64,000 nucleotides of DNA from Squalus acanthias (taxonomy: Eukaryota), in the NCBI GenBank assembly GCA_030390025.1, contig CM059431.1, forward strand, positions 129,024,001-129,088,000, given 5' to 3'. The position numbers were made by a program, and so were the translations under genes. This document shows positions 1-64,000 of the stretch, one piece after another. Numbering within the stretch: position 1 is the first letter of the stretch; each line of letters starts with the position of its first letter. The notes beneath the pieces were generated by a model that was given only the letters and a program-made list of their open reading frames with translations, had not been told where the DNA came from and searched no databases.

Positions 1-285
1 CTTGATCAAGCACAAATATGAAACCTAATGATTAAAAAGATTATATTCTCATGCAACAGTAGTGGAAATCTGGAACTATCTCCCCCATTAAGCTGTTGAG
101 GCCAGGTCAAATGAAAATGTCAAAACTGAGATTGATATATTTGTTAGGTAAGGGTAATAAGGGGTATGGAAGCAAGGTGGGTAAATAGAGTTAAGATACA
201 GATCAGCCATGATCTAATTGAATGGCAGAACAGGTTCGAGGGGCTGAATGGCCTACTCCTGTTCCTATATTCCTATTTTCCTAAT
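1..285 (+). mobile_element. CR1-type LINE 3' end fragment
   Basis: Decayed ORF2 C-terminus, then the CR1 3' UTR motif gatcagccatgatc...gaggggctgaatggcctactcctgttcctat seen in other copies in this window. Confidence 0.75.
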
Positions 286-607
286 TTACCTTCTTGACTG
301 CAGAATCCACCATCCAAATCCTCATCACTTCAACACTTATTTTTCTGGATTCCCAGCTCTCTGCAATCACTAACTCATCCAGAACCCTGTATCCTATCCT
401 ACACAAAGCCGCACATATCCATCATTCCTTTCCTTGTTCAAGGAAGAAGAGAAAGATAAACCAGGTAACTTTAAACCAATTAGTCTAACACCAGTTATGT
501 GCAAACTCTTAGAATCCATAATTTTAGATCAAATTAGTGAGCATTTAATGATGCATAGGATGCATAGCTTAATCAAGGACAGCCAGAATGGATTTGTTAA
601 AGGGATC

Positions 608-1351
608 GGGGGAGAAATTGGGTACCTTTGCACATCCTGTCATCGCCTCGGGGGAGGGGGTGGTGGTGATAACGGGGCGCGAACCACTTACCGCCCGGGC
701 ATGGGGAGAATATTGCCTCCCGCTAAATTCAGCAGGAGGTTTGCGGCGGCAGTATGGCATTGCGCCCTGATCTCCTTCGCCTGGAGATCGTGACGTCATC
801 GCCGTGCGCACCGCCCTGGTTGTGCCCCGGACCCGAACTTTGGTTTTGCCCCCTGCAGCATCACCAGGCAACAACACCGGCAGCTGCAGGAGGTGTTCAT
901 TGGGATGCCGGGCGCTTCGGGGGTGATACTTAAAGGTGAGGTGGCTGAGGTAGGGAAAAAATAATCAGATGCTTGTTTTCTGTTTTTTTCCTTCTTTCCC
1001 CAATGCTCGATCAGGCCAGAACACTGCTGCAGTGCATCGGGCTGATCGGGGACCAGGTAAGTTGCTTTCCCTTGCAGAGCCTGCAGCGATGGCCCTTCCC
1101 TTTAAGGGAGGGAAGGAGCCTTCCAACGCGGCAGTGCTGCTTGACCCATTGTGCAGCGCTGCTCACCTACCACCCCGCCTGCTGCCTGTTGCATTCCAGG
1201 AAGGAAGTGGAGCGCTTGGTTTAGCGCTCCACTTCCTTCCTGAATCGCAAAACCGAATTTTTTAAAAGTTGAGAAATATTAGCGCCTGGCACTAATTTTT
1301 TCAATTTTTAAAAGTTAGCACCCCAAACGGCGCTATAATGAATTTCTCCCC
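608..1351. mobile_element. Non-autonomous DNA transposon (Harbinger-type MITE)
   Basis: TIR GGGG(G)AGAAATT / AATTTCTCCCC; 3-bp TSD ATC (605-607, 1352-1354); removal restores the CR1 sequence gttaaagggatc|atgtttgacaaat. Confidence 0.75.
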
Positions 1352-1843
1352 ATCATGTTTGACAAATTTAAGAGAGTTATTTTTAAGAAGTTATTGATTG
1401 TGTAGATAAACTGAATACAGTAGATGTAGTATGTGAGGAGATGTGTCACAAGAGGCTTCAGACATATGATATAAAAGAAATTGTAACAGCATGGATAGAA
1501 AGTTGGTTGATGGACAGGAAACAAGGGGTTAGGGTTAATAGGTCTTGTTTGGGTCTGAGAAGGGTTAGAAATGGCATATGCCAAGAGTCAGTACTGGGTC
1601 TACTTTTATCCTAGATTTGGACTTGTGCATACGGAGTACGGTACTGAAATTTGCTGATGACACAAAGTAGGAGTTTGGCAAACATAAAAGAGGACACTAT
1701 AGAAGACTTGAGAAAGACATAGATAGGTTAATAGAATGGGTAAACAGCGGCATATCCAACTTTAATGCAGCAAAATGTGAAATAATGCATTTTCAGATAT
1801 ACAAATATAAGGAATGGGAATATAAGCACAATGAAAAAACACT

Positions 1844-1998
1844 GGCTGGGAATTTTCTTGGAGTTGATCCCGCTCCACCACCTAACTTTGCCAGAAGTGC
1901 GGTAGAAACACTATTTAAGCGCATAAATTAGGTTTTCACCACACTTTCAACACATTTTTGGCAGTGGACCAGGAGGAGCTCCAACAAAATTCACCCCT
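1844..1998. mobile_element. Short MITE
   Basis: Imperfect TIR GGCTGGGAATTTT / AAAATTCACCCCT, TSD ACT; interrupts the CR1 remnant. Confidence 0.55.
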
Positions 1999-2329
1999 AC
2001 TGAAGGGTGTGGCGGAACAGAGATACCTATGGATGCAAATACCTTGGGGGTGATTTTCTCACTGGAGGCGGGATGGAGGCGGGTTTCAGTTTGGGTGGGT
2101 TTGAAACCCAACTCCACAGATAGTTTACAAAAATTTGCGATTTTCCCATGATTGGCCACTTGATTTCAGAGGTGTGGGATGCCCTTGGTCAATTAGTGTT
2201 TTGGGGCAGAAACTGACCTCTGTTGACATCACTTTTCCAGTCTGATTTTATGGTTTCTTGCCGCCTTGGCTCATTCCACTGGATTTCTGCCGATGCTGCA
2301 CCACCTGCAACATATTCTGAGAAACCACT

Positions 2330-2515
2330 ATGTCCAATTCCAAGGCAAGGGCCTCCCCGAGGCTCTCGGATGAGGTGCTGCAAATGTTGTTTGAGGGGGT
2401 GACAGCTAGCCGGGAGGTGCTCTTCCACTCATCTGGGAGCAAGAGGCCTGCCAAAGAAACCAAGGCTGTGTGGGTCCAGCTGGCAAGGGATATAACCTCC
2501 AGATCTGTGTGCAGA
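2330..2515 (+). pseudogene. Harbinger Myb/SANT-like DNA-binding protein, N-terminal part
   Basis: PRLSDEVLQMLFEGVTASREVLF...AVWVQLARDITSRS; homologous to the ORFs at 33681-33941 and 37480-37710. Confidence 0.75.
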
Positions 2516-2756
2516 TTGGGAGAATGTTTCTGTGTATTGATGAAATGCCATCCCTGTTGGAAAGCATTAAAATAATTTGAAGCCAAAATGTTGGCGTTAT
2601 GGCATCTGTTCTTTTGCCTTAGGCAGCTCCACATTGCAGGCTCCACCACACTTCCATTGTCAGGTTGGTGGCCTGAGTGAAAGGAGGCCAGAGAGTCATG
2701 TCCATTGTCAATGATGTCCTAGGATGGAGCCAAGGACATGTGCCAACTTGGGCAAC

Positions 2757-3453
2757 CTATGCAAATCTGGCCATGATAAGTTCATCCCTTGCATCCCTGG
2801 CAGCCATGTGCTCGCGTGCTGCTGCTGCCGCTGGTTGATACACCAGTGCTCTGACCTCCTCCTGCTCCTCCTTCTCCTCCTCCTCCTCCTCCTCCTCATC
2901 TGAGGAGGGCTGGAACTGAGCCACTTGCTCATCAGGAAGCTGCAAGCCACGAGGCTGTGCGATGTTGTGCAGTGTACAGCAGACCACGACCATTCTGGAG
3001 ACCCTGTATGGTGTATACTGCAGGGCTTCACCTGATCGGTCAAGGCAATGGAAGCGCATCTTCAACAACCCAATGGTTTGCTCGATGATGGACCTGGTCG
3101 AAGTGTGGCTGGCATTGTAGCGCTCTTCAGCCTCGTTAGCTGGCCTCCTGATCGGTGTCATTGGCCACTTCTTCAGGGGGTAGCCTTTGTCACCAAGGAG
3201 CCATCCGTTAAGTTGGTTTGGTGGATTGAAAAGCGGAGGAACACTAGAGTGATGCAGGATGAAGAGTCCTGGCAACTACCACTGAACTTGGCGCAAACAT
3301 GCAAGAAATCCTTCTTGTGGTTAACCACCAGCTGTACATTGAGGGAGTGGAAACCCTTTCGGTTGACAAAGATAGCTGGGTTGTGATGGGGTGCCCTAAG
3401 GGCCACATGTGTGCAGTCTGTGACGCCCTGCACCATTGGCAAGCCTGCCATAT
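2757..3453 (-). pseudogene. Harbinger (HARBI1-like) transposase, C-terminal half
   Basis: [54 protein letters not shown], poly-E; one 1-bp frameshift near 3264. Confidence 0.9.
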
Positions 3454-3569
3454 TGTAGAATTCGCAATTATCGCGATTTGATTAATAAGGAGAAAACACA
3501 AAGTTTCGTTCAAACAGCTTTTATTTCAGCAGAATGCTGTCAGGTTTAAATTGGACACAAGCAGCCTGT

Positions 3570-3632
3570 AAAATGGCCGCCGCACCTCGTGACAGAACAT
3601 TCTAGACTTTTCAACAGGCAGACAAGATGGCG
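3570..3632 (+). promoter_or_regulatory. Two YY1-like motifs in U3
   Basis: AAAATGGCCGCC (3570-3581) and CAAGATGGCG (3623-3632); both retained in the diverged solo LTR (57522-57533, 57471-57480). Confidence 0.45.
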
Positions 3633-4027
3633 TTCCAATACACATTTTTGCAAGATCGATAACGATTCAGCACAGTGAAGATAATACACGAGACATTATG
3701 GGTTTACAGTATAAACATAGATACTGAAATCGGTCTCCCAGGTACAAAGGAAAGCCATTGCACCGAGTAATCAAGGGCCCATCCAAAGGACATTAGTATG
3801 TAAACTCCCAACGGCTCTACGATGAGAGAGCCGTTAGCAGGTAGTTATACAGGACACTTGGAAGCCCCAAACCCCTCCAGGGAGAACACCGACCGATTTA
3901 ACAATGGGAGAAGTATTAACAGGTACTCAAACATTCATGAGTAGCCCCGAAACCCATTAAGAACGGAGATCACCCATACAGGACATTTGGGCGCCAAACC
4001 TTAAACAAAAGAATGGACATTATAGTC

Positions 4028-4059
4028 GGGCGGGAAACGGAAGATTTTTGCACTATAAT
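4028..4059 (+). promoter_or_regulatory. Putative LTR core promoter (GC box + TATA-like)
   Basis: GGGCGGG at 4028-4034 and GCACTATAA(T) to 4059; same motif pair and similar spacing on the minus strand of the solo LTR at ~57042-57073. Confidence 0.55.
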
Positions 4060-4275
4060 TGCAGGCCCCAAACCGTCCACTCTCTCTCTTGACTCTTGCC
4101 TCTTGCTCGTTTGCTGCTTTTATCATCGTGGCTGCTCCTGTGTTTTATCCGGTCGATTCGTAACCTCGTGGCTGCTCCTGTGTAAAAGACTGTTGAACTT
4201 TCTGATCCGTTCGGATCTACCTCGTGTCGCGTAACGAAGACCTATGTTGGTAACTGGCAGCGGAACCAAAGGCCC

Positions 4276-4325
4276 GAGATGAGATGAGATGAGATGAGAT
4301 GAGATGAGAGGAGAAGAGAAGAAGA
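4276..4325 (+). repeat. (GAGAT)6-GAGAG-(GAGAA)2 microsatellite inside the LTR
   Basis: Read directly; the 3' LTR copy lacks the GAGAG unit. Confidence 0.9.
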
Positions 4326-4665
4326 CCATATCCATCGCCACGGTCAGTAAATCCCGACCGCGCCTGTAGGTCGATCAGCCAAGTCTTCTCGACAGGAAGT
4401 TTTCTTCGTTAAACTTTTAACAAGACATATTGCATCAACGATAACTGGACTGTGCAAACACATCGTATCAGTGATATTGACAACGGGACTCCTCAACTAA
4501 ACTGTGAAGTCAACCAACAGAGGTCTTCACCACAGCGGACGGTCCAGCCGACTAGCCGAGCAGCAGAAGCAGTAAACAAGTGGGACCAGGAGATCTCCTG
4601 ACCAACACGTGGGTGCTGCGGTGAAAAACATCCGATCAGCTATTCGGGATTTCTCCGAGTTATTA

Positions 4666-4680
4666 CGAGTGGTGAGCATG
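4666..4680 (+). promoter_or_regulatory. Putative major splice donor G|GTGAGC inside the LTR
   Basis: CGAGTGGTGAGCATG; GGTGAGCAT is conserved in both diverged solo LTRs (minus strand, ~56467-56475 and ~60619-60627). Confidence 0.55.
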
Positions 4681-5134
4681 AGTCTCGAGATCCTACGAAG
4701 CTAGTTTTAGGATAGATATTGATAGGGGAGGGTTTAAAGATTAAGGATATTTGTAATGTGTGCCCTATTTACGTTGTGCTGGTCGTTCCTCGTTTCCCTA
4801 AGAGTGATTATAACCGTTTGTAAGATTGTACTGTCATTAATCTGTGCGTATGACATGTATTTCATAATTTTAAGTATCATGCAATAAAGATTTTCCATTT
4901 CGTACCATTCAAACCAAGTCTACATGAGTTTTATCTCCATTACTGCTCTCGCATCTAAGTCCAGTGTCTAGAACCGTAAGGGAGAGTGATTCGAACCACT
5001 CACAGGGGTGTCTAGTGTTCCCAGACTGGCTGGAGACCAGGCCTAGACCCGCACTGACATACAGGCTGCACAGAGCCGCGTGAATCTCACAGGCTACGAG
5101 ACACGCAGGGTCAGGAGAGAATCCCTTACAGAAA

Positions 5135-6946
5135 ATGGCGACCGCGGCAGGACACTGGCAGCGAGAGGGTAGTGTGTTAGATTTTGGAATGACTGTACGA
5201 AATGTTATGCAGGAAAAGATAGCGGATTATGTGTTTGGGAAGGTTAATCTAACTAAAAAGTGGATAAGTGAGTTGTTAGCGGATAAGAGCCCACTAGAGG
5301 CAGCTGAAAGGTGGACTGATAGTAAGGAGCATAAAAAGGCAGTTGAGAAAGCAGTCTGGCTTATGTGCTACAAAAGGCAGGTTCAGATTTCAAACCAGAC
5401 CAATACAGCGCTAACAGCTCGAATCAAGCATTTAGAGGAGGAAATGGAGGAGAAGGTTTCTGGAGGGGAGGTGCTCATTAAGAGTTTAAATGAGTTACGC
5501 CAGGAAAGCCAGGAAGTCTCCAGTTACCTTAAAACAAGGGTAGAGTATCTCGAGTGCCAGATCACTGAAGCAAAATTGAACGAGAGTAGGATGAAGGAAA
5601 GATGTAACCGCCAAGCTGCCCAGATAAGAACTCAGGAAGAGAGCTTAATGGGGGTTAGGTCGGCGTATAAGTTGGCCCTTGAGGATAAGTTTCAGGGAGC
5701 CGACCATAGCGCCTGCCAAAAAGAGATAGAGAGCCTCAAAAAGGCCGTGAATAATGCGAACGGCATGGTGTGCCTTATCAATCCGTCGGCGCGCCAGCCG
5801 CTAGTAAATGAGAGATTTAGAAATTCCCCACCAAGTAAAGCAGAAGAAGTAGTAGCCACTGCGCCCTCCGCGCCACCCAGCTATTCAGAAACCTGGGTTA
5901 GGGAGGAAGCAACGGAAGAAACAAAAGAGCCCGTTGAAAAGGAAGTAGAAAAGGGATCGTTGTATCCAGTAACGGGGATTAAAAGGGGCCCAAGCAGAAA
6001 CGGTGGGGAAGAACCGGGGGATCTCCTCGGACAGCTGGTGTTGCCTCACAGTTCACATCAGCTGAGAGCCATGATAAACCACGTAAGGAAGCTGACCGAG
6101 ATAGACGACCCTTCCGTACATTTCAGGGAAGTTGAGCAAGCCGCAGCCATTAACGGCTGCGATGATGGGGAGACAGCAAAAATGCTGCTGTTCTCATTAG
6201 ACAGCTCGGTCCTTCAGTGTCTCTCAGGCGAGAGCAAGAGGGGAAATAAAAGTTATGAGGAATTGAAAAATGAGGTCCTAGAAGTAGTGGGGGCGAACGA
6301 CGGAGGTCCGTTTGCTAGAGTGGGACAGACAGTGCAGATGGAGGGAGAACCCCCGAAGGTTTTTGCCGACAGGCTGTGGCCAGTATATGAGCGCAGCTGT
6401 CTAGGTGCGCCCGAGCGCGAAGATGTGGAAGGCGCCGCTTTAATTCATTGGCTTAGGTGCATAATAGCCAACAGTTTACCAGCCGTTAGAGAGCAGGCAA
6501 AAGCCTGGTTCGATCCCAATGACCTCAACCTTACGGAAGAGTCGGTCTTGAATCGACTCACGTTAGGTTACCGTAACATAAGGGGTATGACGACACGTCC
6601 CTTTAAGGGAAGAGTACATGAGGTACGACCCGCAGCCCCGGCTCAAAGAGAGTGGCATCAGGAGGGTAATCGCGCCCCACAGGCAAGTAATGCCTGTTAC
6701 GGGTGTGGGAAGACAGGGCACTGGCGCAAGCACTGCAGGAACCCTTGGAAGGATTCCAAGGATAAAAATCCCGCGGTCCGAGCCCAGGCGCCTGTCCCGC
6801 CTAAGGAAGCAAAGGCACCCACCTCTCCCGAAGACCTCGAAGCAGTGTTAGGAGTCATGCGCAAGATGGTTTTGAATGCGCGTGGACAGGTGGCGGTCGC
6901 AACCGGCCCCGTAGGTGCCGCAGGACCGTCTAATAGTGCCCCATGA
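5135..6946 (+). CDS. gag: Gag polyprotein (603 aa)
   Basis: Open ORF right after the LTR; N-terminal coiled coil, PSAPPSY late motifs (5864-5884), CCHC knuckle CYGCGKTGHWRKHC (6695-6736). The start could be the downstream ATG at 5189. Confidence 0.92.
   Translation: MATAAGHWQREGSVLDFGMTVRNVMQEKIADYVFGKVNLTKKWISELLADKSPLEAAERWTDSKEHKKAVEKAVWLMCYKRQVQISNQTNTALTARIKHLEEEMEEKVSGGEVLIKSLNELRQESQEVSSYLKTRVEYLECQITEAKLNESRMKERCNRQAAQIRTQEESLMGVRSAYKLALEDKFQGADHSACQKEIESLKKAVNNANGMVCLINPSARQPLVNERFRNSPPSKAEEVVATAPSAPPSYSETWVREEATEETKEPVEKEVEKGSLYPVTGIKRGPSRNGGEEPGDLLGQLVLPHSSHQLRAMINHVRKLTEIDDPSVHFREVEQAAAINGCDDGETAKMLLFSLDSSVLQCLSGESKRGNKSYEELKNEVLEVVGANDGGPFARVGQTVQMEGEPPKVFADRLWPVYERSCLGAPEREDVEGAALIHWLRCIIANSLPAVREQAKAWFDPNDLNLTEESVLNRLTLGYRNIRGMTTRPFKGRVHEVRPAAPAQREWHQEGNRAPQASNACYGCGKTGHWRKHCRNPWKDSKDKNPAVRAQAPVPPKEAKAPTSPEDLEAVLGVMRKMVLNARGQVAVATGPVGAAGPSNSAP
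5136..5153 (+). promoter_or_regulatory. Primer-binding site, tRNA-Arg(UCG)-type
   Basis: TGGCGACCGCGGCAGGAC is the reverse complement of ...GTCCTGCCGCGGTCG-CCA, the 3' end of vertebrate tRNA-Arg(TCG) as I recall it; lies 5 nt after the LTR. Confidence 0.8.
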
Positions 6947-7330
6947 CTAGAACCAGCACAGCCCGTCTACCTGTGTCCGCTCAGCTATGATGCGTGGAGG
7001 CGACCTGTGGTGGAGATGGAGGTAGAGAAACAGAAAGGCAGTTATTTGTTGGACACGGGAGCTTCTTGCACCATAATCCATACAGATGACCCTTTTGACT
7101 CGCCGCTATCTACCAAGGTCCCATTCACGCTAGCAGGGTTCACAGGGAAAGAACAGGCTGGCACGTTTTCCCTCCCGCTATCCATTCGTTTAGGAACACT
7201 TCGCCTTAAGTGGAAGTGTATACTGATGGCATGGCAAAAGGGGGGTGGAAGAGGTATTCTCGGGTCCGATCTCCTAGCGGGACACGGGATCCTCGTGGAC
7301 CTCAGAAATCACTGTCTCTGGGGGGGCTAA
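6947..7330 (+). CDS. pro: Aspartic protease, in frame with gag behind a UGA stop
   Basis: LLDTGAS (DTG at 7052-7060) and GILGSDLL; same frame as gag with no stop between 6947 and 7327. Confidence 0.88.
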   Translation, partial: LEPAQPVYLCPLSYDAWRRPVVEMEVEKQKGSYLLDTGASCTIIHTDDPFDSPLSTKVPFTLAGFTGKEQAGTFSLPLSIRLGTLRLKWKCILMAWQKGGGRGILGSDLLAGHGILVDLRNHCLWGG

Positions 7331-10300
7331 AGGTGAAAAAGGCGAGGTAATGGTAATTCAAGGGGAGGAAGAAACAGGGGTCCTGTGTACCGTACAGCCA
7401 TCCGGAGGCTACGACCTCAGGCTTATGGTCGCAGATGTCCCAACGGACATGCAAACGTACGTGTCAGATGACATGCACGCGTTTGCAACCCACAAGCACG
7501 ATTGTGGGAGGGTGGTCGGGTTTGAGGTCAGCGTAGATGGGGACCCCATGACCCGACCCCAAAAGCAGTATAACTTCCCCAAGGAAGCAGAACCCGATAT
7601 GGAGGCAGCAATGTCTTCCTTGGTGCAGCAGGGCGTGTTGAGACCGATAGCCACACACGTGAACTCCCCATTATGGCCGGTTAGGAAGCCGGATAATTCG
7701 TGGAGAGCCACGGTGGACTACAGAGTCCTTAACAGTAACATTCCCACCTGCGCGCCTACAGTAGCAGCAGTTGCTGACCTAATAGGGAGCATCCCAGCGT
7801 CCGCGACCACGTTCACGGTGCTGGATATCTCGAACGGTTTTTGGTCCATCCCGCTGCGGCGAGAGGACCAGTACAAGTTTGCCTTTACGTTTAAAGGGCA
7901 ACAGTACACGTGGAACTGTTTGCCACAGGGTTTCCACAATAGCCCCAGTATTTTTCACCAGTGTATGGCAGGAAGTTTAAAGGAGTTTAGTCAGCCCAAT
8001 CAGATAGTCCAGTATGTGGATGATTTGCTCCTATTTACGGACTCAAGGGAGGAGCACGGACCACTACTGGACGAGTTATTGGAGCTGTTAGCGAGAAAGG
8101 GTTTTAAAGTAAACCCAAAGAAAGCACGTATCGGTCAGCAGGAAGTAAAATTCCTGGGACTGACCCTACGCGCTGGGGAAAGAGCCATAGACAAAGCAAG
8201 GAGGGAGTCGGTGCAAGAATTACCGATTCCCAACAACGTAAGGGGTGTGAGGTCCTTCTTGGGACTGACCGGTTACTGCAGGGATTTTATCGAAGATTAT
8301 GCGGCCACAGCGGCGCCGCTCCTCCGACTCCTCCATAAGGGAGTGGAGTGGTCTTGGGACGAGGGCTGCCAAGCAGCCTTCGAGAAGTTAAAAAGGGATC
8401 TGCAGACTGCGCCAGCCTTAGGGGCCATAGATGGGGGGAAGGAGTTTTTCCTGGAGGTAGCTGCCAGCGGGGACAGCTTAAGCGCCGTGCTGCTCCAAGA
8501 GCGTCACGGCAAGCTGAGGCCGGTTGTCTATTCATCCAGGGTATTAACGGATGTGGAGAGAAGTTTTTCCAATTGCGAAAGGCACCTTTTAGCCACGCAT
8601 TGGGCTGTGAAAAGATCAGCGATCTTCACAGGGCTCTCTCCCATCACTCTCCTCACACATCACACACCAACTAAGATGCTTCTGGATGGGAGGATTAAAG
8701 ACGGGACCGTAAGCAGCGCACGCATTGCGCGTTGGACCCTTCTTCTCTCCCAGTTGGATCTTAGAGTAAAAGGTCTTTGCGAGCCCAGGCTTGCGGCCAA
8801 TTTGGTATACCCCGGTACAGCCCACCGGTGTTCGGTGGAAGGGGTGTGGGACGTCAACATAGGTTTACGGGCCGGGATACATCCCACTGGGCGCGAGATT
8901 TATGTTGATGGCTCTAGCACAGTATCTGCTGGCGAGCGACTCACAGGGTGTGGAGTTTATGACCCTGCGGCAGACCTTGCCCTGGCGATCAAGCTCCCTA
9001 GCACCATGAGCGCGCAGCAGGCTGAGCTGTCTGCCGTGGTGTACGTGGTGACCCACCCAGACGTTTTCCCAACCCCATACACGATTTGCTCGGACAGTAT
9101 GTTCACCTGCAATTCGTGTACGGAATACCTGGCCATTTGGTCCCGCCGCGGATACACCTCCGCGGACGGGCGACCTTTAACGGTAAAGCCCTTGCTGGAA
9201 AAGATCTTAGCAGCAGCAGTAGGGGAGGAAGGGGAGATTTTCATCCATAAGGTGAAAGCTCACTCCTCCGCAGAGCCCCGTGGGGAGGGCAACCGGCAGG
9301 CGGATGCGCTAGCCAGGGAGGGTGCCCGCGACGGCACTTTCTGGAACCCCTATAGGACCGGACCCATAGCAGCGGTCCGAGGCGGGGACGGGAATACCGG
9401 GAACACCAGGGTAGCATTGCCCCTAGACCTTAAGACCGTCCAAGCCCAGGATCCCGCCCTAAAAGCAGTCCTAAAAACGATTGCTGAGGGGAGGCAGGTA
9501 GAAGGTCCGTACAGTACGGCAACCCTCTCAGTTAAGGAAGGCATGCTGTTCCGCGGGGAGCAGTGGGTTGTGCCGCAGCAGCACAGGAGGGAATTCCTCC
9601 AGTTGGCTCACGAGGGACCAGGGGCAGGGCACCCCGGGCCCGAGGTTACCTGGCAACGGGTAGAGCAAGCGGGATGGTGGCCAGGGCTCAGGGAACAAGT
9701 CCGCGAGTTCTGCGCTAACTGTCTTGTGTGCGCTGCAAACAACCCAGACCCCCAGAAAAGGAAGGTGCCCATGGGACACGTAAGAAGGGTAGAGGGACCA
9801 TGGCAGTCGATACAGATCGACTATATAGGACCCCTGCCCACCACCCAGGGAGGTTATAAGTACTGCCTCGTCCTGGTGGATGTGTTTTCCAAGTGGGTGG
9901 AAGCCTTCCCTTGTCGAACAGCTACGGCACTGGGTACAGCAAAAATCTTGGTCCGGGAAGTGTTCTCGCGGTGGGGACTCCCCCGTTTTGTGGAGTCAGA
10001 CCAAGGGAGTCATTTCACCGGCCAGGTGATGCAGAACACCCTCATGCTTTTGGGCATTGAAGGGAAGTGGCACGTAGCACACAATCCCCAGTCATCCGGG
10101 ATTGTCGAACGTATGAACCGGACCCTGAAGGAGAAATTGAGGAAAGAGACTAGGAACTCGCCCCAAAAATGGGCGGAAGTTCTGCCTTTAGTCCTCATGG
10201 GGGTCCGGGCCAGTCAGTCAAAAAGTACGGGGTACTCCCCGCACGAGGTAATGACCGGCAGGCTCATGCGAACCCCCACCCATGTGCTAGCCCCGGTGCT

Positions 10301-11471
10301 CACTGAGGGTCAGCTTCAAGAGATCAGCAGGGACAAGTTCGCCCAAACTCTCTTGGAGCGCCTGAAGCAAGTTTATGAGCAGGCGGCTGGGAACATGGGA
10401 AGGCAGCATCAGGGCAATCGCTTGTTGCTGGAACCCCGCAAAACGCGGGAGTGGGAAGTAGGAGACCAGGTCATGGTCAGAAACTACGCCAGAGTAGGGA
10501 GTCTGGAACCACTGTATATGGGACCCTACAACATTGTAGACAAGGCGAGTCCCATGGTTTACGCCGTAAAAGTACCTCGGCGCACTAAGTGGTTCCACAT
10601 AAACCAATGTAAACTGTACCAGCCGGGTGCGCAAGGGAAAACTACAGGGGTAAATCCCGCCAATGGGAAAACACAGCCCCAGGTAGGACCACAAGGCACA
10701 CAGGCAGGCGTAGCAGCTTGCATCAGGGGAAGGGACATCCCGGACGATCATGCAGCGTTTTTCTGGAGTTGGGGGTTAGATGACGAAGAACCCAGGGTAC
10801 CCTGGTCAGATGAGGATAGTGCAGATGAGTATAGTGATGATGACGGGTGGTTCCTGAGGAACGGTCTGGGAGGATTGGGGCCGATAGGTAGAGATCCACA
10901 CGGGGTGGACACACAAGCTGCAGGTCCCGAGGACAGGAGGGAGGAGCTAGAGGAGGCAGGGCCAGCCGCTATAGGAGCACAGAGAGTACCAATGTGGTTC
11001 CCAGAGGGGTGGCCGCCCGCTTTGAACGTCCAGTCCTCAGGGGAGGCAGAGATCACGAGTGAAGGGCCGCCTGCTGGGCCGAGCAGGGCGGAGCCACGAA
11101 ATGCCAGCCCCGAGGTTAGGGAGGCGGAGTCAGCGGAGGCGGAGCCGGCGACTGTAATGGAACCCCAGGTCGTCCCGTTGGAGGTCTCGGAACCCGGTCC
11201 GTCCGTCACGGAACCCCCGCCCATAGCAACTCCCCGTAGGTCTAGCAGAGAACCCCAGCCCAGGAGGATGTGGTCATGTCCCCAGATTGCCCCAAGGCGT
11301 AAAATCCAGGTTAAGATAACCCGGGTAGAAACAGGCCACATCGCAGCAGTAACAGGCTGCGGCAGATCAGAGGAAAGGGTCAGCGCAGCAACAGGCTGCG
11401 GCAAATCAGAGGGAAGGGTCAGTGCCCTCCCACCGTCGGGAAGAGCTCGCAGCAGCCTTCTCAGAATTTAA
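7326..11471 (+). CDS. pol: Pol: RT, degenerate RNase H (tether), RNase HI, integrase, C-terminal extension
   Basis: LPQGFHNSP and YVDD (8013-8024); RH1 ~8445-8760; RH2 IYVDGS/AELSAV/SDS/GNRQAD ~8895-9330; HHCC from 9609; IDYIGP, SDQGSHF, SSGIVERMN, GPY. Frame is +1 to pro and open from 7326; first ATG at 7350. Confidence 0.95.
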   Translation, partial: AKGEKGEVMVIQGEEETGVLCTVQPSGGYDLRLMVADVPTDMQTYVSDDMHAFATHKHDCGRVVGFEVSVDGDPMTRPQKQYNFPKEAEPDMEAAMSSLVQQGVLRPIATHVNSPLWPVRKPDNSWRATVDYRVLNSNIPTCAPTVAAVADLIGSIPASATTFTVLDISNGFWSIPLRREDQYKFAFTFKGQQYTWNCLPQGFHNSPSIFHQCMAGSLKEFSQPNQIVQYVDDLLLFTDSREEHGPLLDELLELLARKGFKVNPKKARIGQQEVKFLGLTLRAGERAIDKARRESVQELPIPNNVRGVRSFLGLTGYCRDFIEDYAATAAPLLRLLHKGVEWSWDEGCQAAFEKLKRDLQTAPALGAIDGGKEFFLEVAASGDSLSAVLLQERHGKLRPVVYSSRVLTDVERSFSNCERHLLATHWAVKRSAIFTGLSPITLLTHHTPTKMLLDGRIKDGTVSSARIARWTLLLSQLDLRVKGLCEPRLAANLVYPGTAHRCSVEGVWDVNIGLRAGIHPTGREIYVDGSSTVSAGERLTGCGVYDPAADLALAIKLPSTMSAQQAELSAVVYVVTHPDVFPTPYTICSDSMFTCNSCTEYLAIWSRRGYTSADGRPLTVKPLLEKILAAAVGEEGEIFIHKVKAHSSAEPRGEGNRQADALAREGARDGTFWNPYRTGPIAAVRGGDGNTGNTRVALPLDLKTVQAQDPALKAVLKTIAEGRQVEGPYSTATLSVKEGMLFRGEQWVVPQQHRREFLQLAHEGPGAGHPGPEVTWQRVEQAGWWPGLREQVREFCANCLVCAANNPDPQKRKVPMGHVRRVEGPWQSIQIDYIGPLPTTQGGYKYCLVLVDVFSKWVEAFPCRTATALGTAKILVREVFSRWGLPRFVESDQGSHFTGQVMQNTLMLLGIEGKWHVAHNPQSSGIVERMNRTLKEKLRKETRNSPQKWAEVLPLVLMGVRASQSKSTGYSPHEVMTGRLMRTPTHVLAPVLTEGQLQEISRDKFAQTLLERLKQVYEQAAGNMGRQHQGNRLLLEPRKTREWEVGDQVMVRNYARVGSLEPLYMGPYNIVDKASPMVYAVKVPRRTKWFHINQCKLYQPGAQGKTTGVNPANGKTQPQVGPQGTQAGVAACIRGRDIPDDHAAFFWSWGLDDEEPRVPWSDEDSADEYSDDDGWFLRNGLGGLGPIGRDPHGVDTQAAGPEDRREELEEAGPAAIGAQRVPMWFPEGWPPALNVQSSGEAEITSEGPPAGPSRAEPRNASPEVREAESAEAEPATVMEPQVVPLEVSEPGPSVTEPPPIATPRRSSREPQPRRMWSCPQIAPRRKIQVKITRVETGHIAAVTGCGRSEERVSAATGCGKSEGRVSALPPSGRARSSLLRI
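11346..11423 (+). repeat. 39-bp tandem duplication in the Pol tail (AVTGCGRSEERVS / AATGCGKSEGRVS)
   Basis: Two adjacent near-identical 13-codon units. Confidence 0.85.
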
Positions 11472-11710
11472 AGGGGCCGCCCTGAGAACGGGCGGCACTG
11501 TAAAGTTATAGTTCAAGGTTAAGTTTTAAGTTTATTAGTTCAAGGTTAAGTTTGTAGTGTTTTAACAGATAACGATAAAATGATGGGAGTTTTAAGGCTA
11601 GGTTTAGAGGAAGTCTATTCAGCAAACGTTGAAGTTTACGTGAGGCGAGGTCAGGGGACCCGCTCACCCTTCACAAAAGCCAGAGACTTTTTGCGAGGCT
11701 GGCTACCTCA

Positions 11711-11727
11711 TTCTATCTGATCACAGG
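11711..11727 (+). promoter_or_regulatory. Putative env splice acceptor
   Basis: TTCTATCTGATCACAG|G, 13 nt upstream of the env ATG (11740). Confidence 0.45.
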
Positions 11728-11739
11728 AACCAAGGAAGG

Positions 11740-14091
11740 ATGGAACGACTTCTAGTATTGCTCGTGGCAATCGGATGTGGATTGGCCTATCGAGGCCACA
11801 CCAAGGATGTCGTGGTGTTTGGATGTTCCGGGGACACGGCCCCCATCGCGGTGGATGGGACCGGAAGACGGAAGGCAGAAGGGACCAGCACCTATTTCCA
11901 CAAGGGAAGGTGGCCAGGATGGCTGGGAACGAACTCAACGGAGTATTCCAGCACATCGGGGTTCGCCTACAAAGAGACTTCTTTAATGTGCCCCAAAGTA
12001 CGGATCATCGCACCCAGGATCAGCGTCACCGTCGGCAAACGGATTTGTTTGACCTGTAGTGGGGATGTCCCACTGAGCCGATGGTGGTGGCTGCGAAAGC
12101 TGAGCAAAACTATGAGGAACTCTTCGGTCGAGTGGGAACGACTGGGTAATAATACCCATCGGACAATTACGGGGACAGACGGACAAGTGAAAGTCTGTTG
12201 GGACAAATGGTGGGAACCGGATGAGGGGATTTATGTTTGTATGTGGGGGTCAAAGTACGTTTGCCCCAAAGGCATCTCCATATTTTTTATTAATCAGTGG
12301 CAGGATAACGGACAGGGGATGAGGTGGGATGCGAGCACCAGGGGGTGCGGAGCCCCATTCTCCCCGATCCCAGTAAATGCCACTGAGCTCATTACGCGCC
12401 CACGCAAAGCCCCGCCCACGATTCCGGTGGTTCTAACTGAGGAAGAAGGGTGCCCTAAAACTAGTAAGGGACCCGGGAACGGTTTGGTACTGGTCCCCAC
12501 AGACCAGATACTATTTCAGGGGGTACATTACGCGGTGGCCTCAGTGATTTTAAATCTCACTGAGGTACGGTTACCAGAGTGGTGCCCCAAAAAGACGGAA
12601 CAGTTGTATCAGGTCCTGTTGACCAAGATGTTCAGACAATTTTACGAGTTTGATTTTGCAGAAATTGATAAGACAAGTTTATACACCGCACCGCAGGAAG
12701 TTTTGGATCAAGTAGGGAGGCAAAGAAGGGGTTTGGTGAACGATGCGTTCACTGCTTTTAATACAGGGACATCTGTGGTCAACGCTCTAGACAGTGTGGA
12801 GCTGCAGACCCAGATTAATGGTTTAAAAACACAGTTAAAAGACATTCTAACAGATGAGAATAAAGTGGTAGGGTCAGGTCTGCATGAGGACCAAGCCATG
12901 ACTCTCCATTTAAAAGAGATTATAGCAGAGCTGGAGAAACATGCGCGTACGGTAAATGCCCTGATCAGGGAAGATCGGAATGCATCCGATCAAGCTGCGC
13001 AGAACGAGGTGTGCGTGCTTTACGGGGCGTGGTTACTGGGCGAGGGCCGCAGTAATCTGGAGGATTTAAAACAAGGTTTGGTTCCGTCCTGGATAAGTAA
13101 CAAACACCTGCGGGCGCTCCACCCTTTTCAGAACGCATTAAGTCCGTGCCAGCTCAGGCTAGCTTCAGAAGCTTACCCAGTCCCCGTGGACTGCGGACGT
13201 TCAAACCATACTATTATGGGAATAGTATTACGCATGCCGGTTTTGGGCAACACAGCAAAGCCCGCCCCGGTATATCGGGTAGAGAACATTGGTGTCATTC
13301 AGGGGGGAGCCCACATTCGTTATGCAGCGGTTCCACCTTACGTCATCCGCTGGGAGCAAACGATGACAGGTACAGATCTCTCTGGTTGTCGTGGCAGGGG
13401 AGCACACATAATACTGTGCCCCCAGCACTTGAATGCCTTTTTAACACCACAGTGCGGGTTCAGAACGGCTGGCGCCAAGTCCATGAATTGCACCATGGAG
13501 GCAATGGCACAAGATCATGTGCCTCCGCAGGTAGCATACATCGGGGGTGGAACATATTGTGTTACCACTGCAGCGCAACACTACCAGCATGGAAACCGTA
13601 GCCGGTGTCCGGTGAGTGACAGCAGTTTCTGTTTTAAACCCAGGGCTGAAGTTCAAGTAGCACAACAGCGAATTATCCCAATCCCTGAACCATCCACTGT
13701 TCATCTCACAGTAAAAGAGAATTTCACCGACTTGCAGCGATTTGTCGCGCATTTTGGATACCTCATTCCCCCTCTCCCTGAGCATTTAACCAAACTTCTG
13801 AAAGCCGTCGCGGTGTCACAAAAGCATTTTTATACATTAGAACAGAAAACTGTCGAAATTGGAACAGACATTTTGGACATAGTGGTTCCACCGTGGTGGA
13901 ATCTGTTCACCAATATTGAAGTGCCCTCATGGGTCAGAATAGCCTCCCACATTTTAGTCGTCTGTCAAGTGTTTATTGTAGTGTACCTATTGTTCATACA
14001 TTGTAAAAGAGACAAGCGCCTCACCAAGCATGAGAACACGGGAGAGTGGCGAGAACGTTACGTGCGCGTGCACGATGAGAGCACCGTGTAA
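11740..14091 (+). CDS. env: Envelope glycoprotein (783 aa): signal peptide, Ig-like domain, furin site, F-like fusion subunit, TM anchor
   Basis: MERLLVLLVAIGCGLA signal; RQRR|GL at 12718-12729 followed by heptad repeats; Cys-rich region; several N-x-S/T sequons; TM at 13939-14004. Confidence 0.9.
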   Translation: MERLLVLLVAIGCGLAYRGHTKDVVVFGCSGDTAPIAVDGTGRRKAEGTSTYFHKGRWPGWLGTNSTEYSSTSGFAYKETSLMCPKVRIIAPRISVTVGKRICLTCSGDVPLSRWWWLRKLSKTMRNSSVEWERLGNNTHRTITGTDGQVKVCWDKWWEPDEGIYVCMWGSKYVCPKGISIFFINQWQDNGQGMRWDASTRGCGAPFSPIPVNATELITRPRKAPPTIPVVLTEEEGCPKTSKGPGNGLVLVPTDQILFQGVHYAVASVILNLTEVRLPEWCPKKTEQLYQVLLTKMFRQFYEFDFAEIDKTSLYTAPQEVLDQVGRQRRGLVNDAFTAFNTGTSVVNALDSVELQTQINGLKTQLKDILTDENKVVGSGLHEDQAMTLHLKEIIAELEKHARTVNALIREDRNASDQAAQNEVCVLYGAWLLGEGRSNLEDLKQGLVPSWISNKHLRALHPFQNALSPCQLRLASEAYPVPVDCGRSNHTIMGIVLRMPVLGNTAKPAPVYRVENIGVIQGGAHIRYAAVPPYVIRWEQTMTGTDLSGCRGRGAHIILCPQHLNAFLTPQCGFRTAGAKSMNCTMEAMAQDHVPPQVAYIGGGTYCVTTAAQHYQHGNRSRCPVSDSSFCFKPRAEVQVAQQRIIPIPEPSTVHLTVKENFTDLQRFVAHFGYLIPPLPEHLTKLLKAVAVSQKHFYTLEQKTVEIGTDILDIVVPPWWNLFTNIEVPSWVRIASHILVVCQVFIVVYLLFIHCKRDKRLTKHENTGEWRERYVRVHDESTV

Positions 14092-14502
14092 TAGGAAAAT
14101 GGCGTCACTCCCGCTCGCCACGTGCGCCGCGGAAGTTTGTACTCATTGTAAATACGTTGGAAACTCGACATGTTTAAGAGTTGGGATTTGTTTACTTTGG
14201 TGATGGTGTTGATTGTTTGGTTTTGGGTTTTGTTTTTTCCTTTCCCTGAATAAAAGACAAATATACAGGTGATGCGTGAGGTATCGGCCTGGTTACGCCG
14301 GAAAGGAAAACAAGTGGTGTAAGTTTAAGGGCAAATGATGCCTACGGTGATATAAAATGTGATTTTCTTGGGAAATAAGGACGACACAGAGACCCTAGTT
14401 AAGTTAAAATTTATGGGATTAATTTACTGGATTCGGAGTGAAATCGAGATAAGATTGCTCACCACTGAGATTTTTGATACGATAAGCGGAGTTATTCGCA
14501 TC

Positions 14503-14514
14503 AACAGGAGGGAC
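14503..14514 (+). promoter_or_regulatory. Polypurine tract
   Basis: AACAGGAGGGAC abutting the TG of the 3' LTR. Confidence 0.65.
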
Positions 14515-16187
14515 TGTAGAATTCGCAATTATCGCGATTTGATTAATAAGGAGAAAACACAAAGTTTCGTTCAAACAGCTTTTATTTCAGCAGAATGCTG
14601 TCAGGTTTAAATTGGACACAAGCAGCCTGTAAAATGGCCGCCGCACCTCGTGACAGAACATTCTAGACTTTTCAACAGGCAGACAAGATGGCGTTCCAAT
14701 ACACATTTTTGCAAGATCGATAACGATTCAGCACAGTGAAGATAATACACGAGACATTATGGGTTTACAGTATAAACATAGATACTGAAATCGGTCTCCC
14801 AGGTACAAAGGAAAGCCATTGCACCGAGTAATCAAGGGCCCATCCAAAGGACATTAGTATGTAAACTCCCAACGGCTCTACGATGAGAGAGCCGTTAGCA
14901 GGTAGTTATACAGGACACTTGGAAGCCCCAAACCCCTCCAGGGAGAACACCGACCGATTTTAACAATGGGAGAAGTATTAACAGGTACTCAAACATTCAT
15001 GAGTAGCCCCGAAACCCATTAAGAACGGAGATCACCCATACAGGACATTTGGGCGCCAAACCTTAAACAAAAGAATGGACATTATAGTCGGGCGGGAAAC
15101 GGAAGATTTTTGCACTATAATTGCAGGCCCCAAACCGTCCACTCTCTCTCTTGACTCTTGCCTCTTGCTCGTTTGCTGCTTTTATCATCGTGGCTGCTCC
15201 TGTGTTTTATCCGGTCGATTCGTAACCTCGTGGCTGCTCCTGTGTAAAAGACTGTTGAACTTTCTGATCCGTTCGGATCTACCTCGTGTCGCGTAACGAA
15301 GACCTATGTTGGTAACTGGCAGCGGAACCAAAGGCCCGAGATGAGATGAGATGAGATGAGATGAGATGAGAAGAGAAGAAGACCATATCCATCGCCACGG
15401 TCAGTAAATCCCGACCGCGCCTGTAGGTCGATCAGCCAAGTCTTCTCGACAGGAAGTTTTCTTCGTTAAACTTTTAACAAGACATATTGCATCAACGATA
15501 ACTGGACTGTGCAAACACATCGTATCAGTGATATTGACAACGGGACTCCTCAACTAAACTGTGAAGTCAACCAACAGAGGTCTTCACCACAGCGGACGGT
15601 CCAGCCGACTAGCCGAGCAGCAGAAGCAGTAAACAAGTGGGACCAGGAGATCTCCTGACCAACACGTGGGTGCTGCGGTGAAAAACATCCGATCAGCTAT
15701 TCGGGATTTCTCCGAGTTATTACGAGTGGTGAGCATGAGTCTCGAGATCCTACGAAGCTAGTTTTAGGATAGATATTGATAGGGGAGGGTTTAAAGATTA
15801 AGGATATTTGTAATGTGTGCCCTATTTACGTTGTGCTGGTCGTTCCTCGTTTCCCTAAGAGTGATTATAACCGTTTGTAAGATTGTACTGTCATTAATCT
15901 GTGCGTATGACATGTATTTCATAATTTTAAGTATCATGCAATAAAGATTTTCCATTTCGTACCATTCAAACCAAGTCTACATGAGTTTTATCTCCATTAC
16001 TGCTCTCGCATCTAAGTCCAGTGTCTAGAACCGTAAGGGAGAGTGATTCGAACCACTCACAGGGGTGTCTAGTGTTCCCAGACTGGCTGGAGACCAGGCC
16101 TAGACCCGCACTGACATACAGGCTGCACAGAGCCGCGTGAATCTCACAGGCTACGAGACACGCAGGGTCAGGAGAGAATCCCTTACA
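14515..16187 (+). repeat. 3' LTR (1673 bp)
   Basis: By eye identical to the 5' LTR except +1 T in a T-run (~14958-14961) and one fewer 5-bp microsatellite unit; the lengths reconcile (1677+1-5). Confidence 0.97.
15940..15945 (+). terminator. Polyadenylation signal AATAAA in the 3' LTR (4883-4888 in the 5' LTR)
   Basis: GCAATAAAGATT; GCAATAAAGATT is also conserved on the minus strand of the solo LTR (~56253-56264). Confidence 0.65.
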
Positions 16188-16720
16188 ATATTTGCAAAGC
16201 CAACCAAATGGGCGGTTATACTTGCTTGATCCCTTGTGAACTGGATGTAATTGTGGGCCTTAGCAAACAGGGCATCGGTAACCTGCATGATGCAACTGTG
16301 GGCAGCCGACTGGGAGATGCTGCTGATGTCTGCTGATGATCCCTGGAAGGAGCCTGAGGCAAAGAAGTTGAGTGCGGTGGTGACTTTGACAACCACTGGT
16401 AAGGGGTGTCCACCCGTTCCTCTGGGCACCAGGTCTTGCTGCAGCAGTCCGCAGATCTCTCGGACAACCTCTCGCGAAAGTCTCAGCCTCCTTTGGCACT
16501 GCTGCTCACTCATGTTGAGGTAGCTCATCCTTTGTCTGTAAACCCTCTGTCGGGGATATCTCCTGCGGTGAGGTGCCTCGATGCGCTGGTGCCTTCTGCC
16601 CTGAGCAGGAGGTTGGGGCTCCTGCTGGTGTTGCTCCTGATCTGCCTGGTTCTGCTGCTGCCGTGGATGCTCCTCATCCTCATCTGAGGTCCCTGCAGAA
16701 AGAAAATGAATGGTTCCCAT
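16188..16720 (-). pseudogene. Harbinger transposase, N-terminal half
   Basis: MGTIHF...[13 protein letters not shown]...[20 protein letters not shown]...GFAN; joins MAGLPMVQG at 3451 once the provirus and one TSD are removed. Confidence 0.9.
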
Positions 16721-17284
16721 GCTGCTTGCAGATGCCTCCTTTGGGGAAGTGCTCATTGCAAGCGGGGAGAGGGTCTTCCAAGGAGGTCCCACAGTTGATA
16801 GATTCAAGCTGCAGCACCTCTGACTTTGGAACGCCTTCTAAAAGTGCGTAGAGACCTTTTAAAGCAAAGGTCTGGCACCTGCAAGTAATCCTTGCTGCAA
16901 TAAACGATGTCTTGTTGGACCTGCAGCAGTGACGAGACCACCCACGAGTCAACCCGCCAGGTTTACCTGGCGTGGTTTAGGAGGTGGGTGGAGCACGCCG
17001 AAATGCTCGAAAAATCACGCGGGCCTCTCAAAATAGGCTAAGAGAGGCCCTTAATGAGCATTTAATGATCATAAGTATCGCTATGGCCAGCTGGAGGCGG
17101 GACCATTTCCCGACCTCCAAAACCGAGCCGGCAAAATCCTGCGGAGGCGGGTTGGAGGCGGGTGCCGAACCCGCCCTCATTGATTCTGATTTTCCCGCCT
17201 TTCCCGCCTCCAAACCCGTCTCCTCCGACATCAGAAAATCGCCCCCATAATTTGTTGAAAGTAGAAATCCCAGTAGTAAAACTA

Positions 17285-17400
17285 TATACCCTTTCTACAT
17301 TACAACAGTGACTACACTTCAAAAGTACTTAATTGGCTGTAAAGCACTTTGGGATGTCCTGAGGTCGTGAAAGGCGCTATATAAATGCAAGTCTTTTTTT
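17285..17400 (+). mobile_element. 3' tail of SacSINE1/DeuSINE-like SINE
   Basis: tacattacaacagtgactacacttcaaaagtac...ctatataaatgcaagtc; matches the full copy at 49194-49661. Confidence 0.65.
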
Positions 17401-18030
17401 CATAAACAAGGCCAATGGCATTTGGGATTTCATCAATAGGGGTGCATAGTATAAGAATAAAGAAGTCATTCTAAATGTGTACAAGGCAAAGATTAGGCCA
17501 TAGTTAGAATACTGTGTGCAGTGCTGGACACCCCATTCTAGAAACGACAGTAAAGCAATAGAGGGAATACAGTGTAGATTCATAAGGATAATATATCAGG
17601 AATGGCAAAAGACTTGTGATACTGTGACTATTTCCACTGGAGTAGAGAATATTATCAGAAGATTTAATAGAGATTTTTAAAACTACGAAGGGTTTTGAAA
17701 GAGTGAATGGGAAAGGACTACTTCCTATGGTTGAAGAGTCAGTGATGCAGGGTCATCGATGTAAAATTTTCATTAAGAGAATGAGGAAAGTGGATAGGAG
17801 GAATATCTTCACACAGAGAGCTGTTACAGCATGGGATGCCTTACCATAGTGAATAGTTGAAGCAGATACCACTTTAACTTTGAAAGGGAGACAAACATTT
17901 AAAACAGAAGAAAATACAGAGCTATTGGGAGGATGCAGGACAGTGAGATTTATTTTGTATTGCTCTAGCAATGAGCCGGCACATGCACAATGGGCTGACT
18001 GGCCTCCTTCTGTGCTGTATATTTCTAGGT
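17401..18030 (+). mobile_element. Degraded CR1 ORF2 3' end and tail
   Basis: KANGIWDFINRG..YKNKEVILNVYKAKIRP.LEYCVQCW and a CR1-like tail atgggctgactggcctccttctgtgctg. Confidence 0.7.
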
Positions 18031-18519
18031 TCCTCATTGACCACTATTGCCTTCTTGTCCTTCAGCATATTGATTTTCACAACCTTGTCCTTGTCTTCCA
18101 ATCCTTCCATGTCCTTGCACCAACCTACCTCTGCAATGTCTTCCAGTCCTACGTTCCAGCTTTCAACCTCTGCTCTTATGACTCCAATCTACTGAATGTT
18201 TGTGTCTCCCCCTACTGCCCCCACCACCACCATCCCACCCCACCCCACCCCACCGTACTTCTTCATCTCCACAATTGGTCACTGAACCTTCAGCCCCACA
18301 TTCTTGCATTCTGGATTTTTTTTCCTGAACCTCTTCATCTTGCCATCTCTCCACTTTCAAAAACTTGCTTAAAATCTTTTTGAACCTGCTTTTGGTCATC
18401 TCCTCTAACTACTTTTTAATTTTTGCTTGGTGCTCACTTATTCCCCAAAAGATGTCTTGGGCATTTTGTATATGAAAGGACTTATATACATGTAATTTGT
18501 TGCTGCTATTGTTGACTTA

Positions 18520-18940
18520 AGAGAATTAAGAAAAAGGTGAATCACAAAAAAGTATAGTGTCGGACAGGCTACTATTATCAGTCTGCAAAAATAGAGGATG
18601 GTGCGGTAAAGTTGCCTTGAAGATGCACTCATCACGAGGGAACTGTAGATGGTTACAATCTCCAAGTGGTTTGCACAGCATCAGGAATCTGATCCATGAG
18701 TGACTCCATCCTACAGGAGAGCTTACTAGAGGTCAGTAAGCATTGAATGCAAATCCAGGATTCAGAGTCAGGTAACCATGGCTGGACAGGTGGAAGATGC
18801 ATTATGATGTAAAACAGTTGTGTACCTGAGGGGAGAAGCAGTCATATATCTTGAGCACCGTGGACTCCTTTAGAGAAAAATTCAAGAAAATAATTAAAGA
18901 AAATCTGCCCCCAGAACAAGTTTACAACTGTGAATTAAAT
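18520..18940 (+). mobile_element. Tigger/pogo transposase remnant
   Basis: Fragments KKYSVGQATI (CENP-B-like HTH) and FKKIIKENLPPEQVYNC, typical of the region just before the pogo DDD domain. Confidence 0.45.
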
Positions 18941-19065
18941 GGACCTATTTGACCAAATTTGTGAATGACCCCAAATTGGGTGGGGGTGGGGGGGGGGGGG
19001 GGGCGGGGGGTGGAGTGGGTATAGTTACTACTGAAGAATACAAGAAGACATTACTAAACATGTTT

Positions 19066-22000
19066 TTCATTCATTCACGGGTTGTGGGCATCACTGGCAA
19101 GGACAGCATTTATTGCCCATTCCTAATTGCGCTTGAGAAGGTGGTGGTAAGCCATCATCTTGAACCGCTGCATGAGGTAAAGGTACTCCCAAAGTGCTGT
19201 TAGGTAGGTAGGGAGTTCCAGGATTTTGACCCAGCAATGATGAAGGAACAGCGATATATTTCCAAGTCAGGATGGTGTGTGACTTGGAGGGGAACTTGAA
19301 GGTGGTGGCGTTCTCATGCACCTGCTGCCCTTGTCCTTCAAGGTGATAGAGGTCGTGGGTTTGGGAGGTGCTGTCGAAGGCGAGTTTCTGCAGTGCATCT
19401 CGTAGATGGTACACACTGCATCCTTGGAGTGCCGGTGGTGGAGGGTGTAAATGTTTAAGTTGGAGGATGGGATACCAATCAAGCGGGCTGCTTTGTCCTG
19501 GATGGTGTTGAGTTTCTTGAGTATTGTTGGAGCTGCACTCATCCAGACAGGTGGAGAGTATTCCATCACACTCCTGACTTGTGCTTTTTAGATGGTGGAA
19601 AGGTTTTGGGGAGTCAGGAGGTGAGTCACTCGTCAAAGAATACCTAGCTTCTGACCTGCTCTTGTAGCCACAGTATTTATGTGGCTGGTCTAGCTAAGGT
19701 TCTGCTCAATGGTAATCTCCAGGATGTTCATGGTGGGGGTTTCAAATGATGCTAATGCCATTGAATGTCAAGGGGAGGTGGTTAGACTTTCTCTTGTTGG
19801 AGATGGTCATTGCCTGGCACTTGTGTGGCACGAATGTTACTTGCCACTTATCAGCCCAAGCCTGAATGTTCTCCAGGTCTTGCGGCATGCGGGCACGGAC
19901 TGCTTCATTATCTGAGCATTGGGAATGGAACTGAAAACTGCAATCATCAGCAAACATCTCCACTTCTGACCTTATGATGGAGAGAAGGTCATTGATGAAG
20001 CAACTGAAGATAGTTGGGCCTCGGACACTGCCCTGAGGAACTTCTGCAGCAATGTCCTGGGGTTGAGATGATTGGCCTCCAACAACCACAACCATCTTCC
20101 TTTGAGCTAGGTATGACTTCAGCCAGTGGAGAGTTTTCCCCCTGGTTCCCATTGACTTCAATTTTACTAGGGCTCCTTGAAACCACACTCGGTCAAATGC
20201 TGCCTTGGTGTCAAGGGCAGTCACTCTCACCTCATCTCTGGAATTCGGCTCGTTTGTCCATGTTTTGACCAAGGTTGTAATCAGGTCTGGAGCCAAGTGG
20301 TCCTGGCGGAACCCAAACTGACCATCGGTGAGCAGGTTATTGGTGATTAACTATCGCTTGATAGCACTGTCAGTGACACCTTCCATCACTTTGCTGATGA
20401 TTGAGAGTAGACTGATGTGACAGTAATTGGCCAGATTAGATTTGTCCTGCTTTTTGTGGATAGGTCATACCTGGGCAATTTTCCTCTTTGTTAGGTAGAT
20501 GCCAGCGTTATAGCTGTACTGGAACAGCATGGCTAGAGGTGTGGCTAGTCTAGAGCACAAGTCTTCAACACTGCAGCCAGGATGTTGTCTGGGCCCATAG
20601 GCTTTGCTGTATTTAGGGCACTCAGCCATTTCATGGCATTATGTGGAGTGAATCGAATTGGCTGATGACTAGCTTCTGTGATGGTGGGGGTCTCAGGAGG
20701 AGGCCGAGATGGATCATTTACTCGGCACTTCTGACTGAAGCTGGTTGCAAACACTTCAGCCTTGTCTTCAGCGTAGGTCCCTTGCAGTCAGAAGCAGGGG
20801 AACTTATAATGGGAAACAAAGAAATGGCAGACCAATTAAATACATATTTTGGTTCTACCTTCACAAAGGAAGACACAAATAACCTCCCAGAGATGTCAGG
20901 GAACATAGGGTCTGATGAAAGAGAGGAACTGAAAGAAATCAGTATTTGTAGGGAAATGGTATTAGGGAAATTGGTAGGATTGAAGGCCGATAAATCCCCA
21001 GGGCCTGATAATCTACACCCTAGGGTACTTATGGAAATGGCCCTAGAAATAGTAGATGCATTGCTGATCATCTTCCAACATTCGATGGAATCTGGAACAA
21101 TACCCATGGATTGGAGGGTAGCTAATGTTACCCCACTATTCAAAAAAGGTGGTAGAGAGAAAATGGGGAATTACAGACCGACATCGGTAGTGGGGAAAAT
21201 GCTAGAGTCCATTATAAAAGATGTAATAGCAGAGCACTTGGAAAACAGTGACAGGATCGGACAAAGTCAACATGGATTTACAAAAGGTAAATCGTGCTTG
21301 ACTAATCTACTGGAATTTTTTGAGGATGTAACTGGTAAAATAGATAAGGGAGAACCAGTGGATGTGGTGTATTTGGACTTTCAAAAGGCTTTCAATAAGG
21401 TCCCGCATAAGAGATTAGCATGTAAAGTTAAGGCACATGGGATTGGGGGCAAGGTATTGACTTGGATAGAGAACTGGTTGGCAGACAGAAAACAAAGAGT
21501 TGGAATAAATGGGTCTTTTTCCTAGTGGCAGGCAGTGACTAGTGGGGTACCGCAGGGATCGGTCCTTGGACCCCAGTTATTCACAATATATATTAATGAT
21601 CTAGACAAGGGAACTAGATGTAATATCTCCAAGTTTGCAGACAACACAAAGCTGGGTGGGCGTGTGTGCTGTGAGGAGGATGCCGAGAAACTCCAGTATG
21701 ATTTGGACAGGTTGGGTGATTGGGCAGAAGCATGGCAGATGCAATATAACGTGGATAAATGCGAGGTTATCCACTTTGGTGTCAAAAACGGGAAGGCAGA
21801 TTATTATCTGAATGGCAATAGATTGGGAGAAGGGGAAGTGCAACGAGACCTGGGTGTCCTTGTGCACCAGTCGCTGAAGGTAAGCATGCAGGTGCAGCAG
21901 GCAGTTAAGGCGGCAAATGGTATGTTGGCCTTCGTAGCGAGAGGATTTGAGTACAGGAACAAGGATGTCTTGCTGCAGTTGTACAGGGCCTTGGTGAGAC

Positions 22001-23088
22001 CACATCTTGAGTATTGTGTGCAGTTTTGGTCGCCTTATCTGAGGAAAGAGGTTCTTGCCATGGAAGGAGTTCAGCGAAGATTCACCAGGCTGATACCTGG
22101 GATGCCAGGAATGACATATGAGGAGAGATTGGGTCGATTGGGCTTGTACTCGCTGGAGTTTAGAAGAATGAGAGGGGATCTCATTGAAACTTATAAAATT
22201 CTAAAAACAGGACTGGACAGACTAGATGCAGGAAGGATGTTCCGATGGTCAGGGAGTCCAGAACCAGGGGTCACAGACTAAGGATAAGGGGTAAGCCATT
22301 TAGGACAGAAATGAGGAGGAATTTCTTCACCCAGAGAGTGGTGAACCTGTGGAATTCTCTACCACACAAGGCAGTAGAGGCCAATTCATTAAATATATTC
22401 AAGAAGGAGTTGGATATATTTCTTAAGGCTAAAGGGATCAAGGGATATGGGGAGAAAGCAGGGACAGGGTTCTGAATTTGGATGATCAGCCATGATCGCA
22501 TTGAATGGTGGAGCAGGCTAGAGGGGCTGAATGGCCTACACCTGCTCCTATCTTCTATGTTTCTATGTTTCTCTGTTTCTATGTCTTTTGCACACATGTG
22601 GTGGGCTCCACCATCATTGATGATGGGAATGTTCATGGAGCCTTCTCCACCCGTTAGTTGTTTAATTGTCCACCACCATTAAAGACTGGATGTGGCAGGA
22701 CTGCAGAGCTTTGATCTGATCCGTTGGTTGTGGGATTGCTTAGCTCTGTCTATAGCATGCTGCTTCCACTGTTTAGCATCCATGTAGTCCTGTGCTGCAG
22801 CTTCACCAGCTTGGCACCTCATATATAGGTACGCCTGGTGCTGCTCCTGGCATGTTCTTCTTCATTCCTTATTGAACAAGGGTTGGTCCCCTGGCTTGAT
22901 GGTAATAGTAGAATGAGGGATATGCCGGGTCATGAGGTTGCAGATTGTGCTGGAATATAATTCTGCTGCTGCTGGTGGCCCAGAGTGCCTCATGGATGCC
23001 CAGTTTTGAGCTGCTAGATCTGTTCTGAATTTATCCCATTTAGCTCAATGGTAGTGCCACACAACATGATGGAGGGTGTCCTCAGTGT
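19066..23088 (-). mobile_element. LINE family B (CR1/L2 group) ORF2 remnant, split by a younger CR1
   Basis: ALDTKAAFDRVW, VPQGSV.GP, FADDC, MEYSPPVWMSAAPTILKKL; (TGAA)n tail at the left end. Confidence 0.85.
20769..22581 (+). mobile_element. 5'-truncated young CR1 LINE
   Basis: RT ORFs 20641-21525 and 21535-22281 (KSPGPD, YLDFQKAF, GVPQGSVLGP, FADNTK), (TCTATGTT)n tail, TSD TGTCTT (20763-20768, 22582-22587). Confidence 0.92.
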
Positions 23089-23312
23089 AGGCATAAACAG
23101 ACCCTTAATTTTTTATATTTCTTGAAATGCTTTGCCAGGCAAAAAGTTTTTTCAAAGTTAAATAAAGTTGGTGAATGTAATAAACAGTCTTTCACTGACA
23201 AGGGGACATGCTTTGATGTGCTTTACTAAAAGGCAGCAAACATGGTTGTAACTGCAGGGGGTCATCATAGACAACAGAGATAAACAAACCCCCTTATTTT
23301 TGCAGACATCGT

Positions 23313-24044
23313 GGGCTGGATTTTGTCTTGGGGTCGGGTTGGGGTCATGTCATCCGGATTTTGTGTTATCCACCCTCCTGAAATTGGATGTGGGAGATTG
23401 ATGCAATTTTCACTTAATTGGGCAATTGAGTTCCAGCATGTGGGAACCCATGAACCAATTATTGGTTTCAGTCTGAAAGTCGCCACTGATGATGTCATCA
23501 TTGTAGGTCAGAGACTGCCTGGTCTGGTCTCAGAGATTGCCTGGCCTTTGCTGTGAGAGGACCTGGATGCAAAATGATCAACATCTCAGAGAGAGAGAAT
23601 ATTTTTTTCCATCCAGGTCCTCCAAAGGCCCCGGCAGTCTCTGAAGACATTCAATGCAGCAGCATCCGAGGCGACTTTCAGACCTAATACTACTACTACC
23701 TCATCACATCTCCGTTGTAATAGTGGACCTGCAGCTGATAGTCAGCTATCCACTTATGCTCCCGCCAGGTTTCACTGGCGTGTTTCACATCAGGCGTGCT
23801 TCACGTCAGAAAAGGGTTAAACTAGCTAAAACGTTTCAAAATGGCATTACAGAGCCAATTTATGGCTTGTTAAGGGCATTAATGGCCTCTCCCGCCTCTT
23901 GGAGGCGGGACAGAGTCGAGAACCCTGCACACAATTTTATCAAAATTGCGTGGAGGCGGGATGGGGTCAGGACCCCTGAATCTGCAACTTTAACCCCCCA
24001 CACGCCTCCAAACCCGACTCCACGGGTCATTGAAAATCCAGCCC
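23313..24044. mobile_element. Harbinger-derived MITE
   Basis: TIR GGGCTGGATTTT / AAAATCCAGCCC, TSD CGT; reverse-orientation relative of 24471 and 41388. Confidence 0.85.
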
Positions 24045-24339
24045 CGTGTCTCTAATGATGTTTTTGTTGGCTAAAGGGGAGGAGTCAAACCTTTGAAGTT
24101 TAAAATGCAGAATACGATGTAACACATGAACTGGAACCAAGTGGTTTTCTGCCACTTTTCTAAACTTTAGGAGTGAATGAACAATTTTGGGCTTTGATGA
24201 AGGCAACTAATGGATAGCAACACAGGTTGTGTTAGTGTGAACGTTTGACAGCTCAGACAGCTCAGGTCAAATGCTCAGGTGTAATATCTCATAAGTCTCA
24301 AGTCCAAACTCTATAACCTGTTGGACGGAGCGAGGGGTA

Positions 24340-25885
24340 ATTCCGCACATCTTACATCAGTGTGAAGACAAATGTGCAGAATATGCGTCTAATTGGCAAA
24401 TTAATTTCATTATAGATAAGTGCGAGGTGGTGCATTTTTGTGGTAAGAATAAGGAGGCAACATACTCCATGGGCTGGATTTTCATTGACCTGTGGAGGTG
24501 GGTTTGGAGGCGTGTGGGGGGTTAAAATTGCGAAAACTGGCGGGCGGGCACAAGCCCGCCTCCATGCAATTTTCATTAAATCGTGTCTGCTGGTCTTGAC
24601 TCCGTCCCGCCTCTAAGAGGCAGGATAGGCTGTTAAGGCCCTTAACAAGCACTAAATTGCCTCTATAATGTCATTTTGAAAGGCCTTTGTGATTTTAACC
24701 CTTTTTCTACGTGAAGTACGCCTGTTCTGAACCACGAATGTGAAACCTGGCGGGACCACATTTGGATAGCTGACTATCAGCTGCAGGTCCACTATTACAA
24801 CGGAGATGTGGAAGAAGAAGAAGAAGAAATAAGAATATCTGGGAGTGGTGGTGATGGTGGAAAAATATCTGGGAGCAGACTTAGGGCTGCTGCTGCTCAT
24901 TTTGCATCCAGGTCCTCTCACAGCAAAGGCCAGGCAGTCTTTGCAGACCTTCAATGCAGCAGCAATGATGACATCATCAGAGGTGACTTTCAGACTGAAA
25001 ACACTAATTGATTCATGGGTTCCCACATGCTGGAACTCAATTGCCCAATTAGGTTAAAATCGCATCAATCTCCCACATCCAATTGCAGTCGGGTGGATAA
25101 CACGAAATGCGGATGACACGACCCCGGCCCACCCCAGTGTCAAAATCCAGCCCCATGAGTCTAAATGGGGTAGAGGGGCAAAGGGATCTAGGGGTACAGA
25201 TGCACAAATCACTAAAAGTAGCAACAGGTTAATAACGTCATAAAAAAAGAAAACAATGCATTGGGGTTCATTACTAAAATGATAGAATTGAATAGCAAGG
25301 AAGTTATGTTAACTTGTATAGAGCCTTGTTTAGACCACAGCTGGAGTACAGTGCACATTTCTGGTCTCCATATTATAAAAAGGACATAGAGGCACTGGTG
25401 AAGGTGCAAAAAAATTTACAAGGATGATACCAGAACTGGAAGGTTATACCTATCAAGAATGATTGACAAGGCTGGGGCTCTTTTCCTTAGAAAATAGAAG
25501 GCTGAGGGGTGACCTTATAAAGTTATTTAAGATTATGAAAAGGTTTGATAGGGTAGACGTAAAGAAGATATTTCCACTTCTGGGGTAGACCAAAACTAGG
25601 GGGCCATAAATATAAGATAGTCACCAATAAATCCAATACATAATTCAGGAGAAACTTCTTCACCCAGAGAGTGGTTAGAATGTGGAACTCACTACCACAA
25701 GGAGTAGTTGAGGTGAATATCATAGATGCAGTTAAGGGGAAGCGATGAGGGAGAAAGGAGAAGAAGAACAGTATATGTTGATGAAGGTTGGGGTTAGATG
25801 AACTAGGGTGGGAGGAGGCTACTGTGAAGCATAAACCCCAGCATTGGTCAGTTGGGCCAAATAGCCTGTTCCTATGCTGTACATT
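24340..25885 (+). mobile_element. Degraded CR1 ORF2 3' part and tail, interrupted by a MITE
   Basis: DKCEVVHF..KNKEATY, RRNFFTQRVVRMWNSLPQ, tail cattctatgtaattctatg. Confidence 0.75.
24471..25153. mobile_element. Harbinger-derived MITE
   Basis: TIR GGGCTGGATTTT / AAAATCCAGCCC, TSD CAT; highly similar to 41388-42040. Confidence 0.88.
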
Positions 25886-27681
25886 CTATGTAATTCTATG
25901 TAAAATGCTGCCCAACAACAAGTTCCATACAGGCTGAGTCAGTTTTCCCAAGGTGCAAGTGCAGCAAGAAATACCTCACAATCCTAGGGCAGCAAAACCA
26001 TAAGGTATTGTTACTGGTAATCAGGAAACCTGTCAAATCTGAACTTTATAGAATCTTAACCTCAGCTCCCTTCCCGTTCACTATAAAGCGACACTTGGAT
26101 GAATGTCAAGTCATTGACAGAATGGCTTCATTCTGAATTAATATCACATGTGACATATCACAGGGGGCTGCAGAAACCTCTTTCCAAACCTATCATTATT
26201 ACAGACACTGTCCCACTGAACCCTGCAGCCGGGTCCCTTCACAACAGGGACATCAGTGACATGACAAAATTGAAGGACGCATCATCATTAGTGGAATCAT
26301 TCAGAGCTTTTTACTTGTAACTGTGGACTGCCGATCTTTCCCATCCTGGACCATTGACATGGTCCTGCAGCTCCCCGGCACAACCCCACCCCCTGGCAGG
26401 GCCCAGTGCTAACAAACCGGGGAGGAAATCTGAGTACAGCTACAGGCCTGTCCAGCAGACAAAGGAAAGTGATTTAAAAGTATTAAGCAACAGCCTCTAA
26501 TTTCACCAACAGTATTTTCTGTGCTGCGGTCATTAACCGATGATGCTTTGACGGTGTGAGCAGTCTGCAGCTACATATTGAGACTAAAACATGGGGGCCG
26601 TCTCACTGCTGGTTGCTGATAGTGAACAGCTGCAATAAAATAACAGGGACAGGAATGTCATATGTCCGCGTTAAGCATTGGCCCCTGATATCACCAACAG
26701 TACTTTTTGTGCTGCAGTCATTAACCTATGTTGCTTCGATGGTGTGTGCATGTTATTTCAGCTCCTTCATACTCTCAAGCTCAGTAACTGTTTGCAGCCA
26801 GTTCACCCATCAACGCTATCATAATTCTTTAAAAATTAACTGCCTTGAGGATAGGAGAGCAGGCATTTAGGGAAAAAAAATTAACAAAAATTAAGAACAG
26901 AAAAGGCATGATGTTAAAATTAATCAAGCCCCAATTTTAACCCCTTCCCTCCCCTCCCCTCACACCCAACGAGAACAGGGCATGCGGGAGGATAAAATCC
27001 TTGCCATGACCTCCTCACCCGATCTTCGCTGGCCTCGCGCCACTGCCATTATAACTGGTGCGTTCGGGCCAGCAAGCAACATTGTCGCACCAGGGAGGCG
27101 AGGGTCTCATTGAAATTCAAAAACTGGGATCTGATGATGCCATTCAGACCCCAGGGGCTGGATTTTGCCAGGCCCGAGGAGGCAGGTTTGAAGGCGGGTC
27201 AGGTGGAAAAGTTGACAAAAATGGAGTCGGGCTCTGATCCCGCCTCCAACCCGCCTCTGAGCAACTTTCCCAAATGCGGGCTTTCAGACCCCGTTTCGGT
27301 CCCGCCTCCAAGATGCGGGATAGTCCCTTAAGGCACTTAATAACCACTTAAGTGCCTCTATAATGTCATTTTGAGAGGCCTTTCTGAGATTAACACATTT
27401 CCTGCGTGCTGCACGTCTTCCCTGGAACACGCCAATTAATCCTAGCGGGCTCACAAGTGGATGGCTTACTAACAGCTGCAGCTCCACCATTAAAAAGGAG
27501 TTTTCAACAATGATCATTTGCAGGTGGCAGAACTTTCTTTTCTCAGGTCTGGGAGAACTTTTTGCAGGTCGACTCATTTTGAAAGTTTTGAAGCTGAGAT
27601 CCATCTCCACTGTGACTTCCTGGGAAACCCCTCTCCCCACCTTGACTGAGCGCTTCCTCAACTGAGGTATATACCTGCAGC

Positions 27682-30600
27682 ATGGGAACCATTTATTTCC
27701 TTTCCTCCTGGAGCTCAGATTTGGATGAAGACCAGCCGTGGCAGCAGCAGAACCCAGAACAACAGCAGCATCAACAGCAGGACCAACAACAGGACCAACA
27801 GGAGCGGCAACCTGACCTCAGTCCCGTGTGTTGCACGGCCTGCAACATGTGGGAATTCCGAGACGCTTCTTGCAGTCAGGATGACCACATGTGCAGTAAG
27901 TGACAACGGTTTGGCCAACTTGAGATCCGGTTTTTGGAGCTCGAGCGTCAGCTGGAGGCACTGCGGTGTATCCGCGAGGCTGAGAGTTACATGGATAGCA
28001 CGTTTTTAGACGTGGTCACCACACAGCTTAAGAAAGTGCAGTCAGAGAGGGAATGGGAGACCACCAGTCAGAAGAAGCGGGGCAGGCAGGTAGTCAGGAA
28101 AGCCCCAGAGTGCATCTCACTCAACAACCGTTTTTCTGTGTTGAAAAACGGTGAAAGTGATGGTTCCTCTGGGGAGTGCAGCCAGAGCCAATTTCACGGC
28201 ACTGTGGGTGGCTCAGCTGCACAAGGGGAGAGGAGTAAGAGTGGAAGGGCAATAGTGGTAGGAGACTCAATAGTGAGGGGTGCAGACAGGCGTTTCTGCA
28301 GCCGCAGACATGACTCCAAGATGGTATGTTGCCTCCCTGGTGCCAGGGTCAAGGATGTCACTGAATGGCTGCAGGGCATTCTGAAGGGGGAGGGCGAACG
28401 GTAAGAGGTCATGGTTCACATTGGTACCAACGACATAGGTAGAAAGAGGGATGAGGTCCTGCAACAAGAATTTAGTGAGCTAGGTAGCAGATTAAAAAGC
28501 AGGACCTCAAAGGTTGTAATCTCTGGATTACTCCCGGTGCCATGTGCTAGTGAGTATAGGAAAAGGAGGATAGAGCAGATGAATGCGTGGCTAAAGAGCT
28601 GGTGCAGGAGGGAGGGCTTCAGTTTCCTGGATCACTGGCTCTGCTTCTGGGGAAGGTGGAACCTGTACAAGTCGGACGGGTTGCACCTGAACCGGAACGG
28701 GACCAACATCCTTGCGGGAAGCTTTGCTAATGCTGTTGGGGGGGGGTTTAAACTAACTTGGCAGGGGGATGGGATACGGAGTGGGGCTATAGTAGGGGGG
28801 GATGCACAGCCAAATATAGAGGAAAAAACAAGTCAGTCTGGAAGGCAGAGCAAATATGTAACGGCACAAGGGAGTATGGCAAGGCTGGATGGCATTTATT
28901 TTAATGCAAGGAGTCTTGCGAGTAAGGCAGATGAATTGAAGGTGTTGATGAACACATGGGAGTATGATATTGTTGCAATCACAGAGACATGGTTGAGGGA
29001 GGGGCAGGACTGGCAGCTCAATATTCTGGGGTATAAAATCTTTAGGTGAGTCATAGGGGGGTGTAAAAGAGGAGGGGGTGTTGGAATATTAATCAAGGAA
29101 TCAATTACTGCAGTAAAGAGGGATGATATCTTAGCAGGTTCCTCTAATGAGGCCATATGGGTAGAACTTAAAAACAAAAAGGGGGCAAGCACTTTGCTGG
29201 TTGTGTACTATAGGTCCCCAAACAGTCAGGGGGAGATAGAGGAACAGATATGTGGGCAAATCTCAGAGAAGTGTAGAAATAATAGGGTAATAATAGTAGG
29301 GGATTTCAACTTGCCCAATATTAACTGGGATAGTCAGAGTGTAAAACGCTTAGAGGGTGCGGATTTCTTAAAGTGCATCCAGGAGAGCTTTTTGAGCCAG
29401 CATGTAGAAAGTCCTACAAGAGAGGGGGCGGTACTGGACCTAATTCTAGGGAATGTAGCCGGGCAAGTGGTAGAAGTGTCAGGAGGAGAGCATTTTGGTG
29501 ACAGTGACCATAATTCGGTGAGATTCAAGGTAGTCATGGAAAAGGACAAAGATAGACCGGAAATAAAGGTTCTAAATTGGGGGAAGGCCGATTTTAATAT
29601 GATAAGGCAGGATCTGGCCAAAGTGGACTGGGATCAGCTACTTGTATGAAAATCCACATCAGAGCAGTGGGAGTCATTCAGAAAGGACATGGAGAGAGTA
29701 CAGCGCCAACATGTTCCCGTAAAGGTCAAGGGTGGGACAAACAAGTCCAGGGAACCCTGGATGTGAAGGGATATACAAGAATGGATTCGGAAAAAAAGGG
29801 AGGCTTTGGGCAGATACAAAGGACTAAAAACAGTGGAAGCCCTGGAGGAGAATAGAAAGTGTAGGGGGGGGTACTTAAAAAAGAAATTAGGAGAGCGAAG
29901 AGGGGTCATGAAAAAACACTGGCAGGCAAAATAAAGGAAAATCCCAAGGTGTTTTATAAGTATATTAAGGGCAAGAGGATAACCAGGGAAAGAGTAGGGC
30001 CCATTCGGGACAAAAGTGGCAATCTGTGTGTAGAGCCGGAAGATGTAGGTGAGGTTTTAAATGAAAATTTTGCATCTGTGTTCACGATGGAGAAGGTCGA
30101 TGTAGTCATAGAAATCAGGCAGGGGGATTGTGATATACTTGAACAAATTAGCATTGAGAGGGAGGAGGTACTAGTGGTTTTAGCGAACTTAAAAGTGGAT
30201 AAATCCCCAGGCCCAGACGAGATGTATCCAAGGCTGCTGTGTGAGGCAAGGGAAGGAGATTGCAGGGGCTCTGACACAAATTTTAAGAACCTCTCTGGCC
30301 ACAGGGGAGGTACCAGAGGACTGGAGGACAGCTAACGTAGTACCATTATTCAAGAAGGGTAGTAGGGATAAACCAGGGAATTACAGGCCAGTGAGCCAAA
30401 CATTAGTGGTAGGGAAATTATTGGAAAAAATTCTGAGGGACAGAATTAGTCTCCACTTGGAGAGGCAAGAATAATTCAAGGATAGTCAGCATGGCTTTGT
30501 CAGGGGGAGATCATGTCTGACCAATTTGATTGAATTTTTTGAGGGGGTGACTAGGTGTGTGGATGAGGGTAGTGCAGTTGATGTAGTCTACATGGACTTC

Positions 30601-32399
30601 AGTAAGGCTTTTGACAAAGTCCCGCAGGGGAGACTGGTCAAGAAGGTAAGAGCCCATGGGATCCAGGGCAATTTGGCACATTGGATCCAAAATTGGCTTA
30701 GTGGCAGGAGGCAGAGGGTAATGGTCGAAGGTTGCTTTTGTGACTGGAAGCCTGTGTCCAGTGGTGTACCGCAGGGATCGGTGCTGGGTCCCTTGCTGTT
30801 TGTAGTGCACATTAATGATTTAGATATGAATGTAGGAGGTATGATCAGTAAGTTCGCAGATGACATGAAAATTGGTGGAGTGGTAAATAGTGAGGAGGGA
30901 AGCCTCAGGCTACAGGACGATATAGATGGGTTGGTCAGATGGGCAGAACAGTGGCAAATGGAATTTAACCATGAAAAGTGTGAGGTGATACATTTTGGGA
31001 GGACTAACAAGGAAAGGGAATACTCAATGAATGGTGGGACCCTAGGAAGGACAGAGGATCAGAGGGACCTTGGTGTACATGTACATAGCTACCTGTCCTG
31101 CTGCCTTCAGGGATCTAAGGTGGTTAAGAAGGCATATGGGATACTTGCCTTCATTAGCCGAGGCATAGAATATAAGAGCAGGGAGGTTATGATGGAGCTG
31201 TACAAAACGCTAGTTAGGCCACAGCTGGAATACTGTGTGCAGTTCTGGTCGCTACACTATAGGAAGAATGTGATTACATTGGAGAGGGTGCAGAGGAGAT
31301 TCACCAGGATGTTACCTGGGCTGGAGCGTTTCAGCTATGAAGAGAGACTGGACAGGCTGGGGTTGTTTTCCTTAGAGCAGAGAAGGCTGAGGGGGGACCC
31401 GATTGAGGTGTACAAAATTATGAGGGGCATAGATAGGGTAGATAGAAAGGAACTTTTCCCCTCAGCAGAGGGGTCAATAACCAGGGGGCATAGTTTCAAG
31501 GTAAGGGGCAGGAGGTTTAGAGGGGATTGGAGGAAAAACTTTTTAACCGAGAGGATGGTTGAAATCTGGAACTCACTGCCTGAAAGGGTGGTAGAGGCAG
31601 GAACCCTCAACATTCAAGAAGCATTTAGATGAGCACTTGAAACACCATAGCATACAAGGCTACGGACCAAGTGCTGGAAAATGGGATTAGAATAGACAGG
31701 GCTTGATGGCCGGCGCGGACACGATTGGCCGAAGGGCCTCTTTCTGTGCTGTATAACTCTATGACTCTGTGACTCTATCACCTGAAGCTGCACAGGCCAG
31801 AAGGCGCCAGCGCAGGGAAGGACATCGCCGCAGTAGATACCCCCAACACAGGGTTTAAAGACAGAGGATGAGCTACCTCAACATGACTGCGCAGCAGTGC
31901 CAAAGGAGGCCCAGACTTTCGCGAGAGGTAGTGGGTGACATCTGTGCAATGCTGCAGCAAGACCTGGAGCCCAGAGGAGTGGGTGGACACCCCTTACCAG
32001 TGGCCGTCAAAGTCACCAACCCACGCAACCTTTTTGCTTCAGGCTCATTCCAGTGATCAACAGCAGACATCAGCGGTATCTCCCAGGCGGCCGCACACAC
32101 TTGCATCACGCAGGTAACCGATGCCCTCTTTGCCAACATGCACAATTACATCAACTTCTCCAAGGATCAAGCAAGTGTAACCACGTGTGCGGTTGGCTTT
32201 GCTACTCTGGCAGGCTTTCCAAGGGTGCAGGGTGTCGTTGACTGCACACATGTGGCCCTTAAGGCACCCCATCACTATCCAGGTATTTTTGTCAACCACA
32301 AGGGCTTCCACTCCCTCAACATGCAGCTGGTGTGTAACCACAATAAGGAAATTTTGCATGTTTGCGCCAAGTACCCTGGCAGTTGCCATGACTCCTTCA
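27682..32399 (+). pseudogene. Harbinger transposase split by CR1 (parts 27682-27820 and 31778-32399); 3' part lost
   Basis: MGTIYF..Q-rich; [31 protein letters not shown]; close paralogue of the transposase at 2757-16720. Confidence 0.85.
27823..31777 (+). mobile_element. Near full-length CR1 LINE (ORF1 esterase; ORF2 APE endonuclease + RT), inactivated
   Basis: ORF1 CxxC..CxxC zipper, GDSIVRG, HIGTND, DGLHLN; ORF2 YFNARS, ITETWL, GDFN, SDHN, KSPGPD, FADD; (CTCTATGA)n-like tail; several stops and frameshifts. Confidence 0.93.
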
Positions 32400-33507
32400 T
32401 AGAAACATAGAAACATAGAAGATTGGAGCAGGAGCAGGCCATTCAGCCCCTCGAGCCTGCTCCGCCATTCAATGAGATCATGGCTGATCATCCAAATTCA
32501 GTACCCTGTCCCTGCCTTCTCCCCATATCCCTTGATCCCTTTAGCTTTAAGAAATATATGCAACTCCTTCTTGAATATATTTAATGAATTGGCCTCTACT
32601 GCCTTCTGTGGTAGAGAATTCCACAGGTTCACCACTCTCTGGGTGAAGAAATTCCTCCTCATCTCAGTCCTAAATGGCTTACCCCTTATCCTTAGACTGT
32701 GGCCCCTGGTTCTGGACTCCCCGGCCATCGGGAACATCCTTCCTGCATCTAGTCTGTCTAGTCCTGTTAGAATTTTAAAAGTTTCAATGAGATTCCCTCT
32801 CATTCTTCTAAACTCCAGCGAGTATAAGCCCAATCGACCCAATCTCTCCTCATACGTCATTCCTGTCATCCCAGGTATCAGCCTGGTGAATCTTCGCTGC
32901 ACTCCCTCCATGGCAAGAACATCCTTCCTCAGATAAGGCGACCAAAACTGCACACAATACTCAAGATGTGGTCTCACCAAGGCCCTGTACAACTGCAGCA
33001 AGACATCCTTGTTCCTGTACTCGAACCCTTTCGCTACGAAGGCCAACATACCATTTGCCTTCTTAACCGCCTGCTGCACCTGCATGCTTACCTTCAGCGA
33101 CTGGTGCACAAGGACACCCAGGTCTCGTTGCACTTCCCCTTCTCCCAATCTATTGCCATTCAGATAATAATCTGCCTTCCTGTTTTTGACACCAAAGTGG
33201 ATAACCTCGCATTTATCCACATTATATTGCATCTGCCATGCTTCTGCCCAATCACCCAACCTGTCCAAATCATACTGGAGTTTCTCGGTATCCTCCTCAC
33301 AGCACACACTCCCACCCAGCTTTGTGTCGTCTGCAAACTTGGAGATATTACATCCAATTCCCTCATCTAGATCATTAATATAGATTGTGAATAGCTGGGG
33401 TCCTAGGACCGATCCCTGCAGTACCCCACTAGTCACTGCCTGCCACTCGGAAAAAGACCCATTTATTCCAACTCTTTGCTTTCTGTCTGGTTGGCAGACA
33501 GAAAGCA
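32400..33507 (-). mobile_element. 5'-truncated young CR1 LINE (same subfamily as 20769-22581)
   Basis: 337-aa open ORF 32498-33511 nearly identical to 21535-22475; (AGAAACAT)n tail on +. Confidence 0.92.
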
Positions 33508-33680
33508 TCACAGTGATAGGGAGTGTCTGGGCTGCATAGTCGAATAGTTACGTGAATGTGAACATAGAGAGAGAGGGAATGGTTAAGGGTGCAGGGATGT
33601 AAGGGTCAAGTGGGATGTGGAGGAGGAGGTTGACAATGCAGAGTGCTGGTGATGAGAGGCGATGGGGAGCAGATTGAGGG

Positions 33681-33941
33681 TCATGGTGATGGAATACTCA
33701 CTTTTCCTGTGCAGAGAAGGTCATGAAACCTCTTTCTGCTCTGCAGCCAGGTTCTGCTGCACATTGAGATGGCACTGACCTCCTGTGCCACTTGCAGCCA
33801 CACAGCTTTGGTCTGCTGGGTAGGATTTTTCCTCCCAGAAGAAGGAAATAGCACTTCCTTCTGAGCTCTTGCTCCCTCCACCAGAGCTTGGAGGGAGTCC
33901 TCATCAAAGCAGGGTGCGCACTTGGGTCTTGAGCTTGCCAT
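33681..33941 (-). pseudogene. Harbinger Myb/SANT-like protein exon 1
   Basis: APCFDEDSLQALVEG..KEVLFP..AVWLQVAQEVS..RTWLQSRKRFHDL, ending at a GTGAGT donor-like site. Confidence 0.78.
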
Positions 33942-36239
33942 GTTTGCACCACTAATCCCTCAGAAGTCTCAGCAAAAAAGTTGTGATGCAGAAAATAAAC
34001 CAAGGCTGCTTGCAAGCCTTAAATGCAGCTGCATAGATGACGTCATCAGAGGCGAGTTTCAGGACCAAAAGATTCATTGGGCCAGGGGTTCCCACACGCT
34101 GGAAATCAAGTGCCCAATTAGGGCAAAATCGCTCAATTGTCCCACCTCACATCAGAGGCGGGGGCGGGACCCAGCGACCACCTGACCAGATCCCAACCCG
34201 CCCCCATGACAAAATTCAGCCCCAACTGTATTTTAACTCTGGGCAGCAGCAATCGGCGCCCGGTGGGAGTTGTGCTTAACTTATTTAAACAAGTCCCAGA
34301 AGTTAACGTGGCAGGTGCCAAGACTAGCCAGCCCGAGCCTGACACCCACCCTGCCAGACCCACGCTCACACCTTGCCCCCAGTTAAAATCGGGCCTTGTC
34401 AGATTATTAAAAAGGGGTGATAATTGTGAGACTCATTCTCTAAATATAAAGTACAATGAAACACTCCAGTTGATTCAAGGGATATTTGCCTTACCTGCCT
34501 ATAGTTGCCCCATATTACTGTACAACTCAGTTGTGATACTAACCTGATGTACCTAACAAGTATTCTTTATAAGCAAACGAAAGACAGAGCCTCACGTTCA
34601 CAATGCTGACTTAATAGCACACAAAATTCCACAGTCACGACTAAAAATGGTCTTTAAAAAACACCATAGTAAACTATATGTGGTGGTGGTTGAGGCGTCG
34701 GGGGGGCGGGGGGGGGGGCGGGCGCTTTGTTTTACAACTCTCTTGCACACTGGTGTTATGAACCTGAGCTCTGAAAAATAAAATAACAGCACAAGGAGGC
34801 AAAATCCTTCTGACCTTCACTATCTAAAAAATACCGAATACTGAGCTCGGTATTGATGAAGCCATTACAATGTCCTACATGAATTCAGTTGTGTTTGGTT
34901 GCAATGATTGCCCAGGGTGCAATATGCTCTGATTTGTATTATAGCTGAAGCTGCTGCTTGAAGAAAAACTCCAAGGTCACAGCCCAGGAATTACTGTGTA
35001 ATTGAAGCTGAAAGAGTGGTTAAGGGCCCTCCCTACAATAAAATGAGTTATGATAACACTTATTTACAGAAGTGCTGAGGTATCAACAGCCGGTTAGATT
35101 AAGAAATCCATTTCTTATGGAGTCTTTATCCTTATTTAGCATATTATCTGTCTTTTGAGGTAATGGGTTGACACACATAAATCACATAGTTCTCATAATG
35201 AAAGCTGGCTGTGTAACAGAATTGGTTTGATTCCACTGTCAGTAAATAACAAATAAATCGCAAAGCCTGTCAAATGAGACTTAGAACAAGAATAAAGCCA
35301 TTTTCACTCCATTAGCGCCAGTTCTCCTCAGACACTGGGGGTCCCAACAATACTCGGTCCAAAGTCTACCAGTTGTTTTTATATATATAGTTTTGCTAAA
35401 CAGTATAAAGAAAAAAAAACAGCATTCCAAATAAAAAACATCTTATTATATTGCACAATGAGTAATAGATGAAGTTACTTTAAATTATTGCCTTATTTTT
35501 AAAAATTCACTTTTAAAATTAGTTATAATGTATTTCCTGCATCCAGAAGGTATTTCGTAAAAACATTCTATTAACTTAGTTAAAACATAATAAACCAAGT
35601 GCAGAATTGTCTTTTCTGCAAACTGAAAGGAAATGTTGATAGTAATCTTGCAGTCCCTATACAGAGGGTAGATTTTACACACTGTAGCTCTCAGCCTGGA
35701 GCTTTATGCGACAAAATGTGCTTATCAGAAATTTAAGCATGGAGGTCAGTGGGCCCCATAGGAATTTCCACCATTCATTTTATATAACATTGCCCCACTG
35801 TACCATTACAATGCTTTCTTCTAGTTTTCTGCACTTTAAATCTAATTTGCCTCCAATGGGGAGTTAACCACCCCCCAACCCCGCCATGGAAAGGAACAAA
35901 TAAAAGCACAAATTAAGTAGTTTACAAACAGAAAGCACCTATTTGACCTTTCAGGATTAACATGGCTTACGTTTCCACTGCTGGTTAATGTAGAGCAATG
36001 GCATGAAAAACCATACTGACATGTAATCCATGTTTCAGTTAGTCCAAATGTCAAAATGGAGTAATAAATTAATGAAACAATTAATTGAAAGGAAAGTTGA
36101 AATTAAAGGCCTCAAAAGGCCTTGTCAAGTGTATATTGAAATATATTGGCTCAAATAGCCTGGAAAATTAACACGTTTTGAAAAAGCAGAACCTCAGCTA
36201 TCTCACAAGGGTGGCGAGGATGAAGGCTGCCCGACATGT

Positions 36240-36880
36240 GATATAGAGGCTTTGGAAAGGGTGCAGAGAAGGGCCACTAGACTAATTCCCAGTATAAAGC
36301 ATCTTAGTTATCAAGATAGTCTAAAAGAGTTGGGACTCTAGACCTTAGAGAAGCGTATACTTAGGGGGGATCTAATTGAGATTTATAAGATAATGAAGGG
36401 AATAGATTGTGTTCCAGCTGACAGTTATTTCAATTAAATAGATTAGGCTGGACCAGGGGTCACAAATGTAAGTTGTATAAGGCTAGATCTGGGTTAGATG
36501 TCAGGAGGTGGTTCTTTTCCCAGAGAATAGTGGACCTCTGGAACAGGCTGCCATCTCGTGTGGTGGGCGCGGACTCGCTGAATTCCTTCAAGCGAGAGCT
36601 GGATTTGTTTCTACCTGGTGCGGAGATCACCTCTTACAGAAGGTAGGTACTGCCAGGAATTCAGGGCCAGAGTGATCTCCTGGACTAGTTTCAATCACCT
36701 AGAGGGGTCAGAGAGGAATTTCCCAGATTTTTCCCCAAATTGACCTGGGTTTTTTATCTGTTTTTTTGCCTCGTTCAGGAGATCACATGGTTTCAGGTTG
36801 GGTGGAGTGTGTATGTTGTGATACACAAGGTATCACAATTGTGTGGGACAGGCCTGATGGACCGTACAAAGAATGGAGAC
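36240..36880 (+). mobile_element. CR1-type LINE 3' fragment (different subfamily)
   Basis: DIEALERVQRRATRLIPS..LRGDLIEIYKIMKG..RRWFFSQRIVDLWNRLP. Confidence 0.7.
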
Positions 36881-37203
36881 TTCCTTAGGAATGTCTATAA
36901 AACTAAAATGAAAGTGTCCCTAATTTTCAACTTCCAACATGAGGAGGAAATCACATCCATTGATCCCTCCAATTTACTTTATTAAATCATTAATCATGTC
37001 TAACACAATATGCATGCCAATAAAATGTTATATATTGTAATGGAATACAGCCACATTCCATAAAATTTGGATAGCAAAAATTATTTCAGAGTCTTAGGCT
37101 GCAGAGAAGAAAGAACTTGCATTTATATAGCACCTTATCAAATCGATCAGGACATCTCAAAGTACTTCACATCCAATGAATCAGGTATTGTAGTACAATC
37201 AAT

Positions 37204-38959
37204 GGGCTGGATTTTTCCAAGCTCGGCGGGCGTGTCCGTGGCATGTGACGACCTCACATCTGTCTTGATCCTGGCCTCCAACAAGATTTTACGTTGATTG
37301 GGCTTCTTAAGCCCGCCCTGCGAGGTTCCCGGCCAATTAATGGGAAGCAGGTCTGATGACGTCATTTGATGACGCGTCATCAGCTGGTTTCCTTAAAGGG
37401 GCCATGTCCAAATTGATTTTGACAGTTCTGCTGTCAGTGTTCTACAGCATTGAGGTGCTGCAAACACTGTCAAGTACTGCACAAAGGCACACGGCTACAC
37501 CCAGGCTTTCCCATGACTCCCTCCATATGCTTATGGAGGGAGTCACAGCACGCAGGGAGGTTTTGTTCCCTTCCCATGAGCGGAAGAGACCTCCCCAGGA
37601 GACCAACGCAACCTGGTTGCACATTGCACAGCAGGGCACAAGCAGGGATGTCGTCAGGAGGACCAGGCTGCAGTGGCACAAACCTTTCAATGATCTCAGT
37701 AAATCACGAAACGTTACTGCAAAGCCACACTCAACCTCATTCTGCTGTGCCACTCATCACTCTGCCTTCCCTACCCTACTCCTGCACATCCTTACTCACA
37801 CCAACTTACCTTGCACCTCCACCCATCCCTCTCTATCTACATTAACACTTCCCCATCTCACTAGCCACCCCTCACACTCACCCTCATCCTAGTCCAATCA
37901 TACCAACTAACAACACACAAGGGTAGGCACTTGGGTGTTTTAGCCAATGTTCGTGTAAACCTTCTGCTAATGTGTTGTCAAGCATTGAAATCCTTATTGT
38001 CACCACTTTGCCTTCTTGGACAGATCCATGTGCACCTTTGAAAGTGTCTTAGTGAGTTCCAGTGAATGGTGAGACATAACATCCCACCACCCGCGCCCCC
38101 CTCCCCCCCACAATGGTGATGAGTCTGAAAGGAATGGCTTGAACATTGTAGGGATGCTTTATGGTGCTGGTGTGGGGTGGTGCCAACCTGGTGCATCATC
38201 TGGCAGCCAAGGTGTTCAGTGTTAAGTGAAGCAAATCTGGACATGGTGAGACCATCGCTGGCGTCCCGGGCAGCAATGTGCACAGGTGATGATGCCCTGT
38301 GTCCAGTGCAGCATCAGGTGATTGCGGAGAAGGTTGGTGTGGATGTTGGTGCTGCTGGTGTGCCCACTGATGCTGGTGTTGGGGCTGATCGTGTTGGGAT
38401 TCTGAGGATCAAGTTGAGATTTTTTCAAGGGCACCGATGCTGATGGAATAGATGGCAGGTGAGGTTGAGATGACAGAAGTAATCTGTCAATGTTGAGATA
38501 GGTTGTTCCAAGGAGGTGACAGTGGATAGAGAGATTGCTCCAAACACTTTGAGCATAAAGCTCAAGAGTGGGTTCCAAATCATTAATGCTCCAGCTTCTA
38601 AGATTGGGAGGTGAACAGCTGTGAAATGGTAGGTTTTATATCACTTTTGCAGCTTTCAGCTATTCACAGCAATCCACAGTCATTGAGAACCCGACATACT
38701 TACCTGACGCGATAGCCGTTTTCCTGGGAACCTCGTTGAAAACCTGGTGAAATGGTAAGCAGACGGGAAGCTTTTAATGATCTAAATTAGCTGACCCGCC
38801 GCTTGGTATCGGGTCTGTTCAGGAATGACAGACCCAATACTTGGGAAACTGACAAGGAGGCGGGTTTACAGCGGGAGACCGACCCGCTGTCAATCATTGT
38901 GATTTTGACAGCGGACCCATCTCCAAACCTGCACTCTGAGCACCAGCAAAATTGAGCCC
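37204..38959. mobile_element. Internally deleted Harbinger (Myb ORF remnant 37480-37710; transposase remnants on -)
   Basis: TIR GGGCTGGATTTT / AAAATTGAGCCC, TSD AAT; interrupts a DeuSINE-like tail (37100-37203, 38963-39020). Confidence 0.8.
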
Positions 38960-39311
38960 AATGTTGTTATGTGAGGAAGTGCAGCAGCAAATTTGAGCAT
39001 AGCATAGTTCTCACAAATAACAAATGAGTTGAATAAAATAGAGAGAAAACTGAAAATGTTAGAAATCTGAAATAAAATCAGAAAATACTAGAAATACGCA
39101 GCATGTGGTTCAACGTCTGTAAAGCGAATAGAAACGTTAACATATTTTGGCTGTGTAACCAGTTAATCTGTTTTTGAGGGGAAAATGTTGGCAGGGCACC
39201 AGGTGAATTCTCTGCCATTCTTTGAGTAGTGCCATGGGATCTTTTATATCTATCTGAATCACCATAAAAGGCAGATGGGGCCCTGGTTGAACATTTCATC
39301 CAAAAGACAAT

Positions 39312-40055
39312 GGCCCTGAAATTGCAGTGTCTGTGATGATGTACTCTCAGAGTACTCCGTCGTATTCTGTTTGAAATGCTCCGCAAGTTCCGGATTTCCA
39401 CATACGCTTGCGCATGCGCGAAATCCGGAACTTGTGGCCTGTTATGCGTTGACAGGCCATCCACGGGGGGGTCCGAAAAAGTATCGCTGGCGCAGTGTTG
39501 GGCTATTTGCCCAGCGACTGGCCAGCAATTGCCCACGTAAGTCTTATGGTTGATGCAAGCAGGTTAGGGCCTGCTTGCATCAGCGTAAGGGGATAACGAA
39601 GGCTTAACTTAAACATTTTTTCCCTAAATTATGCACATACACTTTATTAAATGTTTTTATGCAAATATTGTCCTGGATTACAGTATTAATGATGTAGAAA
39701 ATGATCAAAAAGTCACATTTTTATTGAGGTTGGTGCAATGAAGGAACTTATGAATAAAATTCCAATTCTGTACCTTGTATAATTATTAGATTTGGGGATT
39801 CCATCGCATATCATTAGGGGATTCCCTTCATAAATTATTGAAATGTAATTCTCCTTTGTCATTGGAGGACCATGCCCATGTGATCCCAGGTACGCTTCCG
39901 AACCGCCTGCGTCCCTGGGATCCATGGGCCATTACACTGCCCTCCACCTCGAGGCCTGAGACCACAACTTTTCACAGCCAGGAGGTACTTTCTGAATTGT
40001 TTTGCGAGTCAGAGCCGTACTCCGGAGGTACACCACCGACCGCAATTTCTAGGCC
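39312..40055. mobile_element. MITE
   Basis: TIR GGCCCTGAAATTGC / GCAATTTCTAGGCC, TSD AAT; inserted in a DeuSINE-like remnant. Confidence 0.78.
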
Positions 40056-40879
40056 AATACCTATAACAATGCAGAATTCCCCAGGCGTTGGATATTCAGC
40101 TTCATAATCACCCCAATTCTGGTGCTAATAGAATATCAGGGCCGGGAGATGGGTCAGGCACCCCATCTGTCTGTCACAACATCTAGGTGACAGCAATATT
40201 TGGGCCGACATCTGGTTACGGATGGGAATATGTTACTTGATGGAGTTTCCATCACTCATGTCTTAGCAACCCTTAGCAATCAGTTGCACTAGGCTTGAAA
40301 ATTATTTTCTTCTGCCAGTGTCGCTAGTCATTCTACGTTGCTGTCAATTTTCTCCCCCCAGCCCCCACCCACCCCCCCCCCGCACCCCCCTTCCACCTGA
40401 GATAGGAAGCTGGTGGTGATGCAAATGCCATTTGGAACTTGTCACCAACAGGCCAATGAGCCTCACCTTGGAAAATATGCTGGGGTTAGTGCTCATCATG
40501 ATGATTGGGTGCAAAGCCCACCCTGCCACCGAACCAATGGGATTCCCACCGGATCAGCAAAAACCTGTCCCCGCAGTATTGCACTGGAGTGTTAGCTTAG
40601 ATTATATGCTCCCATCCTGGGGCTTGAACACACCTTCTGAACATGGAACAAACAGTGAGGTATAAAGGCTAGAATGCCCAAGTAATGGTGTGGCTGATTC
40701 TCTGGTCATTAAGATTAATGCTGAGGTTTGCATGTTATACTGAAAGAATGTGTGAGGAGTTGGCATGGACCAGTAGTAAATATGGAACGCATGCAATCAA
40801 CAGTCTGTGCCATGGAATCTTGGGCCCTCTACCTTGTACATGGCATTGTTGGATTGCTTTACTTTGCTTGATTGCTTAA

Positions 40880-43200
40880 AATATTCCATAGGGATGATAT
40901 AGGGAATGATGCAAAACCTGAATCTATTTGTTTAGAATTAAGTAATAAGAAATGATCTTTTGCTCTATTGGGACTATATTATAGACCACTGAATAATGGA
41001 AGGGAAATAGAGGAAGGCATACACCGACAAATAAAATAAAAAAAGAAAGATTTGCATTTATATAGCGCCTTTCAAAACCTTACGACATCCAAAAGTGCTT
41101 TACAGTCAATGAAGTACTTTTGAACTGTAGTCACTGTTGAAATGTAGGAAAAGCAGTAGCCAATTTACGTACAGCAGGATCCCACAAACAGCAATATGAT
41201 AATGACTAGATAATTGATTTTAGCGATGTAGGTTGAGGGATAAATGTTGGCCAGGATACTGGGGAGAACTCCCCTGCTTAAAGAAAAATGCAGGAACAAC
41301 AAGCAATAATAAAAGTTGGCTTTAATGTAAGTAGCAAAGAAGGGCAAGGGTTTGTATAATGTGTCCAGGACCACTTTCTGGATCAATGGGCAGAATTTTC
41401 ATTGACCCGTGGAGGTGGGTTTGGAGGCGTGTGGGGGGTTAAAATTGTGAAAACTGGTGGGCGGGCAAAAGCCCGCCTCCATCCCGCCTCCACGCAATTT
41501 TCATTAAATCGTGTCTGCTGGTCCTGACTCCGTCCCACCTCTTAGAGGCGGGATAGGCTGTTAAGGCCCTTAACAAGCACTAAATTGGCTCTATAATGCC
41601 ATTTTGAAAGGCCTTTGTGATTTTAACCCTTTTTCTACGTGAAGCACGCCTGTTCTGAACCACGAATGTGAAACCTGGTGAGAGCACATTTGGCTGGCTG
41701 ATCTGGGAGTGGTGGTGGATGGGTGACATATCTGGGAGTGGTGGTGCAAAAATATCTGGGAGCAGACTTCGGGCTGCTGCTGCTCATTTTGCCTCCAGGT
41801 CCTCTCACAGCAAAGGCCAGGCAGTCTTTGCAGACCTTCAATGCAGCAGCAATGATGACATCATCAGAGGCGACTTTGAGACTGAAAACACTGATTGGGT
41901 CATGGGTTCCCACATGCTGGAACTCAATTGCCCAATTAGGTGAAAATCGCATCAATCTCCCACATCCAATTGCAGTCGGGTGGATAACACGAAAAGTGGA
42001 TGACACAACCCCGGCCCACCCCAGTATCAAAATCCAGCCCAATATGTTTTTAGTCTAACAAAGAAGGAGGCAGTGATGGATCTCATTCTAAGAAATGAAG
42101 TGGGGTGATTAGGCAATGTAGGTGTTGGGGAACATTTAGGAAACAGTTACCATAACATAATTAAGTTCAATATAAAAAATGAAATGGAGCGGAACGATCG
42201 AAGATAAAACTACTTGACTGGGAAAAGACGGCAATTTCAATTAGATTGAAAAGAGAACTAACTGACTGGAATAAACTGGAAGAAAAATGAGCAAATAGAA
42301 AAGTGCACAAACAATGAGAAATATCCAAACCTGGTCCAAATTAAACATAATCCCACGAGAATTAAAATTATGCTCCATAATCTGTAAAAATTAAAATGAG
42401 ATTAAAAAAGGAGACATGTCAAATTTATGGAAAATATAAAAGAAAATCAAACCAAATATAGAATATAAAGAGGGAATGTAAAATGATTAGAAAGGATTAA
42501 AGGAAATGTGAAGAAAGACTGGCAGTTAACACAAAGGGAAATCGTAAAAGATTTTATAAACACAAGAAGAAGAATGTGGTATTGGGAATGAAAGGGTACA
42601 GAAGGAGCAATTAGTAGGATAACTAAAGATAAGGCAGTATGAAAAGAGCAGGCCTCAATGGTTTGCATCCTAAAATGCAAAGGGTAGTCAGAGAGGAAAC
42701 AGCTGAGGCTCTGACCATAATCTATTAAATTTGTTAGGTATGGAAGTTGTACTGGTGGACTACAGGCTGCTAATGTAAATCTTCTGTTCAAAAAGGTAGA
42801 GGGAATATATCAGTTTACTATAGAACCAGTCAGCCTAACGTCAGTAGTGGGTAAGTTTCTAGAGGTCATAATACAGAATAAAATTCACCGAGAAAGACAT
42901 GGGTTAATTATGAATGGCCAGCATGGATTTGTAAAAGGAAAGTATTGTCTGGCAAATTTAATATAGTTGTCTGAGAATATAACAGAATGTATTGATAAAG
43001 GAAATGCAGTGGATGTTGTGTATATGAATTTTCTAAAAGATAAGGTGCTGTATATGATAAAATTAAGGCTCATGGTATTGAAGGGATAATGGCAGCATGA
43101 ATATGAAGTTGGTTAAAGGGAAGGAAACAGATAGTATGGATTTTTTTTGGACTGGAGAGATGTAAACAGTGTTATCCACTAGGGATCATTTGTTTTTTAA
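40880..43200 (+). mobile_element. Old CR1 ORF2 remnant with a nested SINE tail (41040-41275) and MITE
   Basis: LLGLYYRP, CVQDHFLDQ|YV, GQHGFVKGKYCL, GNAVDVVYMNF fragments. Confidence 0.65.
41388..42040. mobile_element. Harbinger-derived MITE
   Basis: TIR GGGCAGAATTTT / AAAATCCAGCCC, TSD AAT. Confidence 0.88.
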
Positions 43201-43617
43201 TATATGTCTATGATGCAGTCTCATCAACTGGTGGAAATAATCTATCACTACTTACCTTATCATTACACTTCATAATCTTGAAGAACTCTATAGATATTTA
43301 ACTCGCTTTGGTTCAAATCAATCTGTTCCTTCATTCTGTCATAGGCACTCCGATGGAACATGAGGAATCATTGATTTGTCAGGTTCTTTCTCTCCTCTGC
43401 GCACTCCGTACAGTTCTTGAAGATCTGGTCAAGGTGTTTGCTCAAGCTTAGCCTCCATATGCTTCCCTTAGCTCATTCCTACATTTTTAGATCTTTTGGT
43501 GCTCTGCGTATATTCTGTCCAACACTTTAGAGCTAATTGATGCAGGAGCCACAAACTTTTAAAAGGAGTCCATCGTGAACCATGAATTCTCCTGCCATAG
43601 TCCAGTAGTAGTAACCA

Positions 43618-43760
43618 AATGTATTAAAGGATATGGGGCAAAAGTGGGTAAAGGCAGGTATATGGAGTTAGGTCACAGATCAGCCATGATCTCATTGAAT
43701 GGCGGAATAGGCTCGAGGGGCTAAATGGCCTACTCCTGTTTCTTATGTTCTTATGTTCTT
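43618..43760 (+). mobile_element. CR1 3' tail fragment
   Basis: gatcagccatgatctcattgaatggcgg...(TCTTATGT)n. Confidence 0.75.
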
Positions 43761-44297
43761 AGTATGGTATCAGTGGGCAATCCAACTTTGAATTTGTTTG
43801 GCTGTCCCAGCATACATTTCTCCATCAGTCAGCTCGACAGACCTCACCTTGTTGAAGATTGTTGATATTTCCTGTACATGATTTGTTGCATTTGGAATGC
43901 TTTGTAAAATTCCACCCACATATGCCTTCATGTTTGTCTGAAGCATTGATTTGCTCCAGTAACCCTCAATGCTGGAATTTGTGATATAATGGTGGTAATT
44001 ATGAATTCTGCAACCTGGGTGCTAACCTGGCAGAGTGGATCACCCTCCCATTGTAGAACCAGTCCAATTTTAGGTCCATTGAAATCAATGGGCAGACGAT
44101 CTGTTCCGTCAGATTACTGCCCAGGTGATAAGTTGAAAATGACCTCCAATATCTATTGATATTAGATTTTTCCCTGGGTACATGTGAAATTGCAACTGAA
44201 ACCTCATGTGATATAAGTAAAACAGTTGTATTCTGGGAGGTAATTCATCAATTTGTTTTGCCCCATAAAATGTATCAATGGCTTAATAATTACATAA

Positions 44298-44770
44298 AAA
44301 CATAAGAACATAAGAAATAGGAGCAGGAGTGGGCCATTTGGCCCTTCGAGCCTGCTCCGCCATTCAATAAGATCATGGCTGATCTTCTACCTCATTTCCA
44401 CTTTCCTGCACTATCCCCATATCCCTTGATTCCCTTAATATTCAAAACTCTATCGATCTCTGTCTTGAATATACTCAACGGCTGAGCCTCCATAGTCCTC
44501 TGGGGTAGAGAATTCCAAAGATTCACCACCATCTGAGTGAAGAAATTTCTCCTCATCTCAGTCCTAAATGGCTGAACCCTTATTCTGAGACTGTGACCCC
44601 TGGTTCTAGACTCCCCAGCTAGGGGAAACATCCTCCCTGCATCTACCATATCAAGCCCTGTAAGAATTTTGTATGTTTCATTGAGATCACCTCTCATTCT
44701 TCTAAACTCGAGAGAATATAAGCCCAGTCTACTCAATCTCTCCTCATAGGACAATCCCCCCATCCCATTT
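44298..44770 (-). mobile_element. CR1 3' fragment
   Basis: ORF 44392-44784 LSYEERLSRLGLYSLEFRRMRGDL; (AACATAAG)n tail on +. Confidence 0.88.
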
Positions 44771-45382
44771 CTATATTGTCTCAATATAGAAAGATTTTCC
44801 AGTGAGGTATTCTTGAGACCCTCTCACACTCAGGTAATACCAAAAGTTTATTTTCCTACTTGAGTGTAATCCTTCTGTGATGCTAATTGATTGTAAGCTT
44901 TACATTAATGGAAGTCTTCGTTATTACTGAGATTTCAGTAGTAGAATATGAAATCCATATGAAGATGCATCTGCAGATGCGAGAGCTTCCCTGTCAGGGT
45001 AATTTTAGGGATAATTCTGCAATTTGCACTGCCAATGGGCGTGGTGTGCTCAAAGTGAATACATAACAGAGACAGGATTATAACGTAAAGCCCCAATTGT
45101 CTGACCAATACTCCCTGGAAATATGGCCAAGCAAAGGCAGGATGGAATTACTGCTATAATTTCATGGTAGGTGATGTTCTTACGGCCTCACGGCACTGAC
45201 CTCACGTGGCTGAATTGTGTCCCACATGATTTTCCCACAAGTGATTTGGGGCAAGGAAACAAAGCATGCCTGGGCAACACTTCAATATTTAAATCATGCA
45301 AAAGAGGTCCCTCAGTGAATTTCTCAAATTCGAGTGAGGGTTTCTCCACAGGATGCATCTCACCCACATAAACACAGCATCT

Positions 45383-47320
45383 TTTTTTTATTTGTTTTTA
45401 TGGGATGTGGGCGTCGCTGGCAAAGCCAGCATTTATTGCCCATCCCTAATTGCCCTTGAGAAGGTGGTGGTGAGCCGCCTTCTTGAACCGCTGCAGTCCG
45501 TCTGGTGAAGGTACTCCCACAGTGTTGTTAGGTAGGGAGTTCCAGGATTTTGACCCAGTGACGATGAAGGATCAGTGATATACTTCTTAGTCAGGATGAT
45601 GTGTGACTTGGAGGGGAACTTGGATGTGGTGGTGTTCCCATGCGTCTGCTGCCCTTGTCCTTCTAGCAGAAGAGGTCGCGGGTTTGGGAGGTGCCGCCGA
45701 AGAAGCCTTGGCGAGTTGCTGCAGTGCATCTTGTAGATGGTACACACTGCAGCCACGACACGCCAGTGGTGGAGGGGGTGGATGTTTAAGGTGGTGGATG
45801 GGATGCCAATCAAGCGGGCTGCTTTGTCCTGGATGGTGTCGAGCTTCTTGAGTGTTGTTGGAGCTGCACTCATCCAGGCAAGTGGAGAGTATTCCATCAC
45901 ACTCCTTACTTGTGCCTTGTAGATGGTAGAAAGGCTTTGGGGAGTCAGGAGGTGAGACACTCACTGCAGAATACCTAGCCTCTGACCTGCTCTTGTTGCC
46001 ACAGTATTTATGTGGCTTGTCCAGTTAAGTTTCTGGTCAATGGTGACCCCCAGGATGTTGATGGTGGGGATTCGGTGATGGTAATGCCATTGAATGTCAA
46101 GGGCTGGTGTTTAGACTCTCGCTTGTTGGAGATAGTCGTTGCCTGGCACTTCTGTGGCGCGAATGTTACCTGCCACTTATCAGCCCAAGCCTGAACGTTG
46201 TCCAGGTCTTATTGCATGCGGGCATGGACTGCTTCATTATCTGAGGAGTTGTGAATGGCACTGAACACTGTGCAGTCATCAGCGAACATCCCCATTTCTG
46301 ATCTTATGTTGGAGGGAAGGTCATTTATGAAGCAGCTGAAGATGGTTGGGCCTAGGACACTGCCCTGAGGAACCCCTGCAGCAATGTCCTGGGGCTGTGA
46401 TGATTGACCTTCAATCACCACAACCATCTTCCTTTGTGCTAGGTATGACTCCAGCCAGTGGAGAGTTTTTCCCCCTGATTCCCATTGACTTCAGTTTTAC
46501 TAGGGCTCCTTCATGCCACACTCGGTCAAATGCTGCCTTGATGTCAAGGGCAGTCACTCTCACCTCACCTCTGGAATTCAGCTCCTTTGTCCATGTTTGG
46601 ACCAAGGCTGCAATGAGGTCGGCAGCCGAGTGGTGTTGGCGGAAACCAAACTGAGCATCAGTGAGCAGGTTATTGGTGTGTAAGTGCCGCTTGATAGCAC
46701 TGTCGATGACACCTTCCATCACTTTGCTGATGATTGAGAGTAGGCTGATGGGGCGGTAATTGGCCAGATTGGATTTGTCCTGCTTTTTGTGGACAGGACA
46801 CACCTGGGCAGTTTTCCACATTGTCGGATAGATGCCAGTGTTGTAGCTGTACTGGAACAGCTTGGCTAGATGTGAGGCTAGTTCTGCATGCAAGTCTTCA
46901 GCACGATAGCCGGGATGTTGTAAAGGCCCATAGCCTTTGCTGTATCCAGTGAGCCATTACTTGATATCACGTGGAGTGAATCGAATTGGCTGAAGACTGG
47001 CTTCTGTTATGGTGGCGAATGCAGGAGGAGGCCGATATGGATCATCCACTCGGCACTTCTGGCTGAAGATGGTTGCAACCGCTTCAGCCTTGTCTTTTGC
47101 ACTCACGTGCTGGGCTCCACCATCATTGAGGATGGAGATATTCTTGGAGCCTCCTCCTCCCGTTAATTGTTTAATGGTCCACCACCATTCACAACTGGAT
47201 GTGGCAGGACTGCAGAGCTTTGATCTGATACATTGATTGTGTGATCGCTTAGCCCTGTCTATTGCATGCTGCCTCTGCTCTTTAGCATGCATGCAGTTCT
47301 GTGTTGCAGCTTCCCCAGGT
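45383..47320 (-). mobile_element. LINE family B ORF2 remnant
   Basis: NYRPISLLSIISKVMEG, ALDIKAAFDRVWH, GVPQGSVLGP, FADDC, MEYSPLAWMSAAPTTLKKL. Confidence 0.88.
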
Positions 47321-47559
47321 AGTAGAGCTGGCACCTGGTCTGCACAAGTTGGTTTCCTAAAGGAAGATGTGTGGTATCTGCTGATGGTAAATTTTCCTCA
47401 CATTTTAAATTATATTTTGCTTCATACATTAGCTTTTCTTTGCTACACTACTTTCCGTGATTATTCTCGGTTGCTGATGGCATTTAAATTGTACCATATA
47501 AAGCGGTAAGGTTGGCCGTTCCTTTTGCATTTCCAGAAGTGTTACATGATTTAGTTGAG

Positions 47560-48034
47560 GAGGAGGAAGTCATGCGGGGCTAATAAATGCAGGTGCAACA
47601 ACTTGTGAAGTGCTTATACATACCCATCACTATCCCCCCACACATATCTGGATATGTCAAAGGAGATCTATCTGTGTTGCATTTGTTTAACAAGAAAGGC
47701 TGTCACAGAATTCTACCAAATGCTGCAAGATGAGCTGTAGACAACATCTTGAACAGGGACAGCTCTTCCCACAGAAGGGAAGGTTACCCTGTTGTACATG
47801 ATCAGAAACTGTTTGCACTCATTTACTGTTCAGGTGGTATCTGACCAGAGAAAAATCATTATCCACATCAGTAGCCATTATCCAGGAAGCAGCCATGATG
47901 CCTTCATTGTCCAGCATTCCACGTTGCCCATATTATTTGAAGTAGGAGAAACACTAGGTGGATGGCTCTTGGCAAAACAGGGCCATCCTCTACCTCCTTG
48001 GCTGCTGACACCACTGAGAAAGCCACAACAGTAA
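47560..48034 (+). pseudogene. Degraded Harbinger transposase fragment
   Basis: HSFTVQVVSD..YPGSSHDAFI..GWLLAKQGHPLPPWLLTP. Confidence 0.7.
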
Positions 48035-48412
48035 TGGAGTGCCTCGGCCTGGACACCTCAGCATCTGTTTGCTATTCCTCAGCTAACACCTCCGTCTTCA
48101 AGAAAAGTGCATTGTACAGTTTTGACACAGGAAAGATAGCAATATTGTGTACAGTGCTTCAAATAGTACTTTCCAGGGGGGTGCATCAGTTTCAAACTTA
48201 GGTTTGTGCCTTGGCTGATGAACCCCACAGGAAATGTGAGCAACATTTTCGATGGCCGTTAAACCGATGCCGCGGTGACACTGGCAACGTTCATGTCGCA
48301 GTCGAATTTCTAGGCCCCAGAAATGAAAAACCTTCTCATGTTCATGGGTGGAGGCATATTCTCTACAGCCTGGGCTTTGTCAGTATCCACTTTAAGTCTT
48401 GTGGGACGTTAT

Positions 48413-49732
48413 AGCCTGGATTTTAGCCCGGAGGCAAGTTCCGTGCGGTTGGCGGGGGTGCTGTTGTGAGGTCGGGAAACCTGAAAGACCATGTTCCCAA
48501 ATGTCCTGCAGTTTTTAACTGCAGGGCTCCTTTAAATTTTTTTCTGTCGGGTTCCTGCCCACGGGCAGCCTGATTGACAGTCTGGAGGACTATCGGACGG
48601 GAAACCTGCTTCAAAAGGCTGCAGCCTACATGAGCAGGTAGGTGTAGTGGGGGAGTGAGAGTGCTCGTGGGGGGGGTGTGTGCGGTCCCGATCGTGGGCA
48701 GTTCCGATCGCGGTGGGGGGGGGGGGGTCCCGATCGCTGGGGTGTGTCCCGATCCCGGGGGGGCGGTTCCATTCATTGGGGGCGGGGGGGTATCCGATTG
48801 TGGTTGGGGGGTTCTGATGCCGCTCGGGCGTGCTCAATGGTGGTCTGGGGGAAGCAGATGGTGGTCGTGGGTGAGCAGATGGTGAGTAGGGGGGGTGGTG
48901 TTCATTGGGGAGCAGACAAATTGCAGTGGGGGTCATTTATTGGGACTGGAGGAAGCACTCCTGCTCCTCCTGGCCCACAAGCAGTGCTGTAAAGGCACTT
49001 ACCTCATGGATTCAGCCCTTCTCGCCCACTTGCAGCTGTCGAGTTTCCTGAGGCCTGAGAAACCCGGCCAAAATGAGTTAAACATAGAATGACTGTTAAA
49101 ATGAAGGCAGGCAGCCTCATTATAATATTTAAGTGACCAAGCCGCTTCCCGCAAGCGGAATGGTCGCCCGCCCCTCCTCCTGCCTCCATTAAAAGAAAGA
49201 AGAAAGAAAGACTTGCATTTATATAGTGTTTTTCACAACCTCAGGATGTCCCAAAGCACTTTACATCCAATGAAGTACTTTTCAAGTGTAGTCACTGTTG
49301 TAATGTAGGAAATGTGGCAGTCAATTAGTGCACAGCAAGCTCCCACAAACAGCAATATGATAAGGACCAGATAATCTGTTTTAGTGATGTTGATTGAGGG
49401 ATAAATATTGGCCAGGACACCAGGGATAACTCCCCTAATCTGCTTCAAAATAGTGCCATGGGATCTTTTACGTCCACCTGAGAAATAGACGGGGCCTCGG
49501 TTTAGCGCCTTGTCCAAAAGACGGCACCTCCGACAGTGCAGCACTCCCTTGGTACTGCCCTGGAGTATCAGCCTAGATTTTTTTGCTCAAGTCTCTGGAG
49601 TGGGACTTTATCCATACAACCTTCTGCCTCAGAGGCGAGAGTGCTACCTACTGAGCCACGGTTTCATATTTTTGCGTTTTAACCTCTGACACGACCCCAA
49701 CCCACCTGCTTTTGGAAGTTAAGATTCAGCCC
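48413..49732. mobile_element. Probable Harbinger-type MITE with nested SINE
   Basis: Degenerate TIR AGCCTGGATTTTA / TAAGATTCAGCCC, TSD TAT; G-rich ccgatc-repeat interior. Confidence 0.5.
49194..49661 (-). mobile_element. SacSINE1/DeuSINE-like tRNA-derived SINE, near full length
   Basis: Minus strand starts ccgtggctcagtaggtagc (A box); Deu-like core ctgtcggaggtgccgtcttt..taaaccgaggcccc; (CTTT)n tail. Confidence 0.72.
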
Positions 49733-50368
49733 TATATGTCCCAGAAATTTGATTCAGTCTTTTGAGAGTTCACACATCTGATTCAATGTAATACCTTCTT
49801 GAAGTTTCTTCAGCACAGTTCTGAGAGAGTTATCCTGTTCTCACTGGGACTCTTCATTAACTACAATAGTATCCATCTGGCACCAAACTTTTGGAATCCT
49901 CCCAGAAGCATTGATATGTATCTCTGAAAAAGTTCTGGAGCTGTGAAGTTACTAAATGGCAGTCTGTTGAAATAGAAAAATCCAAAGGGTGACAGAATCA
50001 ATAATTGCCATCCAATTTTGAGAAGACTTTTGCTTTCCCTAGATTATCTAGGATCTGATTTACAGAGGGCCTCGTATGATTCTCCTGGGACATACTCACA
50101 TTTAACATAATTAACTCCACACAAATTAGAATTTTGCTGTTTGGCTATAGATACTCCTGTGCAAATTTCTCTAATCTTGATATCACTCCGAGCCTCTCCA
50201 TCCTCACCAATTCTTCTTTCACTTTATCTCAAAATGAAATATGGATTTGTCCAGGAGCTGATAACAAAAATGGCTTTGCAGCAGGTTTGAGTTTAATGAG
50301 GTACAGTATTCACGCAAAAGCTTACCCAGACCTTCAAAAAACTTGGGAAACTCTAACTTGAAGCCTAT

Positions 50369-53300
50369 GGGTGCAAAATTGGGCTCTATGGCATCAGTTT
50401 TCTGGGCACTAGGAGACCCCTTTAGCGTTGAAAATGGCGTCCGCAGCGCACGTGCGGACTTCCAACGGGAAGTGTGCCAGACGCCATCATTGTAAAGGTG
50501 TTTGCGTGCATGCACCTAACCTCCGCCGGCAACATGCAGAGCAAGCAGATCATGTCGTCAATCAGTGTGCAACGCTGATTTGATGCCAGGGCTGCCATTT
50601 TGGAGTTCCACGTTCCAGCCTAGGCCCTCTCTTAACCTCACACAGCTGAACACGACATTAAATGGCTTGACGGACCCCCCACCAGTGCTATTTAAAGGGA
50701 TTATCATCTACTTGCTGGTTTATTTATTCTGGCTATTGCTGCAATTCTACACATTTTGGGTGCTTTCTATAGTTGGTTAAAGTTGCAATAGTGTACAGGG
50801 AGTGGTGTGGTAGGTGCTGAAGTACTTTTTTGCTGACTAAAGGCTTCTGCACAGGCCAGTTGCTCCCAGACATGGGTGGAATAGTAAACCTTCTTCTTGG
50901 CATTGAACATGACTGGGAGAATGAAGAGAGGTCTCGAAGAGCAGGACAAGCTGGTAAAAGAGGGAGGAGGAGGAGGGGAGAAGGGCTCTCAGCAGCAGGC
51001 CATATCTGCAGAGGATGTTTAGGGAGCAATTCTTGTACCTGAACTTCTGCGATGACGAATGCTTGAGACGACTACGCTTCACTAAAGAGGTTGTGACTGA
51101 AATGTGCCACCTGTTACAGTCACAAATCCAACGTCAGAGCAAGGCAAGGACCGCATTGCCTGTGGTTTTCAAGGTGACTGTGGCTCTGAACTACTATGCA
51201 TCTGGTTCCTTCCAGGCTGCTGCTGGAGATGTAAGCAATATCTCTCAGTTTGCAGTACACTGCTGCATAATGGAGCTCACTGAGGCTCTCTATGCAAAGA
51301 GAGACAACTTCATCTCATTCCCTCTTGGCAAAGAGAAGCAGGTGGAGCGAGCACGAGGGTTTGCAGGCTTCCTCATGGTGCAGGGTGCCATTCACTGCAT
51401 GCACATTGCATTGCGTGCGCCTCATCTTAACTCTGCCATGTACTTGAACTGAAAGGGATTCCACTACCTCAATGTGCAGCTGGTGTGCGACCACAGGCAT
51501 CGCATCACACAGGTCAATGCCCAGTATCCTGGCAGCAATCACGATGCATTCATTCTGCGGCAGTCCTCTCTGCCAGCTGTATTTCAACCACCAAAGCAAA
51601 CCAAAGGGTGGCTATTGGGCGACAAGGGTTATCCACTGATGACATGGCTCATGACTCCGCAACCCTTGTACACGTGCACAGCAGGCATACAATGAGAGCC
51701 ATGCTGCCACAAGAAATCTTATAGAGCAGACCATTGGCATCCTAAAGCAATGATTCTGCTGTCTGGACCACTCTGGAGGAGCCCTGCAGTAGTTGGCTGA
51801 GTGGGTCTCAAGATCTGTCATGGTATGCTGCATGCTGCACAACATGGCCATCATGAGGGAACAGCCCTTGCGACCCCCTATCAGGGGAGAAGCTGAGGAG
51901 CAGGAGCACGAGGAGGAGGAGGTGGAGGCAGAGGAGGAAGAGGCAGAGGAGGAGGAGGTGGAAGAACATAAGAACATAAAAATTAGGAGCAGGTGTAGGA
52001 CATATGGCCCCTCGAGCCTGCTCCATCATTCAATAAGATCATGGCTGATCTTCAACCTCAACGACCATTTTCCCCGCTCGATCTCCATATCCCTTGATTC
52101 CCCTAGAGTCCAAAAATCTATCTCAGCCTTGAATATAGTCAACGGCTCAGCATCCACAGCCCTTTGGGCTAGAGAATTCCAAAGACTCACAACCCTCTTA
52201 GTGAAGAAATTCTTCCTCATCTCAGTTTTAAATGGCCGAACCCTTATCCTGAGACAATACCCTAGTTTCAGACTCTCCAGCCAGGGGAAACAACCTCTCA
52301 GCATCTACCCTGTCAATCCCCATCAGAATCTTATTTTTCAATGAGATCACCTCTGATTCTTCTAAACTCCAGGTAGTATAGATCCAATCTACTCAATCTC
52401 TCCTCATAGGACAAACCTCTCATCCCAGGAATCAATCTAGTGAATCTTCGTTGCACTGCCTCAAAGACAAGTATATCCTTCTTCAGATAAGGAGACCAAA
52501 ACTGTGCACAGTACTCCAGGTGTGGTCTCACCAAAGCCCTGTACAATTCTAGCAAGACTTCCTTACACATGTACTCCAACCCCCTTGCAATAAAGGCTAA
52601 CATGTCATTTGCCTTCCTACTTGCTTGATGTACCTGGATTTAGGTACAACAAGCAAGTAGGAAGGACATCTAAATCTCTCTGAACACCAACATTTGAAAG
52701 TTTCTCACCATTTAAAAATATTCTATTTTTCTATTCTTCCTACCAAAGTGAATAACCTCACATTTCCTTACATTATACTCCATCTGCCACCTTCTTGCCC
52801 AGTTACTTAGTCTATCTATATCCCTTTGCAGGCTCTTTGTGTCCTCCTCACAGCTTACTTTCCCATCTAGCTTTGTATCATCAGCAAACTTGGATACATT
52901 ACACTTGATCCCTTCATCTAAGTCATTAATATAAACTGTAAATAGCTGAGGCCCAAGCACTGATTCCTGTGGCATCCCACTATTTACAACCTGCCAACCT
53001 GAAAATGGCCCATTTACCCCTACAGGGAGGAGGAGGAGATGCTAAGATTAGGAAGAGGAAGGGAGGTGCAACATAGACAGCCCCTTTCTGCCTAGGCTCT
53101 ACGTGATAAAATAATTCATGAGCGATACCAGTAACCTCAACCCCAATTCCTCATTCACCAATGGTCCCACACTCCTTACCTTTCCTCTGTCACTGACCAT
53201 CGCATTGTCCTCTTTCCCACTATGCAAATATAAAAACCAACACAAAATACATATTCCAATCCAAATTTATAAATTAAATCATGCCATAGTGCATCAAAAA

Positions 53301-53450
53301 ATAAATTAATCACACTTGTGCATTCCCTTAGTCCCTTTTCCGTGTGCCTTTGCCTGTCCTAGTGCTCCTACGAGGTGCTTCTCAAGTGACTACAGCATGG
53401 CTGGTAGAAGGCTGCTGGCTTTCAGACTGCAGATGGCCTTGGAGGGCAAC
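50369..53450 (+). mobile_element. Harbinger transposon (transposase pseudogene ~50872-51960) interrupted by CR1; right end not resolved
   Basis: [53 protein letters not shown], poly-E. Confidence 0.82.
51962..53022 (-). mobile_element. 5'-truncated CR1 LINE inserted in the transposase poly-Glu tract
   Basis: PQESVLGP, FADDTK, LVRPHLEYC; (AACATAAG)n tail; GAG-rich Harbinger sequence resumes at ~53025. Confidence 0.88.
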
Positions 53451-53743
53451 TTCGCGCAGCTCTGGACTTCGCTCCCTTTCTATAACATGCTTGGGAACAT
53501 GCTTTAGCTGCTGTGTTTTTCCAGTTTGCTGTTGCCTTCCCCACTTTTTAAACAGACAAATATTTGTTTCCTTACTGGCTGCTGCTTGATTACCACTTGC
53601 TGTCGCTCAACAGCTTTGCTCTGTCTTGCACTTGTTATTGTTTTATCAAGGATTAACTGTGATCTCTCAAACATCCTCTTGTCTTATAGTTCCAGTGCAA
53701 AATGATTAGGAATCAATTCATTATGCAGGGTTCTATAGGCATA

Positions 53744-54636
53744 GGGGGAGAAATTCAGTATCGCCACGTTTGGGGCGTGATTATCGGCCGGGTGCAAAGT
53801 TTAGCGCCTGGCGCTAATTATCGCCTCCAACTGCAAACTTGGCTTTTATCGCCCCTGGAGGTGATTGGAACACTAAATCAGGCGCTGCACACCTGTCTTA
53901 AGTCGCAAAGGCCGAGGAGCGAGGCGCTAACTCAGAGCACTGGCGAAGCTCATGTGATGTCAGTCAGCAATGGAACACAGACACACTGTCGCCGGCCAGT
54001 TCTTAAAGGGGATTGAGTCGATCTTGCTCTCCATCCACACTCTGCTCATTGCAGCCTTGAATCTCGGCCTGGAGAGACCTGTACATCAAATCTGTTGGAA
54101 TGAACAATGGAGAGGACCAGGGAAAGAGCTCAGAGTGCAGCCCCCACAGTCTCTTCTAAATCGATGCAAGGAAGATCAAATAAAAAAGAACCTGCAAAGT
54201 GCTGCTCAGTACCCAAAACTCCTCAACACAGCTTTGAATATCTCCTGCAGTCTCTTGCTCTCACTCAGAATGCGTGGTGAAAAAATTTCACCAACAAAAA
54301 AAGGCAGGAAGCGGTCGCCTTTAAATAGCGCTCCCCCAGTCCCTTCCTGACTGCAAAACGCTCCCTTCAACTTGTCATTGCTAGCGGCAGGTGGTAAGAC
54401 AGGGGACACCACTCAATATCCAGTTCGGGGCGCTACCTGGGCGTTGCACGCTCGACTGATGTCACGATCTGCGGGCGCAGGAGATCGTGGCGGTAGTGCT
54501 TAGCGCCACCGCAAAATGTCCAGTCAAGTTCTTGAGCGGCGCAAACATCGCTGCGCACGGGCGCTAGTTGCTTTGCATCACATTAGCGCCCTCTTAAGGC
54601 GCTAACGGAGGCGCAAACCAACTGAATTTTTCCCCC
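53744..54636. mobile_element. MITE
   Basis: 16-bp TIR GGGGGARAAATTCAGT, TSD ATA. Confidence 0.82.
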
Positions 54637-56064
54637 ATAGTGTTTAGGGAAACAGCAAAATGCTGTTATCAAACTGTGCAATGATTTGGATTTTTTTTGT
54701 TTCCTTTGATTGAATTTAGCTCTTTCAAATATACTTTCTCTGCGGACTATAAAATATTTTCTGAATTGTTCTCGTACTGTTTCATAAATACCCCATCAAT
54801 CTTGAACAGTTGAAAAGAGCACAACATATCTTCCACTTCCTCAACCATCAAATATATCCATTTTTCTTTCTTATCTAAGCCTGAAGCTCTTCTAAAATTT
54901 TCAGATTATTTTATCCATCTTGACCACTCCACTGGCTTACTGAATCAAGCATATCTGTAGAAAGAAGGAATTTCTCTGTGCTTTCAGAACCTCTTCCTTT
55001 ACCTATTTGTAGGCTATGTCATTTCCAAACCATTCTTCTGTCTAATCCTTGGCAACCTGTTCTGTTTTTACAGTTTCCAGTTGATTGCTTTTACAAACAA
55101 CAGCCACTGTCAGCATGATGTGTTATGGGTTATTTTTCAGAAGCAAGAACAGTTTCCAGAACATAACTTTATTTTTTTGTTTATCCAGGAGATTTCTAGC
55201 TTCTCGCTTTGCCATATAAACACGTCAATGACACACGCCCAAAACCAGATTATACACACTTTATCTTTACAGTAAATCTGCATTCCCTCTGCTTGCCTTT
55301 ATTCACATTGAACATAGATAAACAATGGATGGCCTCAATTTTCTTCTCTGGCAGGATTCTTATTGGAAGTGTGGCAGGCAGGACTTCTACCAGTGAATCT
55401 TCTGAGCTCAGACTAACTTAAATGGGGCCACCAGCCTAGAGTGGGGGAGGATAATATTTGTAACTTCTGCTGAAACGTAACATGGCTGACCGTGTCTGCT
55501 GAAAATTCATTTTAAATCTCCCACATTGCCTAGTGCAATCAATCACCCACTTCCTTGGCAATGATGGATGTCAGGAAAGCAATGGCATTTCTAATGCCCA
55601 GACGATGCTAAAGTGCTAAAAATGGGAGGCATGTTGGATGATGGTTTCCCATCATTAACCTATAATTTTCATACTTCCACCCAAATAGGAGAAAATCCTG
55701 GAAGTATCAGCAGATATTCTGCGTCTTTGGAACTTGGCTTTTTTATCTTGGGAGAACCTTATAGAAAAAGATGTCATCTGGACACAACTGCATTATTAGT
55801 CCGAGGCCTGAGCTGGGGGGCAGTGACTCCCTGGCTTCGCCGCCCGCTTCGCGGCTTGCAAGACCATACTCAACCCCACGCTTTAAAATTGGGGCCTCTG
55901 TCACTAACGGAATCCATATGTGGCTTTTTTGTTTCTTTGAGTAATGCCATTAAACAAAAATGGCACTGTGGCCCAATCTTTAATAGTGGTACCACAAAGA
56001 AAACAGATTTATGTTCTTAATATGTTGTAGTGCCTACTGGGATATTTGTTTGGTGGATAAAGCC

Positions 56065-57643
56065 TGTAAGGGGTTACGGTTCGTAGGTGCCTAATACTAT
56101 TGCTTGCTCTGGTCTCCGGCCAGCCTTGTTGCAATAAGCACCTGTGAGTGGTTCGACCCACTCGCCCTTACGGTTCTGACACTGGACTTAGGTGCGAGAG
56201 CAGTAATGCAGAGAAAAACTCAAATAGACCCGGTTGAATAGTACGAAATGGAAATCTTTATTGCATAACGTCCAAAATCATGAAGTACATGTCATAGGCA
56301 CAAATTAATGACAGTACAAGTATACATACATTCATAAAACTTGGTCTAGGGTAATGAGGAACGCACAGCACATCGTAAAAAGGGGAACACATTATATTTA
56401 TCCTTAATAAAACCACCCTCCCCTATTAATACCTACACTAATCTAGATTTGTAGGATCGAGGAAACATGCTCACCACTCGTGATACTTCGGAGAATTTTA
56501 AACGAGGCACTCGGCTTGTTTCGCTGCAACACCTGACTGTCATGTGTTGGAAGGGGTCTCTGTACCCCACTTGTTTATCTTCTCTGCTCCGGCTAGCAGG
56601 CTGGGCTCCCCGTTGTCATGAAGAACTCGACAGTGCTCGGTCCCGGCTGTAGAACTCAAGGAAAAGTCTTTCTGGACCGACACCAGTTAGCCGGTAGACT
56701 TCAAAGAAGAGTCTTTGACCAGTTCATGCAGTAAACTGTAGAGTTCAAAAATGGTCTTTATATTTACGGGCGCGGTCAGGGTTTACTGACCGTGGCGGCA
56801 CGTGGATTCTTCTTCTTCTCTTCTGATCTCGTCTCGTCTCATCTCTTCGGGCCTTTGGGTCCAGAACACCGTTTACCGACCCTCAGGATGGTGCACCCGG
56901 TCACTGGCCTCCGTCGAGGTGACTCGTTCCAAAGTTCAAACGAATCAGCCCCGGGAGGATCAGAGGAATAAGAGCGTTCAGCAGCCAGCAGCAAGATAAG
57001 AGTCAAGAGTCAAGAGAGCGATGGACATTTGTTCACTATAGTTATAGTGCTGTGTTTTCCTTATCTCCCGCCCAATCTTAATGTTCATCCTTTGTAAAAT
57101 CTTGGCGCTCAAAATTCCCAGTATGGGGTGATTCTTGTTTGTAATGGGTTTCGGTAGCACCTTAAACTGGCCAACTACCCGCTAATGTTTTCCCCATTGT
57201 CGAACCGGCTAGGAGTCTCCCTGACTGGTTTTGGGGCCTCCTCGAATACTGACTTAATCACCCGAGAATGGCTCTCTCATTGTAGAGCCGTGGGGAATTT
57301 GCGTATTGATGTATCTGGATGGGCCTTCGATTGCCCAGTGCAATGGTCCTTACTTGTGCATGGAAAATGATTCCAGCACTTATATCTCTTGCTATTGTGT
57401 CGAATGCAGACAGGCTGCATCCTGTCTTTATCAGTGTTTGCTGCGTATTACTTATAAATGTTTATTCGAACGCCATTTTGTCTGCCCACTGAAAATTCTG
57501 GAAGCTTCTGCCACGAGGCACGGCGGCCATTTTACAGGCTTCTGTGTCCTGTTTAATCATGACAGCATTTCGTTGAAATAAAACTGATGAAACGAATCTG
57601 CTTTATCTCGTTATTTTGAATCGTGATAATTGCGAATTTTACA
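56065..57643 (-). mobile_element. Solo LTR (1579 bp), diverged relative of the provirus LTR
   Basis: Minus strand TGTAAAATTCGCAATTATCACG...CCCCTTACA, TSD AGCC (56061-56064, 57644-57647); colinear motifs with the 3454-5130 LTR. Confidence 0.92.
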
Positions 57644-57765
57644 AGCCACAGGACTGCTGTCACACCAAATCTCATACTGTTCAGAGGAGTTACTTCACAT
57701 GTCATAGTAACAGCAACCAAAAAAAATAAAATCCTAATAGAAAGGTCATTTCTTGTACATTCATT

Positions 57766-58080
57766 GGCAACACGGTGGCATAGTGGTTAGCACTGTTGCC
57801 TCACAGCGCCAGGGACCCGGGTTCGAATCCGGCCACGGGTGACTGTCTGTGTGGAGTTTGCACATTCTCCACGTGCCTGCGTGGGTTTCCTCCGGGCGCT
57901 CCGGTTTCCTCCCAATGTCCAAAGATGTGCGGGTTAGGTTGATTTGGCTATGATAAATTGACCCTTAGTGTTAGGGGGGATTAAATACGTGGGGTTACGG
58001 GGATAGGGTGGGATATGTGTCGGTGCAGGCTCGATGGGCTGAAATGGCCTCTATCTGCACTGTGGGGATTCTGTGATTCT
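57766..58080 (+). mobile_element. HE1-like V-SINE
   Basis: A box TGGCATAGTGG (57776-57786), B box GGTTCGAATCC (57820-57830), V-domain ctgtgtggagtttgca...gtttcctccc..tccaaaga, CR1-like tail. Confidence 0.85.
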
Positions 58081-58154
58081 CTTAAATTTGAGTTTGTGTT
58101 GATTTCTAAAGCTATAATCCAGCCCAAGCAAAATGGCCAAATTGCCTACTATAG

Positions 58155-59532
58155 TTTTTTTTTAAATTCATTCTGGGATGTGGGCGTCACTGGCAAGGCC
58201 AGCATTTATTGCCCATCCCTAATTGTCCTTGAGAAGGAGGTGGTGAGCCGCCTCCTTGAACCGCTGCAGTCCATGTGGTGATGGTACTCCCACAGTGCTG
58301 TTAAGGAGGGAGTTCCAGGATTTTGACCCAGCGACGATGAAGGAACAGTGATATATTTCCAAGTCAGGATGATGTGTAACTTGGAGGGGAACTTGGAGGT
58401 GATGGTGTTCCCATGTGCCTGCTGCCCTTGTCCTTCTAGGTGGCAGAGGTCGCGGGTTTGGGAGGTGCTGCCGAAGAAGCCTTGGAGAGTTGCTGCAGTG
58501 CATCTTGTAGATGGTACACACTGCAGCCACGGTGTGCTGGTGGTGGAGGGAGTGAATGTTTAAGGTGGTGGATGGGGTGCCAATCAAGCGGGCTGCTTTG
58601 TCCTGGATGATGTTGAGCTTCTTGAGTGTTGTTGGAGCTGCACTCATCCAGGCAAGTGGAGAGTATTCCATCACACTCCTTACTTGTGCCTTGTAGATGG
58701 TGGAAAGGCTTTGGGGAGTCAGGAGGTGAGACACTCGCCGCAGAATTCCTAGCCACTGACCTGCTCTTGTTGCCACAGTATTTATGTGGCTGGTCCAGTT
58801 AATTTTCTGGTCAATGGTGATCCCCAGAATGTTGATGGTGGGGAATTCGGTGATGGTCATGCCATTGAATGTCAAGGGGAGGTGGCTAGACTCTCGCTTA
58901 TTGGAGATGGCACTTGTGTGGCATGAATGTTACTTGTCACGTATCAGCCCAAGCCTGAATGTCATCCAGGTCTTACTGCATGCGGGCATGGACTGCTTCA
59001 TTTTCTGAGGAGTTGCGAATGGAACTAAAAGCTGTGCAATCATCAGTGAACATCTCCACTTCTGACCTTATGATGAGGGAAGGTCATTGATGAAGCAGCT
59101 GAAGATGTTTGGGTCTAGAACTTTGCCCAAAGGAACTTCTGCAGTGATGTCCTTGGGATGAGATGATTGGCCTCCAACAACTACAACTATCTGCCTTTGT
59201 GCTAGGTATGACTCCAGCCAGTGGAGAGATTTCCCCCGATCCCCATTGACCTCAATTTTACTAAGGCTGCTTGATGTCACACTCGGTCAAATGCTGCCTT
59301 GATGTCAAGGGCAGTCACTCTCACCTCACCTCTTTTGTCCATGTTTGGACCAAGGCTGTAAGGAGATCTGAAGCCAAGTGGTCTTGGCGGAACCCAAACT
59401 GAGCACCAGAGAGCAGGTTATTGGTGAGTAAATTACATTTGATAGCCTGTTGACGACACCTTCCAACATTTTGCTGATGATTGTGATTAGGCGGTAATTG
59501 GCCGCATTGGATCTGTCCTGCTTTTTGGACAT
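58155..59532 (-). mobile_element. LINE family B ORF2 3' remnant
   Basis: ORF 58219-58875 ILGITIDQKINWTSHI..MEYSPLAWMSAAPTTLKKL. Confidence 0.88.
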
Positions 59533-59539
59533 GCAGAGG

Positions 59540-62010
59540 CTGAAAGATGAGGGTGAACGAGGCCTCAGAGGATGCGGGTCTTCCAGAACAGAATCTCATA
59601 CCTGAACATGAGAGAGTAGCAGTGTATGGGAGGTACCACTTCAGCAGGCAGGCATTCACTGACTAAAGTCACCTGTTAAGCAAGAATTGGAGCCAAACAC
59701 CGGCACACGCACGGCACTGCCTGTGTTGTGAAGGTTATGGTGTCCCTCAGCTTCGATGCCATAGGCTTATTGCAGGCTGCAACAGGTAACATCAGCAACG
59801 TCAGTCAGTTTGCTGTCTATATGATCATCAGGCAGGTGACACATGCCTTCGTTGCAAAAAGACAGCTATACATGGTCTTCCCCTTAGAGGCTGCCGATCT
59901 GGAGAAGAGGACTTTCAGATTTGGCCACATCACTGGATTTCCCAGGTGCAAGATGTAATTGACTCCACACACGTTGCCCTGCATTGTCCCCTTCAAGATC
60001 CAGCCATGTTTAATAACAGGAAGGAGTTTCACTTCCTGAGCGTGCAGTTGATGTGTGATCACAGGGGATAATGAAGGCCTCGGCCCGGTTTCCCAGCACT
60101 AGTCATGATGCCTTTTTACTGTGGCAGTCCTCAACTCCCCTGTTTTCCACCCAGAGCAGTGGATGTCAGGCTGGTTCATTGGAGACAGGGGATATCCCCT
60201 CTACACCTGGCTCATGACTCCTGTCAGAACCCAGGCACAGACGCAGATACAATGAGAGCCACACAAGAAAAAGAGCTCCCCATGAACAAACCATAGGCAT
60301 CCTGTAGGGGGTGGTGTGGTAGGGGTCAGCCTCACCTCTGACTCAGTGAGCGGTTCAAATCGCTCCCACGCCACTGGTTCTAGACCTTGGACTTATTTAG
60401 GGGTTGTGAATAAAAATGCAGTAGACAACAGGTTCCGATGAAAGAATTTTGACTTTTATTAAAAGAAAAGGTAACAAACTTAAAACACACTTAACACTTA
60501 AACAGGTTGGGGAACACACGGTACAGGCAAGGGAGAATGACAATATACAAAAACCCTTATCCCTCCCAAAGATCCCACTTCTATCTAGCTAGGTTTTGGT
60601 TTCAGGAGATCAGGGATAATGCTCACCAAACAGGGGTTTTGACAGTGCGAAATCTAGCCAGGTGAGTTGATTGCGATTTTGAGGTACTCTCTTTTTGTCC
60701 TTTGGGGCCTGCCGTCCCCACATGGTACCGGTCTGTGAAATCTGCGATGGTGGTCTGGTCGTCGAGTTTTGTTGCGTTGGAGGCTTGTCGGGGCGGTACC
60801 TTCTGGGGCAGGACCGTGGGTTGAGCGATGCCGACTCGCTCCCAGCCTCCAGTGACCTTGGCTAGTGGCTGCTAGTGCTAGACCGTGTGCTGAGCGATGC
60901 CGACTCACTCCCAGTGGCCTCAGCTCTAGCCCTTGCCTGGCCTTGTCTGTCCTTGCCTCCAATCTCGCCCCGGGTCTGCCTCGTGGCCTTGTTGCTTCTC
61001 TCCTCCTCCTGCTCATGTCGTGTGGCTTGTAGTGTCTTGCTGGAACTTGCTGCAACTAGAACAGAGCTGAGAGAGACTTTCTTGGGGGATTAGGCCCTCA
61101 ATTATACTGTTCAGACCCTTTGTCTTTTTCGCGCCAAAACCCCTTACTAAATCAGTTTCGTGTTGAAGTGATTTAGGTTTCAGTTGAGGCCTGTTCATTC
61201 CATTGTCTTAGTTTTGCGGGCTTGTTAAGTTTTGATGGCTTTAACTTGGTGTTAAATTGTCCTGATGGCTTCCAATGTCTCCCATTTAGGCAGGGCCTTT
61301 ATCTACAGGCCAAATCTTGTCCCTATAGATACCTGGCTGATTGGTTTTTGATGAAGTAATGGCTGTACTAGATGTTTTATTGTTTACAGGCTTCTGGCAT
61401 CCTGTTTGGGCCTGGGGATATTCAAAAGGTGTCTTGAATTATTCAATTTTGGATGTGTTGTGAGGTATTGGGTGAGGTTCTTCCTCCTGCCAGGATTGCA
61501 GTGCAAACAAATTCCAGACAGCTTGACTCCAAAAGCTGTCCACTGCCTCGCCACACCCCTTCGCAAAGGTGTTTTTTATTTTCTATAGTCATTTTCAAAA
61601 GTCATTTTTTTCTCAGGGTTTTTCTTCCCTGATCTTTAAAATGTCCAAAACTGAGGTTTTTACCTCAAATCACTTCACTTATGTCCCATCATCCCAAATT
61701 CATAGGAAAAATCCAAAAATCACCCCTTTTAGGGTTCTATACGAATTTCTGGGGAATTTTGCGAAGCTTACAATCCTCAAACAAAAGTTCCAATGTCTGG
61801 ACCGCTCTGGAGGAGTCCTACAGTACAGTTCCGAGTGAGTCTCCAAATCTACCATCCAGAGAGACCAAGCCTAGGAGCTGCCACAGAAGGAACAACTGGA
61901 GGAGGACGATGAAGAAGAGGATGAGGAAGTAGAAGCTAATGAGGAAGACCAAGGCCGAGCAGTGCTGCCAGCTGCCAGAGGTGTAAGGCAAAAAATCATT
62001 GAAGAGAGAT
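59540..62010 (+). pseudogene. Degraded Harbinger transposase, split by a solo LTR
   Basis: KVMVSLSFDAIG..SQFAV, GFPRCK, IGDRGYPL, EQTIGI|LKQKFQCLDRSGGVLQY. Confidence 0.8.
60303..61772 (-). mobile_element. Solo LTR (1470 bp), more distant member of the same LTR group
   Basis: Minus strand TGTAAGCTTCGCAA...CCCCTACA; TSD ATCC (60299-60302, 61773-61776); shared U5 block and GGTGAGCAT; AATAAA on the minus strand at ~60455-60460. Confidence 0.85.
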
Positions 62011-62132
62011 TCTCTTAAGCCATCCCTTCCCTCCCCATCACACCAACAGTCCCACCCACCTTCTGAATGCACTCAAACACTACTACCTCATGGGTGTTCC
62101 TCTTACATAAATAAGAATATAAAGACCAACAT

Positions 62133-62865
62133 TGTAATGTATTATCACATGGTTTGGTATGAGCATGCTCAGTTCGCTCTGGCCTAATAAAGCAAGCACA
62201 TGAACTAGCAACTCATTGTGTCTCTGTCCTTCATTTGTTCTACACACATATATTACATTTTGATGACAAGGATGGGATCCCAAAGCCATTTTTAGGGATC
62301 ATGGAAGGACAGTGTTCAACCTTCGAGTGGACAAGTTAAAGTGAATTTGTGGCACCTAAACAACATTTTTGCAATGTTTTACCGTTAATGCTGATGCAGA
62401 ATCAACTGTGCTTCGCCTTCGGGCGTATGTATACACAGCAACAGCGGTGCTGATTCTCACATGTACACAGGTAGCGTGCTGAGTCACTGTTCAACGGGAT
62501 CAGGATAATATTGGCCGCGTCTATGGGATTCATCGGAAGCCTCGGCCTGTATAACCAAGCTTGCAAACCATTCAGTTCTTACATTGAGCGGATGGAGATG
62601 TTTTTTAGGGCCAATAACATTATTGAGACTGAAGGTGCAGATGAGAATATTCAAGCCCAAAATAAAGTAATTTGTGAATGGAAGAAAGCAATTTTTCTAA
62701 CGGAGATTGGGCCAGATGTCTATGGAACGTTGACAAACCTACTCGCACCAGGGAAAGCAAAGGATGTGTCGTTTGAAGACATTGTCGAGAAACTCAAAGA
62801 CAATTTTGACCCAAAGCTGTTAGAAATAGCAGAGAGCTATAGGTTTGGTACCAGAAACCAAAGTG
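62133..62865 (+). mobile_element. Ty3/gypsy (Mag-like) fragment: short LTR remnant, decayed Ser(GCT)-type PBS, gag start
   Basis: TGT..TACA at 62133-62257, tgatgacaaggatgggat (cf. TGGCGACGAGGATGGGAT), gag FSSYIERMEMFFRAN..AIFLTEIG..LLAP..ESYRFGTRNQ. Confidence 0.7.
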
Positions 62866-64000
62866 AAGGAGGAAGTGCAACAGGAAGTGGAGGAACAGGA
62901 AGAGGAAGTGAGACTACAACGTAGACTGTCCCTTTCTGCCTGGGCACTACGTGATTAAATAATTAATGAGTGATACAAATAACCTCAACCACACCTCTCC
63001 ATTCACATAACAGTCCCACACTCCTTACCTTCCTCTATCACTGACCATCACATCGTCCTCTTTCCGACAACACAAAAATAAAAAACACCAGAAAATGCAC
63101 ATTACAATCCAAATTTATAAATTCAATCATGACATAATGGCCGTGAAATTCGGCTCCTATGCGCCTGCCGTTAGCATCTCCAGGGGGTGCTAACGGGGTG
63201 CAAAGGGCTTATCGCCTGGGCAGGGAGTGCCTCCCGAGAAATTTGGCAGGGCGCTGCTGCGGCGCTAGCCGATAGTGCCGCACCCCTGCTGGTAATGCAT
63301 CGGGTTACTGTGCCACCGGCGATGACGTCATTGCCGTGCATCGCAAAGCCTTACTACCCCGTGGCAGAATTCGGCTGTGCCCCGCGAGGCTGCTGCAGGC
63401 GATGTCTGCACCAGCCTCGCGGGTCACGAGCCGGGCCGACCTCCGCTCATGGGGCAGTAGTTAAAGGGAGGTGTGGCCGCAACCCGTGCCGCCTTTTTTT
63501 TTGGCCGACCTCCAGGTTGGTACTCCATAGCAGTCCTTGGCATGGTCGTGGCTGCCATCGTGCAGCCATGGCACCCCGCCGCCCTGGTGAGCTAGTGTGG
63601 GCAATTGAAGGCCCTACAGAGCTCGCAGCATCCCTCCCTTTTAACAGAAGGGGAGGGGCGGTGAAACGCGTCAGCGCTACGTGGAGCGGCCGCGTAGCAC
63701 TCTGGCACTACCGCGCTATGCGTCCCCGACACAGCCCCGAGAGGAAGTGGAGAGCCCGAGATAACGCTCCGCTTCCTTGCTGGGGCGGTAAGCCGAATTT
63801 AGCGGCTGGGGCTGATACTTCCGCGCTGGGCGCTAAATCTCGAGCGATAATTCAGAATTTCGCCCCCAATCATTCAAAAATGAACTAATCACCCTTGTGC
63901 ATTGCCTTAGTGCCTGTCTTCCATGTGCCTTTGCCTCTCCTAGTGTTTCTACAAGGTGCTTCTCCAGTAGCTGCAGCATGGGTGGTGGAAAGCTGCTGAC
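62866..64000 (+). mobile_element. Harbinger remnant (region downstream of transposase) with nested MITE
   Basis: Colinear with 53025-53420. Confidence 0.65.
63139..63867. mobile_element. MITE
   Basis: TIR GGCCGTGAAATTC / GAATTTCGCCCCC, TSD AAT; CpG-rich. Confidence 0.72.

Follow-up and report, generated by a model that had tools for sequence, protein, structure and literature searches.

A young, numerous endogenous retrovirus family in Squalus acanthias with an F-like envelope protein, probably of a deep SnRV-related lineage

The window that we analysed, a stretch of 64,000 nucleotides from the Squalus acanthias assembly GCA_030390025.1, carries on its forward strand (3454–16187) a full provirus with the order LTR-PBS-gag-pro-pol-env-PPT-LTR. 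We consider it probable, at about three chances in four, that this provirus belongs to a recent and numerous family of endogenous retroviruses (ERVs), that the family is a member of the canonical Retroviridae in a deep SnRV-related lineage of elasmobranchs, frogs and coelacanth, and that it spread in an env-dependent manner. A preliminary description of the same DNA had assigned the provirus to the lokiretroviruses (hereafter referred to as loki) or to a new neighbouring lineage; the first assignment failed, and the second comes close to our data.

The boundaries of the provirus were defined by alignment of its two LTRs (Table 1), which showed no mismatch over 1672 aligned positions, plus two length differences. 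The host repeat hit by the provirus has a paralogous copy in the window in the opposite orientation. In this copy the left-flank sequence joins the right-flank sequence directly, 5 bases replacing the provirus and one ATAT copy, and we took it as an empty site. As shown by the flanks and the empty site, the 4-bp duplication was made by integration. Reverse transcription was primed from tRNA-Arg(TCG), as shown by the 15 nt at the 3′ end of the host tRNA-Arg(tcg) gene that are complementary to the PBS. The 5′ LTR contains TATAAA at 3710 and AATAAA at 4883, two motifs of putative function. This gene order, priming by a tRNA and the shortness of the target duplication are as expected of a canonical retrovirus in the SnRV-related lineage. 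The preliminary reading of the element as a young, complete LTR-to-LTR provirus, with a 4-bp duplication and open gag (603 aa), pol (>1370 aa) and env (783 aa), agrees with the LTR alignment, the flanks, the empty site and the reading frames.

Table 1. Positions of the provirus, its parts and the empty site in the window.
Feature	Position	Strand	Basis or remark
5′ target-site duplication, ATAT	3450..3453	+	identical 4 bases after 3′ LTR
5′ LTR, 1677 bp, TG...CA ends	3454..5130	+	LTR-LTR alignment
PBS, 18 nt	5136..5153	+	complementary to host tRNA-Arg(TCG) 3′ end plus CCA
gag, 603 aa	5135..6946	+	ATG at 5135, TGA at 6944-6946 in TGA-CTAG context
pro, DTG aspartic protease	6947..7330	+	gag frame, straight after gag stop
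pro/pol frame overlap with frameshift in G run near 7320	7278..7330	+	frames and copy comparison
pol	7331..11471	+	Pfam and PDB matches
RT, YVDD	about 7680-8168	+	Pfam
Degenerate RNase H-like tether, gypsy-type	about 8355-8753	+	Pfam RT_RNaseH/RT_RNaseH_2, residues 360-492
Second RNase H	about 8895-9326	+	Pfam RNase_H, residues 540-683
Integrase H2C2 zinc domain	about 9570-9746	+	Pfam
Integrase core	about 9798-10088	+	Pfam
SH3-like domain	about 10491-10619	+	pol domain annotation
env, 783 aa	11740..14091	+	ORF, structure model, profile comparison
Furin-type RQRR	12718-12729 (Env residues 327-330)	+	sequence
Env TM helix	13930-14004 (residues about 731-755)	+	sequence
PPT-like run AGGAGGGA	14506..14513	+	just 5′ of 3′ LTR; putative function
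3′ LTR, 1673 bp, TG...CA ends	14515..16187	+	LTR-LTR alignment
3′ target-site duplication, ATAT	16188..16191	+	matches 5′ flank
Empty site, paralogous copy of the host repeat hit by the provirus	31788..32394	-	inverted repeats

Gag has a coiled coil at its N-terminus and a single CCHC zinc knuckle. It was weakly similar to SnRV Gag (E=2e-4), with which it has the CCHC box in common; the knuckle gave nucleocapsid-like matches in the PDB (E of about 0.1), and a comparison with one loki Gag gave no match (E=0.19). Pfam RVP matched pro (E=1.6e-5, about 6995–7285). The pol open frame runs from 7278 to 11471 (1397 codons). In the PDB, its RT matched those of MLV, foamy virus and Ty3, and its integrase matched PFV integrase best (E=1e-33). 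The dual RNase H that had been noted earlier was recovered by Pfam as a tether plus a second RNase H. The acidic, proline-rich tail of Pol, about 270 residues long, had no family match, and accessory ORFs like the SnRV 3′ ORF or the epsilon cyclin-like ORFs were not seen in the provirus.

Gag-Pro-Pol would be produced by read-through of the gag UGA (UGA-CUAG) into the in-frame pro-pol, as in SnRV; no RNA structure 3′ of the gag stop stood out (z=-0.23). In the window copy this route would be cut by a frameshift that lies in a run of G near 7320 and is the sole lesion of the provirus. Among 29 other loci, the 23 that had both anchors exact were all unbroken at this position (6 were unscored), and on this comparison the frameshift is private to the window copy. 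The one possible lesion suspected at the outset, a run of seven G at 7320, is thus upheld. Sequence near-identical to the provirus occurred in public runs under six organism codes, and none of the runs listed was of RNA. Contigs of all four public runs examined differed from the window copy by one letter in length at 7320; the alternative length accounted for the whole depth in one run, for most of it in a second and for roughly a third in each of the other two.

To place the provirus, we built a tree of RT plus tether (44 rows × 421 columns; IQ-TREE PMSF, gypsy outgroup), in which the references comprised three loki sequences, all metagenome contigs from one scan, and one SnRV, without Odin, fish foamy-like ERVs, elephant-shark ERVs or NYNRIN. 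The seven gypsy rows formed the outgroup (100/100) and the three loki references a clade of their own (100/99). A branch supported at 100/99 placed the provirus within the canonical retroviruses and left out loki, and a joint clade of the provirus lineage and loki was rejected by the AU test (p=0.00076). Within the canonical clade, the provirus joined frog and coelacanth ERVs annotated as ‘NYNRIN-like’ (90/94), relatives that are 42–45% identical to it and closer than SnRV. The RT motifs of the provirus, LPQGFHNSP and QYVDDLLL, are of the SnRV/class I types, unlike the CPFGYxNSPAEFN and IYVDDIL of loki. Close relatives of the provirus are hosted by elasmobranchs, which fits the earlier attribution to a cartilaginous fish.

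The base of the canonical clade was a trichotomy of SnRV, the provirus clade and the rest (90/67), and forcing the provirus clade together with SnRV cost 0.01 lnL and was not rejected (AU p=0.49). The term ‘SnRV-related’ is therefore allowed by the tree, not demonstrated by it. In organisation, SnRV is alike: its gag (about 620 codons) and the gag stop are followed by an in-frame pro-pol of 1398 codons and then by env. Its Gag also has the coiled coil at the N-terminus and one CCHC box, its RT core motifs are alike, and over 675 aa (RT-RNase H) the two Pol proteins have 33% identity. SnRV differs in having a 3′ accessory ORF and an Env of 1134 codons, distantly homologous to the 783-residue Env of the provirus.

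SnRV-related ERVs of cartilaginous fish and frogs are already known from the passages cited here, as ‘clade Huo’ (Xu et al. 2018, PMC6001957), as lineage I CmiERVs in elephant shark (Han 2015, PMC4422223) and as SnRV-like elements in frogs (PMC4131045). Our likening of CmiERV and Huo to the provirus is by description, not by sequence. The nucleotide supplement of Han 2015, as line-broken text, yielded no match to the provirus PBS and two RT sites of other types. The elephant-shark ERVs are dated there, in the part cited, at 54.5 and 75 My (lineage I at 75 My), in contrast to the very young family of the provirus.

Env provides the second line of evidence. It starts with a signal peptide and a poorly modelled N-terminal part, followed by RQRR, a fusion peptide, a long heptad-repeat helix, a cysteine-rich F-like core, a second heptad repeat, the TM helix and a short tail. 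The AlphaFold model of residues 21–247 was unusable (pLDDT 37), and we therefore make no domain claim for this part; a JAM match (E=1.3) and the name of a shark homologue had hinted at an Ig-like domain. The F-like core comprises model residues of about 244–672. The model matched hPIV3 F in Foldseek (E=2e-11) and F proteins in VIA-align (Z=13.1 over 343 residues), where the top 50 entries were all F proteins of paramyxo- or pneumoviruses; it aligned with henipavirus, hPIV3, NDV and RSV F over about 280–340 residues at 7–16% sequence identity. By sequence alone, Env had no significant match in Pfam (including PF00523) or the PDB, and the loki Env reference matched PF00523 weakly (E=0.0022).

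Profile comparison by hhalign related Env most closely to loki Env (98.8%, E=4.5e-17, 361 columns), followed by epsilon-type Env (E=3.1e-9) and SnRV Env (E=4.7e-6). Its profile also matched the foamy gp130 TM (E=1.7e-4), the likeness to foamy Env spanning about 100–170 residues only. With a gamma-type Env as the control, the TM helix alone was matched (11.6% probability). Thus, Env is demonstrably homologous to lokiretrovirus Env and of the paramyxovirus-F type, as the resemblance to Mononegavirales F proteins noted in the preliminary description had indicated. Judging from sequence and model, it would be a class I fusion protein that is cleaved by furin, resembles the paramyxovirus-F/foamy type and has the whole fusion machinery on its long TM subunit. 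The class I, F-type core is common to foamy Env and the F proteins of paramyxo- and pneumoviruses in the part of Fernandez et al. 2024 (PMC11468914) drawn on here. Paramyxoviruses have a separate attachment protein beside F, according to the cited material, whereas the receptor-binding part of the provirus Env would lie N-terminal to the cleavage site. Env would be translated from a spliced mRNA; among 15 of the 42 joints in contigs of four public runs, none linked the leader to env.

The other two regions of Pol gave trees in which loki stood closer to the provirus. In the integrase tree, loki fell within the provirus clade (87/81) as the sister of the frog and coelacanth members (95/89), and SnRV grouped with the foamy and beta types, away from the provirus clade. 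The unrooted RNase H tree united the provirus clade with loki (93). A mosaic, in which an SnRV-like canonical RT was combined by ancient recombination with a loki-derived RNase H-integrase-env module, would account for these groupings and for an Env profile far closer to loki Env than to SnRV Env, and RH and IN have been replaced repeatedly in retroviral history, as stated in the cited passage of Wang and Han 2020 (PMC7947760). However, an AU test on the integrase left the RT-like topology standing (p=0.14), and the RNase H split of provirus clade plus loki from the rest is exactly the one expected from the RT topology with a root placed on the loki branch. One history, with loki branching first and the provirus clade next, fits all four regions, and we regard the mosaic as unlikely, if deserving of consideration. 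A frog gene model has the same Pol-Env pairing as the provirus, and any exchange would therefore have to be old.

The family was assessed in the host genome from the best-matching 40–73 of thousands of first-look candidates, and the copies therefore represent the youngest subfamily alone. At least 57 open env and at least 72 open gag copies were found: none of the 57 env matches that were scored had a stop, and only one of the 73 gag matches did. Over about 1660 bases, the LTR pairs of nine of ten sampled copies had 0–5 mismatches. For copies selected by DNA similarity, gag gave a pN/pS of 0.16 and pol one of 0.12 across 29 rows, and env one of 0.10 across 9 rows, in pairwise values that count shared branches repeatedly; the variable env codons comprised 70 silent and 31 amino-acid-changing ones. 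A value of 0.04 for env from 21 protein-ranked copies was not used, since choosing copies by protein identity enriches for silent changes. With mostly silent changes separating the copies (pN/pS 0.10–0.16), the sequences point to env-dependent replication of the family until very recently.

The copy data also bear on the idea that the family is an intracellular retrotransposon which merely carried env along in copies too young for decay. The apparently very high copy number, with 2150 to 12905 unscored first-look candidates, is in its favour, as are the private lesions that 5 of 8 env copies in an unbiased sample had (the other 3 were intact). Against it, env is as constrained as gag and pol, which is not expected were env dispensable during spread, and we give this idea little credence. 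In our preferred reading, an env-dependent retrovirus family, the copies would have grown very recently to at least dozens, probably many more, through cycles that required working gag, pol and env, and would have spread by germline infection or reinfection rather than by env-independent retrotransposition. The family may still be active, via copies other than that in the window.

That the provirus is a true lokiretrovirus of a shark or ray, its RT having been misplaced through sparse sampling or long branches, is very improbable. Its nearest Env is that of loki, the integrase and RNase H trees group the two, and a first RT tree built without loki references placed the provirus clade at the very base of the retroviruses. 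The 100/99 branch, the AU rejection of a joint clade and the canonical-type RT catalytic-site motifs all oppose it, and the loki RT motif had no match in the host genome. Loki sequences were likewise absent from nine protein-database hits (23 candidates) and from viral contigs, and the cited portion of the 2020 screen (PMC7947760) lists loki in none of three Orectolobiformes genomes. Loki resembles the provirus in its dual RNase H and homologous F-like Env, and is nearest to it in the RNase H and integrase trees; it differs in its smc gene, absent from the provirus, and its RT, with different motifs, lies across the deepest retroviral split. The annotation of the provirus relatives as ‘NYNRIN-like’ is in line with the link between loki integrase and CGIN1 given in the same source. 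The preliminary description had treated the combination of a dual RNase H with an F-like Env as characteristic of loki. Both also occur outside loki, and dual RNase H does not discriminate because it is common to all retroviruses. It had named two findings as speaking against its own assignment, an RT nested in a known gypsy clade or in epsilon/spuma ERVs and an Env of a conventional SU/TM family; the first was matched insofar as RT nests within the canonical retroviruses, and the second was not obtained.

A foamy-like (spuma-type) ERV of cartilaginous fish is scarcely tenable: the PFV integrase match and the likeness of Env to foamy gp130 TM agree with it, but the foamy references formed a 100/100 clade without the provirus, Gag has a CCHC knuckle, pro-pol follows a stop and keeps the frame of gag, and the Pfam foamy Gag, Env and protease families had no match in the provirus while the foamy reference hit Spuma_A9PTase. 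A J Virol paper of 2023 reportedly describes endogenous foamy viruses of cartilaginous fish, which also counts for this assignment. Epsilonretrovirus was rejected, as the epsilon-type reference stood in the class I group, apart from the provirus, in both the RT and integrase trees, and the provirus has neither MLVIN_C nor accessory ORFs; so was an env-bearing member of the Metaviridae (Ty3/gypsy), the gypsy rows being the outgroup and the provirus having a second RNase H.

The ‘loki-type’ F-like Env is thus not limited to loki, but is found also in a basal canonical lineage, in SnRV and in the epsilon and foamy types. Dual RNase H together with an F-like Env is an insufficient diagnosis of a lokiretrovirus, and the shared Env matters for the nature of the first retroviral envelope and for how distinct loki is. 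A bolder proposal, which we hold tentatively and think less likely than its negation, is that the elasmobranch-frog-coelacanth clade is the earliest canonical branch and has kept, in common with loki, its RNase H, integrase and F-like Env; that retroviruses first had an envelope of the F type, which the gamma-, beta- and lenti-types later exchanged for another; and that the family still circulates infectiously in living elasmobranchs, as the near-identical sequence under six organism codes may suggest. In the parts of the literature surveyed, the reported retroviruses of cartilaginous fish are old fossils. The present family is young, numerous and mostly open-reading, with purifying selection in all three genes. 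These traits make it a candidate for a retrovirus still infectious, or infectious until very recently, in an elasmobranch.

The provirus at 3454-16187 of the window has the complete LTR-PBS-gag-pro-pol-env-PPT-LTR organization with a 4-bp target-site duplication that the preliminary description had listed, as judged from reading frames, Pfam domains and LTR alignment (see the table). The LTR pair showed no mismatch in 1672 aligned positions and two length differences, the termini are TG...CA, and ATAT occurs on either flank as a 4-bp duplication. The element inserted into an older host repeat. An inverted paralogue of that repeat, 15 kb downstream at 31788-32394 (-), matches 3264-3453 and 16188-16608 (84-85% alike) and joins left-flank directly to right-flank sequence, with 5 bases in place of the provirus and one ATAT copy; it serves as the empty site and bounds the insertion independently.

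Features of the provirus (window coordinates)
Feature	Position	Strand	Basis
5' LTR	3454-5130	+	LTR-LTR alignment
PBS, 18 nt	5136-5153	+	sequence reading
gag, 603 aa	ATG at 5135, TGA stop	+	reading frame
pro	gag frame, directly behind gag stop	+	reading frame
pol frame, 1397 codons		+	reading frame
env, 783 aa		+	reading frame
purine run, short	upstream of 3' LTR	+	sequence reading
3' LTR	14515-16187	+	LTR-LTR alignment

Pfam domains comprised the retroviral protease, RT, a gypsy-type RNase H-like tether, a second RNase H, an H2C2 zinc domain and the integrase core. The Pol tail (10665-11468), some 270 acidic, proline-rich residues past the integrase SH3-like domain, had no family match and stops 269 bases short of the env ATG. 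The PBS is complementary to the last 15 nt of host tRNA-Arg(TCG) genes plus CCA. These genes form long tandem arrays (period ~1623 bp, the unit also containing tRNA-Ser(GCT)) at ~38.99-41.88 Mb of host contig C26 (loci L106-L110), and the 20-nt 3' part of tRNA-Arg(TCG) has 433 exact matches in the host genome. The remainder of the window is dense in further repeats, including a ~1.3 kb unit present three times (19205-20433, 45382-46766 and 58155-59237; 65-95% alike) and an inverted pair, 21482-22575 and 32398-33489, 96% complementary over >700 nt. Open frames, 200-385 codons long, lie at 20617-22281, 28405-31632 and 32498-33547.

A protein database search placed Pol closest to 'NYNRIN-like' proteins from three frogs and from the coelacanth, at 42-45% identity; unnamed sequences and ERVs of class I type came next (~30%). 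The RT motifs of the element, LPQGFHNSPSIFH and QYVDDLLL, are unlike those of the lokiretrovirus Pol that Wang and Han 2020 (PMC7947760) print in their supplement, CPFGYxNSPAEFN and IYVDDIL; the RT core of snakehead retrovirus (SnRV) printed in the same supplement closely resembles that of the element. We retrieved reference retroviruses with short degenerate motifs, obtaining 13 gamma/epsilon-type, 17 foamy-length and 11 beta-type records, whose type labels we assigned by search motif and tree position, with a Pfam check on L018 (epsilon-type) and L027 (foamy) only. SnRV was represented by an IMG/VR record (L022) with an RT identical to it over the printed part, and lokiretroviruses by three metagenome contigs (L052-L054) whose Pol resembles the printed consensus. 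Nine redundant or long rows (L011, L023, L034, L039, L043, L046, L049, P0020 and P0034) were removed before the tree of RT plus tether was built (44 rows, 421 columns; IQ-TREE LG+C20+F+G4 PMSF, careful search; seven gypsy proteins as outgroup). Lokiretroviruses formed one clade (100/99), and the canonical retroviruses together with the element formed its sister clade (100/99). The element joined an unnamed sequence of 88-90% identity (100/100), and the two grouped with the frog and coelacanth proteins (90/94; this assemblage is hereafter called the clade). At the base, the clade, SnRV and all other canonical rows (foamy plus class I/II) split three ways (90/67). Constraining the clade with SnRV cost 0.01 log-likelihood units (AU p=0.49), and constraining it with lokiretroviruses cost 28.6 (AU p=0.00076). 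By RT, the proposal that the element is a shark or ray lokiretrovirus is rejected: it lies inside the canonical clade.

Searches with the Env sequence alone gave no known match. Run in full against 1.84 billion representatives, HMMER yielded 49 relatives, those named being from skate (74-75% identity), sawshark, catshark, sevengill shark, houndshark, bamboo shark and three frogs. Conserved across the 23-sequence family alignment (A1) are a CP...GP..GL motif, a furin-type site and fusion peptide, a cysteine pattern between a long and a second heptad repeat, and a membrane anchor. Used as a profile, A1 matched foamy virus gp130 in its TM chain (8rm1_D, E=1.7e-4). With the AlphaFold model (mean pLDDT 55, confident at residues ~236-310 and 400-650), Foldseek retrieved F proteins of paramyxoviruses and pneumoviruses (E=2e-11 and below), and the 50 entries listed by VIA-align were F proteins without exception (Z=13.1 over 343 residues). 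In profile comparisons, A1 matched the lokiretrovirus Env (L053) at 98.8% (E=4.5e-17, 361 columns), the epsilon-type Env (L018) at 96.1% (E=3.1e-9, 354 columns), SnRV Env (L022) at 86.4% (E=4.7e-6, 297 columns) and foamy Env (L027) at 61.2% (E=8e-5, 98 columns); the gamma-type control (L013) reached 11.6% (E=0.0026) over 38 columns of the TM helix only. The lokiretrovirus Env reference itself weakly matched PF00523 (E=0.0022), a match that Wang and Han 2020 (PMC7947760) describe. The likeness to Mononegavirales F proteins noted in the preliminary description is real, but it is no hallmark of lokiretroviruses, being shared with epsilon-type, SnRV and foamy envelopes. One frog gene model encodes the clade's Pol followed by the N-terminus of an A1-family Env (48% identity, E=2e-29), which makes the pairing a trait of the lineage. 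The homologous epsilon-type Env occupies L018:5962-9648, in a 12.7 kb viral record whose integrase has an MLVIN_C tail, and by sequence F-like envelopes may be general among fish retroviruses. Annotated shark 'genes' (P0006, P0007, P0042 and P0071; Niban 1-like, ZFP2-like) contain pieces of A1-family Env, and other gene models among the relatives carry cadherin or F-box domains; these chimeric shark models look like annotation artefacts from ERV insertions. The Env-like part of P0071 weakly matched Baculovirus F (E=0.0011).

A careful search for the integrase tree (41 rows and 256 columns) put the clade and lokiretroviruses in one group adjoining the outgroup (87/81), with lokiretroviruses sister to four frog and coelacanth members (95/89). 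An old mosaic origin of the clade's regions is therefore conceivable; the RT-like topology was, however, not rejected by the integrase data (AU p=0.14). For the acquired RNase H, a quick tree without a root (36 rows and 156 columns) also united the clade with lokiretroviruses (SH-aLRT 93), the split that the RT topology predicts given a root on the lokiretrovirus branch. The simplest reading would be one history for all regions, with gypsy, lokiretroviruses and the clade branching in that order before SnRV, foamy viruses and the rest.

SnRV-related ERVs have been described from frogs (PMC4131045), from the elephant shark (PMC4422223) and, as 'clade Huo', from every major group of vertebrates (PMC6001957), so the element is probably a further member of a known group. 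Judging by open-access papers and the main texts of preprints, three points seem unpublished: that Env, RNase H and integrase link the lineage to lokiretroviruses, that an Env of this kind has an F-type fold, and how large and young the family is.

The pro and pol frames differ across a G run near 7320, the one possible lesion suspected earlier and now confirmed. Among 29 other copies inspected, six were not scorable by exact anchors, and all 23 with both anchors were open through the junction. Contigs of four of four public runs also showed a one-letter length difference from the window copy there, which makes up about one third of the depth in two runs, most of it in another run and all of it in the remaining one. 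The frameshift is thus private to the window copy. The family's normal layout is gag, stop and in-frame pro-pol, and the window copy cannot make Pol by gag-stop read-through.

We searched the 3.71 Gb assembly for copies; the lists hold best matches only and set a lower bound for the youngest subfamily rather than a count of all copies. With a 2-kb pol probe, the best 40 scored matches, among 2998 unscored first-look candidates, were 99-100% identical. At least 57 Env protein matches were scored, all 57 full length without stops, as were at least 73 Gag matches, 72 without a stop. LTR pairs of nine of ten copies sampled from the pol list had 0-5 mismatches in ~1655-1725 bases, with matching 4-base flanks in most; the tenth pair did not align as expected. 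These LTRs differed from those of the window by 8-49 mismatches and several indels, indicating that several sublineages inserted recently. Given the absence of LTR substitutions, the window insertion can be no older than a few million years, even at 2.2e-10 per site per year, the rate that Han assumed for the elephant shark (PMC4422223); under a mammalian rate the age would be ten times lower.

For copies chosen by pro-region DNA similarity, pN/pS was 0.16 for gag (29 rows; 39 amino acid-changing and 61 silent variable codons), 0.12 for pol (29 rows; 27 and 51) and 0.10 for env (9 rows; 31 and 70). A larger env sample gave 0.04, a value biased by ranking on protein identity. In an unbiased env sample, three of eight copies were intact, four had different private stops and one a frameshift, so that decay after insertion is visible. 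All three genes were under selection while most of the divergence arose, which favours a spread that depended on env; the reasoning is that of the reinfection argument used for human ERVs. Between 55 and 73% of the element's 31-mers occurred, at roughly 98-99% identity, in 20 public runs (X1-X20) from 10 studies and six organism codes, none recorded as RNA. Either close species would share the family, or it would move between them.

The tRNA-Arg priming site and 4-bp integration duplication are accompanied by intact catalytic motifs in the translated frames (DTG, YVDD, RNase H acidic residues, HHCC and DDE), read at their usual positions. Gag-Pro-Pol would arise by read-through of the gag UGA, whose context, UGA-CUAG, is a strong one for read-through; no RNA structure stood out downstream of the stop (z=-0.23). 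SnRV has the same in-frame gag-stop-pro-pol layout. Env, presumably from a spliced mRNA, would form a trimer with the modelled F-type fold, cleaved at the furin-type site preceding the fusion peptide into an N-terminal receptor-binding part and a fusion subunit of roughly 450 residues, and the family would amplify through reinfection of germline cells.

Follow-up and report, generated by a model that had tools for sequence, protein, structure and literature searches.

The window analysed here, a 64,000-nucleotide stretch of the Squalus acanthias genome, carries a provirus and, on the opposite strand, two solo LTRs (Table 1). The two LTRs of the provirus (3454-5130 and 14515-16187) were 99.6% identical over 1,678 bases and are bounded by a 4-bp TSD, and Pfam searches of the internal frames returned protease, RT, RNase H and integrase domains, the nearest solved relatives being the RT of MLV/XMRV (E ~1e-71) and the integrase of foamy virus (E ~1e-33). 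U5 of the 5' LTR probably extends from about 4910 to 5130. The solo LTR at 56066-57643 (solo LTR 2) was 72-80% identical to the provirus LTR, and both solo loci, like the LTRs of the provirus, are true LTRs, the solo elements coming from related families (numbered 2 and 3 here).

Table 1. Coordinates of the provirus, the solo LTRs and the elements of the U5 end and leader (positions in the window).
Feature	Position	Strand	Remarks
Provirus	3454-16187	+	LTR pair flanking long open frames
Provirus 5' LTR	3454-5130	+	TG...CA ends, TSD ATAT
AATAAA	4885-4890	+	In the 5' LTR
U5-leader stem, U5 arm CCAGTGTC	4961-4968	+	Pairs with 5151-5158; covariation and RNAalifold
Linker TAGAACC	4969-4975	+	Conserved, single-stranded, between the two stems; family alignment
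Closing stem, 5' arm GTAAGGGA	4976-4983	+	Analogue of a U5-IR stem; direct reading, folds, covariation, RNAalifold
Hairpin GAGTG-ATTCGAAC-CACTC	4984-5001	+	TCGAACC at 4991-4997; its antisense is the GTTCGAAT 'T-arm' of the earlier note
Variable arm	5002-5121	+	Several hairpins; ~70-120 nt in families 1, 2 and 4 (~70-100 in 2 and 4)
Closing stem, 3' arm TCCCTTAC and terminal A	5122-5130	+	As DNA, the U5 end acted on by integrase
Spacer GAAAA	5131-5135	+	From LTR end to PBS
PBS	5136-5153	+	Exact complement of the 3' 18 nt of tRNA-Arg(TCG), including CCA
U5-leader stem, leader arm GACACTGG	5151-5158	+	Last 3 nt of the PBS and 5 leader bases
Same U5 domain in the provirus 3' LTR	16033-16187	+	No PBS behind it
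Solo LTR 2 (family 2)	56066-57643	-	TSD AGCC; U5 domain 56066-56172
Solo LTR 3 (family 3)	60303-61774	-	TSD ATCC; compact U5 domain 60303-60378

Further copies were collected from the host genome itself (3.7 Gb), from which a sample of 80 short stretches and 66 loci was cut. For positions 4900-5160, which had 708 candidates in the genome, all 40 of the matches scored were 100% identical, implying that the provirus family is very young. Pattern searches matched the compact U5 end of family 3 at least 3,495 times (10 matches for controls), PBS-LTR junctions whose end is TGTAAGGG[not A] (families 2 and 4) at least 1,294 times (0 for controls) and family-3 PBS junctions 50 times (0 for controls). 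Near-identical words also turned up in sequencing runs carrying seven different organism labels, and no run recorded as RNA was found to contain the stretch.

An earlier note on this DNA had drawn, on the antisense strand at the U5 terminus of all three LTRs, a closing stem, a variable arm and a hairpin with a GTTCRANY loop. These stems and the loop are present where that note placed them in each LTR, and minimum-energy folds agree with them. By direct reading, the closing stem of the provirus pairs GTAAGGGA (4976-4983) with TCCCTTAC (5122-5129), beside a hairpin that on the antisense strand reads GAGTG-GTTCGAAT-CACTC (4984-5001). Read in the same way, solo LTR 2 pairs TGTAAGGG (56066-56073) with CCCTTACG (56165-56172) and has the hairpin GAGTG-GTTCGACC-CACTC at 56146-56163, and solo LTR 3 pairs GTGGTGTGG (60311-60319) with CCACGCCAC (60366-60374), with a second stem GGGTCAG/CTGACTC and the hairpin GAGCG-GTTCAAAT-CGCTC at 60348-60365. 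Fold z-scores were only -2.2 to -2.7, with 3-6 of 200 shuffles equally good, and the sense strand of the provirus folded as well as the antisense strand (z -2.56). Across lineages, the closing stem keeps its position with different sequences, namely GTAAGGG/CCCTTAC in families 1, 2 and 4 and AGGGG(C)GTGG/CCAC-CCCCT in family 3. The variable arm is reduced to a single hairpin of ~20 nt in family 3, and the spacer between LTR end and PBS is AAA in family 3 and TAA or TAAA in its relatives.

A further helix, which the earlier note did not contain, joins U5 to the leader and spans the PBS. This U5-leader stem is formed by CCAGTGTC/GACACTGG in families 1, 2 and 4 and by CCAAGGTC/GACCTTGG in family 3; copies L079, L098, L104 and L144-146 have CCAAAGTC/GACTTTGG, and copies L092 and L106 have CCAAGT/ACTTGG, with one base fewer per arm. 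Two helices are thus nested, an outer U5-leader stem (4961-4968/5151-5158) that spans the PBS and an inner closing stem (4976-4983/5122-5129), so that the order of elements on the sense strand is outer arm, linker, inner arm, T-loop complement, variable loop, inner arm at the LTR end, spacer, PBS and outer arm.

We assessed covariation in an alignment of 41 sense-oriented proviral junctions (the window copy, 22 from families 2 and 4, and 18 from family 3), in which 18 pairs were counted. Overall, 93.6% of the 738 cells were paired, a value reached by none of 500 shuffles (82.8% with shuffled partners) and compared with 29-47% when partners were slid. Changes on both sides were found in eight pairs, mainly through one deep split between two clades together with a few within-clade events, hence few independent events. 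Three of these pairs lie in the U5-leader stem (91.5% of cells paired), four in the closing stem (96.1% of cells paired over five shared pairs) and one in the hairpin. The hairpin pair was UA in 23 and CG in 13 of the 41 junction copies, and the compensatory T-A to C-G change that had been pointed out in the hairpin therefore holds family-wide. RNAalifold, run independently on the 41-copy alignment, returned seven of the eight U5-leader pairs and four closing-stem pairs, and not the hairpin in the form drawn. We conclude that the structure exists, is conserved and covaries.

The closing stem had also been described as fully replaced in solo LTR 3. Four of the five shared pairs are indeed changed on both sides, but the CCACGCCAC arm occurred in 0 of the 99 listed family-3 copies (by reading, CCACGCCCCT in ~30 and CCACTCCCTT in ~65), which argues that GTGGTGTGG/CCACGCCAC is an alternative register produced by a private substitution of the window copy and not a feature of its lineage. 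The LTR terminus of family 3, AGGGGGTGG, pairs with CCAC(N)CCCCT at the same position as the closing stem of the provirus. The hairpin variant CGTTC was present in one of the 99 listed family-3 copies.

The tRNA-Arg(TCG) to which the PBS is complementary was found in the genome as 426 matches to its 3' part, mostly in 1.6-kb tandem units (0 for controls), and ARAGORN called tRNA-Arg(tcg) in all three loci scanned. Its T arm reads GCAGG-TTCGAGT-CCTGC. The sense loop motif TCGAACC (4991-4997) is complementary to GGTTCGA at positions 52-58 of this tRNA, which adjoin positions 59-76, the 18 nt that anneal to the PBS. The primer sites of all collected lineages were of the Arg-tRNA type, in three PBS variants. 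Among the proviral junction copies, TCGAACC was intact in 36 of 41, and in sets picked without regard to the motif it was intact in 16 of 17, 9 of 9, 14 of 20 and 3 of 4 copies. It was kept even though the two deep clades differ in closing stem, variable arm and spacer, and was retained in families 2 and 4 with the loss of the TTCGAA palindrome. It was absent from all seven copies examined from unrelated ERV families with the same tRNA-Arg PBS. Within the 5-bp stem of the hairpin lies only the last C of the motif (families 1 and 3) or two of its bases (family 2); the rest is in the closed loop. RNAcofold of viral RNA with unmodified tRNA-Arg gave the PBS duplex only, with no loop contact, in six of six copies. 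Real tRNA is modified at T54, Psi55 and m1A58, the last of which cannot pair in Watson-Crick fashion. GGUUCGA is, moreover, common to most tRNAs, and with a target so near-universal no covariation between motif and primer choice is possible.

The strand on which these pairings act appeared to differ in clarity between the helices. In the U5-leader stem, sense-only wobbles outnumbered antisense-only wobbles by 27 to 7, including a family-wide U-G in family 2, and the stem requires leader sequence, which minus-strand strong-stop DNA lacks; for both reasons this stem points to sense RNA. For the hairpin and the closing stem the tallies were neutral (4 sense-only to 6 antisense-only, and 1 to 2, respectively). 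Alifold energies were lower on the sense strand in families 1, 2 and 4 (-30.4 versus -27.6 kcal/mol) and on the antisense strand in family 3, both for the U5 domain (-16.6 versus -9.5 kcal/mol) and for the whole stretch (-25.5 versus -17.3 kcal/mol); single copies behaved likewise. In the largest family-3 subfamily (~65 of the 99 listed copies), a closing-stem G-T on the antisense strand is an A-C on the sense strand. Predicted folding is favoured on the antisense strand by its G+T-rich composition alone. The proposal that G-T wobbles favour the antisense strand thus applies to the window copy and to one large subfamily, but the tallies above do not bear it out in general. A strand call from single-copy transitions in family 3 was dropped, given that the search pattern fixed one paired base and that subfamily inheritance confounds such counts. 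The neutral wobble tally, the mixed alifold energies, the antisense G-T pairs and the G+T-rich bias together do not assign the hairpin and closing stem to either strand; the sense strand is the more economical reading, and an antisense role for these two elements is unlikely.

We consider that the fold is probably an element of the U5-IR, U5-leader and primer-activation-signal type, that is, the U5 part of a primer-binding segment in the sense genomic RNA (probability roughly 0.6). Of the three options given in the earlier note, the one in which sense TYGAACC pairs with GGUUCGA of the primer tRNA fits best, given the exact PBS and the complementarity to positions 52-58 beside 59-76, although RNAcofold gave no loop contact; the U5-leader stem extends this option. 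What looks like a tRNA cloverleaf on the antisense strand is most likely this sense primer-binding domain seen in mirror image. Whereas the helices, the covariation and the complementarities were observed here, a second contact between tRNA and U5, and its effect, are suggested by analogy. The T arm of the tRNA would open when the tRNA's 3' end anneals to the PBS, and the freed 5' half of that arm (52-58) could then pair with the U5 loop UCGAACC. The closing stem would keep this loop beside the PBS for contact with the tRNA, and the hairpin may mask UCGAACC until the PBS is annealed. Such a second contact might fix or activate the initiation complex for minus-strand synthesis.

Other readings take the antisense strand as the functional one. 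The acceptor-like stem, middle arm and GTTCRANY hairpin of that strand could form a tRNA-shaped structure, either at the 5' end of strong-stop DNA behind the attached primer tRNA or in an antisense transcript, where a protein that senses tRNA shape might read it or where it might keep U5 folded during strand transfer. Such a structure is consistent with the greater antisense stability of the family-3 domain and with antisense G-T pairs that stand opposite sense-strand A-C both in the window copy and in the largest family-3 subfamily. To this extent the option of an antisense tRNA mimic keeps some probability: in family 3, antisense folding of the hairpin and closing stem is no worse than sense folding. 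Its tRNA part found no support from tRNA detectors or sequence similarity, and the label 'tRNA-like' was not confirmed. ARAGORN found 0 tRNA genes in the window, and Rfam gave nothing at gathering score (positions 60280-60400 searched at E<=10 gave two chance-level hits, neither to a tRNA model). The loops of the provirus (GTTCGAAT), solo LTR 2 (GTTCGACC) and solo LTR 3 (GTTCAAAT) have 8 nt, where a tRNA has a 7-nt T loop closed by a G53-C61 pair, there is no D arm, and local alignments of the three antisense elements to the tRNA-Arg and tRNA-Ser of the genome were at chance level (21-274 of 500 shuffles as good, the lowest counts being against tRNA-Ser). The tRNA likeness is superficial. A variable arm of 70-120 nt in families 1, 2 and 4 is not tRNA-sized, the G+T-rich antisense strand favours predicted folding in any case, and the covarying U5-leader stem, whose wobbles favour the sense strand, needs a leader that is missing from strong-stop DNA. 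To our knowledge there is no precedent for an antisense tRNA-shaped function of this kind, and we regard it as improbable. Descent from the primer tRNA was rejected on the same chance-level alignments to tRNA-Arg and tRNA-Ser, which also weigh against a functionless relic of a captured tRNA, a SINE head or read-through into the primer tRNA, kept only through the youth of its copies. The T-loop-like motif, the cloverleaf-like outline, an orientation with respect to the PBS that matches the primer tRNA's and the very young age of many copies (the 40 of 40 identical matches) would suit such a relic. However, similarity is not significant beyond the loop, and the 3' arm has no CCA behind it. By hand count, the provirus and solo LTR 2 are unlike at ~4 of the 50 positions that make up the 5' module (4957-5006), compared with 72-80% identity of whole LTRs, and the compensatory stem changes between clades call for selection on pairing, making a relic distinctly improbable.

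Alternatively, GGTTCGANNC could be a Pol III B box or TFIIIC site carried by thousands of LTRs, giving rise to an antisense small RNA or serving as a TFIIIC boundary element. The antisense sequences GGTTCGAATCA, GGTTCGACCCA and GGTTCGAATCG fit 10 of the 11 positions of the Pol III B-box consensus GGTTCGANNCC, and the copies are numerous (at least 3,495 and at least 1,294), two points in favour of the B-box option of the earlier note. By eye, however, no A-box-like sequence shared among the families was seen upstream, where a type-2 promoter would carry one at 30-60 nt, and on its antisense strand the provirus has no T-run of four or more shortly after the motif. The distance from LTR end to motif ranges from ~48 to ~140 nt, and the covarying stems would be left unexplained, so that we hold this function to be very unlikely. 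We also think it improbable that the two strands share the domain, with the U5-leader stem acting in sense RNA and antisense-strand selection maintaining the hairpin and closing stem (the first ~65-155 nt of strong-stop DNA forming a second tRNA-shaped module), or with thousands of LTR ends acting as TFIIIC/Pol III sites; if antisense selection were true, structural codes for the two strands would overlap in a single stretch. A dimerisation (kissing-loop) site could be built on the palindrome UUCGAA, which lies in the loop of family 1 and of most family-3 copies, with a second palindrome, TCTAGA, in the linker. This reading was rejected on the loss of the palindrome in families 2 and 4 (at least 1,294 junctions), where the loop has GTCGAA and the linker is CAGAACC or TTAGAACC: both 6-nt palindromes are gone and TCGAACC is kept. 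In retroviruses, dimer sites are usually found downstream of the PBS, and we give a dimerisation role very little chance.

A U5 primer-binding domain in sense RNA, as favoured here, would lend the general design comparative support from a tRNA-Arg-primed virus that is remote from the model retroviruses, and the compact version of the domain (~125 nt) should be easy to probe. It would also carry a caution for genome scans, where the complement of a primer-contact element can look, on the opposite strand, like the T arm of a tRNA or like a B box for Pol III. With tRNA genes and the heads of tRNA-derived SINEs (RF00005), the domain shares a GGTTCRA motif like that of a B box or T loop and a hairpin beside a terminal stem; unlike them, it is not detected as a tRNA, has an 8-nt loop and no D arm, and shows no similarity beyond the loop. 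The TLE likewise is a tRNA-resembling feature beside a PBS. However, the TLE mimics an anticodon arm on the sense strand and binds LysRS, whereas the resemblance here is to a T arm and is confined to the antisense strand.

In HIV-1, the signal for primer activation pairs with the 5' strand of the T stem, at roughly positions 48-55, and is specific to tRNA-Lys3. The target of the motif described here is instead positions 52-58, the near-universal GGUUCGA, so that no selection of a tRNA would be possible through it. Two publications on HIV-1 describe an 8-nt U5 motif complementary to the TpsiC arm, which is masked by base pairing and regulates initiation, and the release of which raises it (PMC1865047; PMC11181671). 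As in the shark provirus, the HIV-1 motif lies in U5 upstream of the PBS and is complementary to the T arm of the primer, and in those same accounts it is masked in free RNA inside an extended PBS or U5-leader stem. For RSV, a contact between U5 RNA and the TpsiC loop of tRNA-Trp was proposed, and one article cites it as required for efficient initiation (PMC3185550). A primer-activation element of this sort is attributed to all retroviral genomes in a review (PMC11181671), and the interaction in HIV-1 is presented as disputed in two of these sources (PMC1865047, PMC3185550). A large, recently active ERV family with thousands of copies and several diverged lineages offers a natural comparison for this debated second contact between tRNA and U5.

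The closest parallel in layout may be with ASLV/RSV, in which Cobrinik, Aiyar, Leis and co-workers (Aiyar 1992; Morris 2002) reportedly described a U5-IR stem, a U5-leader stem and an interaction between U5 and the TpsiC loop. Both systems have a U5 inverted repeat whose 3' arm is at the LTR end and overlaps the integration end, a second stem that links U5 and leader across the PBS, and, immediately within the inner stem, a U5 segment of about 7 nt with complementarity to the primer's TpsiC loop region. They differ in the primer (tRNA-Arg(TCG) here, tRNA-Trp there), in the placement of the motif in a 5-bp hairpin of its own, in the variable arms of 25-120 nt enclosed by the inner stem and in the spacer of 3-5 nt between LTR end and PBS. 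Tf1, in which Lin and Levin (1998) are said to have found that a U5-IR-like stem-loop is needed for initiation, likewise has a U5-IR-type structure in an LTR element outside the classical retroviruses, with the difference that Tf1 is self-primed and the shark provirus is tRNA-primed.

The provirus looks to be a very recent insertion by its sequence: its two LTRs are 99.6% identical, long open frames remain for gag, pro-pol and env, and its U5-PBS stretch was matched at 100% identity in all 40 of the 40 scored genomic matches (708 candidates). Since 31-mers sampled from this stretch (window 4880-5200) were also present in sequencing runs filed under seven different organism labels, at shares of 0.3-0.78, several species may carry this element or elements closely related to it. 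The window also holds three copies of another interspersed repeat, several more repeat families, and inverted repeats of considerable length; the three copies and one inverted pair are listed with the proviral features below.

Positions of the provirus, its U5-PBS features and other repeats in the window
Feature	Position	Remark
Provirus	3454-16187	
Conserved linker	4969-4975	(C)TAGAACC
Sense loop	4989-4996	AUUCGAAC
LTR end-PBS spacer	5131-5135	
Interspersed repeat of another family, copy 1	19074-20433	~73-95% identical among copies
Copy 2	45382-46766	
Copy 3	58155-59446	
Long inverted repeat (example)	21482-22204 with 32767-33489	96% complementary

Three PBS variants within the same LTR families, ...GCGGCAGGAC, ...CACGAAGGGAC and ...GCGGCACGAG (genomic loci L041, L054, L057, L061 and L087-L124), suggest, at the level of sequence, switching among Arg-tRNA isodecoders. 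The 3' part of the primer tRNA-Arg(TCG) gene had 426 genomic matches, and long tandem arrays with units of ~1.6 kb hold this gene together with a tRNA-Ser(GCT) gene (L031-L036; contigs C23 and C26). An unusually long spacer (also in L087-L106 and L143-L146) separates the LTR end from the PBS and depends on the lineage, reading GAAAA or GATAA, AAA, TAA, or TAAA. Given this length, if the primer were removed at the RNA-DNA junction, the U5 end would have to lose more bases than the usual two by trimming.

A side lineage of family 3, a related LTR family (L125 and L126; contig C1), carries a hairpin of 4 bp, GACG/CGTC, which has lost one base per strand relative to GAGCG/CGCTC; its middle arm differs in sequence and keeps its pairing.

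Complementarity to the primer tRNA extends to the conserved linker between the U5-leader stem and the closing stem, in which GAACC is complementary to tRNA positions 52-56, a shorter match than that of the loop motif. The sense loop includes UUCG, which in the primer tRNA-Arg corresponds to U33 followed by the anticodon UCG, within the anticodon loop CUUCGGA; the family 2/4 sense loop has GUCG in place of UUCG. This anticodon match may be a coincidence that stems from the TTCGAA palindrome. An ERV family that is unrelated and likewise primed by tRNA-Arg has AAGAACC in its U5 (L127-L130).
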